This document shows, piece by piece, positions 1 to 64,000 of a stretch of DNA of 64,000 nucleotides. The first letter of the stretch is position 1. Each line of letters opens with the position of its first letter. A model generated the notes under the pieces. It searched no databases. It was not told where the DNA came from and saw only the letters and a program-made list of their open reading frames with translations. A program made the position numbers and the translations under genes. Location of the stretch: assembly GCA_965140415.1 (NCBI GenBank), contig OZ223209.1, positions 4,320,001 through 4,384,000 on the forward strand, read 5' to 3'. Source of the stretch: Myxococcota bacterium. GTDB lineage: Bacteria > Myxococcota_A > SURF-8.

Positions 1-1065
1 CTGCGCCTTACGGACCGCTTTGTTTCAACCTTCGATTCCATCGCCACCTCATGGCTCACCGACAATCGCGATCCCGACCGAATTCGCATCGACGATAAGC
101 TCTGCCGCTACCTGGGTATTGCCAAAAGCAAAATCCCGGAACCGGTTCCCTGCACACAGATTTTAGGCAGAGTCAAAGAAAAGGTTGCCAACGAAATCGG
201 TCTCGATCCGCAAACGGTCGTAGTGGCCGGAGCCATCGACAACACGGCAGCGGCAGTCGGTTCCGGCGCCGTGAAAGATGGCGAAACACACTTGTACCTG
301 GGTACATCCAGTTGGCTGGGTGCACACGTTCCGTTCAAGAAAACGGATCTGCTGCACGCCATTGCCTCGCTGCCCTGCGCCATCCCTTCCAAGTATATGA
401 TGATCGCCCTGCAAGCTACCGCCTGCGGCAATCTCGATTTTCTAGTAAACAAGATCGTGTATGACATCGACGACCTGCTTGAAAACGAGCGCCCGGAAGA
501 TGTTTACCAGCGGCTGGAAAAAGTCGCCGCCGCCGCTCCGCCCGGATCGAATGGACTGATCTATACCCCGTGGATCTTTGGCGAGCGCGCCCCGGTGGAA
601 AACCCGCAGATCCGCGCCGGTTTGCACAACCTTTCACTGGATCATAATCGCTCGGATATGGTGCGGGCGATGTTCGAAGGCATAGCGCTGAACACGCGCT
701 GGATTCTGCAACCGGTGGAAAGCTTCCTCGGGCATGCTTGTGAATCGATTACCGCCGTGGGAGGCGGAGCCAGTTCCGATCTGTGGTGCCAGATTTTTGC
801 CGACGTGCTAAACCGACCGATCAAGCAGGTGGAAAATCCCATCGAAGCCAACGCCCGCGGATCGGCACTTATCGCCGCCTTTGCGCTTAAGAAAATCACG
901 ATGGAAGATGTTTCCAGGCTGGCACCGATTCGCGCGACTTATTTACCACGCCAGCAAACGCGCGCCGTGTACGATTTCCACTTTCGGGAATTCAAACAGC
1001 TATACAAAGCGGAAAAGGCGATCTGCAAACGCTTGAACACGTTTCACAAACACCATACTCTTTAA
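1..1065 (+). CDS. FGGY-family carbohydrate kinase (xylulokinase-like), 5'-truncated by window edge
   Basis: Frame is open from base 1 (LRLTDRFVST...). FGGY motifs: AGAIDN, YLGTSSW, PWIFGERAP, RAMFEGIA, VGGGASSDLWCQIFADVLNRPI. Confidence 0.9.
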   Translation: MRLTDRFVSTFDSIATSWLTDNRDPDRIRIDDKLCRYLGIAKSKIPEPVPCTQILGRVKEKVANEIGLDPQTVVVAGAIDNTAAAVGSGAVKDGETHLYLGTSSWLGAHVPFKKTDLLHAIASLPCAIPSKYMMIALQATACGNLDFLVNKIVYDIDDLLENERPEDVYQRLEKVAAAAPPGSNGLIYTPWIFGERAPVENPQIRAGLHNLSLDHNRSDMVRAMFEGIALNTRWILQPVESFLGHACESITAVGGGASSDLWCQIFADVLNRPIKQVENPIEANARGSALIAAFALKKITMEDVSRLAPIRATYLPRQQTRAVYDFHFREFKQLYKAEKAICKRLNTFHKHHTL

Positions 1066-1081
1066 ACAAGCGGATCACACT

Positions 1082-1720
1082 ATGGGCATTCATGAACGAC
1101 GACAACGGGAACGGGAAAAACGCAGGGCGACAATATTGCAGGCGGCGGGTCAGCTCTTTCAAGAAAAAGGATTTTCCGCCACCACTATCGACGAAATCGC
1201 CGTTTTGGCCGAAGTCGGAAAAGGCACCGTTTACAATTATTTTCCATCCAAACAGGAAATCATCGGAGCACTGCTATTACAGAATCTGACTCAAGCCCTG
1301 CAATGGTTCGATGAAACCATCGATGAGTTTAATTCAAGCGGCGATACGGATCCGATGAATCGATTGAACGCCCTGGCCGGAACCTTCTTACGTTTCATCA
1401 TGCAGCAAATAAAACCGTCCAACTCCGCCTATATCTTAATGGGCGACTTCAACGCCTCGGATATGTCTGAGGAATTGAAAAACGAATTGAGAACCGCAGT
1501 ACAACGAATCATCGATCACGTCAGCCGAATTCTGCAAGCCGGAGCGGAACTCGGTCTGTTCCGCAGCGATCTGCAACCAGAACAGATGGCATTGATTGTG
1601 TGGGGTGCAGCCATCGGCGTTCAGGCGCTAAGCGCCAGACTGAGCCCGAGCATTCTCCCCGACTTTACGGAAGATGCTTTCGACGGATTTTTGAAATTGA
1701 TTCCGGGTGGATTGAAATAG
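1082..1720 (+). CDS. TetR/AcrR-family transcriptional regulator
   Basis: N-terminal HTH: ILQAAGQLFQEKGFSATTIDEIAVLAEVGKGTVYNYFPSKQEI. Confidence 0.93.
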   Translation: MGIHERRQREREKRRATILQAAGQLFQEKGFSATTIDEIAVLAEVGKGTVYNYFPSKQEIIGALLLQNLTQALQWFDETIDEFNSSGDTDPMNRLNALAGTFLRFIMQQIKPSNSAYILMGDFNASDMSEELKNELRTAVQRIIDHVSRILQAGAELGLFRSDLQPEQMALIVWGAAIGVQALSARLSPSILPDFTEDAFDGFLKLIPGGLK

Positions 1721-1738
1721 GATTTCCCCCTTCGAAAC

Positions 1739-2413
1739 TCATCCCTTAAGCGCCAAAAAACGATCCCCCAGATGGCTGTTGCTTTTTATCAGGCGAGAGG
1801 CAAACAACTCGTAGAATTCCGGAACGACCGATTGCTGCACCGCTTCCATTCCCAATAGCGCCTCCCCCCAGCGAAAAATCCCTGGCAGAGCCGGCCAACT
1901 ATCGGTGGAAGCCACCTTTCGAATATACGCCAGCCGCATTAATAGCGGTGCGTAGGCAGCATCGATCAACGAGAACCGCTCCCCATTGAAGAATGGAGTA
2001 AACGAGCCTGCGTTTTCCACCCGCAACAGTTTCTTACCCAGATCTTCCCACAAGGAAAGCGCCTCGTACTGACTAGGTGTCGTCATGAGGTCGAATGCGG
2101 TTCCGAACAACTCAGAAGCATACTCAATCCATGCGCGATTTTTAGCCTTCTGCAACGCATCCTGCGGATGCAATGAAGGCGGTGAAAGCTCATCGATGAA
2201 TTCATTGATCACTGCCGATTCAAATAACACTTGGCCATCGACCTTCAATAACGGCACTTTGCCGGTAGGCGACAACTCGGCAAACCAATCGGGTGGATCG
2301 TCCAGATCGATATAGGTGATGTTATAAGGCACCTGCTTGAAATTCAGCGTAATCACACTTCGCTGAACGAAAGGGCACAGCTTGAAACTGATCAACTCCA
2401 GTGATCTGGCCAT
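1739..2413 (-). CDS. Glutathione S-transferase family protein
   Basis: CPFVQR active-site motif, SPTGKVPLL, FESAVINEFIDE, FSLIDAAYAP. Start moved to ATG 2413, which follows an AGGAAG RBS. Confidence 0.9.
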   Translation of the reverse strand: MARSLELISFKLCPFVQRSVITLNFKQVPYNITYIDLDDPPDWFAELSPTGKVPLLKVDGQVLFESAVINEFIDELSPPSLHPQDALQKAKNRAWIEYASELFGTAFDLMTTPSQYEALSLWEDLGKKLLRVENAGSFTPFFNGERFSLIDAAYAPLLMRLAYIRKVASTDSWPALPGIFRWGEALLGMEAVQQSVVPEFYELFASRLIKSNSHLGDRFLALKG

Positions 2414-2833
2414 GTCGGTCTTCCTTTCCGCCGGAAAGGCTCGGTAGCAGTGGTTTGTCCATATAGCAAACTCCCCGCACAACTCCGGCTTCAATAGAAT
2501 AGGAACAATCCAGCCGCCTTCTATTCCCTAAAATTGCCACCTCACATTTTAACTTTTTAACATACTGGATTAACACGGAATTTCTGTGCTTTGCACCTGT
2601 GTTGGAACAACTTAAGATTCACAACACCCGCTGCGAAATGGTGAAGGCAATTTCCGTTGAATACCACCTTTTTCACTAGCTTTTCTTTAACGATAAGAAT
2701 GTAACATTGGCATTTCAGTCACTTATTATCAGTTCAATATCGAATTCAATGGAATTTCTCGCCCAAATAGAGTATATTAAATAGAAAAATATGCTGTGTC
2801 CGGATTCGACCCTTACTTTATTTGGAGAGATTC

Positions 2834-4168
2834 ATGAACACACCTTCCGCCAAACGCATCTATGTCTTAGACACCAACGTCATCTTGCACGACCACGAAT
2901 CGATTTATCATTTTCAGGAACATGATGTCGCCATCCCCATCGTTGTATTGGAGGAGGTAGACAAATTCAAACGCGGCGGCGACTCGATCAACTTCCAGGC
3001 CCGAGAATTCATCCGCGAACTGGACTCCATCAGTGGAGATCGCCTGTTTACGGAAGGTCTGCCCATCGGCAGCCATGGTGGACGCCTGATGATCATCGTC
3101 GGCGACCCGCATTCAGAATTAGTGGGAACAGCGTTCACATTGAACAAGCCGGATCATCGCATTCTGGCCGTCGCCGACCAACTTCGAAAAAAGTATCCCG
3201 ATCGGGAAGTCATCATCATCAGCAAAGACATCAACCTGCGCATGAAAGCCAAATCGCTGGGCATTCCTAGCCAGGACTATAAAACCGACAAGGTCAAGAA
3301 CATCGACGAGTTGTACAGAGGCATGGAGTTACACGAACACCTGCCGTCCGATCTGATTTCTCGTTTTTATGAAGAACCCAACGGTGTCCCTGCCGATGAA
3401 GCCAATCTCCCCGAAGCGCCGGTGGCTAACCAATACTTCATTTTAAAAAACGGTTCATCCAGCGCACTGGCACACTACAACCCGGAAACGGACTGCTACG
3501 AGCGCGTACAGAAAAAAGCGGCTTACGGCATCGAACCACGTAACGCCGAACAGACTTTCGCAATGGACGCCCTACTGCGACCCGATGTCCCCCTGGTAAC
3601 CATCACCGGCAAGGCCGGTACGGGAAAGACGCTGCTGGCATTAGCATCGGCGCTTGAGCAACGCAGCGGCTACCGCCAGATCTTCCTGGCGCGTCCGGTG
3701 GTTCCGCTTGGCAATCGCGATCTGGGATTTCTGCCGGGCGACGTGCAGTCCAAATTGGACCCGTACATGCAGCCGCTGTTCGATAATCTCGGCGTAATCC
3801 GGCATCGTTTTCACAACAACAGCAAGGACTTCAAACGTATCAACGACATGGTCGAAAGCGAGAAACTGTTCATCGCGCCATTAGCCTACATTCGCGGACG
3901 CAGCCTGGACAACATCTTCTTTATCGTGGATGAGGCACAGAATTTGACCCCACACGAAATCAAGACCATCATCACGCGCGCTGGCGACAAAGCCAAAGTG
4001 GTCTTTACCGGCGACATTTACCAGATCGACACGCCCTACCTGGACGTACAGTCCAACGGTTTGACCTACCTGGTGGATCGTATGAAGGGCCAGAGCCTGT
4101 ACGCGCACATCAACCTCGTCAAAGGCGAGCGCAGCCAGCTATCGGAACTGGCGAGCAATCTGCTATAA
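2834..4168 (+). CDS. PIN domain-PhoH ATPase fusion (PhoH2/YlaK-like)
   Basis: PIN motifs YVLDTNVILHD and SKDINLRMKA. Walker A GKAGTGKT; LGFLPGD, YIRGRS, DEAQN, GDIYQID. ATG 2834 follows GGAGAG. Confidence 0.93.
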   Translation: MNTPSAKRIYVLDTNVILHDHESIYHFQEHDVAIPIVVLEEVDKFKRGGDSINFQAREFIRELDSISGDRLFTEGLPIGSHGGRLMIIVGDPHSELVGTAFTLNKPDHRILAVADQLRKKYPDREVIIISKDINLRMKAKSLGIPSQDYKTDKVKNIDELYRGMELHEHLPSDLISRFYEEPNGVPADEANLPEAPVANQYFILKNGSSSALAHYNPETDCYERVQKKAAYGIEPRNAEQTFAMDALLRPDVPLVTITGKAGTGKTLLALASALEQRSGYRQIFLARPVVPLGNRDLGFLPGDVQSKLDPYMQPLFDNLGVIRHRFHNNSKDFKRINDMVESEKLFIAPLAYIRGRSLDNIFFIVDEAQNLTPHEIKTIITRAGDKAKVVFTGDIYQIDTPYLDVQSNGLTYLVDRMKGQSLYAHINLVKGERSQLSELASNLL

Positions 4169-4191
4169 GCATTAATTCACACTCTGAAAGT

Positions 4192-4231
4192 AAAACACGG
4201 CTGGTGGAAAACCCATCAGCCGTGTGTTTTT
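4192..4231. terminator. Probable bidirectional intrinsic terminator
   Basis: 13-bp stem ACACGGCTGGTGG/CCATCAGCCGTGT with an A-run on the left and a T-run on the right, between convergent genes. Confidence 0.8.
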
Positions 4232-4247
4232 GTGATGTAACCTTCAC

Positions 4248-4703
4248 TCAGGGTTTGTACACCCACCAGAAATAGAAGGTCGCAATGGCAATCCCGGCGG
4301 AAGCCAGCATCGCCATCAGATATGCCAGAGATCCCAGATCCAGAAAGTAGTAGGTCAGATAGCTGGCCGCGAGAATGCCGTAAACGATACAGACCGGCTG
4401 TAACCAGTGAATACGCGTACGATCGCGCCAGACGCGGAAAAAGGAAAAGGCCAGCATCACCAACAATCCGATGATCGGCACCTTCCAGAAATCGTTGGCA
4501 TTGGTTTGAATCTTGGGCATGCTGAACAACGCACCGCCCAGCCAGTCGATCAGTCCGACCAGTTTGTCACCCAGAAAAATGACCAGAGGAACCATCAGCA
4601 GATGCAGGTACATCATGATGCGACAGTACGGCTGCAACTTTCCGCCTTCCGGCACAACGACACTTTTCGTTTCGGCTTGCTTATTGCTTTCAAACGGGTC
4701 CAT
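4248..4703 (-). CDS. Hypothetical integral membrane protein (about 4 TM)
   Basis: 151-aa ORF with four hydrophobic segments, 24 bp downstream of alaS on the same strand. Confidence 0.7.
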   Translation of the reverse strand: MDPFESNKQAETKSVVVPEGGKLQPYCRIMMYLHLLMVPLVIFLGDKLVGLIDWLGGALFSMPKIQTNANDFWKVPIIGLLVMLAFSFFRVWRDRTRIHWLQPVCIVYGILAASYLTYYFLDLGSLAYLMAMLASAGIAIATFYFWWVYKP

Positions 4704-4727
4704 CTTTGCCCCCTTTTTGCAATGCGT

Positions 4728-7460
4728 TTACAGCCCCGCGATCAGATCCCGTAACGCCTTAAAAGCCAGCTCCACCTTGCCAGCATCACCGCCACCGGCC
4801 TGCGCCATATCCGGGCGACCGCCACCCCGGCCTCCCGCCGCCTGGGCAACCTGACCGATCGTCTTGCCCGCAGGCAAACGCTTACGCAGACTTTCGCTCA
4901 CGCCCAGCAGGAAACCGGCTTTTTCACCTTCAATCGAAGCCAATAATACCACGCCCTCTCCCAACTTGTCGAGCGCCTGCTGACCGTAGTCGCGGAAGTT
5001 CTTGGCATCGACGTCCTCCACTTTGGCGCACAACAGGCGTACGCCGTTGATTTCCTCAACCTGATTCATCAACGTGGTGCTCTGCATCTTGGCCTTTTCC
5101 AACATCAACTGCTCGATGCGTTTGCGGTCGGCCTTTTGCTGCTCGAACATCGAACGAATGCCATCCGGCACAGCCAGCGGCGCAACACTCAACAGACCCG
5201 CCGCCGTTTTCAACGCCAGACCCTGAGCCTGCACGGCTTTTACGGCTTCCGTTCCCGTCGCCGCTTCGATACGACGTACGCCCGAAGCGATGGAAGCCTC
5301 CGACAGAATCGTGAACAACCCCAAGTCTCCGGTACGATGCGCATGCGTTCCACCGCACAGTTCCACCGAATCTTTGGTCATCGACACGACCCGCACGACG
5401 TCGCCGTATTTTTCACCGAAAAAGGCGATGGCGCCATCCGCCTGCGCCTGCTCCAGCGACTTGACCTCCGTGCCAATCGCTTCATTGACCAGGATCTTTT
5501 CGTTGACCAGCCGTTCCACTTCGGCGATCTGTTCGGCTTCCAAAGCCTGGAAATGGGTGAAGTCAAAGCGCAACCGGTCGGGTCCGACGAAGGAGCCGGA
5601 CTGCTTGACATGTTCTCCCAGCACCTTGCGTAACGCATACTGCAACAGGTGGGTGGCGCTGTGATTGCGTCGGGTGGCGTCACGGCGGACGGCGTCCACC
5701 TGCACCGATACCTGATCGCCCACACTGAGCGATCCCTTCAAAATCCGCCCTTTATGCACCCACAGACCGTCCACCGGCTTCTGGGTATCCAGCACCAGCA
5801 TTGCGAAACGCTGGGACCAATCGACCTCGCGTCCTTCCATGGCGGCTTTCAATGCCGTTTCCGCCTGCTCCGGTTCAACATTGTCGGACAGGATCAGTCC
5901 CCGGTCACCAAGCTGCCCACCGCTTTCGGCATAGAAAGGTGTACGATCCAGCACCAATTCCACATCCATGCCTTCCGGCGCCTGCTGCAAACGCTGATCG
6001 CCACTGATGATCGCCCGCACCGTGGCGGTGTCTACATCGTTGTCATAGCCGGTAAACTGCACCGGCTGTTCCAGTTCCGTCAAAGCCTCGCCGTACAACG
6101 CAGTGCGGTCGTTACCGCCCTTGCCCTTCCAGGAGGCGCGCCCGCGCTCACGCTGTTCTTTCATCGCCTTGTCGAAGCCGGGCTTATCCACTTGCTTGCC
6201 GTTTTCCGAAGCGATGATCTGCGTCAGATCAACCGGGAAACCGTAAGTGTCGTACAATTTAAACGCCACATCGCCCGGCACCTGCTCCTCACCGGCCTGC
6301 TGCAAACGCTCGATTTCGTTTTGCAGAATATCCAAACCGGTGTTCAGCGTGCGCCGGAATCCCTTTTCCTCTTCGCGCACCACGTTCAAGATGAAATCGC
6401 GATTGCGCTGCAATTCGGGGTAGACCTCGCCCATGCGTTCGATTACGAGTTCGCAAATGTCCGGCAAGAAGACGCGGTCGAAACCCAACCGCTTTCCGTG
6501 ACGGATGGCCCGCCGCATGATGCGCCGGAGCACGTAGCCGCGAAATTCGTTGGAGGGCAGCATGCCGTCGCCGATCAGGAAGGTGGTCGCACGAATGTGA
6601 TCCGCGATGACCTGTAACGAGGTATCGTCTTCACGGTCGGTCTTGTAGGTTTTGCCGCACATTTCGGCGGTCTTTTGAATGATCGGTAAAAACAGGTCCG
6701 TCTCGTAGTTCGAATAGACACCGTTCAGCACCGCGCAGAAACGCTCCAGCCCGCCACCTGTATCCACAGACGGTTTCGGCAGGGGTGTCATGGTGCCATC
6801 CTGGGCACGATCGAACTGCATAAAGACCAGATTCCAGATCTCTAAAAAGCGGTCCGAATCGCCGTAAATGTCCTCATTGGCCCAGATGCCGTCCGGTCCC
6901 TCGCCTTGATCGATATGCAATTCCGAACAGGGGCCACAGGGACCGACATCGCCCATCGACCAGAAATTGTCTTTCGCGCCCATGCGCACGACGCGATCTT
7001 CCGGCAACCCGATCTGCTTATGCCAGATATCGTAGGCTTCGTCGTCTTCCTCGAAAACGGTGGCGTACATCCGGGAGATGTCGAATCCCATTTCGTTGAC
7101 CAACTCCCAACTGTATTGAATCGCTTTTTCCTTGAAATAATCGCCAAAGCTGAAGTTGCCCAGCATTTCGAAAAAGGTGTGATGCCGCGCGGTGCGTCCG
7201 ACGTTCTCCAGGTCGTTGTGCTTGCCGCTTACGCGCATGCACTTCTGGGTCGTAGTCGCACAGGGCGCGGGACGGGCAACGTTTCCGACGAACACATCTT
7301 TGAACTGGTTCATCCCAGCATTCGTAAACAGCAGCGTGGGATCGTTCAACGGCACCAGCGAACTGGAGCGCAGGCGTAAGTGCCCGTTTTTCTCGAAGTA
7401 ATTAAGGAAAGCTTCTCTGATTTCAGCCGACGAGCGTGTCATGTTCTTATTCCGTTTCAT
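4728..7460 (-). CDS. alaS: Alanine--tRNA ligase
   Basis: DPTLLFTNAGMNQFK, RHHTFFEMLGNFSFGDYFK, EIWNLVFMQF. Editing site HSATHLL...ELCGGTH. C-terminal GGRGGGRPDMAQAGG. Confidence 0.99.
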   Translation of the reverse strand: MKRNKNMTRSSAEIREAFLNYFEKNGHLRLRSSSLVPLNDPTLLFTNAGMNQFKDVFVGNVARPAPCATTTQKCMRVSGKHNDLENVGRTARHHTFFEMLGNFSFGDYFKEKAIQYSWELVNEMGFDISRMYATVFEEDDEAYDIWHKQIGLPEDRVVRMGAKDNFWSMGDVGPCGPCSELHIDQGEGPDGIWANEDIYGDSDRFLEIWNLVFMQFDRAQDGTMTPLPKPSVDTGGGLERFCAVLNGVYSNYETDLFLPIIQKTAEMCGKTYKTDREDDTSLQVIADHIRATTFLIGDGMLPSNEFRGYVLRRIMRRAIRHGKRLGFDRVFLPDICELVIERMGEVYPELQRNRDFILNVVREEEKGFRRTLNTGLDILQNEIERLQQAGEEQVPGDVAFKLYDTYGFPVDLTQIIASENGKQVDKPGFDKAMKEQRERGRASWKGKGGNDRTALYGEALTELEQPVQFTGYDNDVDTATVRAIISGDQRLQQAPEGMDVELVLDRTPFYAESGGQLGDRGLILSDNVEPEQAETALKAAMEGREVDWSQRFAMLVLDTQKPVDGLWVHKGRILKGSLSVGDQVSVQVDAVRRDATRRNHSATHLLQYALRKVLGEHVKQSGSFVGPDRLRFDFTHFQALEAEQIAEVERLVNEKILVNEAIGTEVKSLEQAQADGAIAFFGEKYGDVVRVVSMTKDSVELCGGTHAHRTGDLGLFTILSEASIASGVRRIEAATGTEAVKAVQAQGLALKTAAGLLSVAPLAVPDGIRSMFEQQKADRKRIEQLMLEKAKMQSTTLMNQVEEINGVRLLCAKVEDVDAKNFRDYGQQALDKLGEGVVLLASIEGEKAGFLLGVSESLRKRLPAGKTIGQVAQAAGGRGGGRPDMAQAGGGDAGKVELAFKALRDLIAGL

Positions 7461-7517
7461 CCAATCGTGTTACAGCCATACTGCTTATCCTCAACCGAAA
7501 CCGGGTGAGGCATCATA

Positions 7518-8000
7518 TTAACTTTCATCTGTCAACGTTTCCAACGCATCCCGAATCAGGTAGGTTGGAAATCCCCGCGATTGCAAAAAGCGGGCGAGTT
7601 TCTGGTAGCGCTTGCGCGGGTCGTTTTCGTTCAATTCGCGATTCTTCTTTTGCGCCGCTTTCATGCACAAGTCGGCCTCATCCACCTCCTCGCGCACCAA
7701 CGCCGTCGCCCGTTCGATCTCCTCGCCACCGACTCCCGCGCGTCGCAATCGGGCTTGTGCATCGGCAAAACCGAACCCTCGCCGAAGCACGCGCTCGCGC
7801 AGCAGCATCTCGGCGAAACGAGCGTCGTCAAGGTAAGACAATTGCTGTAGCCTTGTCAAGGTTGCTTCGATGTCCTTAAAGGAGAAACCGCGGGTTTTCA
7901 GTTTGGTGACCAGTTGATGGCGACTGTGTTCACGCGCAGACAAGATTCGCAGGGCCGATTCGTAGGCATCTTCCGCCGAGCACCGTTTGCTGTCCTTCAC
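7518..8000 (-). CDS. recX: RecX regulatory protein
   Basis: ALRILSAREHSRHQLVTKL, YLDDARFA, KLARFLQSRGF; lies between recA and alaS. Confidence 0.92.
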   Translation of the reverse strand: MKDSKRCSAEDAYESALRILSAREHSRHQLVTKLKTRGFSFKDIEATLTRLQQLSYLDDARFAEMLLRERVLRRGFGFADAQARLRRAGVGGEEIERATALVREEVDEADLCMKAAQKKNRELNENDPRKRYQKLARFLQSRGFPTYLIRDALETLTDES

Positions 8001-9178
8001 TAAAAATGCTCCAGCTCGAAGTCGTCGTCGTTTTCCTTGTTCTGCTCGAAGTCGCCCCAGGTGCCGTCACTGGAGGTGGATTGAATTCCCTTGAGCCGTA
8101 GCGCGAAATCGTCCGGGTTGGTGGCCTGGCGCATGGCTTCCTCGACGGTGACCATGTGGCTTTTGATCAGCATCATCAGCGACTGATCGAAGGTCTGCAT
8201 CCCGTAGGATTGGTACCCCTCGGCGATACTGTCGCGCATTTCCTTGATGCGCGTCTCGTCCTGAATCAGTTCCTTTATGCGCTCGGTATTGATCATGACT
8301 TCCACCGCCGGAACACGCCCTTGACCATCGGCACGCGGCACCAGTCGCTGGGAAATAACCGCTTTCAGAATCGAAGCCAGTTGCAGGCGAATCGACTTCT
8401 GCTGGTGCGGCGGGAAGGTGGTGATAATCCGGTTGATCGTCTCTGCGGCATCGAGTGTATGTAACGTGGAAAGCACAAGGTGACCGGTTTCAGCGGCGGC
8501 AATGGCAATTTCAATCGTTTCGAGATCGCGCATTTCACCGATCAGAATGACATCCGGGTCTTGCCGCATAGCCGATTTCAGCGCACGTGCAAAACTGTGC
8601 GTATCCACACCCAACTCACGCTGGTTGACCATCGAGCGCTTGTCGCGGATCAAAAACTCGATCGGATCTTCAATGGTCATGACGTGGCAGGTGCGCGTGT
8701 GGTTGATGTGATTGATCATCGCCGCCAATGTCGATGATTTTCCGGCGGAAGTCGTACCTGTCACCAGAACCAGACCGCGCTGGTAATTGGCAATCTTGAC
8801 CAGCACCTCCGGTAGGTTCAACTCTTCGAAGGAGGGCACATTCATCGGAATCACGCGAATCGCCATACCCAGCGTACCGCGTTGATGATAGATGTTGATG
8901 CGAAAACGACCGATTCCGGCGATACCGTGGGCCAGATCGATTTCACGCTCGCTGGCCATGATTTTCTTCTGCTGCGCATCCATCACGCCATTGGACATCT
9001 CGGTAAGATCGTCCACGCTCAAACGCTCCGCATTCTTCAGCGCGACCAGCGAACCATTGATGCGAAACATGGGCGGCAACCCCACTTTCAGGTGGATGTC
9101 GCTGGCTCCCCCTTTGAATCCGATGGTCAGTATTTCGCCGAAATCCATGCTGCTTCCCGTTTCCCTTCGGGCCGTCAT
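8000..9178 (-). CDS. pilT: PilT/PilU-family type IV pilus retraction ATPase
   Basis: ASDIHLKVG, GRFRINIY, Walker A GTTSAGKS, TIEDPIE, RQDPDVILIGEMRD, AETGHLVLSTLHT, GMQTFDQSL. True start may be ATG 9148. Confidence 0.92.
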   Translation of the reverse strand: MTARRETGSSMDFGEILTIGFKGGASDIHLKVGLPPMFRINGSLVALKNAERLSVDDLTEMSNGVMDAQQKKIMASEREIDLAHGIAGIGRFRINIYHQRGTLGMAIRVIPMNVPSFEELNLPEVLVKIANYQRGLVLVTGTTSAGKSSTLAAMINHINHTRTCHVMTIEDPIEFLIRDKRSMVNQRELGVDTHSFARALKSAMRQDPDVILIGEMRDLETIEIAIAAAETGHLVLSTLHTLDAAETINRIITTFPPHQQKSIRLQLASILKAVISQRLVPRADGQGRVPAVEVMINTERIKELIQDETRIKEMRDSIAEGYQSYGMQTFDQSLMMLIKSHMVTVEEAMRQATNPDDFALRLKGIQSTSSDGTWGDFEQNKENDDDFELEHF

Positions 9179-9274
9179 GCTGTCTGGCGGACCATCCCGG
9201 CCCCAGCGGTGATGGTCTACAGAGTCACCGGCAGTCGCATAGAGTCTGGCAATATGCGACCGTCGGCAAAGCCG

Positions 9275-10351
9275 TTATTTCTTTTTCGATGCGCTTTTCG
9301 GTTTCTCTTCTTCTTTTGCGGCATCCTGCTCTTTCGACTCGCCTTGCTCTGTTCCCAAGCCGAAATGATCGAAAATTTCCTTTTCGATGGCTTCCAGGAT
9401 ATCCGGGTTGTCCTTTAAAAACTGCTTGACGTTTTCCCGGCCTTGCCCGATCCGCTCGCCTTTGTAGGAGAACCAGGAACCGGACTTGTCTACCAGGTTG
9501 TTATCGACACCCAGATCCAGCGCCGCACCTTCGCGTGAAATCCCCTTGCCGTACATGATGTCGAATTCAACAGACTTGAATGGCGGTGCAAGCTTGTTCT
9601 TGACCACTTTCACCCGTGTACGTGAACCAAGGATTTCATCGCCCTGCTTGATCGCCGCAATACGACGAATATCGATACGTACCGAACTATAGAATTTCAA
9701 CGCATTACCACCGGTCGTCGTCTCGGGATTGCCGAACATGACGCCGATCTTCATGCGGATCTGGTTGATGAAAATCACGGTCGTATTGGATTTCGAAATC
9801 AAACCGGTCAGTTTGCGCATCGCCTGCGACATCAACCGGGCCTGCAAACCCATGTGCGAGTCGCCCATCTCGCCGTCGATTTCCGCTCGCGGCACCAGCG
9901 CGGCGACGGAGTCCACCACCAGTATATCGATGGCGTTGGAGCGCACCAGCATTTCCATGATTTCCAACGCCTGCTCGCCGTAGTCGGGCTGACTGATGAG
10001 CAGTTCATCCGTGTCCACACCCAATGCGCGCGCATATTTGACGTCCAGCGCGTGTTCAGCATCAATGAATGCCGCAATGCCGCCCGCTTTCTGTGCGCTT
10101 GCCACACACTGTAGCGCCAACGTTGTTTTACCCGAAGCTTCCGGACCGTAAATTTCAGTGATGCGTCCCTTCGGAAGACCGCCAATGCCCAGCGCGATAT
10201 CCAGGGAAATCGCCCCGGTGGAAACCACGGGAACCTTGCCAGCCAGCGCAGCCTGATCGCCCAGGCGCATAATGGAACCCTTGCCAAACTGTTTCTCAAT
10301 CGAACCGATTGCCAGTTCAATCGATTTCATTTTCTCCTGATCGATCGCCAT
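9275..10351 (-). CDS. recA: Recombinase RecA
   Basis: [59 protein letters not shown]. Confidence 0.99.
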
Positions 10352-10353
10352 TG

Positions 10354-11004
10354 TTACCCTCCGCTCGCCGTAAGTATCGTTTGGATCGTATTGATCGCGG
10401 TATATGCCGCTAATAGTCTAATTTCATGCCGGTTTCCGGGGAACTGGTGCCGCTCGATGCTTTCCACCGCCGGGTGTTTGACCCCGACAAACACCGTTCC
10501 GACCGGCTTTTCCGGGGTGCCACCATTGGGTCCGGCAATTCCCGAAATCGCTACACAAACCTGCGCTCCGGTGGTGCGATACATGCCGTCCAGCATTTCC
10601 TGCACGCATTCGCGACTGACTGCCCCATGCTTTTCCAACGTGCTGCGCGATACACCCAGACGGCGGATCTTGGCTTCGTTGGAATAGGTCACGACGCTTT
10701 CCACAAACGCTTCCGAAGAGCCGGATACGTCCGTTACCAGTTTGGCCAACAATCCACCGGTGCAGGATTCCGCCGTAGCCAGCAGCAAGCCATGATAGGC
10801 CAGTTGCCGCACGACCCGTTCCACCAGATCTTCACCCTGCAAACTGGGAGCGAGATCGCCCATCAGGCTGCTCAAGTGGCGACTCACCTCCGGCTGATCG
10901 TCCTTTTCCACCTGCTGCGCCACGCAATCGGATAAAAGCAAACCGTCCACTCCCGCGCGCAACAGCACATCCGCCCAATAGGGCTTTGATTCATCGATTT
11001 TCAT
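10354..11004 (-). CDS. cinA: CinA C-terminal/PncC nicotinamide-nucleotide amidohydrolase
   Basis: [42 protein letters not shown]; directly upstream of recA. Confidence 0.92.
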
Positions 11005-11243
11005 TCACACCGCCTCATACGGATCATCATTACAATCCGGAAAAAAATTATAAAACCTCATCGACTATGGGGAAAATCCATCCATCGTCGCTACATTCGA
11101 TGCCCTATTGAAGCCTGATTAACGGGGAAAGTCAAGACAGGAACGAGTAAAAGCGAACACGTAGGACATTATCTGTCATACTACCTTCAACGCAATTCAG
11201 ATTATATTCTGTATATGCATGATTCCATTGAGGTTTTAGCGAG

Positions 11244-12008
11244 TTAGTCTTTTTCACCGGGTTGCCGCTGCAAGTAGAGAACCTGAATGATTCCCCCCGA
11301 TGACGCCCCGGAAACTTCACCGATCACCAGATCTCCAGGCCGCAAAAACGCCGTTCCGATATTCAGGCGCGAGCGGGGACAATCCAGGTCTATATCACCT
11401 AACTGAGGATCGTCGGTTTGTCGTTTGAGGGCGAAAAATGGCCGCAGGAGCCATTCGTCACCGGGCTGCCCGCTTATGTTTTGGATTGTAACGACCGGTG
11501 GGCTGAGAAGCTTGACGCGCACCCGGGCAAAGGGGAAGGCCCCTTCCGGCTTGATGCGGATCACCCGCGCGGTGAACTGACGCGACACCGGATCGTGCAG
11601 GCGCGTCGGTTGAGCGACACGCACACTGGAAGCGCCATCTGGCGCAATCAACTCCGTAGGCGCAGTATCTGCAACTTCCGCAAAGGGATCGACAACACTC
11701 TTTTCCGTGATCTCGATTTCCGCAAGGCGCGAAAACAACTCCTGCTGCGGCAGGCCGCTGATTTGAAGGTGAGTCGCATCGAGGCGCTGCAAGGTAGCGC
11801 CTCGCAACTTATCCGACAACTGCTCCCGAGCTTTTTCCAGCCAGGATTCCGGCAACTCGAAAACGAGGGTGTTCTCCTGCGGCTGCTGCCAGCCTGTAGC
11901 CAATGCTGCTTGCGGTTCACCCTGCTCGGATAGCCTCACCAGTGGTTCGGCAAAAGCCGTTTGTATCGAAAATAGCAAGCCGATCGCCAACAACCACGCG
12001 CGCATCAT
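11244..12008 (-). CDS. Hypothetical exported protein (paralog of 12098-12607)
   Basis: Signal peptide ending in AFA. C-terminal half shares DPFA...PDGxSSxR...VK/KVLxPP...NIG...GD...LxYLxR with the adjacent ORF. Confidence 0.75.
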   Translation of the reverse strand: MMRAWLLAIGLLFSIQTAFAEPLVRLSEQGEPQAALATGWQQPQENTLVFELPESWLEKAREQLSDKLRGATLQRLDATHLQISGLPQQELFSRLAEIEITEKSVVDPFAEVADTAPTELIAPDGASSVRVAQPTRLHDPVSRQFTARVIRIKPEGAFPFARVRVKLLSPPVVTIQNISGQPGDEWLLRPFFALKRQTDDPQLGDIDLDCPRSRLNIGTAFLRPGDLVIGEVSGASSGGIIQVLYLQRQPGEKD

Positions 12009-12044
12009 TCGCTTTCCCTTCCGTTTGCCAACATCCCCAAACGC

Positions 12045-12074
12045 GGAAACGGCGGGGACTCGCCCCGCCTTTCC
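12045..12074 (-). terminator. GC-rich hairpin, possible terminator or mRNA stability element
   Basis: GGAAA-C-GGCGGGG / CCCCGCC-TTTCC inverted repeat just downstream of the 12098-12607 ORF; weak U-tract. Confidence 0.45.
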
Positions 12075-12097
12075 ATTATTGATCCCTAAATTTCAGA

Positions 12098-12607
12098 TCA
12101 GGAGCGTTTCAGGTATTCCAGAATGAACTTGCCGTCCTTCTTTTCCTTGATCATGCCTTCGATTTTATCGCCTTTTTGCATGTAATAGATACCGATGTTG
12201 TACTTGTTGTTGGCGTCGTTGAAATCAAACTTGCCGTCCTTGCGGTTCCAGTTGACCGTGAAATCGTAGCTTTGGCCTTTTTTCAATTCAGGATGCGCAC
12301 CTTTTTTGCAACTCGGCGGAGTCAGCACCTTGATTTTCAGTTCGTAGACACGCGGCCAGACTTTTTCGTCGGTCTTGACGATTTCCACCCGTCCTTTGAA
12401 GATACGCGGATCAACCTTCTTCTTGGCGCGAATCGAACTGGAGCCGTCCGGAATGGCCAGGCCGGTATCATCCGCCGCACCCAACCCGGCGAAGGGATCG
12501 TCCAATACAACTTGTGCATTGTCTCCGGCTGGCGCTTCCTGCGCAATAGCCAATCCCAATCCCAAAATCGCCAGCAATCCGATCGCTAAAAATATGGTCT
12601 TTTTCAT
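12098..12607 (-). CDS. Hypothetical exported protein (paralog of 11244-12008)
   Basis: Signal peptide MKKTIFLAIGLLAILGLGLAIA. ATGA overlap with the upstream ORF and GAAGG RBS. Confidence 0.8.
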   Translation of the reverse strand: MKKTIFLAIGLLAILGLGLAIAQEAPAGDNAQVVLDDPFAGLGAADDTGLAIPDGSSSIRAKKKVDPRIFKGRVEIVKTDEKVWPRVYELKIKVLTPPSCKKGAHPELKKGQSYDFTVNWNRKDGKFDFNDANNKYNIGIYYMQKGDKIEGMIKEKKDGKFILEYLKRS

Positions 12608-13287
12608 TTCGCCTTCTCCTTCGGTTTGTTCGAATTCATCGGTTTCGATTTCTTGCCGGTTTTCGGTTCGGCTTTGGTCAACACGTGAAACACCTGCACC
12701 GACAGCTTCGCGCCGTCCAGTTCTCCAACCACCCAGGCGCGCGACCCGATCCCCGCCCGTAAAACCTTTATCACTTTAGAATTACCGTGCAGCGCCAAGC
12801 CCTGCCCGATATTCTTGACGACCAGAAACAGTTCGCCTTCCTGCTGAGCCAGCGTTCCAAAATACGGCTTGCGCCCATTGCCGACATCCATGATTTCGTA
12901 ATCGACAACGTTCAGGTCTTCATAGCCTAGCTTGTCGCCTTTCTTCTCGTCCTTGTCGTCGTCATCGTCTTCATCTTCCAAAAACCGAACGCACACCGTG
13001 ATGTTCCGCAGTTGCCGCAGTTCATCGACATACGCGCCGGTCAACCGGTAGCGATGCTGAGGTTTCTTTTTCGGGCTTTCAGCCTTATCCGTTTTCTCTG
13101 TCGTCACCGCCGCAGTATCGTCTTTCACCTGCAACACCACGGTCTGAAAATTCGAGGTTCCAACAACCTTGATAACACCCGTTTTTTCGATGAGATCCTC
13201 GTTGTCATCGTCCTCTGCCTGGGCCGTTACGGAGAAAAGCAACAGAGCCAATACTACCGAAAACAGAATTTTGTAATGCATCTTCAT
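12604..13287 (-). CDS. Hypothetical exported protein, beta-rich (possibly two OB-like modules)
   Basis: Signal peptide ending in AQA; tightly packed with neighbours on the same strand. Confidence 0.75.
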   Translation of the reverse strand: MKMHYKILFSVVLALLLFSVTAQAEDDDNEDLIEKTGVIKVVGTSNFQTVVLQVKDDTAAVTTEKTDKAESPKKKPQHRYRLTGAYVDELRQLRNITVCVRFLEDEDDDDDKDEKKGDKLGYEDLNVVDYEIMDVGNGRKPYFGTLAQQEGELFLVVKNIGQGLALHGNSKVIKVLRAGIGSRAWVVGELDGAKLSVQVFHVLTKAEPKTGKKSKPMNSNKPKEKAK

Positions 13288-13296
13288 TCCTTCCCC

Positions 13297-15060
13297 CTAC
13301 TTCACGCGCACGACGGCAAACGCCACATCCGCATCTTCTCCGGTGGTCGAGAAATACCGGTTGCTGTCACCCTTGGCAATCCAGCAGTTCAAGCCGGTAG
13401 AAGTCAACACACCATCGTTGTAATCGCTCAACTCTTCTGAGTAATCATTCGAGAAGCCCATGAACGTCACCGACTGACCTTCCGCAGTGGTGCGGCTGCA
13501 ATTCGTGCAGACGCCGATCTGCTGGCCGGTGATGGGATCGTCGTACAACTCATCATAGGCATATTTGGAACTGTCGGAAATGGACAGATCGTCCAAGCTG
13601 ACCGCCGCCATCCAGTTGAAAAACGCCTGATCCCAACTGATGTCCAAAGCCGCCTTCACCGCGTCGAAACCGGTGTCGGAAGTACGCACCAAGCTGGTTA
13701 AAAACGCCGCTCCGCCGTTGTCGGTCAGTGCGCCGCCGTCCGTACTCGAATAGCTCGCCCCGCCCTGCTGCTCGAAAAGATAGCGCATGAACAAAAATCC
13801 CATGCCGCGCGTTTCCACGCTGTCTTCGCTGAATGCCCAGGAGACCGCAGACGCATCGGATAAAAACGCGGCTGTCGTGGCGATATTGTCGATACCATAA
13901 CCACTCGCATCTTCCGCAAAGTGCGCCAGGTTTTCATCCAGCCAGACTTCTTCCGCCGCTCCGTACTTGCCACCCTTGATGCCGAACATCATCAGATGAT
14001 AATACTCGTGACCCACGGTTCCCAGAATCGACCCCAGATCGTCTGCGCTCTGCGGCAGTTGTATCCACAGAATATCCGCCGCATTGCCGGTCGCACCCGA
14101 AACGCCCGCATCCGCGAAGTCGGCGGGATTGAAGAATCCAGCCACCCCAGCATCGTTAACGAGATGGGTTGCGATCAGCAGATGTACACCATTCTGATCG
14201 GCGTCGGTCCAGTCGGTGCCATCGATAGTCGAAGACCCGAAGAAAAACTGATCGCGCGGATAAACCACACTGTCGAATTTTTCCACGATGCTCTGGATAT
14301 CGCTTTCACTGAAGGAAGCAGCGTCGTCTTCATCCACTGCCAACGCGACGTGTTCGCCTACCGCGCGCACCTGCACGTGGATGTCCTGGGTGGATTCGTT
14401 GAAATCCATAAAGGTCACGTCGAAATCGCTTTGACAACTGCCCTTCCATTCGACTTCGCCTGCACCGCAGTCAACCATCAGTCGCGCCCGTTTGGCTTGA
14501 CGCTTCAACAACTGCTCGCCGGTATAGCGTCCTTCCATCAACAGACGGCGTCCCCGTTCTCGCAAGCTTTTATCCGTTTGCTGCCGCGTCAGCAGGCGCT
14601 GATATCCGGCTTCGCTGATCCAGGCCGGTTTTGCCTGCTCAAATGCGCTGACCGGCTGCATCCTTACCCGCGAAAATAACGAGGAATCACCATCCTCAAA
14701 GCTATCTCCATCCGCCGTATCGCCATCGGCAATGTCGTCACCATCGACGCTGTCATCGCCATCGATTTGCGGCGCTTCACCTTCTTCAATGGTATAACCA
14801 GTCGAACTTTCCGTTTCCACCGGCCAGAACGGCAGAATGTGATATTCCTCCGTTCCTTCCGAAAAACCGAGTTCGAAACTATCCCCGGCATCGACCATGC
14901 GAACCACCGAATTGAGATCGCCGTCGGTCACGTCGCCATCGGTCTCGTCGTCCAGAACGTCACAGGCCAACAACATCGCAGTCAGTAACATCACAACCAA
15001 AATCAACGCTATTTTTTCCCTGAACATGGAATTTCTCCTTGTTAAGATGTCCATGCGCAC
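13297..15060 (-). CDS. Zinc metallopeptidase lipoprotein (HEXXH+E, M30-like)
   Basis: Lipobox LLAC, DGD repeats, AGFFNPAD, GHEYYHLM, and downstream WLDENLA carrying the likely third ligand Glu. Start may be ATG 15027. Confidence 0.8.
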   Translation of the reverse strand: MRMDILTRRNSMFREKIALILVVMLLTAMLLACDVLDDETDGDVTDGDLNSVVRMVDAGDSFELGFSEGTEEYHILPFWPVETESSTGYTIEEGEAPQIDGDDSVDGDDIADGDTADGDSFEDGDSSLFSRVRMQPVSAFEQAKPAWISEAGYQRLLTRQQTDKSLRERGRRLLMEGRYTGEQLLKRQAKRARLMVDCGAGEVEWKGSCQSDFDVTFMDFNESTQDIHVQVRAVGEHVALAVDEDDAASFSESDIQSIVEKFDSVVYPRDQFFFGSSTIDGTDWTDADQNGVHLLIATHLVNDAGVAGFFNPADFADAGVSGATGNAADILWIQLPQSADDLGSILGTVGHEYYHLMMFGIKGGKYGAAEEVWLDENLAHFAEDASGYGIDNIATTAAFLSDASAVSWAFSEDSVETRGMGFLFMRYLFEQQGGASYSSTDGGALTDNGGAAFLTSLVRTSDTGFDAVKAALDISWDQAFFNWMAAVSLDDLSISDSSKYAYDELYDDPITGQQIGVCTNCSRTTAEGQSVTFMGFSNDYSEELSDYNDGVLTSTGLNCWIAKGDSNRYFSTTGEDADVAFAVVRVK

Positions 15061-15175
15061 ATCGATTTCACCAGCCCCGTTCGGCTATCCTTACGCCACA
15101 ATCGTAACGCAGCCCCCAGAAATGTCAAGGTAAACTGAAAGGTGTACAATACGGTATTGGAAAACGATCGCCTTA

Positions 15176-17581
15176 CTACGGCTGGACGATAAGTCCCAGG
15201 TAACGCCCCAGCCAGTAGGGCAGCAGCCAGGGAGTGAGCATGCGCTCCAGGCCGCCATTGCCGTCTTCATCCAGCGTGTAGGGGTTTTCCGCCCAGCGGA
15301 TGAACTGCTTCTGATTGTAAGGCAGCACCTGTTCGGATTGCTGCTTGCCGTGCCGGTCGAGTTTGCTTCGAACCACCACATCCGCACGATGGCTGTTTTT
15401 CACTTCCCAGGTAATGCCATTGGTGTGAAACTCGCGTAAGGTCTGGATACCGATCTGCAAATCGTTTTCATCCTTCCGTGACATCCAGGCATACAACATG
15501 TTGAATTCCGGATTCTTTTCGGGGCGCTGCACTTCCCACAGGTATTCCAGCCCCTCCTGCCAGGCTGCCATCAGGCAGGGGTCGGTTTCGTAGCGGATCA
15601 AGGTCGCCAGCCCAAGGAAGGACATTTCCTCCGAATCATGATTGACGTGGGTCAGCAGGTTTATTTCCTCAATGCGCCGCACGTAATCGACATATCCCTC
15701 ATCGTAAGCGAGATAATGGAACGCATCCATGAATCGCTTCTCGCCGGTCATATGATACGTTGCCAGCAAACCACCCAGTATCGTGGCGGAATTCAAACCG
15801 GCATCACCGAATACACCAATCAATTCCATGAATTCGGGCGACAGTTGCCCGTGTTCGGTGACTTTGCCATCGATATCCACAATGCTGTAGCCGTTTTCGA
15901 TGATGCCATCGTGCAGATCCATGAATACCTGGGCGATTTCCGCTTTTTCCTGCTCGTTGGCCACCAGATCGTAAAAGAGCGACATGCCGAACACATGCCC
16001 TACGTATTCATCCTTGGAAGTATCCCCTTTCCAGCACCATTGTTCCTCCGCAGAAAGATGCCATTCGCCTGGACCATCGGCGAGATCGGCACAGCGCTCT
16101 GGCTCCAGCACCGAACGGGCGAAAAAGCCCTTTTTACCGGTAACGGTCAATAACCGCAGCATTCCCTGCACCGCTTCCCGTGCATGCGCAGCCGCCTCGG
16201 CATCACCGGTTACGGCATAGCGAAACGCCTGCGACGCCAGATACATCTCCGTCCACTGACCGTCGTTATCGTCATCGAAAGTATACGCGGTATCCAGATT
16301 TCCAGGCTCGCGCAAACCACAACGTGCAAACATACCGTAACGGTTATGGCGTTCGTACATGCCGCGATCCAGGATTTCAGCCTTCTGTTGAAGCGTCATA
16401 TCCTGTCGCTGCACCAACCCCAAACCGGTCGCCGTTCCGATAGCCAACAGGTTACCTCCCAGATCCACCGCCGCGCGTACCTCCCAGTCCGGCACCCAAT
16501 AACGGGAATGGTAATAGTTCCAGAAGCCACTATCCGGGACATAGGTCACAAGTCCCTTGTCGGTCGGCATCAGAAAACGGCCTTCGCCATCAACCGTCAA
16601 CCCATTCAATTCCAGCACCGGTAAACCCTGCTCGCCGGTCAAGGTTTCCAAACCGGAAGTGGTGGCATGCACCAGTCCGGCTTGTGTCGCCAGCCAGAAC
16701 TCATTTTCCGAGACGCACCGAATCCCAGTCACCAGCGGCGAGGGCAACTCTTCTGCCGTATAAAGCTGGTTCGTTTCCGAACTGCCGCCTTTGGTTATGC
16801 GCCACAAACCATTGGTCGTCGCCAAAGTAAGGGAATCGTCATGTTCGCAGAGATCGGAAATCGAGAAACCGGTCCAGGGACCGTAGCTCTCGGAAATCTG
16901 GCCATTGGCGGCGGTCACAAGCGACAACTGCGAGGGATCCAACTGAACCCACAGATTACCATCCGCAGAAGCTTTCAGCAGGCTGATTGCAGCCCCCAGA
17001 TCCGTCGAACGCGGAGCTTGATCCAAAGCGCCCACATACAAGGTTTGACCGCTGGTGGCGGCGAATTCGCCGGAATCGAGCCGAATCAAAGCGGAATAGG
17101 CAACAGCGGGCCAATCGGCAATGCTGGTCACCTGGCCTTCGCGAGCGATGCGCAACAGTCCTTCACCGGTTGCAGCAATCGCTTCCGCGTCTTGCTGGCT
17201 TCCACCAGCTGCTAACGCCGTGACACCGCCAGCAGGAATGCCGCTTTCCACCAACAAGCCGATTTCCTGTGGATAGGCTTCGTCGGTCACAGTCTGCGTG
17301 GGTTGCCAGACATCCGTCGGAATCGGCCAGGGAGTATCACAGGTATAGGTCGGATATCCGCTCTCGTCAATTTCCGTTTCGGCTTCCAAATCGGCGTCGC
17401 CGTCGCCGTCTCCGTCAACCTGCTCAAGCTCAGCTGTTTCCATATCGCCATCGGGAAGATTGTCCTGCGAGTCGGAATCATCGCAACCGGCAATACATCC
17501 AAAAAGCCAGAACAGCATCAAGCCGCCAACGATTCCGAGTTTACATCCACTACACGTCATATTACTCCCCGTTCTTTCCAT
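15176..17581 (-). CDS. Lipoprotein with beta-propeller-like N-terminal region and helical (alpha/alpha-barrel-like) C-terminal domain, function unknown
   Basis: Lipobox IAGC, DGD repeats, propeller-like LxLAT/FWLATQAGL repeats. C-terminal motifs DNDGQWTEMYLASQAFRYAVTG and WKGDTSKDEYVGH. Confidence 0.7.
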   Translation of the reverse strand: MERTGSNMTCSGCKLGIVGGLMLFWLFGCIAGCDDSDSQDNLPDGDMETAELEQVDGDGDGDADLEAETEIDESGYPTYTCDTPWPIPTDVWQPTQTVTDEAYPQEIGLLVESGIPAGGVTALAAGGSQQDAEAIAATGEGLLRIAREGQVTSIADWPAVAYSALIRLDSGEFAATSGQTLYVGALDQAPRSTDLGAAISLLKASADGNLWVQLDPSQLSLVTAANGQISESYGPWTGFSISDLCEHDDSLTLATTNGLWRITKGGSSETNQLYTAEELPSPLVTGIRCVSENEFWLATQAGLVHATTSGLETLTGEQGLPVLELNGLTVDGEGRFLMPTDKGLVTYVPDSGFWNYYHSRYWVPDWEVRAAVDLGGNLLAIGTATGLGLVQRQDMTLQQKAEILDRGMYERHNRYGMFARCGLREPGNLDTAYTFDDDNDGQWTEMYLASQAFRYAVTGDAEAAAHAREAVQGMLRLLTVTGKKGFFARSVLEPERCADLADGPGEWHLSAEEQWCWKGDTSKDEYVGHVFGMSLFYDLVANEQEKAEIAQVFMDLHDGIIENGYSIVDIDGKVTEHGQLSPEFMELIGVFGDAGLNSATILGGLLATYHMTGEKRFMDAFHYLAYDEGYVDYVRRIEEINLLTHVNHDSEEMSFLGLATLIRYETDPCLMAAWQEGLEYLWEVQRPEKNPEFNMLYAWMSRKDENDLQIGIQTLREFHTNGITWEVKNSHRADVVVRSKLDRHGKQQSEQVLPYNQKQFIRWAENPYTLDEDGNGGLERMLTPWLLPYWLGRYLGLIVQP

Positions 17582-17816
17582 TCCGAAACACGTGTTCCAA
17601 GAAAAGCATCCGCCATCACTTGATTATCCAAGGCGATCTATACATGTTGTTGCGAATCCGGTCCCAGCCTAATCCCGTCGGGAGAAGCTGTCAAGCCATC
17701 CACTATTTGCAATTTGCAAGCCGCTAAAGCCATCACCGAAACGAAAACGCAAACCATCAAGACTTAACCTATTGTTTTCACTAATCAATAATGAACAATC
17801 CATCCGTGCAAGCGAG

Positions 17817-17845
17817 TTGACGCCCCTGCTTTCTTCTGTTACACT
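17817..17845 (+). promoter_or_regulatory. Sigma70-type promoter for the ATPase gene/operon
   Basis: TTGACG-17 bp-TACACT with extended TG. It lies inside the 5' extension given by the ORF track, which supports ATG 17982 as the real start. Confidence 0.65.
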
Positions 17846-17981
17846 CAAGCGGGAATGTGATCGAAATGGAGAGAAGGGAACAACTGCCGATAGTCACGCG
17901 TATGCACACAAGCTTCGCGCGCTGACATCCAAGGCAGAAAACCGAACTCCCGGTTTCCAATACGGTGAAGGGAATTGCAGC

Positions 17982-19841
17982 ATGGGGAAGCGTTGGACGG
18001 TCTTCGGACTGTTACTGGTGTCGATGTTGACCGGCTTCGCAGCGTTTTGCGCGGAAAGCAACATCCTGCCCAGCGACTCACAGATCACCGCTGAAGGGCT
18101 TGCAGAACAGGAACTGGACGCCCTGCGGTTGATGTACCATAAGGTTTCAAAGGAAGAACTCGACAGAAAACGCCAGATTCTTTCCGAAAAAGAACTGCAA
18201 CTCAATATCAAGCTCAATTCCAGCCGAGCTAAGAAAGAGCGCGCCTATCTGCTCGATTTGCAGCAGCAATTGTATAAAATCCATCAAGAAGTCGAACTGA
18301 TCGACGAGATCCGGGAAAATCCCTACGATCCGGTCTATCTGGTGCGCCATTATCAGGACTTTCTTGTGGTAGCGGCCATCGGTATCGGCGGATTGCTTTT
18401 CCTGTTAATCGCTTTTGCTCTTTTCAAGCATAGCCGCGAGATGAAACAACTCGGTCCGGTGGATCGCAGCCCCATGGAAAGCGAACCCAAGGGAGCAGGT
18501 CAGCGCGTGGTGCAAGGTTTCAACACCGAGCGCAAAAGCCAGATCGAAGTCAACGAAAGTATGCTTGGATTGGGATTGCCGGGCGGAGCGGTTCCCATCC
18601 CGTTGCAGGATTTACAATCACATATCGACAATTTCCTGATCGAAAACCCGAACGCCTACAACCAGTTGATGTACTTCATCTTCCGCCAGGCGATTCTCTG
18701 GCACGCCAGCGATATTCACATGCAACGCTCCGGTGGCTGGTTCGAAGTCAAATTCCGCTTGGACGGCTTACTGCATCCGACCTGCGTTTTGGATCTGCAT
18801 CGCGAACGGGAAATGATCAACATCGTCAAGATCATGAGCCGCATGAAAACCTTCGAGCATCGCGAAGCGCAGGAAGGTCGCCTGGACTTCCAGATGAGCG
18901 ACCATTGGTACGATTTCCGCGTGTCGGTGGTGCCGATCGTAGATACGGAGAAAATCGTCATCCGTATTTTCGGCGATGAAGACGTGCCCTTCAATCTCGA
19001 CCGCCTGGGGCTTTCCATCGACACCACGGAAAGAAGCAAGGAGATTCTACAACAGCGTTTCGGTCTGTTTCTGCTGGTCGGCCCGACCGGATCGGGAAAG
19101 ACCACCACGATGTACAGCTCGCTTCTGCATTTACAAAACGCCATTGGCGGCTTGAATATCGTCACGCTGGAAGATCCGGTGGAACACGTGTTCGAAGGCA
19201 TTACCCAGATTCAGATCAACCCGGTTAAAAACCTGAGTTTCGAAAGCGGTTTCCGCAACATCCTGCGGCAGGACCCGGAAGTCATCATGATCGGCGAGAT
19301 TCGCGATGGCGAAGCCACCAAGCTCGTTACGAGAGCCGCTCAAACCGGACATCTGGTTATCAGCACCGTGCACGCCGTCACAACACTTGGCGCGGTGGAT
19401 CGTATGCTGGATCTGGGAGCCGATCCTTATGCCTTGCACACCACGCTTTCGGCGGTGCTTTCCCAGCGACTCGTCAAACAGGTTTGCCTGCATTGCCGCA
19501 GCGCCTATCAACCCGATCCGGCTTATGTGGCCGAAGCCATGAAAATTCTAGGGAGCGGCGATATCGAATGGCAGCAGGGAAAAGGTTGCGAACACTGCCT
19601 GCAACGCGGTTATCGCGGGCGAATCGTATTAGACGAACTGCTGGCGATTCCGCTGCACGAACGTGAGCGGCTGGCGGGCATCGAAAATCGGGCCCAGCGC
19701 CAGGAAATCCTGCGACAGTACATCAATCACAGCCTCTATGAAGACGGCGTTCGCAAGGCCGCCGCAGGGTTGACGACGCTGGACGAAGTCGCCATGACCT
19801 TGGGCGATCTCAAGCAGATTCACCCCAGCATTCGTACGTGA
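17982..19841 (+). CDS. GspE/PilB-family secretion ATPase with N-terminal signal peptide, coiled-coil and TM helix
   Basis: ASDIH, FRLDG, Walker A GPTGSGKT, TLEDPVE, RQDPEVIMIGEIRD, TGHLVISTVH, Zn knuckles CLHC/CEHC, GLTTLDEV. N-terminus MGKRWTVFGLLLVSMLTGFAAFCA; TM FLVVAAIGIGGLLFLLIAFALF. Confidence 0.9.
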   Translation: MGKRWTVFGLLLVSMLTGFAAFCAESNILPSDSQITAEGLAEQELDALRLMYHKVSKEELDRKRQILSEKELQLNIKLNSSRAKKERAYLLDLQQQLYKIHQEVELIDEIRENPYDPVYLVRHYQDFLVVAAIGIGGLLFLLIAFALFKHSREMKQLGPVDRSPMESEPKGAGQRVVQGFNTERKSQIEVNESMLGLGLPGGAVPIPLQDLQSHIDNFLIENPNAYNQLMYFIFRQAILWHASDIHMQRSGGWFEVKFRLDGLLHPTCVLDLHREREMINIVKIMSRMKTFEHREAQEGRLDFQMSDHWYDFRVSVVPIVDTEKIVIRIFGDEDVPFNLDRLGLSIDTTERSKEILQQRFGLFLLVGPTGSGKTTTMYSSLLHLQNAIGGLNIVTLEDPVEHVFEGITQIQINPVKNLSFESGFRNILRQDPEVIMIGEIRDGEATKLVTRAAQTGHLVISTVHAVTTLGAVDRMLDLGADPYALHTTLSAVLSQRLVKQVCLHCRSAYQPDPAYVAEAMKILGSGDIEWQQGKGCEHCLQRGYRGRIVLDELLAIPLHERERLAGIENRAQRQEILRQYINHSLYEDGVRKAAAGLTTLDEVAMTLGDLKQIHPSIRT

Positions 19842-19908
19842 GCTCCGTTTTTTTTTTAAGCGACGAAGAAACTTGCGTTGGCACGGGAAACGTAGTTGAT
19901 GGCAATCA

Positions 19909-22900
19909 TTGGAGAACGGTTTGACCCGACCGAATAATAACCAATCGCCTTCCCCTCCAGAAAGGAACGAATCGGAACTTCCCGCAACAAGAGGTCGCAT
20001 AAAGCCCTTTAAAATACTATTGCGCATTGTAAAGATCTTTTTACTGACGACGCTTTTACTGGTCGCGCTGGTGTTGTTTACCGTGTTTTTCCTACCCTTG
20101 AACGTGCTCAAGGCGCCTGCACTAAGTTACATCAGAGAACACTATGGGGTTTCGATTCAGATCGCCGATATCGATTTTTCCCCGATCTCCGGCATCGAAA
20201 TCAACCGATTGCGCATCGATCCTCCTGAAGGATTCACGAAACCGCTTTTCAAAGTACAAAAAATCCGACTGTCCTATTCGCTGAATCACCTTTTCGATAA
20301 CGAATTTCAACTTTCGCAACTTCTGATCGACCGCCCGCACATCAACATTGAAACCATCGATGGCGTCATGAACGTGGTGGCGTTACAAAAGCAACTGGAA
20401 GCAAAACTGGAAAATTCCGCTTCAGAGGCTGATACGGAAATTGAAGTAGAAGAGGAGAAACAGGAGCCTTCCACTTTCCGGGTCAAACTCGCCAACATCG
20501 AAGTGCATCGTTTCAGCGCCTGGGCCGACACCGGTGATCAAAAAGTGAATTTCCAGGCTCTTTCGCTGCACGCCACCGGTCGTTACAGCGAGACCGACAG
20601 CCACCTGGACTGCGAAGTGTTCATCGACTCCGAGCCGGATTCCATTCAGCTTGCGCTTCTACAACAACAGCCGTTGCCATTTGAAACCAACTTGTTGATG
20701 GAATTGAAGGTGAAAGCCGTCATCGACAATTTCATTGAACCGCGTATCGCCTTGAATCTTACTGGTGGGATACAATCCAAGCTGATACAAACGGAATGGA
20801 AGCTTGAACCTGTGGATCTGCAATGGAGTTTGCGAGCCATTGCGGACTTGCAACAGCAACAGGCAACGCTATCCAAGTTCGCTCTGCGCTTCAATGAAAA
20901 CGACCTGTTAAACGTCAAGGCCACCTTGCAAGGCATACAAGAGCCTAAGAGTCTGGATCTACTACTTGATTATCTTACCCTACCGTTAGATGTGCTTAAT
21001 CCCTACATTCGTGCGTTTCAGCCGGATCTCGATGTCGGCGGGAAAGTGCGGGTTGAAAATCTTTCCGTACAAGGTGAAATTCCGAAGTTGCTGGCGCAGG
21101 GACTGCCTACCCTGAATGGCAAAGTGAAGCTCGAAAACATCCGGGCGACTTATCGACCGGCTCAGGCAAGCATTCATGGGCTGAATGCGGATTTCGATCT
21201 GAAAACCCGACCGGGTGACAATCACCAGGAAAAAGATGACCCGGCCCTGCTCGCAAGTGGAAACCTGACTCTTAATAAGGCAACCACCCCACAGGGCAGT
21301 TTAAACGACCTGAATTTGTCGCTCCATGCCCAGGCAGATGGTCTGGAGTTGACGGACGTACAAACCAAGCTCCTAGTTGCGATTCCTGAGGTTTTCGTGC
21401 AATCCCCGGAAATCGGCCAAGCACAGCTTTCATTTTCATTGGATACCGAGGCTGGCGGCAATCTCAAAACCGGACAATTTACACTGGAACACGCCGATAT
21501 CAACCTTGCAGACGTTCTCTCGCTTCATTGCAAGGCCCAGGCGGAGCTCGATCAGAATTTACAAGCAGTGCGTTCACATCGTTTCGAGCTTTCGGTCGAT
21601 CCCATCGATCTGCCAAAGGCGCTTCGATCCGTTCCCGCCGGAATCAAAAAGCAGATGCCGGAGCTTGAACTCGGCGGAAACCTGGCCATGACGCTGGAAA
21701 CCAGCGGGGCGATTCCGTTTGCAAACAACGATCCGATGCGCTGGCCGCTTAAAATGAAAAGCAGCGCGTCGCTTACTGCTGTCTGGGTGCGGATTCCGGA
21801 ACAGACTTTGTCCATCAGCGGCATCGGCAGCCAAGTTCTGATCGAAGGAAACCCGCGCGATCTTCGCATGGAGAGCGAGACAACACTTAAAAAGCTTGAG
21901 AAATCCGACATTCAATTTTCTCTGCATCAACTCGTAACACCGCTTTCTCTGCATCTGACACCGACAGAGGTGAAAGCAAAACTGGGCATCGACATCCAAT
22001 CCATGAACAAACTCGATCAGGCATTGGAATTGAAAGGCTTGCAGAGCGAAAACGACATCCAGCTTACCGGCGATTTCATGCGGGCTCTCATGCAGACAAT
22101 TCAGCTAAACTCCAACACCAAACTGAAGCGCCTGCGCTATGCCAAAGACACCGTCGTCTCGGTAGAGAATCAGTCCGTCTCGATGAACGCTTCATTCGAA
22201 CAGGCAACCCGCAACGGAAAAGCCCAGGTTCTTCTTTCCACCGGAAAGGTGGATTTGCCCGAACAGCAGATGGCGTTACAGGATTTCACAATCGACATTC
22301 AGACCGCTCTGGAAGGATTGTTACTCCCCACACAAGCGGATGCACAGCCAACGTGTGATGTCATCACCACCCAGGCCGGTATCAAAATCGGTGAACTCGA
22401 AAAGCGCGATTTATTCTTGAACCCCTTACTGAATACCTTTGCAGACTTCCATGCCGAAGTTCGCGATCTGAGCCACATCACACACACCGATATCAACGCG
22501 GGCGTGCCTTCCATCGGTCTAACCGCCGATATGAATGGCGAGATCCGCAACCTGAAAGACGCCAAAGGTGTATTTGTCGATTTCGGCGAGCACTGGCCCG
22601 AATTCGACATGGAACTGGCAGCGGAGCTTTCCGTTACGCAACGGAAGCAGCTATTGGAAGGATTATCACTGCAAGGTATGACCGGGATAAAAGCCAGGCT
22701 GCGTTCCCTACCGCAGGCAATGGCCCGTTTTGAAGGAAACCTGACAGGCAAGGATTTCTGTTTGTGGCTCAACCAAAAGGTGCAGCCACCAAAGAACAAA
22801 CCGGATGAGCCGGTCACGATTACCGATATTCAAGTACAACGCTTCAACGCGGACGTTCCCATCATCCAACTGATCGACATGCAACACCGCCGCCTTGTCA

Positions 22901-23700
22901 GCAAGCAAGGCGATATTTTCGAGGAAAAGTCTCGTGGAGTATTACACGACACCATGAGGCGCTATCTCAAACAACAATCGAATTTCCGCCTGGATAGCTT
23001 GCTTTACCGCAAGTCCGCTGGCTCTTCGACTCAGCAATTTCGTATCGACGAAATCAACCTGGATATGCTCTACAGCGATAACACCTTCGCCATCGACCGT
23101 ATGTACGTGGACATTCTGGGCGGCGGTATCACAGGCGCGTTGCAAGTGCAGTTGACTGGTCTGCCGCCCGCTCCGTTCGATGCCCGTATCCACTTCGAAA
23201 ACCAGATCACGGGCGTCAACCTGAAACGCCTGACCGAACGCGACCCGAAGAAAATCACCGCCGATACCGAACTTTCCATGCTCACCGATTTGAATGTCGA
23301 TCTTGGCGGTCGCCGCATCGATGGCCGCGTGGACTTGACCAAGCTTTCGCTGAAACAGTTGGATGAACTGTTCAAATTCCTGGACCCCTCCGGCCAGGAT
23401 CCGTCCATACAAAACAATCGGAATCTCATCAACGCCTGGTACGTCAACATGCTCAACCCGCGTATCAAGCTGGTTTCACTGTGGATGACCTACGGCAATT
23501 TGAATATGGATATCGAAATGAATGCGTTGGTGTTCGAGAATCTTTTGCAACAAAACCTGGACGCCAACCGCATTCGTCGCTACGACGTGATGCCATTGAT
23601 CCGGGACTTCGTCCCGATGTGGCGCGACAAACCGGAGCAGACCACCGCTTTGACCACAGATCAGAGCACAGTTAAAAGCAATCGGTCCGCAAATCCGTAG
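19909..23700 (+). CDS. AsmA-like (YdbH/TamB-type) large envelope protein
   Basis: 1263 aa. Single N-terminal TM after a basic patch; AsmA-like start (IQIADIDFSPISGIEI...LLIDRPHINIE); beta-strand-rich throughout; ILGGGITG near the C-terminus; followed by a YdbL-like gene. Confidence 0.75.
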   Translation: MENGLTRPNNNQSPSPPERNESELPATRGRIKPFKILLRIVKIFLLTTLLLVALVLFTVFFLPLNVLKAPALSYIREHYGVSIQIADIDFSPISGIEINRLRIDPPEGFTKPLFKVQKIRLSYSLNHLFDNEFQLSQLLIDRPHINIETIDGVMNVVALQKQLEAKLENSASEADTEIEVEEEKQEPSTFRVKLANIEVHRFSAWADTGDQKVNFQALSLHATGRYSETDSHLDCEVFIDSEPDSIQLALLQQQPLPFETNLLMELKVKAVIDNFIEPRIALNLTGGIQSKLIQTEWKLEPVDLQWSLRAIADLQQQQATLSKFALRFNENDLLNVKATLQGIQEPKSLDLLLDYLTLPLDVLNPYIRAFQPDLDVGGKVRVENLSVQGEIPKLLAQGLPTLNGKVKLENIRATYRPAQASIHGLNADFDLKTRPGDNHQEKDDPALLASGNLTLNKATTPQGSLNDLNLSLHAQADGLELTDVQTKLLVAIPEVFVQSPEIGQAQLSFSLDTEAGGNLKTGQFTLEHADINLADVLSLHCKAQAELDQNLQAVRSHRFELSVDPIDLPKALRSVPAGIKKQMPELELGGNLAMTLETSGAIPFANNDPMRWPLKMKSSASLTAVWVRIPEQTLSISGIGSQVLIEGNPRDLRMESETTLKKLEKSDIQFSLHQLVTPLSLHLTPTEVKAKLGIDIQSMNKLDQALELKGLQSENDIQLTGDFMRALMQTIQLNSNTKLKRLRYAKDTVVSVENQSVSMNASFEQATRNGKAQVLLSTGKVDLPEQQMALQDFTIDIQTALEGLLLPTQADAQPTCDVITTQAGIKIGELEKRDLFLNPLLNTFADFHAEVRDLSHITHTDINAGVPSIGLTADMNGEIRNLKDAKGVFVDFGEHWPEFDMELAAELSVTQRKQLLEGLSLQGMTGIKARLRSLPQAMARFEGNLTGKDFCLWLNQKVQPPKNKPDEPVTITDIQVQRFNADVPIIQLIDMQHRRLVSKQGDIFEEKSRGVLHDTMRRYLKQQSNFRLDSLLYRKSAGSSTQQFRIDEINLDMLYSDNTFAIDRMYVDILGGGITGALQVQLTGLPPAPFDARIHFENQITGVNLKRLTERDPKKITADTELSMLTDLNVDLGGRRIDGRVDLTKLSLKQLDELFKFLDPSGQDPSIQNNRNLINAWYVNMLNPRIKLVSLWMTYGNLNMDIEMNALVFENLLQQNLDANRIRRYDVMPLIRDFVPMWRDKPEQTTALTTDQSTVKSNRSANP

Positions 23701-23742
23701 TGCGATCCGCCTTCCCGGCGGTTGAAATGAGGGAGAGAAAAG

Positions 23743-24315
23743 ATGGTTCGCATCAAAGCATGTTTCCTACTTGTTGCTATTCTGGCGTTCTGGTTGCCGC
23801 AGAGCGGCTGCGTACGGATGAAACTTGTGTCCGTCGATGAGAAGACCCAGTTGGAAAACCAGATTTTAGGCTCGTTCGAGCAGTTGCAGCAGGATCTCGT
23901 TTTAGTCGCATCAGTGCGTGACGAGAATGGGAAAACACCCGAAATACCGGAAGCCAAACGAGAAGCGCTGGTTGCCATGATGAATCGCCAGTTCAACCTG
24001 GATGATGTCAACCAGTTGAAACGGGACAACGTCGCCGGAGAAAACAACAAGGGTCTTTTAACGTTTTTCGCAACCGATAGAACCCGGGCCAATGCAGAGT
24101 ATCTCGCTTTTGCCAAGCGCATTATAAAAGAGGAAAACAGGGATCGCTTTGTGATCATGCAACGCCTGATCTCCACCACTCCATCTTTAACCAAGGCAGA
24201 TCTTCCCCTAATACGACAGATTTTCTATACCTTGAACGAGGCTGGCAGCGCACCGGGAACCCGTATCCAAACTCCCGATGGCGAATGGACCGTTAAAGCG
24301 GACATGGCGGAATAA
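23743..24315 (+). CDS. YdbL/DUF1318-like lipoprotein
   Basis: Lipobox-like QSGC; AGENNKGLL, IIKEENRDR and C-terminal APGTRIQTPDGEWTVK, typical of YdbL-like proteins. Confidence 0.8.
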   Translation: MVRIKACFLLVAILAFWLPQSGCVRMKLVSVDEKTQLENQILGSFEQLQQDLVLVASVRDENGKTPEIPEAKREALVAMMNRQFNLDDVNQLKRDNVAGENNKGLLTFFATDRTRANAEYLAFAKRIIKEENRDRFVIMQRLISTTPSLTKADLPLIRQIFYTLNEAGSAPGTRIQTPDGEWTVKADMAE

Positions 24316-24317
24316 CC

Positions 24318-27300
24318 ATGCTGAATCTTCGCCATCCATCCTTCTTGCTACGATGCATTTTCCCTATGCTGGCGGCACTAATGCTGTTGCAGCTATGCGG
24401 CTGTGCAACCGTCAAAGGCTGGCTTGCCGAACCGACGGTTTTAAAAAGCTTCACGGTGCAACCCGTCGACCAGCAGATGGGGCGCCCCACCGAACTAACC
24501 TCCTTTTCCAGTGACGAATTGTATGGCAGCCTGTCGCCCAATGGACGTTACCTGCTCTATTCCAGTAACCAGAAAGGCAGCCAGGACATCTGGTTGATGG
24601 ATCTGACCAGTGGACTGCCACGCCGCTTGACCGACCACAAGGCCACAGACACCATGCCCGCCTTCTCTCCCGATGGCGAACGCATTGTGTTTATCAGTAA
24701 ACGCGATGATGTAAAAGGCGATGTGTACCTGTTGGATCTGGACGACGATACGCCAAAGCGCTTGACAGATCGCGAGACAGCGGAACAGTCTCCCGTTTTC
24801 GCACCGGATGGAAAGCACCTTTACTTCGCCTCCGGCGCACCGGAACAAACGCGCATCGTCCGCTACCGTCTTTCCGATAGGTTTATCGAACCGCTTACCG
24901 AAACAAAGGCAACGCATCCTGCCATCAGCCCTGACGGTCGTTGGCTGGCCTACATTCGCTTAGGCGAAGACAAAATGAACCGGCTGTATCTGATGCAGCT
25001 ATCCGATCGCAAAGTGAAAAAGGTCTCTTTCTACAGCTACCAGGCCGGGTTTCCCTCTTTCTCTCCCGATTCGAAAGAACTGTATTTCGTTCGTTTCTAC
25101 TACGCTCCACCGCGTGCAACGCTTAATGGTGATGAAAATGGCGTAATCTGGCGGGTACCGGTTACCCATGCCTGGAAGAAAACCGGCGTTGCGCTGGAAC
25201 GTGGCATGGTACAGATTACATCCGGTCGTCAAACGCATCTGTTCGTTCAGGCACACAACTCCGGCCTGCTTTATACGACGCGCCGAAACGGGAACCTCGA
25301 TGTGTGGATGGAACCGTTGGATGGACTGCTGCCCTCTTTCGATTCTCCGCGCAAGCAGTTGGATTTCGCGTTGGAGCAGGAAAATTACTACGACCAGCTG
25401 TTTGCGCTTCGAGGTTTGCGTTCCTTTAAAAGCGGGGCGGAGCTACAGGAAGCCTTTTATCTGACATCCGAATTTTATCGGCGCAACGACTGGTTCCGTA
25501 AACAACGATCCAATCTGACGACACTTGATAAAATGCCCAAACCTTACGGAAATTGGCAAGGACTGGCACGTGTGGATCTAGCCGTTTGGGATGTAGAACA
25601 GACGGTTGGCAACGAGATTTCTACTGGTATTCGACTTAAACCGGAGCAGGTGGAAAAGGCGGAAACGCAGTTGGAAAAACTGCTTGTCAAGTATAACGAT
25701 GTTCCCACCGTTTCCGCTTATGCGACATTGCGCCTGGCCGACATTCAATCCATCAGTGGTAATTCTCTTTCGGCCATTGCTTCCTACCGCAGTGTTCTTC
25801 AGCAGTTTCCAGAGCAGCGCGAAAGAGGCATTCAAGCACGATTGGCTCTGGGAAAACTATTGGCCCAATTGCAGGAAACCGATGCATTGGTGGCTTATTA
25901 CCTTGATCTACTTCGCGAATATCGCGATTTCGACCGCTGGCGACGTCATGCCATCGAGATCATTCTTGCAGAACTCAAACGAAGCACCACACAACGATTT
26001 GCTCAAAGTGAAACAGCATCGAATCCATCTTCTATGGAAGTATTGCAAAAACAACGTGATCTCGCCCTTGTGGATCACCTGCGTAGCCTGATCGATGCCA
26101 ATCCCGATCTTCCACTTCTGGGTGCAATACTGCAACTACAGATCGGTCGTATCTATGAACGACTTGGCTTGCGCTCGCTGGCCTTGCAAGCGATGCAGCT
26201 TGTTGCCAAACGCTATCCCAAACAACACAAAGAAGCGACGCTTGCCACCTTCGCCCTTGGAGAGTTATCTCAACAGATCGCCGCAGAATTGCGCGAACAG
26301 GGGCGTTTTAACGAAGCTGGCGCCTACTACTCAGATGCACTCGACTACTACGAGAAGATCAGTCGCTTGTATCCACCAAACCATGAATACAGCCTGCGCG
26401 CTCGTCGCGAGTTTCTGTCGCTGTCGTTATCCAAAGCAGGCCAGCAACGTCGTAACGGGGATATCGAAGCCTCGAAAGCCGCTTACACGCGCATTCTCAA
26501 GTTCGACAACCACATCCTCCCCGCGCATCGCGCGTTGATCGATTTCGGCGTAGCGCAAGGGAATGCGGAACAACTTCGCAGCCAATACAAGCAGTTACTA
26601 AGAACCGATCCCGCCGATTTCGTTGGACACTATGCACTCGGTTATCTGGCGACCTTGCGCTCCGATCTTTTATTATCAGATCTGGATGACGCGGAAAAAC
26701 ATCTGAACAAAGCGTTGGGGTTGAACGCCGTCAATCCTTACATTTACCTCACCCTGGGCTGGATTGCAGAAATGCGCGAACTGGCTTTTGGCGACATCGT
26801 CTCCGGCTGGTTGGAAACGGCGATTGGACGATATCAACAAGCGTATCTATTAAACGATCGCAAACAGGATCTGGAAGCGGAAGCCTTTATTCTATTGAAT
26901 CTCGGCAATGGATTTTCCCGCCTTGGCAACACCTGGAATTACGCCTACGACTATTACAGTCAACGGCTGGCACTGAATCTGCCATTCCTAAAACCTACTC
27001 GAGAAGCGCTTTTTTATCTTAATTTCGGTCGCGCAGCGTTTCATGTCGAGCAGTACGACGAATCCACCCGCTATTTCGAACACGCGCTACAGTTGGTGCA
27101 AACCCTGGATCTGCCGCAATTCAAGGCCGAACTTGTGGCACGTTTGGCGCTTAACTACCAATTGCAAGGAAGTTATAAAACCAGTACGCAATACTTCTTG
27201 CGCTCGATTGAAACGCTTGAAGCACTTGGTCAATTCAATAAACTTGCTGCCCTCACGCGGTCGGTCGCACTGAATGAATACTACCAGGGTAACCGTGAAG

Positions 27301-30300
27301 CAGCCATGCAAAGGCTTCAGCAAAGTCTTTCCTATCTACACGAATACGGTACGCCATCCGTTGGAAAGTTCAGCCGCCTGGCACTGCATCCAGGCAAATC
27401 GCTTGCGCCTTTCGGTTTCAACCGTCGCCATGAAGAAGAAGTTTCTCGCTCTCTGCAAGCGATGATCTTCGCCGAGTTGCAGCAATTCGAATGCAGTGCG
27501 AAGGCGTTGCGAGAAAAGGCGGAACTGATGGACAGTCTGCTCGCCTCGCTCGAAACGCCGGAAGACGAGCAACTGCGCGAACGCGGCATTGTTTATGCTC
27601 AACAGGGATCGGCAGCCTGGAAAGCTGGATATGGACAGCAAGCCGTGCGCTTCTTCTCCCAATCCTTTCAGAGCATGGAGCGCATTGGAGCCTCGGCTGT
27701 TTCTGAGACTGATCCAACCCTTGTTAAAGCCAGGCAACTTGGCTTGGAGAACGATCTTTATATTGAAACGTCCAACACCTCACTACTAGCCGGATTCGAT
27801 GTCGTTCATTTTTCCGAGCAAATCACAAGCGCCTGCGCTGCGGCTGAAGTTGTCGCCAAGCAGTTGAACCAAAACGTCGTTGTGGAACCGGGAACGATTA
27901 TCGAGGTCACTTCCCGCCTGCAACGCTTGACTTCCAGGCTGCTGCTGAACTCTCAACCCGACTCCCCCCCTCCCATTGCTCTACCTCTGGTTTGGCGCTT
28001 AAGCAGCGACCTTGCGGCCTTATCCATGGCCTATGCGCATTCTGAAGAAATAGTTTTAGCGCAGCAGCAAAGTAAAGACACAGCCATCCTGCAAGGTCTG
28101 CGGTCCATCGAACGCTACACGCAGGGCATTTCCCTGTATAAGCGCCTCATCGCCTGGACGGCTCCTACTCAAGAAGAAGATACAATACCGGTAGCGCAGC
28201 ACACTCTTTCTCCTTATCTTTTAGCGCGCATACACGTTACGGCCTTGACTAATCTTGCCGAATTGGCGGCCATGCTGGAAGGTCCGGAAAGACGCGCAGA
28301 AGAAGACAGCTACTCTAGTCGATATCTGAATCAGGCGCTTCAAATCTGCTCGCAGCAACAGCTTAAGGACGTCTGCTGGCTGGGGCGTATGTTACAGGCA
28401 AAATGGAACGGAGACTCCGAACAGGCTTTTAGCACGTTGGAAGAATACGGCAAAGACGGTCCCGTTCTATTGGGTAAATTGTACTTGGAACGCGCGGATG
28501 AAGTCCGCCACCGTCTGTTTAATACTGCGCGTTCTTTCGCACTACAGGAAAAAGACTGGCACAGCTTGTGGACGCTTTCAGAACGCGAAAACCGCCGGAT
28601 GATCGTCGATGAAATGGCCAAACTCGGTTTCGATGTGGACTCTTTGGAACTTAAATCGGTGGTATCCAGTTTGCAGGCAACGGTTGCTGCTTATCGACAG
28701 GAGGTAGAGAGCCAATCTCTAGAGGATGACGAAAAGACACGCGCTCAACACGAACAGCAACTCGCGAAACTCCGGGAAAACGTCGCCAAGCATATGATCG
28801 AGTTGCAGAAAAAGGCACCAAGACTGCATCGCCTTCTGGTGGTGGAACCCTTCGACATTCTTTCGGTACAGCAGGCGCTACGACCCGGACAAACGCTTGT
28901 CACGATTCTTCCTCTCGATACCGGACTTACCTTACTGGCGCTTGACCAACAGAATCTTCGCGGCGAGCAGCTACCGCTTTTCCTGCCACAATTCAATAAA
29001 GATCTACAATCCTGGATCGAGCGTCCCGAAACCCCACCGGAGTCTCTGCAACATCTTGCCGAAAAGATACTGTCATTGGTTGGAGGTTCCGACTTGGTCT
29101 ACCTCGATGCCGACCGGCTGGGGGTGGATCTTCCGTTTGCCTCCCTGCTGTCATCAATGGGCAAAACTAATCTCCGCCTGCTGCGCGTCAGCAGCGCCTG
29201 GGGACTTCTGGAATCCTACCAAAACCGCAAGCTTGCACAGAATAAAGGCATCGCCACTCTTTCCAACCAATATTCCGGCGATGCAAAACAGGAACCTGCG
29301 CCTCTTGTTGCATCATTCAATCGACTGAACTACAATAACTCCTGGCAACGTATTTCCGGCGACGACTTGACCCTGCAACAGGCCATGCCGGAGTTGCAAC
29401 GCACCCAGATACTCGCACTGATGCAACCTGCTGTGTTTGAGGGTGGCTCGGCTGCGAACCTGTGGCTTCTCTTCAATACGCCAACACCGGGTATTGGACA
29501 CTACAGCTTCATTCATCATCTCGACGCCCGCTTCAACGCCCAGCTTGTGCTGTTCTTCGATCTGCGCCACTCCGGCCAAGCTCGCAAGGAACGTTTGTTT
29601 CTGGAAACCATATTAAACGCGGTCGGCGTTCCTTCTTTCCTGGTCGCTACCGACTCAACCAAACCGGATACCATCGTGCGCTTTTTCGATGCGACATTAC
29701 CAAACTGGGCGAGTGATTCCCGCGATCAAGTATATTGGAAAGCCATGGGGCAATTTGATCGAACTACACCCGACGACATCCAACTGTACGGCTATGCCGG
29801 TATGAATGAAGACGATACACGCTCCTACGCCAAAAACAATCTGGCCGCCACCATCCGTGATGCCGTTGCCTACCAGACGCGCGGGGCGGCTCGCACTGCC
29901 GTTGAAACCTACGAGCAGGCGCTGGCGATCATGGATTACCTTCAAGATTACACGTTTCTGGACAAGTTATTGCAACAACTTGTGACGCAGTGTAACGACA
30001 TACAAGACTGGTCCCGTCTGATACATTACCAGTCGCGTATTCTTGAAAGAGCGCAAAAAGCCTACGACGCCGATCCCAAGCAAGTGGTTCCATATCTCAA
30101 TGCCAAGAAATCATTAGCCGATGCTTACACAAAGGCAAAGCTTTATGATGAGGCATTGCTTCAGAACCAGGATATCCTGGATGTTCTGTTGCAGGCAAAA
30201 CGGCTCTCGCTTTGCGGTCCCTATTACGAGCAACGCGGATTCATTCTGGAATTCGCTAGGCGCTATGAAGAAGCTTTAACGGCCTACCGCCAGGCTTACG

Positions 30301-32822
30301 ACATCTATACAAAATCCAACAACCGTAAGGGCATACTCGCGCAGAGCAATCACATGGCACGTATTCTGCGGTTGCGCCTTAGTCGCTACAGCGAAGCGAA
30401 GCCCTACATCGAACGCGCCCTGAAACTGTCTACCGACTCCGAACCCTCCGATCGCTTGGGTTTACAGATGGAGTTGGCCAATTTGCAGCGTTTTACGGGT
30501 AACTATGCCAGCGCCGAAAGCATTGCACGCGAAGTCATTCGGGAATGTACGCAGTTGATCGCAAAAACCATGGAACAGGCTCGCGGCGTGGCGGCAAATA
30601 GCAGCCTTTCTACCGAAGACCGACGCTCCAGGTTAATGAACCTGAGAACAACGAAGCTTCGACTTGAGAAACTGCGTCGCGATGGCTACCTGGAAACCGT
30701 CAATTCCCTGTGGCGACAGGGTGGCTATGCCGAGGCACTGCGTATGCAACAGTTGGGAATGCAACTGGCGGAATCGGAACGGGACACCGCCAATCGCATC
30801 ATGCTCACCAATGCCAAAGGATTGATTTTCGCCAGTCTGGGCGATACCGATAACGCAATTGAAACCTTTAACCAAACACTGTCTTTGACCCAGCGTATCG
30901 GAAACTTTAGCGAACAAGCCACTGCCTACAACAATCTTGGCGACACCTATCGCCGCGCCGGTAAATTCGAAGCTGCCAAACGTTCTTTCCTGCAAGCCTT
31001 GGAAATCGACCGTCGTCAGAACTTCAAAACCGGGCTATCCTACGATTACGCCAACCTGGGCATCACTTACGAGCAAATGCAACGCAATGACGACGCCATC
31101 GAAACCCTGAACCAAACCTTGAAATTATCCCGGGAAATCCGGGAACCCATCAACGAGCTTAAGGCGTTGCTTTCATTGGGCCGCTTGTATCTCCGCCTGG
31201 ACAATCGCCCGTTAGCCAAGCAGGTGCTCCAGACCGGCCTGGAGAAATCCCAATCCTTGAATCTGGCAGACTGGAACTGGCGCTTCGACTATCACCTGGG
31301 ACGTCTTGCCGAATTAAGCGGTGATGCAAAAGCCGCCTTGACACGTTATCAACAGGGATTGCAACACACCGAATCCTTGCCTCCCATTCCGCGAACGAAC
31401 CAGCGTACGATAAAATTGGAGGAGCAACGTTGGGATCTTTACGATGCCGCGCTGGATCTGCTGGCGCGCCAACAGCGCGCGTCGGAAAGCTTTCATCTGG
31501 CCGAACGCTTTCGCGCTCGTAAATTTCTCGATCTGTTAGGCTCGGATTCCACGATTCTGCCTCAGACCCGAGCAAGCGAAATTCTGCATGAACTCGCACA
31601 AAATCGGCTGTTAGTAAAAGAATCCCAAGAAACGCTTCGTCATGCCAGCGATGAAGAACGTCCTGTCGCCACAACGCAGCACGAGCAACACCTACAGCAA
31701 CGCGATCAACTCTTGAACGAACTCGCCAAGCTGAATCCGGAATATCCTTCTTATGTGGAAGTGGACGCTCGTCCTTATGAGGAGCTGAAATCCTTCATTC
31801 CCGAAGATACCGCCGTTCTCGTTTATTATCACACGCCCGCACATCTGCTCATCTGGACCGCAACGACAGAGCAGCTTAGCTTGCAGGCAATCTCTCAACC
31901 ACGCGAAGAAACGACGGCGCTTATCCGGGCTTATCGCGAACGGATTGACGGTTTTCATCCCACCGACGATCTCGACCGGCTCTTGTACCAGTTGCTATTG
32001 CAACCGGTGCAGACGCAATGGGAGGCCAAACCGCACCTGCTTCTGGTGCCATTTGAAGAGATGCATTCCCTGCCCTTCTCCGCCTTCGGTATGAAGGATC
32101 AGCCGTTGCTCGACCAGCGCGCGGTGCAGTATCTTTCAAGCGTGAATCAGCTACGTTTCGTAAAACCGCAAGAAAAATGGGAGGACATCCGGGAAAAAGG
32201 GCTGGCTTTCGGCTATGACAGCAAAGAGGACTCCACGCCGCTACCTTTCATTCATCAGGAACTATCCGCATTTTCATACACCTTCCCGCAGGCGACGACG
32301 CGCACAGGTGAACTAGCCACGGAAACAAGCTTCAAACATCTTGCGCCAACGGCATCCTGGTTGCATCTCGCCGCCCACACGACACTGGACCCGGTGCATC
32401 CGTTGAACTCCGCCATACAGCTTGCGGATGGCAAGGGTGAAGATGGCAAGGTACAGATAAAGGAAGTGTTGCAGCTCGGCTTGAAAAGCGAGTTGACCGT
32501 GCTTTCCGCCTGTAATACGGCCAATGGAGATACTGGTTCGGGAGATGAAATCATTGGGCTTAACCGGGCTTTTCTGACTGCCGGCTCCAAGCAGGTGCTC
32601 GCCAGCTTGTGGCGCGTATCCGATTTAACCACTGCCATTTTAATGAAACACTTTTTCCGGCAGTTGAAACACGCACCACCGGCAGTTGCATTACAGCAAG
32701 CGCAGCAGATCGTCCGTAAGCTGTATCCGCATCCCGCCTACTGGGCGGGCTTCCGTCTCGAAGGCGCACCCACTGCCGAAGAGCAAACCGGCAAAACAGA
32801 ACAATCGGCAAACAATCCGTGA
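24318..32822 (+). CDS. Giant lipoprotein: TolB-like PD40 propeller + TPR arrays + degenerate CHAT + C-terminal CHAT (caspase-like) protease
   Basis: Lipobox LCGC. PD40 repeats SPNGRYL, PAFSPDGERI, PAISPDGRWL, PSFSPDSKEL. Many TPRs (ATAYNNLGDTYRRAGKFEAAKRSFLQALEI). CHAT motifs LHLAAH, VLSACNT, GDEIIGLNRAFLTAG, SLWRVSD, HPAYWAGF. Confidence 0.9.
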   Translation: MLNLRHPSFLLRCIFPMLAALMLLQLCGCATVKGWLAEPTVLKSFTVQPVDQQMGRPTELTSFSSDELYGSLSPNGRYLLYSSNQKGSQDIWLMDLTSGLPRRLTDHKATDTMPAFSPDGERIVFISKRDDVKGDVYLLDLDDDTPKRLTDRETAEQSPVFAPDGKHLYFASGAPEQTRIVRYRLSDRFIEPLTETKATHPAISPDGRWLAYIRLGEDKMNRLYLMQLSDRKVKKVSFYSYQAGFPSFSPDSKELYFVRFYYAPPRATLNGDENGVIWRVPVTHAWKKTGVALERGMVQITSGRQTHLFVQAHNSGLLYTTRRNGNLDVWMEPLDGLLPSFDSPRKQLDFALEQENYYDQLFALRGLRSFKSGAELQEAFYLTSEFYRRNDWFRKQRSNLTTLDKMPKPYGNWQGLARVDLAVWDVEQTVGNEISTGIRLKPEQVEKAETQLEKLLVKYNDVPTVSAYATLRLADIQSISGNSLSAIASYRSVLQQFPEQRERGIQARLALGKLLAQLQETDALVAYYLDLLREYRDFDRWRRHAIEIILAELKRSTTQRFAQSETASNPSSMEVLQKQRDLALVDHLRSLIDANPDLPLLGAILQLQIGRIYERLGLRSLALQAMQLVAKRYPKQHKEATLATFALGELSQQIAAELREQGRFNEAGAYYSDALDYYEKISRLYPPNHEYSLRARREFLSLSLSKAGQQRRNGDIEASKAAYTRILKFDNHILPAHRALIDFGVAQGNAEQLRSQYKQLLRTDPADFVGHYALGYLATLRSDLLLSDLDDAEKHLNKALGLNAVNPYIYLTLGWIAEMRELAFGDIVSGWLETAIGRYQQAYLLNDRKQDLEAEAFILLNLGNGFSRLGNTWNYAYDYYSQRLALNLPFLKPTREALFYLNFGRAAFHVEQYDESTRYFEHALQLVQTLDLPQFKAELVARLALNYQLQGSYKTSTQYFLRSIETLEALGQFNKLAALTRSVALNEYYQGNREAAMQRLQQSLSYLHEYGTPSVGKFSRLALHPGKSLAPFGFNRRHEEEVSRSLQAMIFAELQQFECSAKALREKAELMDSLLASLETPEDEQLRERGIVYAQQGSAAWKAGYGQQAVRFFSQSFQSMERIGASAVSETDPTLVKARQLGLENDLYIETSNTSLLAGFDVVHFSEQITSACAAAEVVAKQLNQNVVVEPGTIIEVTSRLQRLTSRLLLNSQPDSPPPIALPLVWRLSSDLAALSMAYAHSEEIVLAQQQSKDTAILQGLRSIERYTQGISLYKRLIAWTAPTQEEDTIPVAQHTLSPYLLARIHVTALTNLAELAAMLEGPERRAEEDSYSSRYLNQALQICSQQQLKDVCWLGRMLQAKWNGDSEQAFSTLEEYGKDGPVLLGKLYLERADEVRHRLFNTARSFALQEKDWHSLWTLSERENRRMIVDEMAKLGFDVDSLELKSVVSSLQATVAAYRQEVESQSLEDDEKTRAQHEQQLAKLRENVAKHMIELQKKAPRLHRLLVVEPFDILSVQQALRPGQTLVTILPLDTGLTLLALDQQNLRGEQLPLFLPQFNKDLQSWIERPETPPESLQHLAEKILSLVGGSDLVYLDADRLGVDLPFASLLSSMGKTNLRLLRVSSAWGLLESYQNRKLAQNKGIATLSNQYSGDAKQEPAPLVASFNRLNYNNSWQRISGDDLTLQQAMPELQRTQILALMQPAVFEGGSAANLWLLFNTPTPGIGHYSFIHHLDARFNAQLVLFFDLRHSGQARKERLFLETILNAVGVPSFLVATDSTKPDTIVRFFDATLPNWASDSRDQVYWKAMGQFDRTTPDDIQLYGYAGMNEDDTRSYAKNNLAATIRDAVAYQTRGAARTAVETYEQALAIMDYLQDYTFLDKLLQQLVTQCNDIQDWSRLIHYQSRILERAQKAYDADPKQVVPYLNAKKSLADAYTKAKLYDEALLQNQDILDVLLQAKRLSLCGPYYEQRGFILEFARRYEEALTAYRQAYDIYTKSNNRKGILAQSNHMARILRLRLSRYSEAKPYIERALKLSTDSEPSDRLGLQMELANLQRFTGNYASAESIAREVIRECTQLIAKTMEQARGVAANSSLSTEDRRSRLMNLRTTKLRLEKLRRDGYLETVNSLWRQGGYAEALRMQQLGMQLAESERDTANRIMLTNAKGLIFASLGDTDNAIETFNQTLSLTQRIGNFSEQATAYNNLGDTYRRAGKFEAAKRSFLQALEIDRRQNFKTGLSYDYANLGITYEQMQRNDDAIETLNQTLKLSREIREPINELKALLSLGRLYLRLDNRPLAKQVLQTGLEKSQSLNLADWNWRFDYHLGRLAELSGDAKAALTRYQQGLQHTESLPPIPRTNQRTIKLEEQRWDLYDAALDLLARQQRASESFHLAERFRARKFLDLLGSDSTILPQTRASEILHELAQNRLLVKESQETLRHASDEERPVATTQHEQHLQQRDQLLNELAKLNPEYPSYVEVDARPYEELKSFIPEDTAVLVYYHTPAHLLIWTATTEQLSLQAISQPREETTALIRAYRERIDGFHPTDDLDRLLYQLLLQPVQTQWEAKPHLLLVPFEEMHSLPFSAFGMKDQPLLDQRAVQYLSSVNQLRFVKPQEKWEDIREKGLAFGYDSKEDSTPLPFIHQELSAFSYTFPQATTRTGELATETSFKHLAPTASWLHLAAHTTLDPVHPLNSAIQLADGKGEDGKVQIKEVLQLGLKSELTVLSACNTANGDTGSGDEIIGLNRAFLTAGSKQVLASLWRVSDLTTAILMKHFFRQLKHAPPAVALQQAQQIVRKLYPHPAYWAGFRLEGAPTAEEQTGKTEQSANNP

Positions 32823-32913
32823 TTTCGGTTGCACATCCGGCGGTTCTTTTTGTACCATAAGACCGGTCTCCCAATCTGTATCGGTTTTACTTGTGACGAT
32901 TCATAGAACAGGA

Positions 32914-33621
32914 ATGGAAAGAATGGAAACGAAAACGGATCACGTACAACTCGGGATGGAAGCGTATCGTCAGGGTGATTTCAAACGCGCCTTGCATCAT
33001 TTCAATGAAGTCATGCAACAAAGCGATCAATACGCCGACATCTACAACCTGATGGGCGTGATTCACCAGCGCAGCGGTAACCTGTTAGCCGCGCGCCCAG
33101 CTTTCGAACAAGCGTTGAAAATCAATCCCGATTTCGAAGAGGCGCGTTTCAACCTGCTGATCTGCCTGAACGAATTAGGCGAGAACAGCCACCCCGATGT
33201 CGCTCCCGATAAATTCAACGATGCGCCGGAACCAGGTGAGTTATCCAAAAGCGTCAAAGGTCGGCTGGCCAACATGCATCGCGATATCGGCCAGGTCTAC
33301 CTGGACTTCGGACATTTTCAGCAGGCCGAGCAGCAATTCGTGGAGGCGTTGCATCTGCGTCCCAGTTTCCACGACATCCGCCTGACTTACGGCAATAGCC
33401 TGCGCGTGCAAAACAAGTTGGAACAAGCCATCGAACAGTACGAACTCATTTTAAAACAAAAACCGGATTATCATCTGGCGCGTACGTTTTTGGGGCTGTG
33501 CCATTTTCTGCAAGGCCAAAAGGAAGAAGCAGAGCGCTGCTGGCAACAGGTACTCGAAGCAGACCCAGAGCAAAAGCTCGCCATTACTTACATGTCCAAC
33601 CTGAAAGCAGATCGCGTCTGA
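32914..33621 (+). CDS. Tetratricopeptide-repeat protein
   Basis: About 5-6 TPRs and no signal peptide. Start reassigned to ATG 32914 or 32923 because the ORF-track start lies inside the CHAT gene. Confidence 0.85.
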   Translation: MERMETKTDHVQLGMEAYRQGDFKRALHHFNEVMQQSDQYADIYNLMGVIHQRSGNLLAARPAFEQALKINPDFEEARFNLLICLNELGENSHPDVAPDKFNDAPEPGELSKSVKGRLANMHRDIGQVYLDFGHFQQAEQQFVEALHLRPSFHDIRLTYGNSLRVQNKLEQAIEQYELILKQKPDYHLARTFLGLCHFLQGQKEEAERCWQQVLEADPEQKLAITYMSNLKADRV

Positions 33622-33648
33622 CCGGTCTTTATAGTAGTAGGAGTTAGC

Positions 33649-36375
33649 ATGTCCTCCGCCCGAATCATCGTTCTCTTTTTAGCCCTCCTGGTCCTTATAG
33701 CTAGTACAACAACCGATCTGCACGCTCAAAGCGAGACAGGCGATTTCTACCTGCTGCCAATCACAGAACGAGCGCAAGTCGATCTGATCGGCATGGCGGG
33801 TGTCAGTGTCCGTCATCGCACCAAAGCCGGTGCAGTGGTTCGCGTATCGGATCTGCAACTCAAACGCCTACAAGCGCTTGGCTTCAGCACACAATATCTA
33901 CCGCGAGATCCGGCACTGCCGTCGGAAGATGCAATGACGAAGGTTTCTTTCGCCGATAACGAAGACGTGGATGCCACCTTCGCCCAAATCGTCCTTGCTC
34001 ATCCAGACATTGCCCGGCGTTATACGATCGGGGCAAGCGTCTACAATCGCCCGATATATGGACTTCTGCTCAGCCGAAATCCGGACATCGACGAAGACGA
34101 AGTCGAATTCCGCGTGGCGGGCTGCCACCATGGCAATGAATTCATGTCGATTGAAATTCCCCTCGCGTTGGCCCGAAAATTGGCGGATGAGTATGGCCAG
34201 GATGCCGAAATTACTGAACTGATCGACAACATGGAAATCCACATCATTCCTCTGGTCAATCCAGATGGACGCGCGAACAACTTCCGACCCAATGCCAATG
34301 CCGTCGATCTGAACCGCAACTACGGCTACCAGTATCATTCGGACAGTTATAGTGGAGAGTGGGGAGGCGATGGTCCCTACACCCAGCCTGAAACGCGGGC
34401 TTTTGCCGATCATCACTTTCAGCACAATTTCACTCTTTCCTTCTCCTATCACACCACAGCCGCTTACATGAATTACCTGTGGAACTTCGCAGCACGACCG
34501 ACACCGGATGAAACACTGATCATCGAGCTTTCCGAGCGCTACGCCGAAATAGTTCAGGATCTGCAACCGTACGACCCACACAGTTACGAGTATTTTACCG
34601 CCATCAACGGCTACGACTGGTACCAGACTTACGGCGACACCAACGACTTTTCCTACGGCACCACCGGCGACATCGACTGGACCATCGAAACCGGCAACAG
34701 CGATATTCCGCTGGAAACCAGTTCCCACGTTCCCGCCCTGCTCGACGCCTTGCAGCAAGCCAGACGCGGGCTTCGGGGCGTCGTTACGGACGCAGACAGC
34801 AATGCGCCTCTATTTGCGATGGTCCGCTGCGATAATGCTGCCTGGCCGGTTTACACGGACCCCGACATCGGCGATTTTCATCGCGTACTGCCTGCCGGAA
34901 CGAGTTCCTGTCGTGTGTGGAGCACGGGTTACGCCGAACAGAACCTGCCGGAAACCACGATCACAACGGGAGAAGCCACAAGACGTGATATCTCCTTGAT
35001 ACCGAACGGTCGCTATTACGGTATGCGCGTGATGGCTCTGACCACGGATGAAACCAATCCGACGGAAAGCTACGAACTACTTGGTCCCGCCGATGACACG
35101 AGTTTCTCTCTGGGCCATGACGGCGACGTCGTTGTGGATATGGCATTACCGATTCGAGATCATATCGGAAATGAACTCATGGTGCATGAAGGCGCACCGT
35201 ATGGCGGGGAACGCTACCGGGTGTATGTTTCCAACGACTACCCAAATCACGATGAAATCGCCTGGCTGTATCTGGGCGAAGGTCATGGCACGACCAGCTT
35301 CGATTTGGCTTCCTTGGGACCGAATGTCGAAGTCCGCTACGTGCGTGTGATCGATCTCGGAGACAGCACCAGTGGTACCCGACCTGGAGCGGATATCGAC
35401 GCCATTCGCTACCTGCCCGCACCGGAACAAACCGACGGCGACTTTGACGAAGAGGTAGCTCCCGAGTTCGAACAGGATGAAGAATGGGAGTTCGACGTGG
35501 AACCGGAATATGACGCAGAACCGGAATTGGAACCTGATGAAGAACGGTCGGAAAAATTGGAGAGCGAATGGCCACAGGATGGCGATCTGGATGAGCCTCC
35601 CGTTTCCGATGGCGACGAAGAAACGATGGAAGTTTCGGAAACAGACGCAGATTCCATGTTACCGGATGGCGATGAGGAAGCGGAACGTCCCATCGATGGC
35701 GATTTCGACTCGGATTTGCCTGTTGATGGAGACTTACCCACTGATGGCGATGTAGAGCAGGAAACACCTAATTGCCAACCGATTCTCGATTGCTACGACC
35801 TCAACCTGCAAATTACCAGCACCTGCGAACAGTCTGTTATCACTGGCCGCGTGGAAGTACAACCGGATTGCCGTTTGCACCTGAGTACCTGCGAATTCAA
35901 CGATTCCCGCCGCTTCACGCTGGCGCTGGAACAACAGGATGGAAATTTGATCGGCGCACAGGATTGCCGATTTATTGCCAGTGGAACCGGAAGATGGAAC
36001 ATGCAGGGAAATTGCGGCTTCGATAGCGACGTACAAGGCGAGCTTCTGGCAGTGAACTGCACGTCAGCATATGAAGAGCTGAGCTGCGATTACTCGAAAG
36101 ACCCGAGTTGTGGCAGAGTGGATGGCGATATTGAAGAATCAAGCGATGGCGATATGGACTTTGCTCCCCCCGCAGATAACGATCGGATCGAACTTGATGG
36201 CGATCAGAATACGGATGGAGACGACGTAGACGGCGACGACGGCGGAAGCGATGGCTCCGGCGGTGGCTGCCACCAAACCGAGTTCTCCGGCTCTGTTTGG
36301 GTATGGATGTTCCTGTTGCCTCTGCTCCTGTTTCGGCGACGCCTCACCAGAGCATACAAACCGAGCGCGTCTTGA
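33649..36375 (+). CDS. Secreted M14 zinc carboxypeptidase with acidic/DGD linker and C-terminal Cys-TM-basic sorting tail
   Basis: Signal peptide; HHGNE, PLVNPDG, DLNRNY, QPETRA, SYHT, WTIE. Tail GGGCHQTEFSGSVWVWMFLLPLLLFRRR. Confidence 0.9.
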   Translation: MSSARIIVLFLALLVLIASTTTDLHAQSETGDFYLLPITERAQVDLIGMAGVSVRHRTKAGAVVRVSDLQLKRLQALGFSTQYLPRDPALPSEDAMTKVSFADNEDVDATFAQIVLAHPDIARRYTIGASVYNRPIYGLLLSRNPDIDEDEVEFRVAGCHHGNEFMSIEIPLALARKLADEYGQDAEITELIDNMEIHIIPLVNPDGRANNFRPNANAVDLNRNYGYQYHSDSYSGEWGGDGPYTQPETRAFADHHFQHNFTLSFSYHTTAAYMNYLWNFAARPTPDETLIIELSERYAEIVQDLQPYDPHSYEYFTAINGYDWYQTYGDTNDFSYGTTGDIDWTIETGNSDIPLETSSHVPALLDALQQARRGLRGVVTDADSNAPLFAMVRCDNAAWPVYTDPDIGDFHRVLPAGTSSCRVWSTGYAEQNLPETTITTGEATRRDISLIPNGRYYGMRVMALTTDETNPTESYELLGPADDTSFSLGHDGDVVVDMALPIRDHIGNELMVHEGAPYGGERYRVYVSNDYPNHDEIAWLYLGEGHGTTSFDLASLGPNVEVRYVRVIDLGDSTSGTRPGADIDAIRYLPAPEQTDGDFDEEVAPEFEQDEEWEFDVEPEYDAEPELEPDEERSEKLESEWPQDGDLDEPPVSDGDEETMEVSETDADSMLPDGDEEAERPIDGDFDSDLPVDGDLPTDGDVEQETPNCQPILDCYDLNLQITSTCEQSVITGRVEVQPDCRLHLSTCEFNDSRRFTLALEQQDGNLIGAQDCRFIASGTGRWNMQGNCGFDSDVQGELLAVNCTSAYEELSCDYSKDPSCGRVDGDIEESSDGDMDFAPPADNDRIELDGDQNTDGDDVDGDDGGSDGSGGGCHQTEFSGSVWVWMFLLPLLLFRRRLTRAYKPSAS

Positions 36376-37348
36376 GAAACTGTGGAGAAAGATCCTGTAG
36401 TTCCGCTTGCAGGCAGTGACCGATATCGGCAAGCAATAACCAATCTCCCGTTTGGGCTTGCAACTCATTAAATGCAATCCTCACCGGTTCTGTGTCCGGT
36501 TGTGCCCCAGGCAATTTCGCGACGTGCAGCGCGGGAATTCGTTCCGTTAACTTAGAAACCCGTTTCTGCAATGCTCCGCCATCGTCTGGCCAATGGCCTT
36601 CTTTCGCCTGCCATACTAGCGCTGCACAGCTTTTCACCAGCGCGCCACCGGGAATCAACCACAACTCCGAAGGCTCCGCCTCCAGGCGCAAGTCATCCAG
36701 CAGATCGTCCAATTCCGCCAGCTTTGCTTCATCCCGTGCCGATTTCGTCCCGACATGCAGATCCAATTCCAGCGCCAGAATGGGAGCCCCATCTATTTTC
36801 TGTAGCTTTTTCAAGGCCGCAGAAATGTAAGGAATCGCGTTTTCCAGTTGGTCAACACAACCACGTAACCACAATCCCGTATTCTTTTTAAGTTCCTGCA
36901 AATGTGCCTGGATCCAGCTTCCCGCCTCTTCTATGGCTGGGTATGCAGCATCCGAATCTGAAAATGAAAAAGGAAGAAATTGGCGTTTTCCGGCTTCCGC
37001 ATCCAATTTATTTTGCAATTGCGTCACGATGCCGAAAACATGCGGATCCTCGCTTAAGTCGAAACTTCCACCAATACACAACTGACCATCGATTTCGTCA
37101 CAAAAAGACACCCCATGTCCCGACAGCTTTTCGCAGACCTGCACCTGGTGATTGAAAGCCAAAGGATGGATTAGTCGATCCACCTGCTTTAACGCCAGAA
37201 AGGAAAATGCCGTTTCGTTCAATTCCTCTTCGTTAACGACAACCACCGCGCCGGAAGCAGCCAATTCCGTCAATTCTCCACAACGCTTCCACCACCAGGG
37301 CCACAGTTCCTTTTCCGCTCTGTTTTTCGGTCGTTGTCGTAACGTCAT
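36344..37348 (-). CDS. Hypothetical protein, probable degenerate diaminopimelate decarboxylase (LysA)-fold homolog
   Basis: Weak LysA-like motif order (VVVVNEEEL, LWLIPGGALV, GDWLLLADIG). Start at ATG 37348 is supported by an AGAGGA RBS and an upstream TTGACG-17-GATAAT. Confidence 0.5.
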   Translation of the reverse strand: MTLRQRPKNRAEKELWPWWWKRCGELTELAASGAVVVVNEEELNETAFSFLALKQVDRLIHPLAFNHQVQVCEKLSGHGVSFCDEIDGQLCIGGSFDLSEDPHVFGIVTQLQNKLDAEAGKRQFLPFSFSDSDAAYPAIEEAGSWIQAHLQELKKNTGLWLRGCVDQLENAIPYISAALKKLQKIDGAPILALELDLHVGTKSARDEAKLAELDDLLDDLRLEAEPSELWLIPGGALVKSCAALVWQAKEGHWPDDGGALQKRVSKLTERIPALHVAKLPGAQPDTEPVRIAFNELQAQTGDWLLLADIGHCLQAELQDLSPQFLKTRSVCMLW

Positions 37349-37396
37349 CCGATCATCCTCTGCTTTCTTGCTTACATCCAATAAACTCGCCGCGCT

Positions 37397-37425
37397 ATTA
37401 TCGGTCCAAGCCGCCAACCCGTCAA
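37397..37425 (-). promoter_or_regulatory. Sigma70-type promoter
   Basis: Minus strand TTGACG-17 bp-GATAAT about 50 bp upstream of ATG 37348. Confidence 0.5.
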
Positions 37426-37473
37426 GCCGGGTTGTCCTATTTATCTGGTTATATATTCTCACCTTTTGCATCG

Positions 37474-37501
37474 TTGCAATCCGAGGTGAAATGTCTATAA
37501 T
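37474..37501 (+). promoter_or_regulatory. Sigma70-type promoter (divergent from the previous one)
   Basis: TTGCAA-16 bp-TATAAT 60 bp upstream of ATG 37561. Confidence 0.5.
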
Positions 37502-37560
37502 GAAAACTCGACTGGCTGTAGCGTCACCTACAGCTTCACACTGCATGAAAGGTCAATACG

Positions 37561-39888
37561 ATGCGCTACCTGTTAAGCCTGCTGCTGTTGTTGGGACTAC
37601 TGTATTCCTGCGACGACAACTCCACCGGATCGGACGAGACCGACGGCGACAACCTGCCTCCCAATTCGTGCGCAAGCGATGAGGATTGCGCTGTCGGTTA
37701 TTACTGCGATCTCGACATCGAACAATGCCGCGCTTTCGGTAACGGCACCCCCTGCACCGATGACAATGACTGCCCACAAGGCTACGTCTGTGCATCCGAT
37801 GGTAGCTGCGAAGTGGAAACCACTCCACCTGCGGATGGCGATAAGGAAGCGGAATCCACCAGCGATGGAGATCTCGCAGATGGCGACCTGATCGACGGAG
37901 ACCAAATTGACGGTGACCTGATCGATGGTGATCTGGTTGATGGTGACGAGCCGGTGGTGGATGGCGACACCGATCTGCCGGTACGCTGCGACGATCACCT
38001 GCCTTGCACCGAAGACGAATACAACGGTGTGCAATGTGTATTCACCCTGCTGTCGGGATATTGCCTGATCGATGACGTCTGCGATTCGGATGGCCAACTC
38101 AAACCGCAATTTCAATGCAGCGCCTGCCGCTCCGATCTCGTCACGGATGCCTGGAGTAACGCTCAGGACGATCTGCCCTGCGAAGATGGCCTTGTCTGCA
38201 CCACCAACGATCGCTGTCAACAGGGGGCTTGTCTTGGAGACACCGTCTCCTGTGATGATTCGGTGGACTGCACCACGGATCGCTGCACCGAGCCTTCCGG
38301 CTGCCAGTTCGTTCCCGATGATAGCACCTGCCCCGAAGGATATACCTGCGACCCGGATGAAGACTGCACCGCCATTCCCTGCACGGAAAATGACGCCCGT
38401 TGCGTGGACAATGAAGAGCGCCAGATCTGCGACGAAAACGGAGTCTGGCAGACGGATCAGATCTGTTCCGCCCCTACACCGGTCTGCACCGAAGCCGGTT
38501 GTGTCGCCTGTCAGCAGGGAGCGAAACGCTGCGAAGGCAATCAGGCGCTCGTTTGCAATACACAGGGTCAATGGGAATCCGAAACCTGTCTGGGACCGGA
38601 CCCCGCCTGTCAACAGGGAGAATGCGTACCCTGCACGGATGACGATCTCTGGTGCGGTCACACCGGGGACGAAGACTGGGCTTTGTATCGCTGCAACAAC
38701 GGTGAATGGCAGATCGAAGAAGATTGCGAAGGAGACACTCCCATGTGTGGCGAGTTGGATGGTGTGCTGCAATGCCTGGAATGTCCGCCGGGTAGTTATC
38801 GCTGCGATGGTCTCTCGCACCAGGTCTGCGATGAATACGGAATCTGGCAAATCGACCCCTGCCCCACCAATCGTCCTTATTGCGAAAGCGGACAATGCGT
38901 AGTCTGCCTGCTTGGCGATACGCGCTGCGGCGATGTGGAACAAAGCGAAAACGCAAACGACGTCTACACCTGCGAAGGTGGTGAACTCTCCAATCACTGG
39001 GAGTTGCAAGGCCCCTGTCCATCGGAAACCCCCAGTTGCAGCGATGGCGTCTGCGAAGCCTGCATTCCTGGCGATACACGCTGCGCCGACGATCCCGGCC
39101 AAACCGAAATCTGCAACGACGACGGATTGTGGGAAGCGGGCGAGGCCTGCGAAGGAGGTTATTTCTGCGATCCTGAAACAGGAGAATGCGGCGAAGGCTA
39201 CTCGTTGTACTTCGATGGTGAATCCCGCATGGAAATACCGGACAACAACGAATACGACCCCAACGCGGAATTCACGTTGGAAGCCTGGATCTTCCCGTTG
39301 AGCTTAAGCGGCAACTGCGACAGTTCCGGCAACACGGTTCTGGAAAAATGGGACGCCTGGCCCATCGGCACCTACATGCTGGCGGTCTGCTCCGATTTCT
39401 ATGGCCGCCCCAATGTGGCGCGCTTCTATGCCTATGTAGACGACGGCGTACAGGATTATTTCCACTCCAGCAACAACGCCATTGATATCGGCGAATGGAA
39501 TCACGTCGCCGTCGTCTGGGCCGATGACCGCATGGATATGTTCGTTAACGGTGTGCGCGAGCACCACCAACTCAATTACATCGGCTGGAAAACACCGAAT
39601 ACCTACCAGCAAAACGTCCTGGCGGTAGGCCGCCTGAATCAGCGGCTTGGCTGGGGATTTCATGGTTACATCGATGAAATCCGTATCAGCAAGGTGGCGC
39701 GTTACGATGGCGAAAGCTATACCCCGAGCCAGCATTTCCAGGTGGATGGCTTAACCACTGGTCTGTGGCATCTGGACGATGTCAGCGATGAAACGGTCTG
39801 CATCGACTCGAGTTACAATCATAACGGCGATAACAGTTTCGGCGCCAGCTACGATCCGGCAGGTGTCGGCGAAACTCCTGCGGATTGA
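37561..39888 (+). CDS. Cys-rich repeat lipoprotein with C-terminal LamG/concanavalin-like domain
   Basis: Lipobox LYSC, DGD pentapeptide repeats, about six Cys modules (C..G..RC...C...G.W...C). LamG motifs FTLEAWI, GEWNHVAVVW, FHGYIDEIRIS, LWHLD. Confidence 0.85.
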   Translation: MRYLLSLLLLLGLLYSCDDNSTGSDETDGDNLPPNSCASDEDCAVGYYCDLDIEQCRAFGNGTPCTDDNDCPQGYVCASDGSCEVETTPPADGDKEAESTSDGDLADGDLIDGDQIDGDLIDGDLVDGDEPVVDGDTDLPVRCDDHLPCTEDEYNGVQCVFTLLSGYCLIDDVCDSDGQLKPQFQCSACRSDLVTDAWSNAQDDLPCEDGLVCTTNDRCQQGACLGDTVSCDDSVDCTTDRCTEPSGCQFVPDDSTCPEGYTCDPDEDCTAIPCTENDARCVDNEERQICDENGVWQTDQICSAPTPVCTEAGCVACQQGAKRCEGNQALVCNTQGQWESETCLGPDPACQQGECVPCTDDDLWCGHTGDEDWALYRCNNGEWQIEEDCEGDTPMCGELDGVLQCLECPPGSYRCDGLSHQVCDEYGIWQIDPCPTNRPYCESGQCVVCLLGDTRCGDVEQSENANDVYTCEGGELSNHWELQGPCPSETPSCSDGVCEACIPGDTRCADDPGQTEICNDDGLWEAGEACEGGYFCDPETGECGEGYSLYFDGESRMEIPDNNEYDPNAEFTLEAWIFPLSLSGNCDSSGNTVLEKWDAWPIGTYMLAVCSDFYGRPNVARFYAYVDDGVQDYFHSSNNAIDIGEWNHVAVVWADDRMDMFVNGVREHHQLNYIGWKTPNTYQQNVLAVGRLNQRLGWGFHGYIDEIRISKVARYDGESYTPSQHFQVDGLTTGLWHLDDVSDETVCIDSSYNHNGDNSFGASYDPAGVGETPAD
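37864..37947 (+). repeat. Coding tandem repeat, 15-nt period (DGDxx x6)
   Basis: DGDLA-DGDLI-DGDQI-DGDLI-DGDLV-DGD. Confidence 0.9.
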
Positions 39889-40036
39889 TCGAGTAAAAGA
39901 TTTGTCACTTACTGTGGGAGGGTGATGTAGTTGCGAGTCATTGCATTCTCATCCGTCCTTGACGCCCTCCCCCGCTTCTGTTAACAATGAATCGGAAGGA
40001 TAGGAATAGCTTCGCATCCAACAACAGGAGACAAGC

Positions 40037-41152
40037 ATGGGCGAACTCTTTACGCCGGTCGCAATTCACAATCTGACACTTCCCAACCGTATCATCCGCT
40101 CGGCCACTTGGGAAGGCATGGCCGATGACGATGGCAACGTCGGACCGCAACTCGTTAATTTCTACCGTGAGTTGGCACAAGGTGGTCTGGGTCTGATCAT
40201 CACCGGCTACGCCTACATACGCCCGGACGGAAAAGGTCTGCCGCGCCAGATCGGCGCATACAACGACGAACAGATCAAGGGACTGGCAAGTATCGCCAAG
40301 GCAATTCACGATGAGGGCTCATTGGCCTTTGTACAGATCGTCCATGCAGGTGGGCAAACGTCTACCAAAACGACGGGGCAGATCGAAGTGCTTGCACCTT
40401 CTTCGGTGTATTATCCAAGTAACGATGTCACTCCGCGTGAATTGAGTTTAGATGAATTACCGGGCTTGATGGCCGATTTCGCCGACGCCGCCCGTCGCGT
40501 CAAGGAAGCCGGTTTTGATGGCGTACAATTGCATGGGGCGCATGGCTATCTGGTCAACCGCTTTCTCAGTCCGGCCAGCAACCTCCGCGAAGACGAGTAT
40601 GGCGGCAGCCCGGAAAATCGGGCACGCTTTGCGGTGGAAATCATCCAGGCGATGCGCAAATGCCTGGGCGATGATTTCCCTATTTCCGTCAAGCTCAATG
40701 CCGAAGATTTCGAGGAAGGCGGCCTACAACCTGCCGACGCACTAATTGCGGCGAATCTGCTTGTAAATGCCGGAATCGACCATCTCGAAATCAGCGGCGG
40801 CACTCCGGCTGCGGGGAAACTGGGCGCAAGCCGTCTGGGTATCAACAACCCGGAAAAAGAAGCCTATTTCCGTACACAGGCCGCAGAAATCAAAGCCGCT
40901 ATCAGTTCGATTCCGGTAGGTGTGGTGGGTGGCATTCGCAGTTACGACGTCGCCGAAAGCCTGATCGCAAACGGCGAAGCAGACACCGTCAGCCTGGCAC
41001 GCCCGCTGATCTGCGAACCGCATCTTGCCAAGCGCTGGCAACAGGGTGACCATGCTCCCGCCAAATGTTTAAGCGATTCGCGCTGCTTTGTGGCCGGATT
41101 GAAAGGCGGGATTCAATGCACCACCGCCAAGCAGAAACCGCAAGAAGGGTAA
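40037..41152 (+). CDS. NADH:flavin oxidoreductase (old yellow enzyme family)
   Basis: LPNRIIRSAT, QIVHAG, AGFDGVQLHGAHGYL, NLREDEYGGSPENRARF, SLARPLI; AGGAG RBS. Confidence 0.95.
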   Translation: MGELFTPVAIHNLTLPNRIIRSATWEGMADDDGNVGPQLVNFYRELAQGGLGLIITGYAYIRPDGKGLPRQIGAYNDEQIKGLASIAKAIHDEGSLAFVQIVHAGGQTSTKTTGQIEVLAPSSVYYPSNDVTPRELSLDELPGLMADFADAARRVKEAGFDGVQLHGAHGYLVNRFLSPASNLREDEYGGSPENRARFAVEIIQAMRKCLGDDFPISVKLNAEDFEEGGLQPADALIAANLLVNAGIDHLEISGGTPAAGKLGASRLGINNPEKEAYFRTQAAEIKAAISSIPVGVVGGIRSYDVAESLIANGEADTVSLARPLICEPHLAKRWQQGDHAPAKCLSDSRCFVAGLKGGIQCTTAKQKPQEG

Positions 41153-41559
41153 GTTTCCAATATCCCAGAATGATGGGTTTCCTGATCTTGCCTCTTCTCG
41201 TGATATAGGCAAGATCGGTTGTAATCCGACTTGCTGTTAATTCCTACCCCGCTTTCATTCAACTGGGTGCATCACAAGAAGTTGCAAACCTGTATGATTT
41301 TAGGGTGGCGCGGGCTAAGCCGCAGGCTTGCCCGTGTTAAAGAGCCACATGGGCAAGCTCCGTTTCTCTTCGCTTGTCCAATAATTCCCGTCGCTTGCAT
41401 TTGACTGACCTTTTCCCTTGCACTATCCAACCAAAGCAGGGACAATAAGAAAATCAAGTAGTGAACTGGACGGGAGGCAGTAGCAATCGGCTTGTTGTAT
41501 CCGAAATGTGTCTTCCGATCGAAACAGAACCGGCAACTGAACCGCATTGGGAGGAAACG

Positions 41560-41982
41560 ATGCCGATCAAGGCTTTTTTCGTGACACTGTTTGTTATGTT
41601 CGTTTTATGCGCCTGCGGCGACAAAGTCGATCCCGGTGATGCCGTGACCCTTCCGGATGGAGATGGAACGGAGCAGGCGAACTGCATCGCCTATCAAAGT
41701 CGCATCAAGGATATCCTCGACGCGCGCTGCATCTCCTGTCATTCTTCGGCACTTGTGGGTTCCGATCGCAATAGCGCTCCGGCGGGTTACGACTACAATA
41801 CCTATTCCAACACCGTCGCCACCGCCGATTCCGCCAATAGCGCCATCCAGAACGAATCCATGCCCAAAAACGGAAGCATGCCGGAGTCCGAACGCGCCGA
41901 CTTTCAATCCTGGATCGAATCTGGCACTCCTGGTATTTGCACGACAGGCAGTGACGGAGATCTGGACAGCAGCGAAGAATAA
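41560..41982 (+). CDS. Monoheme c-type cytochrome lipoprotein
   Basis: GGAGG RBS before ATG 41560; lipobox LCAC; CISCH heme motif; distal MP axial-ligand motif and ...QSWIESG. Confidence 0.85.
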   Translation: MPIKAFFVTLFVMFVLCACGDKVDPGDAVTLPDGDGTEQANCIAYQSRIKDILDARCISCHSSALVGSDRNSAPAGYDYNTYSNTVATADSANSAIQNESMPKNGSMPESERADFQSWIESGTPGICTTGSDGDLDSSEE

Positions 41983-42048
41983 CCCCTGTTTATCACTCAC
42001 CTCCATCCTATCGAACTTGTTGGGTGATATAAAAGGAGACGGATTAAA

Positions 42049-43059
42049 ATGACGATGCCCACCAAAATCATGGCGCTGTTTTCATTGCTGGCGTGGCTGC
42101 TGTTATACAGCACTCCGATTTACGCACAAACCCCGGAGGCGGAACAAGAACCGTCAACTTCCGATTTGGCCGCAGCGGAAGAAGCCACAACCCAAGTATC
42201 CACATCCCCAACTCCTGCGCAGGCAAACGAATCGGAGGATGAAGAAATCGAAGTCGTCGATGACGTCGAGGATGTCACGCAGCAACCGCCGCTGTACAGT
42301 TCCGAAGCCTGGGCCGATAAAACCGCCTTTCCTGCCATCGAACGGGGCGTCAACCTGGCTACCGCACGCACGACCAAACGCAATGCGGTCTTGATCGTCA
42401 TCGATCATCGTACGAATCAGGCGTTCACCAAAAACACCTGGCGCGATTATTTCGGTCTGGATGCCGGAAAGCTGAAAATCGGGATCGGGGTTCGTTACGG
42501 CATTCTGGACAATCTGGATATGGGTATTTATCGACTGGGCGGCGCACATGAAATCTTCGATGCCTATGAACTGGATCTGCGCTACCGATTTCTAAGTCAG
42601 CAGGATTATCACCTGGATATGGCCGTGCGGGCGGGTGTGACCTGGTTTTATCAACCGGATCGGGATGACGCAGTCGGCGGTTTCGGCCAGTTGATGCTCA
42701 GCCGCGAATTCTTCAACCGGCTGCTGCTTTCCGCCAGTGCCCTGTTCCACTCCGAATCTTCCTACCAAACGAAAAAATCCACAGACGATGAATGGAGTTT
42801 CGCGGTAGGCGGACTAGTAGAAATCCGCCTGATCAAATGGCTGGCCTGGAATCTCGAAGTGATCGGCGGAGTGGCGGGCTATCACGAAGAATACCCCAAT
42901 TTCTCCTCCGCGCTGAAGTTCATCACCAGCATGCATACCTTTTCCCTGGTTTTATCCAACACCCAGTATCTCAATGCAGACGGCATCGTCTCCGGCTCGC
43001 ACCGCGACTGGGACAACCTGGTGGTCGGATTTCAGATCACTCGTGAAATCACTTTCTAG
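42049..43059 (+). CDS. Outer-membrane beta-barrel protein (DUF5777-like)
   Basis: Signal peptide, acidic linker, IDHR, FGLD, IGIGVRYGI, HTFSLVLSN, amphipathic strands, C-terminal GFQITREITF with terminal Phe. Confidence 0.75.
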   Translation: MTMPTKIMALFSLLAWLLLYSTPIYAQTPEAEQEPSTSDLAAAEEATTQVSTSPTPAQANESEDEEIEVVDDVEDVTQQPPLYSSEAWADKTAFPAIERGVNLATARTTKRNAVLIVIDHRTNQAFTKNTWRDYFGLDAGKLKIGIGVRYGILDNLDMGIYRLGGAHEIFDAYELDLRYRFLSQQDYHLDMAVRAGVTWFYQPDRDDAVGGFGQLMLSREFFNRLLLSASALFHSESSYQTKKSTDDEWSFAVGGLVEIRLIKWLAWNLEVIGGVAGYHEEYPNFSSALKFITSMHTFSLVLSNTQYLNADGIVSGSHRDWDNLVVGFQITREITF

Positions 43060-43074
43060 GCAATGGAGGTTCCC

Positions 43075-43476
43075 ATGTTGACACGTCGCTTGTTTCTGCT
43101 CGGTTCCGCCATCAGCGCAGTGGCCGCCTGGTTCTATTCACCACTGGTTTCTGCAAAAGCGAAAAAGCTGGCCCTGCCGTTAAGCAAAGCTCCCAAACTC
43201 AGCAGTGTAGAGGGCTGGGCGGTTTTAAAGATCAAAGGAAAAGAGATTCTGTTTATTCGGAATTCCGAAACATCGGTCACAGCGCTCAGCGCGCTATGCA
43301 CGCACAAAAACTGCCAACTCTCCTACGATCCCAAAGAAAAACACATTGCCTGTGCCTGTCACCGCTCCAGTTTCAATCTCGAAGGCAAACCACTTGGCGG
43401 ACCGGCCAAAAAGCCGCTGGCCAACTATCACGCCAAGCTTTCAGGCGAAAGGATTCTCTTTGAACTCGAAGAATAA
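43075..43476 (+). CDS. Tat-exported Rieske [2Fe-2S] protein
   Basis: Twin-arginine TRRLFL; Rieske boxes CTHKNC and CACHRS; GPAKKPL; GGAGG RBS before ATG 43075. Confidence 0.92.
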   Translation: MLTRRLFLLGSAISAVAAWFYSPLVSAKAKKLALPLSKAPKLSSVEGWAVLKIKGKEILFIRNSETSVTALSALCTHKNCQLSYDPKEKHIACACHRSSFNLEGKPLGGPAKKPLANYHAKLSGERILFELEE

Positions 43477-43501
43477 GTCATATCATTTTTTCCCAAGGCC
43501 A

Positions 43502-44083
43502 TTGTTTGTTGTTGTTTGCACGCTGGCAGTTTGCCTTGCTTTTCTAACGTCGTCGGCAACGACACTCGTATTTGCAGAAGACAATGAGGACGTGGAAGAA
43601 GTCCTGGATGTCGAAGAGGTCGAAGTCGCGCCCTCTTCACAGGAACGGACCAACTCTGCATTGCCGGATTCAATTCTCAGCACATTGATTCACTCGCTGC
43701 ACCGACCGCTCGTTCATTTTCCGATTGCCTGGCTGATCCTGCTGTTCTTTGTCGATGTCGCCACCTTCGGGTTTCACAGAAAATGGGAGAAAGCCGGCTA
43801 TTATCTGGGCTGGGCAGCATTGGTGGCCTTTGTTCCCGCTATACTCAGCGGCTGGCTGCGCTCGCAACAGATGCCCGTTTCCGGGGAAACCTTGGAAATG
43901 CTCCTGGAGCATCGCAACCTGGCGTTAGTAACCATGGTAACGCTTTCCGCTTTGGTCGCTTGGCGACGGCTTCACAAAAACCACATGAATGCAAAACAGC
44001 AGGCAATCTACATGATTCTACTATTGATTGCGGTTTCACTCGTACTGGAAACTGGCCACCATGGCGGAAAATTGCTTGGATAA
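43502..44083 (+). CDS. DUF2231-like membrane protein (His-bearing, about 4 TM); start approximate
   Basis: HRPLVHFPIA, LEHR and ETGHHGGKL motifs within TM helices. TTG 43502 is the first plausible start after the Rieske stop. Confidence 0.75.
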   Translation: MFVVVCTLAVCLAFLTSSATTLVFAEDNEDVEEVLDVEEVEVAPSSQERTNSALPDSILSTLIHSLHRPLVHFPIAWLILLFFVDVATFGFHRKWEKAGYYLGWAALVAFVPAILSGWLRSQQMPVSGETLEMLLEHRNLALVTMVTLSALVAWRRLHKNHMNAKQQAIYMILLLIAVSLVLETGHHGGKLLG

Positions 44084-44151
44084 TCAAACAAATACAGTCT
44101 TAGCGCTTTAGAATATCGCTAGCCCATTCAGCGAAAAGCTTGCAAAAAGCC

Positions 44152-44181
44152 TTGTCGAAGCGCCCAGGCTCCTTTTATACT
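44152..44181 (+). promoter_or_regulatory. Sigma70-type promoter
   Basis: TTGTCG-18 bp-TATACT 40 bp upstream of the 52-aa ORF. Confidence 0.45.
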
Positions 44182-44221
44182 ATGGCCTCTGAAATCGTCG
44201 AGTCATATGGAGTTTGACAAC

Positions 44222-44380
44222 ATGAGTTCACCTTCGTTACTGAAAGAATTGTGGATGTTCTTACGGGTCAGGAAGAAATTCTGGATGGCCCCCATCATCC
44301 TGACATTGTTGCTTCTGGGTGCATTGATTCTCTTTTCCGAGAGTTCCGCATTGGCACCGTTTATTTACGCGCTGTTTTAA
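44222..44380 (+). CDS. Small membrane protein, DUF5989/SxtK-like (52 aa; absent from ORF track)
   Basis: Translated by hand: MSSPSLLKELWMFLRVRKKFWMAPIILTLLLLGALILFSESSALAPFIYALF. GGAG RBS; RKKxWxxP...APFIYxLF signature. Confidence 0.88.
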   Translation: MSSPSLLKELWMFLRVRKKFWMAPIILTLLLLGALILFSESSALAPFIYALF

Positions 44381-44427
44381 ATCGCTCGAAGCAAGCGAAT
44401 CACTTCTATCGCGCGATACTGGTAAGC

Positions 44428-44904
44428 ATGGACGAACTCCGCTTTATCTGCGACGCCATGCTGGGACGGCTGGCGAACTGGCTGCGTATTCTCGGCTATG
44501 ATACCGTTTTCATTGCGGATATTGCCGATAACGAATTGATTGCAATCGCCGAAACGCAAAAGCGTGTGCTGCTAACTCGCGATACGCACCTGCTGAAACG
44601 GAAGCTTTTTCGTTCACTGTCACACGGATTCATTTCCAGCAATGATTTCCGAGAACAAGTACGACAAGTTATAGCAGAATGGCAACTGACGAAAGCGCAC
44701 ATCGGCACGCGTTGTTTGCGTTGTAATGAAGTGTTGCAGCAAACGTCGAAAGCCAGCGTACAGAACGTGCTGCCGTTTTTCGTCGCCGCTACGCAAACAC
44801 AATTCAAGCGCTGTCCGCGCTGTCGCCGCGTGTATTGGCCTGCCACACATCATGAATCATTCCAACGCGAAATCGACGCCATGTTCACGGACTGCGATTT
44901 CTAG
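44428..44904 (+). CDS. Mut7-C RNase domain protein (PIN-like + Zn ribbon)
   Basis: FICDAMLGRLANWLRILGYD, RVLLTRD, RCLRCN, CPRCRRVYWPATH. Start reassigned to ATG 44428. Confidence 0.92.
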   Translation: MDELRFICDAMLGRLANWLRILGYDTVFIADIADNELIAIAETQKRVLLTRDTHLLKRKLFRSLSHGFISSNDFREQVRQVIAEWQLTKAHIGTRCLRCNEVLQQTSKASVQNVLPFFVAATQTQFKRCPRCRRVYWPATHHESFQREIDAMFTDCDF

Positions 44905-44942
44905 GAAAATCCGGAATAGAGCTTTTCACTATCAGGAAACTT

Positions 44943-44971
44943 TTGACAGCCCACGCCACTTTTAGGTAGAC
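44943..44971 (+). promoter_or_regulatory. Sigma70-type promoter
   Basis: TTGACA-17 bp-TAGACT upstream of ATG 45018. Confidence 0.65.
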
Positions 44972-45017
44972 TCTGCGGCGAATCACCTTTCGACCTTTTC
45001 TCATGCAGGAGAACGTC

Positions 45018-46973
45018 ATGAAATTCTGTACGCTTTTAACACTTGTACTTACCATTCTCGCTGCACCGTTCTTGCTGCTGGCGGATGCGTCCGGCACTTG
45101 GGAATTGCAGTTTTTGAATTTCAATCAGGGTAACGTGTTTAACGCCATGGATGCCGCCGATGCGGATGTAATCGTCGCCAGCGGAGTGGAAACCAATTCG
45201 CAAGGCGGACAAGATCCGGTCGTCAAACGTTCGATCAATGGCGGCACCACCTGGAACGCCGTTCAAATCCCGACCAATGGCGGTTTGTTTCCGGCGATGT
45301 TCACCGAAATTCAGATGATCAACAAAGATATCGGGTTTGCGGTCGGCTCGGAATTCGGTTTCACCGGCAGCGTCGCAGGACCAGCCTGGAAAATCACCGG
45401 TATGGGAGCGACCTGGGAACCGCTCGTCACACTGGATGCCAACTACCATCCGATGTGCTCCCACATTTTCTGCCTGAACGAAACCCATTGCTGGCTCACC
45501 TGCCTGGATGGTGAAATCCTGTACACCGCCAACGGGGGAACGTCTTTCTCTTCGGCCACGATTTCTCAGACCGATCTCGAACCGGGTCCGATTCACTTCA
45601 TCGATGAAAACCATGGTTGGGCGGCTTTTGGTTTGTCTGAAGGCGAGGATGATGAACCCAGCACCGTTCTGAACCGTGGTACGATTTACAGCACCTCAAA
45701 CGGCGGTGTGGACTGGCAACAGTTAACGACCGACCAGCCCTATGTATACTACCAGATGGACTTCGTCAATACACAGGTCGGCTATCTTTCCGCCTCCGAT
45801 GACAACTACGCCTACTTGTTGAAAACCAGCAACGGCGGTGTAGACTGGTTCGTGCTGCCGTTACCATCCGAAATTCAGGGACAGTTCGGTACTTCTCCGT
45901 TGTGGCTGGTCAGCGATTTGAAATTCTTCGATGAAAACACCGGCTGGGTGGCTGTCAGCTACGGTACACAAGAAGGAAGCGTGGGTAACACCTTGTATAT
46001 GAAGTACACCGAGAACGGCGGTTTAAACTGGTTCGATCATCAGATCATCAACCCGCAGGACAGCAGCGCCATCGGCGGACATATTCTGGACTTCGATTTC
46101 ATCGACGAGCACTTGGCATTCGCTGCCGGTGAAATGCAGGTAATCGCGAAATACGAAGATGGGCAGTACGTCCCACCTGATGGCGACTCTCCGACCGACG
46201 GCGATGGTGTAACCGATGGCGATGGCAGCGATGGCGATGTGGATCAGGAAAAAGAGCCGCTGTATCATGGTGGTCCCGGCGAACCCTGCCCGATTCCCGG
46301 CTCCGAGCCAGATTTCGACATTCAACGCTGCGACGCCGAAAAAGGCTCACCATTATGCGCCTGGCGCGATTCGGCGGAAACCTTCTGTACCGCTTTCTGT
46401 CAGAAAAACGAAGACTGCCGCCCGCTAAGCGCCGATGCGCAGTGCAAACCGGTAACGTTGGAAGGCCAGAGCAAACACATCTGCCTGCTAAAGGGAGAAT
46501 ACATCACCGACTATTCCGGCGACTGGTACGGCTACTGGCGTCCGCTGTTGGGCGAAACCTGCGCCGATAGTGACCCGCTCTGCGATTTGAATTACACCGG
46601 AAAGATCTGCATCAATGAACCCAGTGTCACTCCCTTCTGCTCGACGTTATGCCTGACCGACGACGACTGCCTGGGCGGCTTCATCGAAACGGTCTGCTGC
46701 AACGGCAACGCAGGCGGCGGGCAGCTTTACTGCCGTTACGGCGACTTGTGCGAAGAGCCGGAACCCACAGACGGCGACGGCAGCACCGATGGCGACAGCA
46801 ACACCGACGGCGACAGCCCAATCGGTCCGGGACCGGTTACGGATGGCGACGATGGCGGCTCGTCTGAAGACGGCGGCAGCAGTGGCTGCATGCAATCGCC
46901 CGAGACTTCCATGCTGCTGTTCGGATTGCTTGCGCTCTCCATCCTGTTCATCAGGAGAAAAGCACGAATCTGA
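45018..46973 (+). CDS. Secreted BNR/Asp-box (YCF48-like) propeller protein with Cys-rich modules and C-terminal sorting tail
   Basis: AGGAGA RBS; signal peptide; Asp-boxes SINGGTTW, TANGGTSF, TSNGGVDW x2, TENGGLNW; DGD linkers; tail GGSSGCMQSPETSMLLFGLLALSILFIRRK. Confidence 0.85.
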   Translation: MKFCTLLTLVLTILAAPFLLLADASGTWELQFLNFNQGNVFNAMDAADADVIVASGVETNSQGGQDPVVKRSINGGTTWNAVQIPTNGGLFPAMFTEIQMINKDIGFAVGSEFGFTGSVAGPAWKITGMGATWEPLVTLDANYHPMCSHIFCLNETHCWLTCLDGEILYTANGGTSFSSATISQTDLEPGPIHFIDENHGWAAFGLSEGEDDEPSTVLNRGTIYSTSNGGVDWQQLTTDQPYVYYQMDFVNTQVGYLSASDDNYAYLLKTSNGGVDWFVLPLPSEIQGQFGTSPLWLVSDLKFFDENTGWVAVSYGTQEGSVGNTLYMKYTENGGLNWFDHQIINPQDSSAIGGHILDFDFIDEHLAFAAGEMQVIAKYEDGQYVPPDGDSPTDGDGVTDGDGSDGDVDQEKEPLYHGGPGEPCPIPGSEPDFDIQRCDAEKGSPLCAWRDSAETFCTAFCQKNEDCRPLSADAQCKPVTLEGQSKHICLLKGEYITDYSGDWYGYWRPLLGETCADSDPLCDLNYTGKICINEPSVTPFCSTLCLTDDDCLGGFIETVCCNGNAGGGQLYCRYGDLCEEPEPTDGDGSTDGDSNTDGDSPIGPGPVTDGDDGGSSEDGGSSGCMQSPETSMLLFGLLALSILFIRRKARI

Positions 46974-46992
46974 TGTGAGTTCGCTGAGTTTT

Positions 46993-47025
46993 AAAGGACC
47001 GGCCTTACCCGCCGGTCCTTTTTTT
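46993..47025. terminator. Intrinsic terminator (likely bidirectional)
   Basis: AAAGGACCGGC-cttaccc-GCCGGTCCTTT followed by a T-run, between convergent genes. Confidence 0.88.
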
Positions 47026-47094
47026 ACATAGTTTCATGATGTTATCCATACCACTCATGCTATCATTGGCCGCGCAGGCGCTTCGTTCTTTTCC

Positions 47095-48084
47095 TTACTC
47101 CTCCACCGGTTGGCAGGGGGCGTTGCTCCAGGTGAAGCCGTTTAGCAGCGGCGTGCCGGTCGGGTCAGAATCGACCTTGTAGAGAGCTACGGGGCTGTTG
47201 GGGTAGATGGGGTCATTGATACCAGGAACATTCTGATTCGACCAGGTGATAATGCTTGTTGATTGTTCGAAAACCACCACCCAGTCCGTATTCTGAATAT
47301 AGCGTGCTTCACCGGGCTGCAATACATACCAGCATTGTTCGTGCTTGACCCACAGCTCATGGTAATACCTTTTTTCCCCATCCGCCTGCGTGCCGCGTGT
47401 TTGACTGCAAATGCGATGAGGGAGGATCTCCATGTCAGCCGGGTGCTGCAAACCTTCCGCAATAGGAGCCGTGCTGGTGTTGAAAATGTGGTATACGAGT
47501 TCATCTTCAACGTATAAATCCAGCCAACCCAAGCCCCAATCCCGTTCCTGCCACATCACGATTTTCACGTTCTGTCCGGTTTGCAGGTTGGGATTCAAGC
47601 CTGCACCAAGCAAACCAAAAGACCAAACGGTTCTTGATTGATCCTCGAAAGAGAACCAATATCTTGAACCTTGATCGTATGGGTAGTCCCCGCTTATTCC
47701 AGAAATGGAACTCGATTGAGATCCGCAGAATCCTGTCCGTTCCGGTTCGGTGCCGACATCGCTGATGGGACCGTTGAACATGTAAGCATCTTCGCCATAA
47801 TCCTGATCGCCATAACCGAGCCAGTCCTCTGGCCTGTCCAGAACCTTCCAACAGGCTGTCAGTCTTCTAGGAACGACATATTCCTCGCAATTGCCTTCGT
47901 ACAAATCCAACTCTGCTTCCGGTTCCTGCTCTGCATCGAAATTCTCAGTGAAATCCGTGTCCAAATCGCCATCGGTTACAATGTCGCCATCGCTATTTGT
48001 ATCCGATTCGTTGCAGTCACAAAAAAGCAGCGCGATGATTCCTGCAAAAAAGAATACTTTTAATCGGTTACATTGCATGTTCAT
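47095..48084 (-). CDS. Hypothetical exported protein / probable lipoprotein
   Basis: Hydrophobic N-terminus ending in FCDC, then DGD repeats and an acidic linker; no recognisable domain. Confidence 0.72.
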   Translation of the reverse strand: MNMQCNRLKVFFFAGIIALLFCDCNESDTNSDGDIVTDGDLDTDFTENFDAEQEPEAELDLYEGNCEEYVVPRRLTACWKVLDRPEDWLGYGDQDYGEDAYMFNGPISDVGTEPERTGFCGSQSSSISGISGDYPYDQGSRYWFSFEDQSRTVWSFGLLGAGLNPNLQTGQNVKIVMWQERDWGLGWLDLYVEDELVYHIFNTSTAPIAEGLQHPADMEILPHRICSQTRGTQADGEKRYYHELWVKHEQCWYVLQPGEARYIQNTDWVVVFEQSTSIITWSNQNVPGINDPIYPNSPVALYKVDSDPTGTPLLNGFTWSNAPCQPVEE

Positions 48085-48135
48085 CCCTTTACGCTATATG
48101 GCAGTGCTTGAATTCATTTATCGATATCAACCGCA

Positions 48136-48214
48136 ATGTCATTGTCCGCGCAGGCGGACAATCCATTGATTTTATTTAAGAACCTGGATTACCTGCCTTC
48201 GCAGGTAATGACAT
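48136..48214. repeat. REP-like palindrome doublet (CGTC/TGTC-tagged type)
   Basis: TGTC-ATTGTCCGC-gcag-GCGGACAAT-CCA, an AT-rich spacer, then the inverted partner TGG-ATTACCTGC-cttc-GCAGGTAAT-GACA. Confidence 0.72.
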
Positions 48215-48416
48215 GGACCTCGCTAAGTTCAAATAGTAACCCGTATAGTCGGACTTTCGTCCGTAACATTGTGTTTTGCTTACAGAATACGATTGGACAG
48301 CATGTCTGTCCGATAAAAGAAAATCGTGATCGGCTCTCGTGGCGAGTATGTAACAAGTACCATACACGATGGGAGCTTGTCAAGCAGCTTCATTCAATAG
48401 TGATTCATGTATTGTT

Positions 48417-48588
48417 TATAGGCTGCCTCTAAAAATAGCTATTCGTCGCGAGAACGCATCCTTTGCGAGACCGGGCGTTTTTCGCAATCCGCAGGCATAT
48501 CCTGTAGATACGTCGAGGATTGAGAGAAACGATCCGGGCCGGAAAGTGGCGTTCGTAGCAGAATATGGATTTTTAGAGGTAGCCTATA
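48417..48588. mobile_element. MITE-like non-autonomous element (172 bp, long imperfect palindrome)
   Basis: 20-bp terminal inverted repeat TATAGGCTGCCTCTAAAAAT / ATTTTTAGAGGTAGCCTATA (1 mismatch; the outer TATA may be a target duplication). Interior pairs on itself. No transposase. Confidence 0.6.
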
Positions 48589-48930
48589 GTAAAGTAAGCA
48601 TTCAAACATCTCAAGTAACAACGAGCCAGTCCACATCTCCCTCTTTTTCTCCCTGTTATATCTACTTTTAACTTGAACTTATATAGTATGCCGAATATAC
48701 TATGCACCGTATTTCTATGAATGTCGACTCGCCACAATTTTCACGGGATAAAATTCCTTTATGAGGTAAAGGGTTTGGCTTGTTCATACGATCAAGCCAC
48801 ATCGATTGTCGGTCAAAAGTACATCATCACGGAACGTACCTGTCTTGACGAACGACTGACACCCTCGACTCATGGATGTGAATACATGAAGGACTCGGTT
48901 GTACAGCCCTTTCGGTCAGGAGGTAAGACG

Positions 48931-51786
48931 ATGAGCAGAATCAATCGAAACTGGTTCCTTTTTGCAACGATGCTGATAATGTCCCTGTTTGCATTCGGCT
49001 GCTGGGGAGAAGACGAGAACGAAGTCGATCCCTGCACGCGCGACGCACAATGCCCTAATAGCGAACGTTGCGTAGAAGGCGTCTGCACTCCGGTAGATGA
49101 TCCGTCCGATGGAGATGAAGAAGACACGCGCGACTGCCAAACCGGCGAAATCGATTCCTGCCCCTGTTTAGGCGGAACGACCGGCTCCCGCCTCTGCCAG
49201 CAGAACGGGACATGGGGAAGTTGCAATTGCCCTGCGCCACCGGATGGCGATGCAACCGATGGCGACACTGCTGACGGCGATAAAGCCGATGGTGACTTCA
49301 CCGACGGCGATGCAATCGACGGCGACCACACCGACGGCGACAGGGACTTCGACTGGGACGATATCGATTGGTGTATCGATGGAGACTACTGGGTAGACGG
49401 CGATGCCCCCCCAGTCGATGGCGATGCCGATTTCCAGCCTCCGGATGGCGACGATCCGGTTGATGGCGACAGTATCCTTCCAGACGGTGACCTACTGGAT
49501 GGGGACTATACGGACGGAGACCAAATTGTCGATGGCGACGAGCCTCCGAACTACATCTACACCTGCGACGGCAACAACGTTCTTCGTCAAGACCCGAGTA
49601 TCGGCAACTGGGAGTTCTTATATAATTGCGAAGAGTATTACATGGTGTGTGAAAACGGTGCCTGTACCACACCGAATCCGGGAGACGAAGACGTTCCCAA
49701 CTATTGCAGCCACGATCTCGAATGTCCTGCCGGCTATGCCTGCCACGATGAATTGAACGAGTGTCGTCCCCTGGAATGCCAGTATCATCAAACCTGTCTG
49801 GGACAGTACGGCAACGGTTTCACCTGTCATTCCGATGGCTTATGTTATCTCGATTGCCTTTACAATGAGGATTGCCAGAGCGGCTATAGCTGCGTGCAGG
49901 GCATCTGTCGTGCCAGCAATGATTGCAACCCGACCATCGATCATCTCATCATTGCCGAAGGCGATGGTGTGATCAAAACAGGAGTGAGTAAGTCGCTTTC
50001 CGTACGAGCAGTCGATATCTACGGCAACTTGGTCAACCATGCCCTGGCATTCATCTGGGAAAGCGATTCGCCAAGCGTGGTGAGCGTAAACGCCAATGGA
50101 GAAATTACCGGGCAATCTGCCAATGGCACTGCCACCATCAGCGCGCGTATCTCCTGTAACTCACTGGCAGTAGCGCAGGTCAGCTATACCAACTACACCG
50201 TATCTAGCAGCGGACTTCGAGTGATCGCAATCGACACCATAACCGGTCTGCCTGTTTCAAACGCTACCGTACTTGCAGTGCAGGGCGAAACCCCTTACAG
50301 TCAAACGACCGTGAACGGCCAGGCAACATTCAACAATCTGGATTGCGGCAATACCGCCTGCGACGTGCATATCCTACATCCGGATTACAGCTATGTCAGC
50401 GCATTCGGTCTGCAAAACAACGATCTGTATTTCCCGCTTCAGCCGAACCGGGATCTATCGATTGCGGCGGGAGTCAAAGGAAATCTCGATTTCGAACCCA
50501 TCCCTGATATCATTCGGCAAGACATCGACTCCGGAGCCGCAGCCTTTTCCATTACCGGAGACTGGGCCGACATCGCCTATGAAGATCTGCTCGGTGAAAC
50601 CGTCATGACCCGCCTGAGACTCGGATCGGTTTTCGATGATATCGTCCCCATCGACAGCGCACGTGAATCCTACCTTCACGATGATCCGATGTTCGAACAA
50701 TACCGGGCGCTTGCGCAACCCGGAGCCAAGGCATTGTGGGGGTTTGCCGGATCTTTCAGTTTAAATGACATTATTACAATTGTAACCTCAGTCATGGGAG
50801 ACGAGTTTGATCTGATCCTATACCAGCAATTAATGAGCCCAATGCTGGAAGACTATTACTTCGACGTTCAGCCCGGCTTCGATCTCCAACCCGAACCGCG
50901 TCTGTTCGATGCGGAAGACCTGAACGGAAATAACAGCACCACCGACATGATACCCGATTACGCCGCACTGGATGATGTCGGCGGAATTCTCCGGGCGGAA
51001 TTCGTCCAAGGCCAGCGTATCGCGCTTCAATTCGGTGATTTGCCCGACATGCAGAGTGGTTGCGGTGACAGCGTATTCGCCATGATCGCGGCCAACGAGG
51101 CGGGAAGCGGTCTGACGCCGCAAGGATTCACCTGGGGACTGGATGATGATGCGGAAGACTTCAATCCCGGAGATTGCAAAGTCGGTTCCGAAAATAATGG
51201 AGTCTTCACCCTGCCCAGCAGCATCTCCGGTTCGATTTTGCAGCCGGAAAATTACACGATAATGGGAATGGCGCTTTCCTTATCCGGAATCAATATCGAG
51301 CAGGACCAAATGATGGCTTCGATGGTCATAGGCCCCGGTATCGACCTCCCCAGCTTCGCCCGATATGTGGATCATTCCGTAGTCTTCAAGCGCTTCGCCT
51401 CGCTGCCGCTTACAGCCCAGATGCCGGAATTCCTGGACATTCCACTTTCCGCGCAGTACGACTATACCAATGAGGCGCACACGTTACAGACAGATGCCGT
51501 GGCGGGTGCGTCTTTCTACCGGGCGCTGCTGTTCAGCGAAGATGAATCGAGCCAGCAGCGGCGTTGCTGGCAGGTTTACTGGCCGGCGGACCGGCAGAGC
51601 GTCAGTTTCGAGCAACCGGAAGGTGCGCAACAACGATTGGTCGATTTGCTCGGATTTTCGAGCGTGCAGGCGTTGAAACTGACCGGGCAAGTGAACTACC
51701 AGTATCTGATGCAATTTAACGACTTGAACCTGGATCAACTTAACCATGTCTTACAGGCGTATTCACAACATCCCGTACAGGATTAA
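48931..51786 (+). CDS. Large lipoprotein: Cys-rich modules, DGD repeats, Ig-like (Big_2-like) domain, unknown C-terminal region
   Basis: AGGAGG RBS before ATG 48931; lipobox AFGC; WESDSPSVVSVNANGEITG...GTATISA Ig motif. Confidence 0.82.
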   Translation: MSRINRNWFLFATMLIMSLFAFGCWGEDENEVDPCTRDAQCPNSERCVEGVCTPVDDPSDGDEEDTRDCQTGEIDSCPCLGGTTGSRLCQQNGTWGSCNCPAPPDGDATDGDTADGDKADGDFTDGDAIDGDHTDGDRDFDWDDIDWCIDGDYWVDGDAPPVDGDADFQPPDGDDPVDGDSILPDGDLLDGDYTDGDQIVDGDEPPNYIYTCDGNNVLRQDPSIGNWEFLYNCEEYYMVCENGACTTPNPGDEDVPNYCSHDLECPAGYACHDELNECRPLECQYHQTCLGQYGNGFTCHSDGLCYLDCLYNEDCQSGYSCVQGICRASNDCNPTIDHLIIAEGDGVIKTGVSKSLSVRAVDIYGNLVNHALAFIWESDSPSVVSVNANGEITGQSANGTATISARISCNSLAVAQVSYTNYTVSSSGLRVIAIDTITGLPVSNATVLAVQGETPYSQTTVNGQATFNNLDCGNTACDVHILHPDYSYVSAFGLQNNDLYFPLQPNRDLSIAAGVKGNLDFEPIPDIIRQDIDSGAAAFSITGDWADIAYEDLLGETVMTRLRLGSVFDDIVPIDSARESYLHDDPMFEQYRALAQPGAKALWGFAGSFSLNDIITIVTSVMGDEFDLILYQQLMSPMLEDYYFDVQPGFDLQPEPRLFDAEDLNGNNSTTDMIPDYAALDDVGGILRAEFVQGQRIALQFGDLPDMQSGCGDSVFAMIAANEAGSGLTPQGFTWGLDDDAEDFNPGDCKVGSENNGVFTLPSSISGSILQPENYTIMGMALSLSGINIEQDQMMASMVIGPGIDLPSFARYVDHSVVFKRFASLPLTAQMPEFLDIPLSAQYDYTNEAHTLQTDAVAGASFYRALLFSEDESSQQRRCWQVYWPADRQSVSFEQPEGAQQRLVDLLGFSSVQALKLTGQVNYQYLMQFNDLNLDQLNHVLQAYSQHPVQD
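49243..49341 (+). repeat. Coding tandem repeat, 15-nt period (DGDxx x7)
   Basis: DGDAT-DGDTA-DGDKA-DGDFT-DGDAI-DGDHT-DGD. Confidence 0.9.
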
Positions 51787-52492
51787 CCGGCACAACACAT
51801 CGATTGCCCGGTGGTTTCGCTCTTTTACAAATCTACTCGTTATAGCCTTCTGCTTCAGTGGCTGGCTTTTAGCTTGCGGTTCGGATAAAGCCGAACCCGA
51901 ATGCTATGGCAGTGCCGATTGCCAGACCGGACAGATCTGCATCAACGGCGTTTGCAGCGGAAGCAGCACGGGAGACGGTGACAGCGACCAAAGCTGCGAG
52001 GAGGGAGACGCTACCATCTGTACCTGCGCCAATGGCGCTCCCGGCTTGAAAGAATGCCTGGCCAGTGGAAGTTGGGGAAGTTGCGAATGTGAAATTTCCC
52101 TTTCAGACGGCGACGATGAAACCAACCCCTACGTTCCCGATGGCGATGAAGACGACCAGGAAAGCGATTTGCTTTGCGTCCCCTACTCCCTGCGACTTTG
52201 CACCTGCAATTCGGGAGCGTCGGGAACTCAATTCTGCCTGGAAGATGGTCAAAGCTGGGACATCTGCCGCTGCTCGTCTAGCACAGATGGCGACGATGAA
52301 AGCAGCGAACTCGATGCAGAACCGGAAACAGTCTGCCTGCCCGACGAGGTTCGCTGCGATGGCGACCGCTTGATGGGCTGCGTCGATGGCGACTGGCAAC
52401 TCGTTCGCAACTGCGGTTTTGAAGGACTTATTTGTTTGGATAACGCCTGTCAAAACGAAATTGACGGCGACGAAGAAACGGATTCGAAGTAA
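51746..52492 (+). CDS. Cys-rich lipoprotein made of disulfide modules separated by DGD linkers
   Basis: Lipobox LLAC; four Cys modules related to those in 48931-51786 and 37561-39888. Start uncertain. Confidence 0.78.
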   Translation: MSYRRIHNIPYRINRHNTSIARWFRSFTNLLVIAFCFSGWLLACGSDKAEPECYGSADCQTGQICINGVCSGSSTGDGDSDQSCEEGDATICTCANGAPGLKECLASGSWGSCECEISLSDGDDETNPYVPDGDEDDQESDLLCVPYSLRLCTCNSGASGTQFCLEDGQSWDICRCSSSTDGDDESSELDAEPETVCLPDEVRCDGDRLMGCVDGDWQLVRNCGFEGLICLDNACQNEIDGDEETDSK

Positions 52493-52512
52493 AACAACCG
52501 CTTTTACCCGTT

Positions 52513-53214
52513 TTACCCACGTTTACCTTGCAATAACTGCTGAATAATCTCACGCGCGGATTGAGACTGCGGCGGGGGTTGCATGCGCTCGTTAATCAAG
52601 TCGGCCACGGTTTGGGCGGTCCAATCGGGAGAGACTTCGTGCTTAGCTGACGTCTCTTCATCGCTCTGTTGACCGCCTTCTTTTTGCCCACTCGAAGCGG
52701 ACGAATCGGAAGCATCTTCTGATTTTAAAGAATTGTCAGCATTCGGACTCTGTGCGCGTTCGCGTTCGTACGCATCATAGGCCTCGGCCAGCAAGTCGCC
52801 TTTTTCCACCAGCCGCTGGGCAGTACCGGCCTTGTCGTCCACCAACTCGTCGAATTCCTCCAGCAACTCGCCGATATCGCCGTTGTCACCGTTGTCACCA
52901 TTCTCTTCCAGGCTTTCATCGTCCGCCTGTACCACGACTTCCGGCTGCGGCTCTTGTTGCTCATCGAACTCACCGGAGGTAAGCTGATGCACCATTTTCC
53001 GGTGCGAACGCCGCATGATCGCAATGACTTTTTTTTCCAGCTTGTCGGGCTCCAGCTCCAAGTGCTCGTTATACTTGGTTTTTACAGACGCCAGTATCGT
53101 GCCATCCAAAAACAGATGTGAAATCACATGACCGTATTTCGGTCCGGAATCCTCCGTTTGGATATGGTAGATTTTTTCGTTTCTTTTGATATTGCTGTTG
53201 AGACCCGGAATCAT
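52513..53214 (-). CDS. Hypothetical protein: compact N-terminal domain plus acidic disordered tail
   Basis: N-terminal GLNSNIK..YHIQTEDSG...ISHLFLDGTILAS motif that I recall from deltaproteobacterial hypothetical proteins; GAGG RBS. Confidence 0.75.
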   Translation of the reverse strand: MIPGLNSNIKRNEKIYHIQTEDSGPKYGHVISHLFLDGTILASVKTKYNEHLELEPDKLEKKVIAIMRRSHRKMVHQLTSGEFDEQQEPQPEVVVQADDESLEENGDNGDNGDIGELLEEFDELVDDKAGTAQRLVEKGDLLAEAYDAYERERAQSPNADNSLKSEDASDSSASSGQKEGGQQSDEETSAKHEVSPDWTAQTVADLINERMQPPPQSQSAREIIQQLLQGKRG

Positions 53215-53267
53215 GTGCGCCCTCGGAAGAGAGAAGAATACCTTAATACGAACATCCGCTATTCTTC

Positions 53268-53296
53268 GGTATACTTGGATGCGGGAAAGCCGTCAA
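53268..53296 (-). promoter_or_regulatory. Sigma70-type promoter for 52513-53214
   Basis: Minus strand TTGACG-17 bp-TATACC. Confidence 0.5.
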
Positions 53297-53394
53297 TCGT
53301 TTCTTTTAATCGTTTCAGTATCCGAACAATCGAAACGATGCGGGAAACTCCCCCAAATTCGTTCTCTGTCATCGAATCGGGGAGACAAGCACAC

Positions 53395-55623
53395 CTAACG
53401 CCGTTTGTGCCAACGCCGGGATCGACTTCCAAGCCAACCACCTTTTTGCTGTTGCATCAATTCTCTAAGCTTCGTGGCGGCTCGCTCCTGGCTGATTTTC
53501 CCACTCAGCAAATCATTCGTGATGTTATCCGCCTGCACGGTTCGCCAGATGCTGGCCACGAAATCGAATAACATCTCGATTTGTCGCGCACCCCATAGCG
53601 CCGGAGACAAAGCCCGGTGCTCGTGTAAGCCTTTGGCCGCTTCCGAGTACACCCCATTCAAGCGATCATACAATTTTCGCAGAGCGGGCCGCAAAGGCTC
53701 CCAGGCGGCGCTGGTCTGATCCAGCAGACTTTCGATCTTCATCAGTGCGGCGTGGCTGTCCATCACACCATAGTCCTCAAACGACATCAACTGGATGATC
53801 GCATCCTGCCAGTCATCCGGATTCTCGGTATCAAAACGCCCCAGTTGGGTCAACACACGATCGTATGCCTGCCAACGATACACAATCTCCAGACCCGGTC
53901 CTTTGATGTTCTGCATTCCCATGATTTTAGCATGATAGCCCGGCGGCACCTGACCCGCGATAAAGTGAATCAGCGGATCGCCCTTGATGGCGGAATCTCT
54001 TAGAACGACGACACTGCGTAAAACCTGCTCGACAAGGCGCTTACGATACTGGCGATTCAACTGTTCGATAGCGCCATTGGAAGCGCCTTTCTCTTCGAAT
54101 AGCTGTTGCAAGTCCCTGGCGATTGAATCCATCACCAGATGTCTGGCGGCGGTTTCGGCAAGAAACGGAAGGCTTGCGGAACCGACTGAAAATCGGAATT
54201 CCTTGTCCTGCAACAAAATGGACTCTACTTCCTGTAGCGAATGCCCCTTGATCTTTCTATGCTGCGCTTCACACCAGTTTTCCCACTGCTCTTCGCTCCA
54301 CTTACCGATGCGGTCGCTTTCGGGTAGTTGCTCAAACATCATCCGAATCGCAGTCAGAGCATCGGAATCCAGCCGCATGGCCGTGCATATCATTTCCAAA
54401 CGTTTTTCAGCCCGTGGCCGTTCCCGCTCGGGATCGTTCTTGAATTCCGTAATGTCAATGAGCGCCCACTTTCCGTAGCGCAGTTTCAACTCGTTATTGA
54501 TAAACCCACGCATACCGCGAACGTTCGATCCGACCACGATGTAACGATGGGCGAACACATCTTCAACGAGAATGCGGGCAAACACCTGAGACCGGCTGAT
54601 GCGATCGGCACGGTTATTGATCAAAGCCACCGCCCAACGATTTAGATCCCCTTCCTGCCCAATGCGTTCGAAACCGGTTCGTCTCCAATTGTTCATGAAA
54701 CCGGCGCGTTCGTTGGCCGACATGCCATTAACGAACTGCAACCAGCGCCCGGAAACTTCGGCCTGCGGAAATACGCGCAGCACTCCTATTTCCGGCACGA
54801 CCCGTTCGGTCATTTCCACCAGTGCCTGCTCGCGATCGATTCCCAACTCCTCCGCCAATCTCAACACCAATGCCACGTTGGCGGGATGTTCCTCGTAAGG
54901 AAAGCGCTGCATCATCATGCGTGGCACCAATAAAGGATCGCGTTCATTGACCACCATCAACTCGCTATCCATACGCCGCGCCTCTTCCTTTAACAACGGA
55001 AGCATCTGCACTTCGGTCGTCAGCACTTTTCCCTTTTTCGGAATGAAGTGCGAGATCACCTGGGCGACATCGAAACCGCTTGGACCTTGAATATCCTCGT
55101 GGTCGGGATAGGCATTGGTGATGGTGGTGTAATCATCGCGCATCCACTGGCGCTGGAGAATTTCGACATAACGTTGGTTTAATGCCATGCACTCCCACAA
55201 AAACACCTGGGAATTGCTCTTTGCCGCCAAAGACAACAGCTTTTCCTGTTCCCAAATGGAAGCCTTGTCGTAAGGTCGGAAGATGTAAAGCTCCAAAGGA
55301 TCGCGTCCGGGCAGCGAACGAATGAACATGGCCGAGGAACCGGTGGTCTTGGCGACTACATGGCTATCCAGACTCGCGAAAAGCGCAGCTTTCAATCGCT
55401 CGGTGCCGCTTTTTCCCCGCGTTCCCCAACCACCGATCACCAATGGTACTTTTGCCCGACTTCTGTAAATCCTCTGAAATGCAAAGGAATGCCGAGCAAG
55501 AAAATAAAGTGCCACGAGTAACGTAAAGACCATCAAGCTGAAAATAAGATTACCGGTGGGCGACAGGAAGTAACTCAAATAGGGACGAATGGCCAGTTCC
55601 AAGCTGGTGTATAGATCTTTCAC
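53395..55623 (-). CDS. pgsB: Poly-gamma-glutamate synthetase PgsB/CapB-like Mur-ligase-fold protein (extended, 742 aa)
   Basis: N-terminal TM; P-loop GTRGKSGTERL; AKTTGS; SIWEQ; WECMAL; ITNAYPDHEDIQGP; NGMSANE; INNRADRISRSQVF; GMQNIKG. GTG start with GGAGG RBS. Confidence 0.85.
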   Translation of the reverse strand: MKDLYTSLELAIRPYLSYFLSPTGNLIFSLMVFTLLVALYFLARHSFAFQRIYRSRAKVPLVIGGWGTRGKSGTERLKAALFASLDSHVVAKTTGSSAMFIRSLPGRDPLELYIFRPYDKASIWEQEKLLSLAAKSNSQVFLWECMALNQRYVEILQRQWMRDDYTTITNAYPDHEDIQGPSGFDVAQVISHFIPKKGKVLTTEVQMLPLLKEEARRMDSELMVVNERDPLLVPRMMMQRFPYEEHPANVALVLRLAEELGIDREQALVEMTERVVPEIGVLRVFPQAEVSGRWLQFVNGMSANERAGFMNNWRRTGFERIGQEGDLNRWAVALINNRADRISRSQVFARILVEDVFAHRYIVVGSNVRGMRGFINNELKLRYGKWALIDITEFKNDPERERPRAEKRLEMICTAMRLDSDALTAIRMMFEQLPESDRIGKWSEEQWENWCEAQHRKIKGHSLQEVESILLQDKEFRFSVGSASLPFLAETAARHLVMDSIARDLQQLFEEKGASNGAIEQLNRQYRKRLVEQVLRSVVVLRDSAIKGDPLIHFIAGQVPPGYHAKIMGMQNIKGPGLEIVYRWQAYDRVLTQLGRFDTENPDDWQDAIIQLMSFEDYGVMDSHAALMKIESLLDQTSAAWEPLRPALRKLYDRLNGVYSEAAKGLHEHRALSPALWGARQIEMLFDFVASIWRTVQADNITNDLLSGKISQERAATKLRELMQQQKGGWLGSRSRRWHKRR

Positions 55624-57689
55624 GATTGTTCCTCCAGTTCAAAGAACGAGCGAACATCAGGCAGATCCAAATCGACCTCGACTCCAAACAACTCGTAACG
55701 ATAGGGTTCAAATGAAATGCTGAAACCGAGCCGACTGCGTAGCGCCTCGATATAATCGATTCGCTTGGGTCGTTCAAGCTGCTGCATGGCATCATAGCGT
55801 TTGCGATTATACCATTCGTAATCAAAGTTCAATCGCTGCCTGGCGCGCAAACGCGAAAAGACTCCCTTGGGTTGTTGCACCTTTGTAATGCCGCAAGAAC
55901 TATAAAGGGAAACCTCCTTGGAGGCTTCGAGGCAATCGTCTGGTAACGGCAGATAGCGCCCCCATCCTCCCATTCGTTCCACCAATACGCGCTCGCCGGG
56001 AATGGTGGTCGGGTTGACTTCCGCCAGCCGTTCCGGGTGAGCCCGATGCGCAAAGCCATAAACCCGTCCGCGCGTATGCACGGTGTCGGAACGCATGTTG
56101 GGTCGCAGATGGCGAAACTCGTGCAATAATCTCCAAAGTTTGCGCCGAAAGCGCTCGCCTCGCTGCACTTTCAGCTTCCCATTTTTCACCGTGGCATACA
56201 AACCGGCGTCTGTTCTGGTCAAGCTGGCCATGATCCGCACCGCCTCGACGGCAGAGACTCCCTCTGGCAGCGCAACTTGAAATCGCTTTCCCCAATCCGT
56301 CTTTTCAGCCAAAGAGAATATCCGGTCCCGCAAATCTGTAAGAACGGGATCGATCCCGATTCGAATTTCTTCCAGTAACCCGGCAATCCGTTCCGTCTCT
56401 CCCGCTTCCTCACGAGCAACCAGGCGTTTGACCAAAGCCTGAACGAGTTTTACTTTTACCGCCTCGCTGTTTTCACCCTCCAAATCAAGAACCAGCCGCG
56501 CACATTCCTGCTGTGCAATCATGCGCACGACATCATTGGTGTCGCGACTCGCCCACCATCCCAAATAAGCAACCGCTTCATTCGCCTGACTATCGCCGGC
56601 GTTGATTTGGCGCAACAGGCGAGAAATCGTCTCTGCCAGGCGCGCGCGAATCGTGTACACCGAATCCGTCCTGGCGTTTTCCGCCTCGGCGATTTGCAGC
56701 AAGATTTCCAACCCGCCAATCGCCGTAAGCCGATCGCAGGCTTCAACACAAGCCAGTCTGGTATATTCGCTCGCATCGGGACGATCGGCCAACTCGGTCA
56801 ATTCCTTCAAGACCTGCTTTATCGGAACATCCGAATCCGCTAATGCGTGCACCGCATGGGCGCGCAGCAGGTAGCGGTCTCCCGATTCATCACCATCGCG
56901 CAATATGGGTAGCAGGTGCGTAAGAACGGCCTCTGTCCCCAGTCTTCCCATCAGATCGACCAGAGCAACTCGCACCCAGCGATCTTCTTCGACATTATTC
57001 AATAGCGACAGCAGCTCCTCGCCGTGTCGACTGTATATGCGCTGCTGCAACTCCGGCAACAGGTCAAGTATGGCCAGTATCACTCTCACCGCCGCCCTGC
57101 GAGCCTGTGCCTGACCTTCCCTGTTCAGGTAGTCGATCAGCGATGCGATGGTATTCTGGGCCAGTTCGCTGCCTGAAGGCGAATGAAGCGAATCGACATT
57201 CGCATCGATGGGCCGATATAAGCCTTCCAAAGCTTCCAGCGCCACGATCTGGCGCACCCACAAGGCCCAGCGTCCGATGGTCAGGCGTTCTTCCATCGCT
57301 TCCCAGTCTTCACTGGGAGCACTTTTCTTCCACTTGTCTCCCCACTCCGGCCACAGGTCCGGGCGCTTTCGAATCGTGTCTTCCAGAATGCTGCGACGTT
57401 CTTCTTCATCGGTCGCACGATAATACAACCCACGCCAGCGACGGATATTCTCGTATAATTCCTCTTCTGCCCCATGCCACTGCACCAGCAGACGAAGCAG
57501 CGTCACGTGCAACGCCCGTGCGACCTCCTGCGGTTCCTTTTTGCGCACACCCGCAGGAATCGACAACGTCACGGAAAGATCCTGCGCAACCTGTTCCACC
57601 GCCTCCGGGTTCAAACGCGCAGTGATGGGCCGAATCAGGCGGACCAGTTCCACACTCCAATCGATTTTGCCTCGTGCTTCGGCTACCAT
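55620..57689 (-). CDS. HEAT/ARM-repeat protein coupled to pgsB
   Basis: HEAT-like units (ARRAAVRVI, WVRVALVDLMGRLG, LRAHAVHALA, TRLACVEAC, VVRMIAQQ); 4-bp GTGA overlap with pgsB. Confidence 0.78.
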   Translation of the reverse strand: MVAEARGKIDWSVELVRLIRPITARLNPEAVEQVAQDLSVTLSIPAGVRKKEPQEVARALHVTLLRLLVQWHGAEEELYENIRRWRGLYYRATDEEERRSILEDTIRKRPDLWPEWGDKWKKSAPSEDWEAMEERLTIGRWALWVRQIVALEALEGLYRPIDANVDSLHSPSGSELAQNTIASLIDYLNREGQAQARRAAVRVILAILDLLPELQQRIYSRHGEELLSLLNNVEEDRWVRVALVDLMGRLGTEAVLTHLLPILRDGDESGDRYLLRAHAVHALADSDVPIKQVLKELTELADRPDASEYTRLACVEACDRLTAIGGLEILLQIAEAENARTDSVYTIRARLAETISRLLRQINAGDSQANEAVAYLGWWASRDTNDVVRMIAQQECARLVLDLEGENSEAVKVKLVQALVKRLVAREEAGETERIAGLLEEIRIGIDPVLTDLRDRIFSLAEKTDWGKRFQVALPEGVSAVEAVRIMASLTRTDAGLYATVKNGKLKVQRGERFRRKLWRLLHEFRHLRPNMRSDTVHTRGRVYGFAHRAHPERLAEVNPTTIPGERVLVERMGGWGRYLPLPDDCLEASKEVSLYSSCGITKVQQPKGVFSRLRARQRLNFDYEWYNRKRYDAMQQLERPKRIDYIEALRSRLGFSISFEPYRYELFGVEVDLDLPDVRSFFELEEQS

Positions 57690-60600
57690 TCACTCACCCA
57701 TTCTCGATGCGGATCGATTTGCCAGGCTGCGAAATCTTCGCCCGGCAAGGAGTCGCGCAGGCCCCTGTCCGTTGAAAATGCAAAACCAAGACCGGCAAAA
57801 AATCCGTGCTGGAGGCGATCCGGGTAGAAGTCGTACGAAATCTCCGGGGCAACACGCAACCAGCTAAGCGGCCAGAAATTGTATCGTCCTTCCAGATGCA
57901 CCTGATGCCGGTACAACCAGCCATCCCGATCGGCGTCGTCTGCAAGCGGTTGGAACCCATAATAGATCTCGCCCTGGAATCTGCCGAAAGCGATCTGATC
58001 GCCAATTCGCAACGCGAACCGGTCAGGCGAGTAGAAATCGTCGTTGGTGATGTAGCGCATGGACATAAACAGGCTGTTGTTAATCCAAGGCTGCCATGCC
58101 ATACGCAACCCGGCAAACAATCCGTAAGGATGATCCTTTCCATAGGGAGAGTAGACGTCCTCATCCATGTAATCCGGCACTTTGCGTAAGGTCCAGTCGT
58201 TCAAGCCCTGCCACTTCCAGAACGCACCGATTTCCGGTGTTAAAGAGAAACTGGAATTCGGCTCGAATCTGCGCCCGATACTGCCACTGAGCCGATTACC
58301 GCCAGCCAATCCCGTTTGAGTGTCCTGAACGGCGAACCGATTGGACAAGCTTATCCGCAATTCCGGTCCAGGAGTGATCCAGTATAGCTTTCCTTCAAGC
58401 AGGCTGGTCGGAGCCTCGTCTAACCGGAAGCGGCCCTCCGCCGCCATCGCCAGCCACAGATCCGCCCCTTCGACCCGACGTTTATACCCGAGCCGCGTGG
58501 ACAAATAGTGGTCGACCTCTTTAATCGGGCCGGTTTCATCGCGCAGTTCTCTACGTACACCCACTAAAAACGACAGCGTCCCCATACCGCTGTCATAGGA
58601 CACCGGATAGTCTTCCATCAAACGTAATGGAGTGGTAGTGGAAACCGGCATTGAGGCGGTGGCGGTTTCCGTTTTCTTGGACTTCCGCCGATCTTCCAAA
58701 CGAACTCCCTCGCCGCGATCCGCTTCCCGGGTATACAGTCGCAGTAACGCCGTAGACTGATTGGTCGGCCCAATCACGATGTGATAGTTTTCCGCATCTT
58801 CCAACCATAGTTGACGGCTGCCATCGGACATGATCTGGAACGGCTCTACCGAATTTCCGTTCGTCCGAACCTGCACATCCACGGCAGAAGCGACGCCCGA
58901 TCTTTCAAAGGAATCGACACGCAGAATCGTCGGACCCAACAAATGGAAACTCACCGGGCGCGCCGCGCTTGCACGCACTAACGATGTCTGCACGACCGGC
59001 AATAACCAGTACACATCGCCATCTTGTTGCGTCGGAATCCCTGCGACCTGCCGATCCACACCGAAACGAACGGTCGTTGCCGGAGTGTACAGATGCGAAG
59101 CAGGCCAGTGGTACAACTCAAGAATGTAATCCCCCGCTGTGGCCAAAGGTCTTTTCAACCTGCGCACTTCGCCTCGTTTAAGGTCCACGGTTTCAACGGA
59201 GACGCCATTCAACAACATCTCTATACGACAGGCTACAGGCGCATCGTGTACGGGCGGCGAAAACTGATAGCAACCGACCTCCATTACGGCGTTGGCGGAC
59301 CCATCCACCGGAAGATGCACGGAGATCGAAGAACCGGGTAACAGCATTTCCGCTGCGCCAACCTCTTCTTTCATACCCAATATCGCTTTCAGTAACGCCA
59401 GGTAGTTTTCATGCGCCTGGGGCAACAGGCGGGCTGCCTCTTCGCTGATGCGTTCCACCCCATCCATGCGCTCCACTCCGGCAAGCGGTTCCCAGTGGGT
59501 CGCCGACCAGAGCAGCGGGAACCACAGCCCCAAAGCGTCCCAATGCGTCTGCTCGTTCCAGCGTGCGGCACGTTGCAACATCGCCCGGAAAGACGATGGA
59601 ACGGGTTCGCCTGCTCCCACTTTTTGTGCGGCTGTTTGTATCCACCACGGTAAACAACCGGTATGCGACACACCTTTGAGCACCAAATCACTACAGGTGA
59701 GCATAGACTGCTCGTTACGCCCCTTTTCTACCTGCTTGACAAAACGTCGCCGCAGTTTCTCGCTCGCCGGACCGTGTCTCTCACCAACATCCACAGTAGC
59801 CGATAACGGAAGCGGTTTCTCGAAAGTAGCCGTACGATTGCAATAGCCGCGATCCAGCCGCTCCCTCAATCCAAGCATGCGCTGCTCGTTTTCCTGAGTT
59901 TTTGACACTTCGGCAGCGGCTCGCATCAGGTCTTCGCGAGCAAATTTCGTGTGCCCCAACCGACACAGGCAATCCGAGCGTTGCAACAACCATTCACCAC
60001 GTTGCTCGTTTTTTTCCGCTGGGAGGGCAGCCAGTTTCTCGCTTAGCGACTGTACCTCTTTCAACCGGCGGAAATAGTCAGACGTGCTTTCCTGCTTCGC
60101 AGTAGCAGTCACCTCCGGTTCGTTAACTCCCTCCAGTGGCCGGGGCATACGCAGCAGCATGCGAACGTGCCAGGCCTGCCGTGCAGCAGGGTCCATCCGC
60201 ACGCGAATGCGCTCGGAGCAATCCCCGGTCTGGAATGAAATGGAAACGGGTTGTGAAACGAAGGCATTGGGGCGGTTTGCCAATGGATAGCGGATACCGC
60301 TCGAACCGGAATTAACCTGTAATTGTACTTCTCTTGCTCCCATGCCCACGGTAAAGGTCACGGCCTCATCGGCGGAAGCAGTCGTGGGCGGGAATGCCTG
60401 GAACAGGGCATAACCACTGTATCCTTCCCTGGGAGCCTCGAAAACTACATCCTCTCCCGGCTTCACTTCCCAGGCCTGCACCAGCTTGGCTCCAGCCACT
60501 TGATCGCTTTGCCGTTCGATCATGCGCACCTGCATCCAGACATCCACGTCGTTGCGAGTCATCACGCGGACGGGCACGGAATCCGCCACCAGCACTCGAT

Positions 60601-62500
60601 GCAATTGAACGGGAGCCGTCGAGGTTAGCCAGACCGGCGTTTCATCGAAACGCAACTGTGCTCGCGCGTCTTTACCGGACGTAATCAGAGTCAAGGATCT
60701 TGCCACATTCGGTGCAAAACGAGAGGAGGTCAGCGTCGGTTGCTCTCCCAAACGCACAAGCGACAATCCTCCCGGCAGCGCATCGCTTTCAGGATATAGG
60801 GAACGCTGCTGGAAAACATACTCGCCGTGGTTGAATTCGTCTGCGGGCGGTTCCAGTTGTTGCCATATCGAATCGAGATACCACAACTCACGTAAAGCAC
60901 TGATCTGCTCCGTGCTTGCTTCTCCCTTTCGTAACGACGGCTCCAGTTGCCAGCCGGGATAGTAATAGCTGAACTGCGTGAAAACATGCTCCACCTGCTC
61001 GCGCCGGAACTGTTCCCCGCGTCGATCTTCCCAGGTCATCGATTCATGCGGCACGTCTACATCAAGCAACTGTAACCCTTGCTCCAATTCGGAAACGGTA
61101 AGAATCTCTCCTTCCGCCGAACAGTGATCCAAACGAAACGCGATCAGCTTCAGTATTTCTTCAGAGAATGCGGATTGATTGATCAAATGGCCATAATGCA
61201 GTTGCGCCACGTCGCATTGACCCAGGCGAATCGCCTGTTCGGTCTTTTCGAAGCAGGAGAACGAATCATGATCGTCGGAATAAAGAGCGTTCAGATTCTC
61301 TTCCCCATGCGCGGCATCTTCAATATGGCGTTTGTGCGTGCCGCTCTGAATGGACCACCAGGAGGCACGGCCACTCAACTCAACATGAAATCGGTGTTCG
61401 CCGGGAGGCACAAACACTTTGATCGTATCCCGCTTACCTAAAACGGCTCCCAAAGGCGAACGCAGTAGCGGAGCTTCTATCATCCATTCGTTTTCCGAAT
61501 ACGGTTCCCGATCCGGATACACCGGAATCGCATGTTCGAAAACGGAATCGCCATCTCGACGGACGCTCAATAAGGTTTCTTCTAAAACAGGCGTCGGCTC
61601 CAGCCTTACTTCCGGGCGGTATCGAATTTGCAATACGGCGGGACCGGTTGCGGTAAACTCGAAGGGCCGCTGCCCTCGGCAATATTGCAGTTCCTGATCC
61701 TCATCTTCCAACAGGTCGAAACATTCTTTGCCCGCCAGCTTTGACAGATCCACCACGTCATAGGCCCATTCCATCATTGGACGCTGACGGCTGACCTCCC
61801 AGATCGCCTGCTGTTGCAGAAACAACCGCACTCGTTCCGGTTTTACCTGTTCTGCCAGACCGCTGAAATGCACCCATTCCGATAAAAACCATAAGCGATC
61901 CGCAAGACTGCTCTGCACGGTCAACGGAGAATTTTCAGGGCGACCGGGTCGTAAGGCCGCCCGTTGCGCCCAATCCTTCAAACCTTCCTCGTAGTGCTCC
62001 CACACATAACTCCCAGAAACGGTACTGGCCATCCCGACCTTTAGCGAGGCATCTTTCCTACTGATCTGCCGACACATGATGGCCGGATCGCCCGGCATGC
62101 GCAAAAAGGCATCCGCCTGCAAAGTCTGTCCGTCTTTTTCCGTCGGGTACCAGGCCACGCCCTGCCCGTCCAGGGAAAGCCGGATATAGGGATTCTCATC
62201 CGAGTCGGCAGCCGGGCTGAAAAGCAGGATGTTACTGGAAGTCGATTCGGCACATAAGTAACGACCGGCTTTGGCTTTATAGGGACGCAGCGCTCTAAGC
62301 GCTTTTCCGCTTGCGGGATCGAGTGTTTCATTCAACGTGAATGTACGAACCGGAGCGACGAGCAACGTGGGGTTCTCTGTTTGAGCAGACAACGGCATCG
62401 CACTGCAAAGCAGCAGCCAATTAACTGCAAGACAAATTGTCCACCAAAGTCGTTTCACGTTATACGCCACCTTTGTCCCTAGCGTCCTGCCGATTTCCAA
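57683..62500 (-). CDS. 1605-aa exported protein with probable C-terminal outer-membrane beta-barrel
   Basis: Signal-like N-terminus (NWLLLCSAMPLSA); TPR-like middle segment; the last about 290 aa are alternating aromatic beta-strands (EGRYNFW, PEISYDFY, FFAGLGFAF); overlaps the next gene by 7 bp. Confidence 0.7.
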   Translation of the reverse strand: MEIGRTLGTKVAYNVKRLWWTICLAVNWLLLCSAMPLSAQTENPTLLVAPVRTFTLNETLDPASGKALRALRPYKAKAGRYLCAESTSSNILLFSPAADSDENPYIRLSLDGQGVAWYPTEKDGQTLQADAFLRMPGDPAIMCRQISRKDASLKVGMASTVSGSYVWEHYEEGLKDWAQRAALRPGRPENSPLTVQSSLADRLWFLSEWVHFSGLAEQVKPERVRLFLQQQAIWEVSRQRPMMEWAYDVVDLSKLAGKECFDLLEDEDQELQYCRGQRPFEFTATGPAVLQIRYRPEVRLEPTPVLEETLLSVRRDGDSVFEHAIPVYPDREPYSENEWMIEAPLLRSPLGAVLGKRDTIKVFVPPGEHRFHVELSGRASWWSIQSGTHKRHIEDAAHGEENLNALYSDDHDSFSCFEKTEQAIRLGQCDVAQLHYGHLINQSAFSEEILKLIAFRLDHCSAEGEILTVSELEQGLQLLDVDVPHESMTWEDRRGEQFRREQVEHVFTQFSYYYPGWQLEPSLRKGEASTEQISALRELWYLDSIWQQLEPPADEFNHGEYVFQQRSLYPESDALPGGLSLVRLGEQPTLTSSRFAPNVARSLTLITSGKDARAQLRFDETPVWLTSTAPVQLHRVLVADSVPVRVMTRNDVDVWMQVRMIERQSDQVAGAKLVQAWEVKPGEDVVFEAPREGYSGYALFQAFPPTTASADEAVTFTVGMGAREVQLQVNSGSSGIRYPLANRPNAFVSQPVSISFQTGDCSERIRVRMDPAARQAWHVRMLLRMPRPLEGVNEPEVTATAKQESTSDYFRRLKEVQSLSEKLAALPAEKNEQRGEWLLQRSDCLCRLGHTKFAREDLMRAAAEVSKTQENEQRMLGLRERLDRGYCNRTATFEKPLPLSATVDVGERHGPASEKLRRRFVKQVEKGRNEQSMLTCSDLVLKGVSHTGCLPWWIQTAAQKVGAGEPVPSSFRAMLQRAARWNEQTHWDALGLWFPLLWSATHWEPLAGVERMDGVERISEEAARLLPQAHENYLALLKAILGMKEEVGAAEMLLPGSSISVHLPVDGSANAVMEVGCYQFSPPVHDAPVACRIEMLLNGVSVETVDLKRGEVRRLKRPLATAGDYILELYHWPASHLYTPATTVRFGVDRQVAGIPTQQDGDVYWLLPVVQTSLVRASAARPVSFHLLGPTILRVDSFERSGVASAVDVQVRTNGNSVEPFQIMSDGSRQLWLEDAENYHIVIGPTNQSTALLRLYTREADRGEGVRLEDRRKSKKTETATASMPVSTTTPLRLMEDYPVSYDSGMGTLSFLVGVRRELRDETGPIKEVDHYLSTRLGYKRRVEGADLWLAMAAEGRFRLDEAPTSLLEGKLYWITPGPELRISLSNRFAVQDTQTGLAGGNRLSGSIGRRFEPNSSFSLTPEIGAFWKWQGLNDWTLRKVPDYMDEDVYSPYGKDHPYGLFAGLRMAWQPWINNSLFMSMRYITNDDFYSPDRFALRIGDQIAFGRFQGEIYYGFQPLADDADRDGWLYRHQVHLEGRYNFWPLSWLRVAPEISYDFYPDRLQHGFFAGLGFAFSTDRGLRDSLPGEDFAAWQIDPHREWVSEW

Positions 62501-64000
62501 ATCATGTATCCCTGTCCGACTTTCGGTTTCTCGACGGACGCGAATGCACGAACCCAGACTTCCCCCTGCCCTTTCAGCGTCAGGCGCAGCTGATGTCCGC
62601 CTGCCGCCGCTTCTTCAAACAGCGTCATCATAAATACTTCCGGCTGGCGAACCGTTTGCGAACGGGCGGCATCCAACACGGCGGAACTGGTCGGAGCGAT
62701 CATCAACTCCAACTCCTTATTGGCCGGTGTCACACCGGTCGAAATCGCCCAGCTTTTCAAGCGCGGTGCTCCCCGATCCAGTAAGCCGCTTAAGCGGGTT
62801 GCGCTGCGTTTTTTACCCACGCCATACGCCAGTACATTAATCGTTCGTTTGCCGCGCCCGGAATGCGAAACCGGAAGCAACATGGAACCGTCTTTTTGCA
62901 ACCGGCAAACCGTGCGCATCGCAAAAACATCCGCCCACGGAGCCTGCTTGACCGGCAGGTTGATCCAGTAACGCCCACCCTGTGAAGGTGCATGGAGCAG
63001 AACCTGATGTTCCCCACTTGCAACACGTTCGCTTAGTTCACCAACGACCATTCGAGCAGGACCGCCGGTTACCTTCTTGGTTTCCCATGTCAGACTAACC
63101 AGTTCTCCCAGTCGTTCGGAATTCCCCAGATCGTAACGCAGCATTACAGGACGCCCCAGGTAATCCTCCGGCACCGTCACATCGTAGTTCTGGCCCGGTC
63201 GAATTTCGGTGAACGTTCCATAACTCCAGGGCATCTCCCGCTCGGCTGGATCTTTTAAAGGCTCCAGCAACCCGGAACAGGTGGGAGTCCCCTGCGGTTG
63301 CAGCACTTCGTAGAAATTCGTCAACGATTCCTCGCCCGGCACAGGCAGATCCAATCGAGGCTGGGCGGCAATCCGCACCCTGCGCCCTTGTTTTATAAGA
63401 CGCTTTTCAGCCAGCGGCGGAACCGCCATCCAGCGGGAACGCGCGAAACTCTCGTTGCGCCAGCGATACGGTTCAACGTTTACAGCATACGCTTCGTCGA
63501 GTTGTTCCTCGCAATACAGACAACTTGGAGTCTGCACGATCACATCCACCGTTTCGGGCGAAGAAAGTCGCAGGGTATACTGACCTTCGGGAAAACGCAG
63601 AAAGCCCACCTGGGCATCACCGACAACCTGCGGGCTGGCCGGGTCCATGTCCGGATAGGATTCAAGCGCAGAAGGCAATGTAGTCGCCTGCATCTCGCCC
63701 GCGTACTTGACCTCTCCCTGCTGATCCACAACCTCGACCCCGATTGTGAACTGCGTTTCGCCTTTCTCCTCCGGCGTCATGGCCAGATAAGCCAACAGGC
63801 GCACGCTATCTCCTCTTCGTTGACCCGCATACAGTGGATACTCAACCGGCGACTGGCCAGGCAGAATGCGCGTAGCGGTAAAAGTTCTTGCCTTCGGTTG
63901 AATCAACGAAGCCGAATCTCCCACCAGTGGAGACGGCAACCACGTGACCTCTCCCAATACCGAGTCTCTCTCCCCCTTTTCCAATAGAGGCGCGATCGAC
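62479..64000 (-). CDS. Hypothetical beta-rich protein of the pgsB operon, 5'-truncated by window edge
   Basis: Frame stays open to the window end; at least 506 aa; overlaps the start region of the 1605-aa gene. Confidence 0.75.
   Translation of the reverse strand, partial: SIAPLLEKGERDSVLGEVTWLPSPLVGDSASLIQPKARTFTATRILPGQSPVEYPLYAGQRRGDSVRLLAYLAMTPEEKGETQFTIGVEVVDQQGEVKYAGEMQATTLPSALESYPDMDPASPQVVGDAQVGFLRFPEGQYTLRLSSPETVDVIVQTPSCLYCEEQLDEAYAVNVEPYRWRNESFARSRWMAVPPLAEKRLIKQGRRVRIAAQPRLDLPVPGEESLTNFYEVLQPQGTPTCSGLLEPLKDPAEREMPWSYGTFTEIRPGQNYDVTVPEDYLGRPVMLRYDLGNSERLGELVSLTWETKKVTGGPARMVVGELSERVASGEHQVLLHAPSQGGRYWINLPVKQAPWADVFAMRTVCRLQKDGSMLLPVSHSGRGKRTINVLAYGVGKKRSATRLSGLLDRGAPRLKSWAISTGVTPANKELELMIAPTSSAVLDAARSQTVRQPEVFMMTLFEEAAAGGHQLRLTLKGQGEVWVRAFASVEKPKVGQGYMIWKSAGR

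Follow-up and report, generated by a model that had tools for sequence, protein, structure and literature searches.

An AsmA-like protein, a YdbL-like lipoprotein and a PD40-TPR protein as a candidate conserved envelope module, joined in one lineage by a membrane-anchored GspE/PilB-type ATPase

Four co-oriented genes of a Myxococcota bacterium raise the question of which among them form a functional unit and what such a unit might do at the cell envelope. The genes span 17982-32822 of the window, the whole stretch of 64,000 nucleotides that was analysed (positions 4320001-4384000 of contig OZ223209.1), and had been described in an initial annotation as one system of four parts behind a good sigma-70 promoter. 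The genes and the candidate transcription signals are listed here.

17817..17845, + strand: sigma-70-like promoter candidate, TTGACG and TACACT 17 nt apart, TG before the -10 element; 9 of 12 positions match
17982..19841, + strand: GspE/PilB-type ATPase, 619 aa from the ATG; T2SSE domain PF00437 (E 1.8e-96, 323 bits)
19848..19857, + strand: T10 tract after the ATPase stop codon, no recognisable intrinsic terminator
19909..23700, + strand: AsmA-like protein, 1263 aa; AsmA domain PF05170 at aa 37-199
23743..24315, + strand: YdbL-like lipoprotein, 190 aa; lipobox Cys23, conserved helix aa 31-57, YdbL-fold domain aa 70-185
24318..32822, + strand: giant lipoprotein, 2834 aa; lipobox Cys29

The shared orientation and the intergenic gaps of 67, 42 and 2 bp agree exactly with the first description, whereas the promoter is a candidate: the region contains 7 promoter-like sites, fewer than the 10.7 ± 3.5 found in shuffled sequences, so that the site alone is no evidence of transcription start. 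The ATPase reading frame is open as far upstream as a TTG at 17772. The T10 tract, at which a transcript break had been considered possible, was rejected as a terminator, as the preceding hairpin (-12.5 kcal/mol) does not exceed those of shuffles (-13.0 ± 2.7 kcal/mol) and a terminator scan called none. The ATPase gene is probably co-transcribed with the following three genes at this locus. Two genes further downstream, encoding a TPR protein (about 32914-33621) and an M14 carboxypeptidase (33649-36375), were considered as cluster members and rejected for want of synteny in relatives. The genes around the cluster are housekeeping genes, with no defence island.

Comparison of the locus with its relatives indicates that the conserved unit is three genes, encoding the AsmA-like protein, the YdbL-like lipoprotein and the PD40-TPR protein, and not four. 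The AsmA-like gene was matched in 12 of 41 relatives, and the 10 loci fetched comprise five with all four genes (one with the ATPase in two pieces, L019, and one with the giant gene cut by the contig end, L015), two with the trio and no ATPase, one with the AsmA-like and lipoprotein genes, one with the AsmA-like gene alone and one with no hit. When loci were found via the lipoprotein, 21 of 64, from Myxococcota, Nitrospira and Sumerlaeota, had the lipoprotein gene between an upstream AsmA-like gene and a downstream PD40-TPR gene; 40 of the 64, of Nitrospinota type, had the lipoprotein gene without either neighbour. An HMM built on the Myxococcota AsmA-like proteins only matched all seven Nitrospira upstream ORFs and one from Sumerlaeota, and matched no Nitrospinota upstream ORF. 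Identity between the AsmA-like proteins of syntenic loci is as low as 14-40%, and because the adjacency recurs in three phyla it is far beyond chance. The same gene order was kept at all of 12 further Myxococcota loci, two of which encode a CHAT domain; the other 10 encode a PD40-TPR protein of ~1150 aa without CHAT, and the protease half is therefore an add-on. The expected synteny thus extends over three phyla for the three genes, of which the CHAT domain is not a constant part, and the tight packing ascribed to a four-gene system belongs to the trio, the ATPase being a narrow addition. At one other Myxococcota locus (L078) the AsmA-like and lipoprotein genes are followed by no PD40-TPR gene within 3.1 kb downstream. 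A search for short-form loci with a narrowed alignment gave 10 loci, all from uncultured Myxococcota-type MAGs except one labelled Gammaproteobacteria.

The AsmA-like protein is predicted to consist of a cytoplasmic tail of about 35 aa, which aligns in locus L014, one TM helix (about aa 36-62) and an all-beta periplasmic rod. The assignment to the AsmA family stands on the PF05170 match, which at 43.8 bits exceeds the cut-off of 29.8 and is limited to the N-terminal 160 aa, and on beta strands throughout the AF2 model (aa 64-1263, pLDDT 82.9), in which about 60 long strands are arranged end to end (model aa 20 to 1163). As modelled, the rod would match TamB and YhdP in size, and its length would suffice to span the periplasm. 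Its neighbours in the ESM Atlas belong to AsmA/DUF748/YhdP clusters. No Pfam match to the YdbH-specific or TamB C-terminal families was found in the protein, and its C-terminal 299 aa gave no match at E ≤ 10. With the 1200-aa rod, a model over-long for both tools, Foldseek returned the LPD-3 complex 9cap (probability 0.96, TM 0.16) and VIA-align the ApoB100 beta-belt (Z 16.9) followed by barrels; at this model length the lists contained curved beta-sheets (ApoB100, porins, LptD) instead of any solved structure of the AsmA family. The rod resembles TamB of the TamB-TamA system in its size and N-terminal anchor, and differs in that the TamB C-terminal domain is unmatched and no Omp85 partner gene lies in the cluster. 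The genome also holds two TamB-family genes elsewhere, so the AsmA-like paralogue need not carry bulk lipid.

The lipobox cysteine of the small lipoprotein, Cys23, is invariant in all eight aligned sequences. The DUF1318 family (PF07027) scores 20.7 bits against this protein, under its cut-off of 27, and 31.7 bits against an orthologue; it is carried by 103 of 120 lipoprotein relatives among those listed. The AF2 model (pLDDT 83) has the crystal structure of E. coli YdbL (28oj) as its top Foldseek match (TMt 0.85, rmsd 2.0), which together with the lipobox upholds the description as a YdbL lipoprotein. The link to YdbL came from the fold search alone, as a profile sequence search against the PDB gave nothing below E 0.07. 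YnbE-type matches were absent from the four proteins (E ≤ 0.01) and from the N-terminal 67 aa of the lipoprotein (E ≤ 10), and the 42-bp and 2-bp gaps are too small to hold a YnbE gene inside the trio. Open frames of 895-1510 aa, in which the lipoprotein would be fused to long ORFs, were rejected as overlapping stop-free frames in DNA of 63-76% GC.

The giant lipoprotein is made up of the following parts.

24465..25337, + strand: PD40 (TolB-type) beta-propeller, about aa 50-340; PF07676, E 2.1e-28
25338..27677, + strand: helical/TPR region, about aa 341-1120; TPR_14 at aa 736-776
28848..29795, + strand: degenerate CHAT-like domain without the His/Cys dyad, about aa 1511-1826; from hhalign to the C-terminal CHAT profile
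30669..31370, + strand: canonical TPR array, about aa 2118-2351; TPR_12, TPR_1, TPR_2 and others
31977..32765, + strand: CHAT caspase-like protease domain, aa 2554-2816; PF12770, E 1.3e-56
32376-32378, + strand: predicted catalytic His2687 of the CHAT dyad
32511-32513, + strand: predicted catalytic Cys2732 of the CHAT dyad

The His-Cys dyad is kept in the window protein and in all 13 aligned orthologues and, with the lipobox, sustains the earlier prediction of a giant exported caspase-like protein. Pfam finds nothing in the degenerate CHAT-like region and a plain HMM for an internal CHAT repeat was not significant (iE 0.69), so the second domain is assigned solely by profile-profile comparison with controls, in which the two CHAT regions aligned over 302 columns with a probability of 82.8 and an E-value of 9.3e-6, against a probability of 0.1 for four control regions. 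By this comparison the giant holds a second, predicted catalytically dead CHAT-like domain besides the live one. The short homologues without CHAT align to about aa 35-1117 of the giant, that is, to the propeller and the helical/TPR region. A lipobox or signal peptide is present in every PD40-TPR form with its N-terminus read, a reading that left out four rows from tblastn hits starting at the propeller. A PDB sequence search with the last 734 aa of the giant returned TPR proteins only and no CHAT structure (DdvA, Csx29).

Several characterised proteins share parts of this architecture. A PD40 propeller followed by TPRs in the periplasm recalls TolB-Pal and CpoB (YbgF), and a weak YbgF-like match lies at aa 443-503; in contrast to that system, the TolB model TIGR02800 hits the propeller part only (122 bits versus a cut-off of 343) and there are no TolQRA or Pal genes here. 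A TPR solenoid gating a caspase-like domain is likewise found in Csx29, the TPR-CHAT protein of Craspase, and in separase, but these are cytoplasmic, and there is no CRISPR context at this locus. The CHAT pair of the giant may also recall separase, in which a live protease domain is likewise accompanied by a dead protease-like one. DdvA of Myxococcus xanthus, likewise from Myxococcota, has been characterised as a periplasmic TPR-CHAT protein with a canonical His-Cys dyad that regulates a defence island and is tied to phage defence (PMC11506125). As set out there, DdvA is a transmembrane anti-sigma factor of about 1000 aa with one TM helix and a cytoplasmic zinc anti-sigma domain, whereas the giant, a lipoprotein of 2834 aa, contains a propeller and, besides its live CHAT domain, a dead CHAT-like one, lacks an anti-sigma domain and is encoded beside AsmA-like and YdbL-like genes.

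The ATPase encoded by the first gene comprises TM1 (aa 6-24), a periplasmic coiled-coil loop, TM2 (aa 127-145), a linker and the ATPase core. Together the PF00437 core and the two-helix anchor agree with the description as an anchored secretion-type ATPase. Its motifs are GPTGSGKT at 367 (Walker A), LEDPVE at 396, IGEIRD at 437, STVHA at 461 and CLHC/CEHC at 502/536. Two TM segments are seen in this protein alone among the nine T2SSE genes of the genome, and the TM-coiled coil-TM-ATPase architecture is common to four orthologues. In having the zinc-binding CxxC pairs and the full set of nucleotide motifs, the core is like that of GspE/PilB of type II secretion and type IV pili, which work with GspL/GspF, but the platform-binding N1 domain is replaced by the two TM helices and the periplasmic coiled coil, and the protein scores under both equivalog cut-offs (TIGR02533, 341 versus 630; TIGR02538, 300 versus 675.65). 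Unlike in those systems, genes for a platform, a pilin or a secretin are not found close by: as first noted, the window contains no PilC/GspF (PF00482), secretin (PF00263) or pilin (PF07963), and all matches in the genome lie outside 4320001-4384000. A second T2SSE-family gene in the window encodes PilT (8000-9178, minus strand).

Our favoured reading, held tentatively and with close to even confidence for and against it, is that the trio is related to the YdbH-YnbE-YdbL type of intermembrane bridge but has a new partner. YdbH, YnbE and YdbL are encoded together in E. coli and YdbL binds the C-terminal helix of YnbE (PMC11126948; bioRxiv 10.64898/2026.03.16.712125). Relative to that account, a predicted inner-membrane-anchored AsmA-like beta-groove protein is again encoded tightly beside a YdbL-fold protein; the differences are that there is no YnbE, that the YdbL-like protein has a lipobox of its own and, at its N-terminus, an additional conserved helix, and that the third gene encodes a PD40-TPR scaffold for which E. 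coli has no counterpart and to which CHAT domains may or may not be joined. Since YnbE, which caps YdbH in E. coli, is missing here, the analogy may fail at a key contact. The rod, at 1263 aa, is also longer than that of YdbH. The E. coli protein has 879 aa.

On this favoured bridge model, the inner-membrane-anchored AsmA-like beta-rod would carry lipid between the membranes, while the tethered YdbL-like protein and the propeller-TPR scaffold would take the place of YnbE in organising the far end of the rod. The scaffold would be exported and, in this lineage, lipidated and extended by the dead CHAT-like domain, the TPR array and the live CHAT domain. In the long forms CHAT may add a regulated proteolytic activity that, for instance, turns over components of the bridge or envelope proteins bound to the TPRs. 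A complex prediction with the C-terminal 341 aa of the AsmA-like protein, the mature lipoprotein and the propeller scored 0.00, giving no answer, and is weighed neither for nor against these putative contacts. We propose that the trio is a conserved cell-envelope module hitherto undescribed; in keeping with the initial annotation, no description of this composition was found in the literature, the search of which did not extend to the supplementary tables, possibly with homologue distributions, of the papers on YdbH/YdbL and DdvA. Envelope biology has yet to settle by what means AsmA-like proteins are attached to the outer membrane and controlled, and to our knowledge their only known partners are TamA, for TamB, and YnbE/YdbL, for YdbH. 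The module would offer a third, widely conserved partner set in a tethered YdbL-like protein and a TolB-like propeller/TPR scaffold. Because the long forms carry a built-in caspase-like protease, it becomes possible to test whether a lipid bridge is under proteolytic control, and exported CHAT proteases would be placed in a physiological context outside defence.

That the genes are unrelated neighbours, juxtaposed by chance or through nothing more than common envelope regulation, is very improbable given an order kept with near-zero spacing in three phyla despite the divergence of the AsmA-like proteins. The AsmA-like protein and the lipoprotein might instead be a TamB-like assembly or export aid for the PD40-TPR(-CHAT) giant, which would then be their product. 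A link between TamB-type proteins and the assembly of large proteins of the envelope is known, the gene for the giant always follows directly on the pair, its product is predicted always to be exported, and the ATPase could supply energy in one lineage. Such a carrier would nevertheless have no Omp85/TamA partner gene in the cluster, the short forms are ordinary-sized proteins of soluble periplasmic type with plain signal peptides, and Pfam shows no barrel, autotransporter or surface-sorting feature in the giant, so that we consider this relationship unlikely, if not negligibly so. Less probable again is an envelope sensor or defence device, in which the TPR-CHAT protein would sense a periplasmic signal (phage, competitor or damage) and answer by proteolysis, by analogy with periplasmic DdvA or cytoplasmic Craspase, with the rod as a mere scaffold. 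The conserved dyad, the dead-plus-live CHAT pair, which suggests regulated activation, and the tie of DdvA to phage defence (PMC11506125) would fit this role. Against it stand the lack of CHAT at most of the further Myxococcota trio loci, the conservation across phyla of a single-copy gene, the housekeeping neighbourhood, a Csx29 model score of 41.8 bits versus a cut-off of 300, and the finding of no sigma/anti-sigma domain; among the PADLOC models the only matches were to a generic TPR model (E 5.6e-15) and, marginally, to mad8 on the P-loop region of the ATPase (E 6.7e-4).

Slightly more doubtful still is a four-part machine, energised by the ATPase as the initial annotation had considered possible, in which the AsmA-like rod of this Myxococcota order would have acquired its own motor, the anchored GspE-type hexamer coupling ATP hydrolysis to lipid or protein movement through the rod, with the CHAT protease at its far end. 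If true, an energy source would for the first time be assigned to an AsmA-like transporter, and the secretion-ATPase fold would have gained a new use; the anchored ATPase, if truly coupled, would be relevant to the unsolved problem of what powers flux through such bridges. The intact catalytic motifs and conserved anchor favour such a role, as does a weak match of the AsmA-like N-terminus to GspN, an AsmA-like protein of type II secretion (29.2 bits versus a cut-off of 50). Orthologues of the ATPase (E ≤ 1e-85) occur in 7 of 401 Myxococcota genomes, all of which have the trio, and in five of these, from two families, the gene adjoins the trio in the same orientation, with ATPase-to-AsmA spacings in relatives of -4, 17 and 102 nt. 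All seven also have a strong lipoprotein match, a co-occurrence that is not independent support because the genomes are close kin. At that level orthologues are absent from the other 394 genomes, however, against 59 of 401 that hold the lipoprotein family, and none was found in five trio genomes outside the order, which belong to Nitrospira, Sumerlaeia and other Myxococcota and whose best match to the ATPase had 259 bits at 33-39% identity. The proposed association of the anchored ATPase with the other genes therefore holds in five genomes and, among those searched, not beyond the order, and an eighth genome (G009) has an adjacent ATPase copy interrupted by stop codons beside an intact trio. 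On this distribution and its motifs, the ATPase is a predicted catalytically intact, lineage-specific addition that accompanies the trio in one small bacterial lineage only, and the trio would function without it in most genomes. In the two genomes with unlinked genes, the ATPase gene is on another contig (G012) or elsewhere in the genome (G008), in the latter beside two other genes that, from their N-termini, we take to be rpoB and rpoC.

The window lies inside a 5.98-Mb genome assembled as one contig. Four co-oriented genes, separated 5' to 3' by gaps of 67, 42 and 2 bp, make up the cluster, and the coordinates of the open reading frames bear out the initial annotation in this respect.

Genes of the cluster (Pfam/NCBIfam matches)
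17982–19841, + strand: ATPase; T2SSE, 323 bits
19909–23700, + strand: AsmA-like protein (the rod); AsmA N-terminal domain, 43.8 bits against a cut-off of 29.8
23743–24315, + strand: small lipoprotein; DUF1318, sub-threshold at 20.7 bits against a cut-off of 27
24318–32822, + strand: giant protein; PD40 repeats, many TPR families and a C-terminal CHAT domain (E 1.3e-56)

The promoter claimed for the cluster corresponds to a promoter-like site at 17817–17845, but sites of this type are no commoner in the region than in shuffled sequences. The terminator scan called no terminator at the T10 tract (19848–19857) behind the ATPase gene, where the preceding hairpin does not go beyond shuffles. As had also been stated, the window contains no pilin, PilC/GspF or secretin gene, every GspF/PilC, secretin and prepilin-type match of the genome lying outside it.

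The AsmA-like query gave matches in 12 of 41 related genomes, the close relatives being Myxococcota MAGs. All four genes are present in the same order at five of the 10 loci fetched around these matches, with the ATPase in two pieces at L019 and the giant cut by a contig end at L015; the other five comprise two with the trio of AsmA-like, lipoprotein and PD40-TPR genes and no ATPase, one with AsmA and lipoprotein genes, one with the AsmA-like gene only and one without a match. A pattern search with the small lipoprotein yielded 64 loci, and HMM searches of six-frame translations place an AsmA-like gene upstream in 23, a PD40-TPR gene downstream in 22 and both in 21. The two loci having the AsmA-like gene without a PD40-TPR gene are L075, where the contig ends, and L078 from the Myxococcota genome G007, a real exception: the 3.1 kb downstream hold no PD40-TPR gene, and the genome gave no ATPase orthologue. 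At 40 loci of Nitrospinota type (L028–L066 and others) the lipoprotein stands alone, no gene of AsmA-like or PD40-TPR type lying within 10 kb; at L066, the only one of this type scanned, its neighbours are a beta-ketoacyl synthase gene on one side and an unassigned ORF of ~482 aa on the other, and ORFs of similar size flank it at many other Nitrospinota-type loci. Some of the HMMs were built from the same 64 loci, and the independent test is an AsmA-like HMM trained on Myxococcota only, which picked up the upstream ORF in seven of seven Nitrospira loci (E from 3e-25 down to 1e-33), in one Sumerlaeota locus (E 6e-11) and in no Nitrospinota locus.

At 12 further Myxococcota loci the AsmA-like gene is always directly upstream of the lipoprotein gene, followed by a CHAT giant in two and a short PD40-TPR protein in 10. 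The short form (about 1150–1260 aa, PD40 repeats plus TPRs) aligns to residues ~35–1117 of the giant, and no CHAT domain was found in the ten (Pfam run on five). The proposed AsmA-like, lipoprotein and PD40-TPR neighbourhood is therefore kept in Myxococcota, Nitrospira and Sumerlaeota, but the CHAT domain is not always: the invariant partner is the propeller-TPR module, to which the protease half has been added, and the common denominator of the third gene is the CHAT-less short form. In a Sumerlaeia locus, an M48 peptidase gene (L077:4619–5509) directly precedes the AsmA-like gene.

The ATPase, which the initial annotation had made part of the system, is 619 aa long from the ATG at 17982. It consists of a short basic N terminus, a hydrophobic helix (residues 6–24), ~100 aa of coiled-coil-like sequence, a helix at residues 127–145, a linker and then the GspE/PilB core in full, and this entire architecture is common to four orthologues. 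The core contains the Walker A box, the acidic boxes, the His box and two CxxC pairs, motifs that predict a catalytically intact enzyme, and the positive-inside pattern suggests a periplasmic loop and a cytoplasmic core. Among nine T2SSE-family genes examined in this genome, only the cluster ATPase has N-terminal membrane helices, and it scores well under the GspE and PilB equivalog cut-offs. Orthologues (E ≤ 1e-85) occur in 7 of 401 Myxococcota genomes, and all seven fall among the 16 genomes with strong lipoprotein matches, a co-occurrence that is statistically weak because the genomes are close kin. Five genomes in which the gene adjoins the trio (spacing to the rod gene –4, 17, 67 and 102 nt, one start uncertain) speak for membership; however, in G008 it is unlinked to the trio, in G012 it sits on a different contig and contains one stop codon, and in G009 it carries four stop codons beside an intact trio. 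Searches at orthologue level found nothing in G003, G005 and G007 (79–95% complete) or in five genomes from Nitrospira, Sumerlaeia and other Myxococcota that bear the trio. The ATPase is therefore a real neighbour in one order, probably co-transcribed with the trio, and is not a general component of the module.

The lipobox cysteine of the small lipoprotein is invariant in all eight orthologues. Its model (pLDDT 83, 63 rows) shows a long helix (residues 31–57) and a compact domain (residues 70–185). In the fold search a single hit stood out for this domain, also its best solved match: crystal structure 28oj of E. coli YdbL (TMt 0.85, rmsd 2.0, 96 columns). Searched against 5.8 billion proteins, the profile matched 294 clusters at E ≤ 1e-5; among the matches listed, 103 of 120 carry PF07027 and several are named YdbL or DUF1318 at source. 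This genome has no other DUF1318-type match. The profile matches 59 of 401 sampled Myxococcota genomes (16 strongly, 43 more weakly but at full length) and 11 of 201 Nitrospirota genomes, at full length in only 3.

The 1263-aa rod begins with a cytoplasmic tail (~35 aa) that can be aligned with that of an orthologue, followed by a single membrane helix. The AlphaFold model of residues 64–1263 consists of long beta strands running end to end (pLDDT 82.9, 22-row alignment); fold searches gave no decisive match for this model, which is very long for such searches, and its ESM Atlas neighbours, taken as leads only, are AsmA, DUF748 and YhdP clusters. The rod is the sole AsmA-type match in the genome, which has two TamB-family genes elsewhere. 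At C1:725360–732014, on the same contig, one of these two TamB-family genes has a further T2SSE-family ATPase gene, with no TM anchor, ~4.5 kb away; this may be a second AsmA-superfamily/ATPase neighbourhood.

Landmarks of the giant protein
Cys29: lipobox cysteine
Residues about 50–340: PD40 propeller
Residues about 2118–2351: canonical TPR array, after helical/TPR sequence
Residues 2554–2816: C-terminal CHAT domain

The TolB model covers the propeller part only, below cut-off. The giant and all 13 aligned orthologues keep the catalytic His2687 and Cys2732; one wrong-frame row was left out. In profile-profile comparison residues ~1511–1826 align to the CHAT profile over 302 columns (probability 82.8, E 9.3e-6), against a probability of 0.1 for four control stretches of the giant, and the dyad positions are not conserved there, from which we predict that the giant carries one dead and one live caspase-like domain. 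The genome has no other CHAT gene. The Myxococcota long forms are lipoproteins in nine of nine examined, and plain signal peptides occur in four Nitrospira proteins, one Sumerlaeota protein and the six short forms whose N terminus was read.

In the E. coli YdbH-YnbE-YdbL system, the lipoprotein YnbE caps an anchored AsmA-like rod by adding a strand, and YdbL controls the stacking of YnbE by binding its C-terminal helix. The cluster likewise encodes an AsmA-like rod and a YdbL fold. In contrast to the E. coli system, it is without YnbE, no YnbE-like Pfam match being found in its proteins; its YdbL-like protein is itself lipid-anchored, with an extra conserved strand-plus-helix N terminus; and a propeller-TPR scaffold gene is next in line (L078 excepted among relatives). 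The tethered YdbL-like protein and this scaffold would together form the distal end of a putative bridge, and in the long forms CHAT would be a regulated protease, putatively acting on bridge or envelope proteins. DdvA of M. xanthus, an anti-sigma factor and the one periplasmic TPR-CHAT protein known to have been characterised, is much smaller than the giant. PADLOC returned no defence-system match for the cluster beyond generic TPR, and our literature search found no description of an AsmA-like, YdbL-like and PD40-TPR(-CHAT) composition, with or without a GspE-type ATPase. The four-gene observation stands and its reading as an envelope machine is supported in part: the cluster is an apparently undescribed variant of AsmA-like bridge systems, with a putative mechanism, and a genuinely interesting one for work on the cell envelope.

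Other genes of the window
8000–9178, – strand: PilT/PilU-family ATPase (TIGR01420, 456.6 bits), between recA and recX in a housekeeping string of cinA, recA, pilT, recX and alaS
11244–17581, – strand: five successive exported or lipoprotein ORFs of 254, 169, 227, 587 and 801 aa
33649–36375, + strand: M14 zinc carboxypeptidase with a C-terminal Cys, hydrophobic stretch and Arg-rich tail
37561–39888, + strand: 775-aa protein with a Dickkopf-like cysteine-rich N terminus (E 8e-5) and a Laminin_G_3 domain

The carboxypeptidase tail presumably resembles a Myxococcota C-terminal sorting signal, and its gene shows no synteny with the trio in relatives. None of the five ORFs at 11244–17581 matched a Pfam/NCBIfam family; acidic DGD-type repeats occur in the two largest, and the 587-aa ORF is the divergent neighbour of the ATPase gene in two relatives.

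Follow-up and report, generated by a model that had tools for sequence, protein, structure and literature searches.

A diderm, Myxococcota-related bacterium carries an operon of at least eight genes, about 20.6 kb in total. With moderate confidence, we judge it to encode a machine that spans the envelope and serves a poly-gamma-glutamate-like polyamide. The operon probably makes an acidic polyamide and passes the polymer across both membranes. The window, the whole 64,000-nucleotide stretch of DNA analysed, holds its downstream half, and all window features described below lie on the minus strand. In the order of transcription, four open reading frames (ORFs) encode the C-terminal 506 residues of an 867-aa protein (62479..64000, 5'-open at the window end), a 1605-aa exported envelope protein with a terminal outer-membrane barrel (57683..62500), a 689-aa HEAT-repeat protein (55620..57689) and a long-form PgsB-like amide ligase of 742 aa with a GTG start (53395..55623). 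Successive ORFs overlap by 22, 7 and 4 bases; the 22-base overlap may instead be a gap of about 20 bases if the 1605-aa protein uses an internal GTG start. This layout bears out the earlier note, which had described at least four overlapping, coupled genes with the PgsB-like one last and one of the others truncated. The full extent of the cut gene reaches up to 1,082 bases beyond the window end. The window indeed contains neither pgsC nor pgsA; yet a gene with CapC/PgsC domains sits just outside, directly upstream of the 867-aa gene, its start 1,079 bases beyond the window end. Genes further upstream encode a CHASE2 sensor protein, an S53 peptidase and an FGE-like protein.

The catalytic subunit was assigned by profile search and structure modelling. 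The ligase matches the PgsB profile TIGR04012 over residues 46–376 (E 2.2e-64, 217.6 bits; 219.1 bits in a six-frame search), in agreement with the earlier note; among NCBIfam families, PgsB is alone in matching at E <= 0.1, with none for Mur, FolC or CphA. Its score of 217.6 bits is below the equivalog cut-off of 222.7 bits, and by this measure, on which the canonical copy reaches 431.5 bits, the window ligase is a close outlier of the PgsB family and no equivalog. It shares 34% identity with the canonical PgsB of the same genome over residues 58–366. A hydrophobicity scan places an N-terminal transmembrane helix at residues 25–43 (55495..55551). Behind it lies the Mur-ligase-type catalytic region, delimited by the TIGR04012 match (residues 46–376; 54496..55488), with the P-loop GGWGTRGKS and an NAYPDHED motif. 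In 60 sequences, the canonical paralogue among them, columns G67–S72, E144, N170, D174 and H175 never vary, and the invariant residues take in the whole ATP and Mg core. As in PgsB, a Mur-ligase fold with a P-loop, a Mg-binding Glu and a DH motif thus stands behind a membrane anchor, and a PgsC/CapC membrane subunit is encoded nearby.

The remainder of the ligase is built differently from canonical PgsB. Residues 377–555 (53959..54495) make up an insertion of about 180 aa, helical throughout and absent from canonical PgsB; the structure model contains helices only over residues 368–537, and the canonical C-terminal motif (residues 371–385) realigns only at long-form residues 567–581. Alignment, conservation and the model assign residues 556–742 (53398..53958) to the last strands of the C-domain and a helical C-terminal extension, with the conserved motifs PPG, GxQNIKGxGL, YRW and QKGGW. 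The model (pLDDT 92.1, pTM 0.88) was matched by Foldseek to FolC, MurE, CphA1 and MurC (E about 1e-8 to 1e-7, TM to target 0.4–0.5). A PDB search with the long-ligase family profile found no chain at E <= 0.01 and no PgsB-like sequence. The enzyme therefore shares the ATP-binding and C-terminal domain fold of the Mur ligase superfamily (FolC/FPGS, MurC–F, CphA1) without belonging to it at the sequence level; unlike the window ligase, those enzymes have neither a membrane anchor nor a CapC partner. The earlier note had held that grouping with MurC–F, FolC or CphA would count against its reading, and the NCBIfam matches and the likeness to canonical PgsB contradict such a grouping.

The 1057-aa ORF upstream of the window carries the CapC/PgsC domain PF14102 twice (E 1.1e-37). 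Its CapC part scored 65.7 bits against TIGR04011, under the cut-off of 96.45. Since ligase and CapC both fall below their equivalog cut-offs, the substrate or product may differ from gamma-PGA. A model of the complex between the ligase and the double CapC scored 0.73 (0.73, 0.73 and 0.72 in three runs), and the best of three controls scored 0.00; of 80 solved complexes, 58 reach the mark applied to this score, as do 2 of 110 mismatched pairs. Between runs, at least 93% of contacts are shared, the partner pLDDT is at least 78, and in the modelled complex ligase residues 15–52 pack against the membrane domain of the double CapC. This predicted contact supports binding of the ligase to the double CapC, and the score is unlikely to be the memory of a solved complex because the long-ligase profile finds no PgsB-like sequence in the PDB. 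None of the five other carriers searched has any CapC besides the double one, and the operon's pair is therefore the sole PgsB/C system in most carriers. The double CapC lies 12–14 kb from the ligase gene in four of the five and about 120 kb away in Sorangium, where the barrel gene adjoins the CapC locus. The earlier note had advised reading the upstream contig for pgsC/capC and capA: the double CapC was found there, but PgsA/CapA (PF09587) is absent from the operon, the genome's sole PF09587 matches being at 2.196 Mb and 2.047 Mb.

Conserved linkage ties the remaining proteins to this pair. At least 565 species genomes encode the long ligase, and its subfamily, large and unannotated, has 460 representatives at E <= 1e-30. 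The 80 loci kept for comparison all come from diderm lineages, and gene order is kept across many phyla. The barrel-protein family is present at 58 of the 80 loci and the 867-aa family at 49; where the 10-kb upstream flank is complete (63 loci), the counts are 50 and 46, respectively, and the hydrolase-like/CapC family occurs at 48. The partners of the ligase are thus conserved neighbours across phyla, as the synteny survey proposed in the earlier note was meant to find out. Carriers include the culturable Marinobacter, Halomonas/Vreelandella, Corallococcus, Myxococcus and Sorangium. Upstream of CapC, a CHASE2 gene is found in three and an S53 gene in two of five genomes.

The HEAT-repeat protein is the closest of these neighbours. 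Its HEAT_2 match (E 8.2e-8) lies above the cut-off, confirming the earlier gene call, and it stands directly upstream of the ligase at all 80 loci. At 73 of them, both are encoded in one open frame, with the HEAT part N-terminal; here they are separate proteins. The conserved C-terminal domain (residues 485–663; 55701..56237), which is the stretch recovered by tblastn at most of the 80 loci, belongs to no known family. Because a hydrophobicity scan found neither a hydrophobic segment nor a signal peptide and because it is so often fused to the ligase, the HEAT protein is judged to be a cytoplasmic partner of the enzyme. A role as a periplasmic stand-in for TPR repeats was rejected on the same two grounds.

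The other partners have more distant relatives, if any. The 867-aa protein has one N-terminal hydrophobic helix in the hydrophobicity scan and matches no known family, its Atlas clusters all being labelled ‘hypothetical protein’. Most related operons encode stand-alone proteins of about 300 aa that are homologous to residues 662–886 of the double CapC (hhalign probability 95.4%). This family has invariant His, Asp, His, His and Glu residues, whereas Arg or other residues replace the invariant His/Asp in the CapC-fused copies. The stand-alone proteins may be related to the zinc gamma-PGA hydrolases PghP/PghL (PF05908). The likeness is weak: PF05908 matched 2 of 28 stand-alone homologues (E 0.004 and 0.019, profile positions 12–179), all below the Pfam cut-off of 22 bits, and nothing in this genome at E <= 1; nor did a PDB profile search with the stand-alone family return anything relevant. 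This genome has one unlinked stand-alone gene with intact motifs and a lipoprotein-like signal sequence, which would place its product in the periplasm.

The 1605-aa protein has the architecture of a polymer-exporting porin. A signal-peptide-like hydrophobic segment was found at residues 21–39 by hydrophobicity scan, and at E <= 0.1 the search hit nothing in Pfam or NCBIfam, so that the protein is a member of neither BCSC_C nor PgaA_barrel. The model of residues 776–1605 (mean pLDDT 80.7) comprises a helical-repeat, TPR-like region of nine helices (residues 806–999; 59504..60085), a beta-sandwich region (residues 1051–1260; 58721..59350; strands at model residues 276–485, pLDDT mostly 80–95) and a 14-strand outer-membrane beta-barrel (residues 1308–1575; 57776..58579; pLDDT about 95). 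The barrel stops short of the C-terminus of the protein, and the tails of relatives are not conserved; BamA is encoded in the genome. Foldseek matched the barrel to OmpG (E 8e-9, TM 0.63–0.67), so that the barrel-like C-terminus described in the earlier note is confirmed by a confident model and by outer-membrane barrel folds. VIA-align gave Z scores of 19.1 for CymA, 17.9 for OmpG, 14.8 for PelBC, 14.8 for BcsC and 14.3 for PgaA, with FhaC and CdiB scoring about as high as PgaA. The BcsC entry 9b8h aligns with helices and barrel alike (model residues 28–821, Z 14.2). As a mere lead, Atlas features placed the BcsC_C and PgaA_barrel clusters at 0.78–0.80. With helical repeats ahead of a C-terminal barrel in a single exported chain, the protein is like such porins in architecture alone. 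The earlier proposal of synthase-dependent polyamide secretion, organised as synthase, TPR and porin, therefore stands as to the porin-type architecture and the conserved partners; the HEAT protein does not supply the TPR part, and the TPR-like repeats lie inside the 1605-aa protein itself.

These fold scores bear on whether the polymer leaves the cell. A polyglutamate-like polymer might be made and not exported, being kept in the periplasm or fixed to the cell wall or outer membrane, with the barrel protein as an anchor or scaffold; the Bacillus capsule is fixed to peptidoglycan. The barrel is nearer to the general 14-strand porins CymA and OmpG than to polymer exporters (Z 14.3–14.8), the large periplasmic beta-rich parts and dead hydrolase-like domains could simply bind polymer, and the stand-alone hydrolase-like protein of this genome has a signal that suggests periplasmic placement. 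We nevertheless consider retention unlikely. BcsC, PgaA and PelB likewise combine repeats and a following barrel in one exported protein, and the association of the barrel gene with the synthase genes persists across phyla. The lumen also appears rich in arginine, as expected for the passage of a polyanion: 15 R and 3 K against 2 D and 7 E at lumen-facing positions, a crude count whose phase was guessed from hydrophobicity and not taken from coordinates.

A canonical pgsB-pgsC-TIGR04332 cassette lies elsewhere in the genome, at 2.88 Mb, and the window system is therefore a second, paralogous one. The canonical proteins (397, 182 and 381 aa) score 431.8, 125.5 and 325.8 bits, respectively, all above their cut-offs, and the cassette follows polyamine-synthesis genes. 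With it in the genome, one may ask why the bacterium would need another polyglutamate system.

On another reading, the canonical cassette would make ordinary PGA, and the long ligase, in place of free homopolymeric gamma-PGA, would build a different amide polymer or attach chains of glutamyl or other amino acids to some other acceptor, for instance an envelope protein, lipid or glycan. The sub-equivalog scores of both core proteins would fit such a product, as would the canonical cassette with all its scores above cut-off and the co-encoded FGE-like protein and S53 peptidase; the insertion of about 180 aa, the C-terminal extension of about 160 aa and the HEAT partner are all foreign to canonical PgsB. 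This explanation seems to us rather improbable, since the double CapC is the sole CapC domain in five of five other carriers, the ATP and Mg core does not vary between the long forms and the canonical paralogue, and the hydrolase-like partners match PF05908, if weakly. That the genes are chance neighbours, or the ligase an ordinary MurC–F/FolC/CphA-type enzyme unrelated to polymer export, is very improbable: the best solved folds are indeed FolC, MurE, CphA1 and MurC, but the PgsB match (E 2e-64) contrasts with no Mur, FolC or CphA match at E <= 0.1, the family profile finds nothing in the PDB at E <= 0.01, gene order is kept across many phyla with fusion at 73 of 80 loci, and the predicted ligase–CapC interface passed its controls.

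The favoured envelope-spanning machine would work as follows; we infer its product, the path of the chain and its export from assignments, linkage and a predicted contact that were themselves established by computation. On the cytoplasmic face, the membrane-anchored long ligase, together with its HEAT partner, would add glutamate units with ATP. Its N-terminal helix would dock into the ten-helix double-CapC membrane protein, which would move the chain across the inner membrane. The two periplasmic hydrolase-like domains of the double CapC, their conserved His/Asp lost, may, along with the membrane-anchored 867-aa protein, keep the chain in place or steer it. The 1605-aa protein, with its helical repeats, beta-sandwiches and 14-strand, arginine-lined barrel, would carry it through the outer membrane, while the CHASE2 sensor, the S53 peptidase and the FGE-like protein may regulate or process.

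Such a machine resembles the Bacillus PgsB-PgsC-PgsA(-PgsE) and CapBCA(E) systems in having a membrane-anchored, ATP-dependent Mur-type ligase with PgsB motifs and a CapC/PgsC partner. It differs from PgsBCA in its ligase, which has about twice the length and comes with a helical insertion, a C-terminal extension and a HEAT partner or fusion; in its CapC, present as two copies in a single chain to which two hydrolase-like domains are fused; and in its diderm host, its outer-membrane barrel protein, the lack of PgsA in the operon and core proteins below the equivalog cut-offs. The pgsB-pgsC-TIGR04332 cassette has the same two core families; it is short and lacks HEAT, barrel and 867-aa partners, and the window ligase core is 34% identical to it. 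As in the systems for cellulose (BcsC), PNAG (PgaA), Pel (PelB/PelC) and alginate (AlgK/AlgE), an exported protein of repeats plus barrel is encoded beside an inner-membrane polymer synthase. Unlike in those exopolysaccharide systems, the synthase is an amide ligase and no glycosyltransferase, no sequence family is shared, and beta-sandwich domains and another large periplasmic protein come in addition. Porins of the BcsC/PgaA/PelB/AlgE type have 16–18 strands, whereas the window barrel has 14 predicted strands and is nearer to CymA and OmpG.

To our knowledge, poly-gamma-glutamate has been studied almost only in Gram-positive bacteria. PgsB and PgsC pairs in many diderm phyla were already recorded by CapsuleFinder (PMC5542703). 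In the available text of such genome surveys and MAG papers, CapB/CapC are recorded in many diderm phyla and the crossing of the outer membrane is not explained (PMC5542703, PMC9324843); the available text of a 2013 review lists Fusobacterium nucleatum as the sole Gram-negative PGA producer and does not mention the outer membrane (PMC3815933). We found no published description of the cassette and no experimental paper on it. Plausible, though we would stop short of calling it probable, is a broader reading in which this widespread ‘synthase-dependent’-style machine (at least 565 species, many phyla) is the first outer-membrane export route for a polyamide. A HEAT-bearing ligase and a double-CapC channel would hand a polyglutamate-like chain to a repeat-plus-barrel porin, in a system that would have arisen in parallel with those for cellulose, PNAG, Pel and alginate and would supply a second, distinct envelope polymer where the canonical cassette is kept.

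The cassette provides named candidate parts for the outer-membrane step of a PGA-like polymer. Carriers are culturable, some with established genetics, which makes the question directly testable. Such work would define a large, unannotated ligase subfamily and three protein families without a known domain.

Four abutting minus-strand ORFs occupy the end of the window. They encode a long PgsB-like ligase of 742 aa (53395-55623, minus strand), a HEAT-repeat protein of 689 aa (55620-57689, minus), a protein of 1605 aa with a barrel-like C-terminus (57683-62500, minus) and a protein of 867 aa at full length, whose gene (from 62479, minus) is cut by the window end. The genome is a single contig of 5.98 Mb, in which the window occupies positions 4320001-4384000. 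Reading past the window end for pgsC, as the earlier note had advised, located it directly before the 867-aa gene, as a gene for a 1057-aa protein, hereafter the double CapC, in which the CapC/PgsC domain occurs twice (PF14102, E 1.1e-37; TIGR04011, 65.7 bits, under the cut-off of 96.45). Next upstream follow genes for a CHASE2 protein (680 aa), an S53 (sedolisin-type) peptidase (583 aa) and an FGE-sulfatase-like protein (294 aa). Genes within the operon are at most 24 bases apart or overlap, and the unit therefore comprises at least eight genes, with the four window genes as its downstream half; farther out come a gap of 388 bases and a divergently transcribed gene with HEAT repeats. A direct comparison of the 867-aa and 1605-aa proteins revealed no paralogy (best E 0.76), and an Atlas search with the 867-aa protein returned 'hypothetical protein' clusters only.

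Several other features surround the operon. The divergent gene (L002 12026-14194, plus strand, ~10-12 kb past the window end, upstream of the operon) encodes a protein of 722 aa that has a single hydrophobic helix and five HEAT_2 / PBS-lyase HEAT repeats; the neighbouring 231-aa gene (L002 11350-12045) has a weak match to an outer-membrane barrel. On the other side, 180 bases downstream of the ligase gene and probably outside the operon, lies a gene for a regulatory protein with a RomY N-terminal domain (52513-53214, minus; NF053858, 92.9 bits, cut-off 50), a Myxococcus-type polarity regulator. Shuffled sequence contained terminator-like and promoter-like sites at least as often as the DNA 3' of the ligase gene. 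Of the five flanking or downstream proteins searched, four matched no Pfam family at E <= 0.001, and the window holds further large ORFs without one, such as 48721-51786 (1021 aa), as well as a 2834-aa ORF (24318-32822, plus).

The ligase is a PgsB-type enzyme of an outlier subfamily. Asked whether it would cluster instead with MurC-F, FolC or CphA, the protein kept its PgsB assignment: TIGR04012 (PgsB) was its sole NCBIfam match (E 2.2e-64; 217.6 bits, cut-off 222.7), and the Pfam search gave none. Residues 58-366 share 34% identity with the canonical 397-aa PgsB of the same genome, whose C-terminal motif realigns only at ligase residues 567-581, so that some 180 extra residues are inserted in the long form and another ~160 aa extend its C-terminus. 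Both added parts are helical in a model built from 60 sequences (pLDDT 92.1, pTM 0.88), for which the best solved fold matches were FolC, MurE, CphA1 and MurC. A long-ligase profile found no PDB sequence at E <= 0.01. The P-loop, Glu144, Asp174 and His175 are invariant in an alignment that includes the canonical paralogue.

Relatives of the ligase were collected by scanning one genome per species with an alignment as the query, and at least 565 were found among 599 pattern matches; the single ligase protein as query retrieved none. The 80 loci kept come from Myxococcota, Planctomycetota, Poribacteria, Verrucomicrobiota, Gamma- and Zetaproteobacteria, Desulfobacterota, Nitrospirota, Cloacimonadota and Spirochaetes, among others, and, judged by their titles, include no Gram-positive lineage. 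Partner families were sought by running iterated HMMs over every ORF in these loci, because an overlap-filtered set had dropped 11 ligase genes in GC-rich genomes. The partners proved to be conserved neighbours: a HEAT part immediately precedes the ligase in all 80 loci, the barrel-protein family occurs in 58 (in 50 of the 63 loci whose upstream flank is complete), the 867-aa family in 49 and a family related to the double CapC in 50. The 13 full-flank loci that lack the barrel gene are those of 11 Sorangium genomes and two single loci (L058 and L081). Sorangium cellulosum So ce56 has a split cassette, with S53, double-CapC, 867-aa-like and barrel genes together at ~10.48-10.50 Mb, ~106-120 kb from the HEAT-ligase fusion gene at ~10.37 Mb. 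In each of five genomes searched, the only CapC domains were the two within one ORF of 1060-1240 aa. The double CapC is preceded by a CHASE2 gene in Marinobacter, Halomonas and Uabimicrobium and by an S53 gene in Corallococcus and Sorangium. Counterparts of the S53, FGE-like, 231-aa barrel-like and divergent 722-aa HEAT proteins were found within 10 kb of the ligase in none of the 80 loci, as expected because these genes sit farther upstream.

The host RpoB is 72% identical to that of the 'Deltaproteobacteria' MAG bearing the closest operon and 69% identical to that of Cystobacter; these identities and the RomY-domain gene indicate a deep Myxococcota-type bacterium. BamA and a heptosyltransferase gene in the genome mark the cell as diderm.

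One reading would make the HEAT protein a stand-in for the periplasmic TPR scaffold of polysaccharide secretion systems. We rejected this role: the protein, which contains HEAT_2 repeats (Pfam search), has no hydrophobic segment, and its counterparts share a single stop-free frame with the ligase in 73 of the 80 loci. Among the best 150 ligase relatives in a 50%-identity library, 132 are at least 1290 aa long, and the ligase part begins near residue 600-810. In the fused forms, a short hydrophobic stretch and a transmembrane helix join the two parts and would form a hairpin that keeps both in the cytoplasm; on this reading the HEAT protein is thus not a counterpart of the TPR scaffolds. Conservation of the HEAT protein is highest in a C-terminal domain (residues 485-663) that matches no known family.

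The 1605-aa protein has a signal-peptide-like N-terminus and belongs to no known Pfam or NCBIfam family. Its residues 776-1605 were modelled from 53 sequences (pLDDT 80.7, pTM 0.50), which gave nine helices (residues 806-999), a beta-sandwich region (1051-1260) and 14 long strands (1308-1575; pLDDT about 95), in agreement with the barrel-like C-terminus suspected from the sequence. The top Foldseek match was OmpG (E 8e-9). An independent fold search ranked CymA first (Z 19.1) and OmpG next (Z 17.9), followed by the polymer porins PelBC (Z 14.8), BcsC (Z 14.8) and PgaA (Z 14.3); FhaC and CdiB (both Z 14.2) scored about level with PgaA, and one BcsC entry aligned over the helices as well as the barrel (Z 14.2). 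These fold matches therefore point to an outer-membrane barrel behind helical repeats; they do not establish shared descent with the polysaccharide porins. In a crude strand phase analysis, 15 Arg and 3 Lys were judged to face the lumen, against 2 Asp and 7 Glu.

A joint model of the double CapC (residues 1-380) and the ligase (residues 1-600) supports a predicted binding of the two proteins. Three runs scored 0.73, 0.73 and 0.72, and the best of three controls scored 0.00; in a benchmark, 58 of 80 solved complexes reached 0.73, as did 2 of 110 mismatched pairs. Contacts agreed by at least 93% between runs, with a partner pLDDT of at least 78. The modelled interface comprises the N-terminal helix (residues 15-52) and loops 117-124 and 151-160 of the ligase, and CapC residues 76-110, 199-241 and 350-364.

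Most related operons carry a gene of ~300 aa between the 867-aa and barrel genes, which this genome's operon lacks. Its product is homologous to double-CapC residues 662-886 and has invariant His/Asp/His/His/Glu residues; the copy fused in the double CapC has Arg or other residues at these positions. Matches to PF05908 (gamma-PGA hydrolase) were weak and confined to 2 of 28 family members, a profile of the family found just three chance matches among PDB sequences (E 0.36-0.69), and PF05908 gave nothing at E <= 1 in the window's genome (93.7% complete). An intact 334-aa copy is encoded elsewhere in the genome, unlinked to the operon (G000:C1:3089214-3090218, that is L178 1456-2460, plus strand). 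It matches the profile of the hydrolase-like proteins encoded in other species' operons at E 4.6e-59, and has all the conserved motifs intact and a lipoprotein-like signal sequence.

Family, fold, gene linkage and the predicted ligase-CapC contact form the computed part of our proposal. The ligase would polymerise glutamate at the inner face and the double CapC would conduct the chain; handling of the chain in the periplasm may fall to the 867-aa protein and the dead hydrolase-like domains, and the barrel protein would release it through the outer membrane. The S53 peptidase could, like the stand-alone hydrolase-like enzyme, trim or free the chain, with the CHASE2 protein as a possible regulator. 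Taken as a whole, we lean modestly towards this proposal. What the earlier note observed is confirmed, and its reading of polyglutamate synthesis and export is supported in part, with a PgsB-type ligase, a predicted barrel partner and a HEAT protein that is probably cytoplasmic.

A different product or acceptor, one of two main rivals and one that seems improbable, gains plausibility from a full canonical cassette in the same genome (G000:C1:2878249-2883693, that is L090 8249-13693, minus strand). This encodes PgsB (397 aa, 431.8 bits), PgsC (182 aa, 125.5 bits) and a TIGR04332 'poly-gamma-glutamate system protein' (381 aa, 325.8 bits), and genes for AdoMet decarboxylase, pyruvoyl arginine decarboxylase, spermidine synthase and agmatinase immediately precede it. 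Retention of the polymer in the envelope without export, the other main rival, is likewise unlikely.

CapsuleFinder (PMC5542703) treated CapB plus CapC as a 'PGA capsule' system and scored such systems in most phyla, Planctomycetes in particular. The pertinent passages of a 2013 review name F. nucleatum as the sole Gram-negative producer and leave the outer membrane unmentioned (PMC3815933), and those of a 2026 review treat the Bacillus pathway alone (PMC13721041). Our full-text search, which covered the main texts of openly accessible papers, turned up no account of the HEAT fusion, of the double CapC or of the barrel partner. The cassette proposed here for glutamate polymerisation and export is open to test in culturable carriers.
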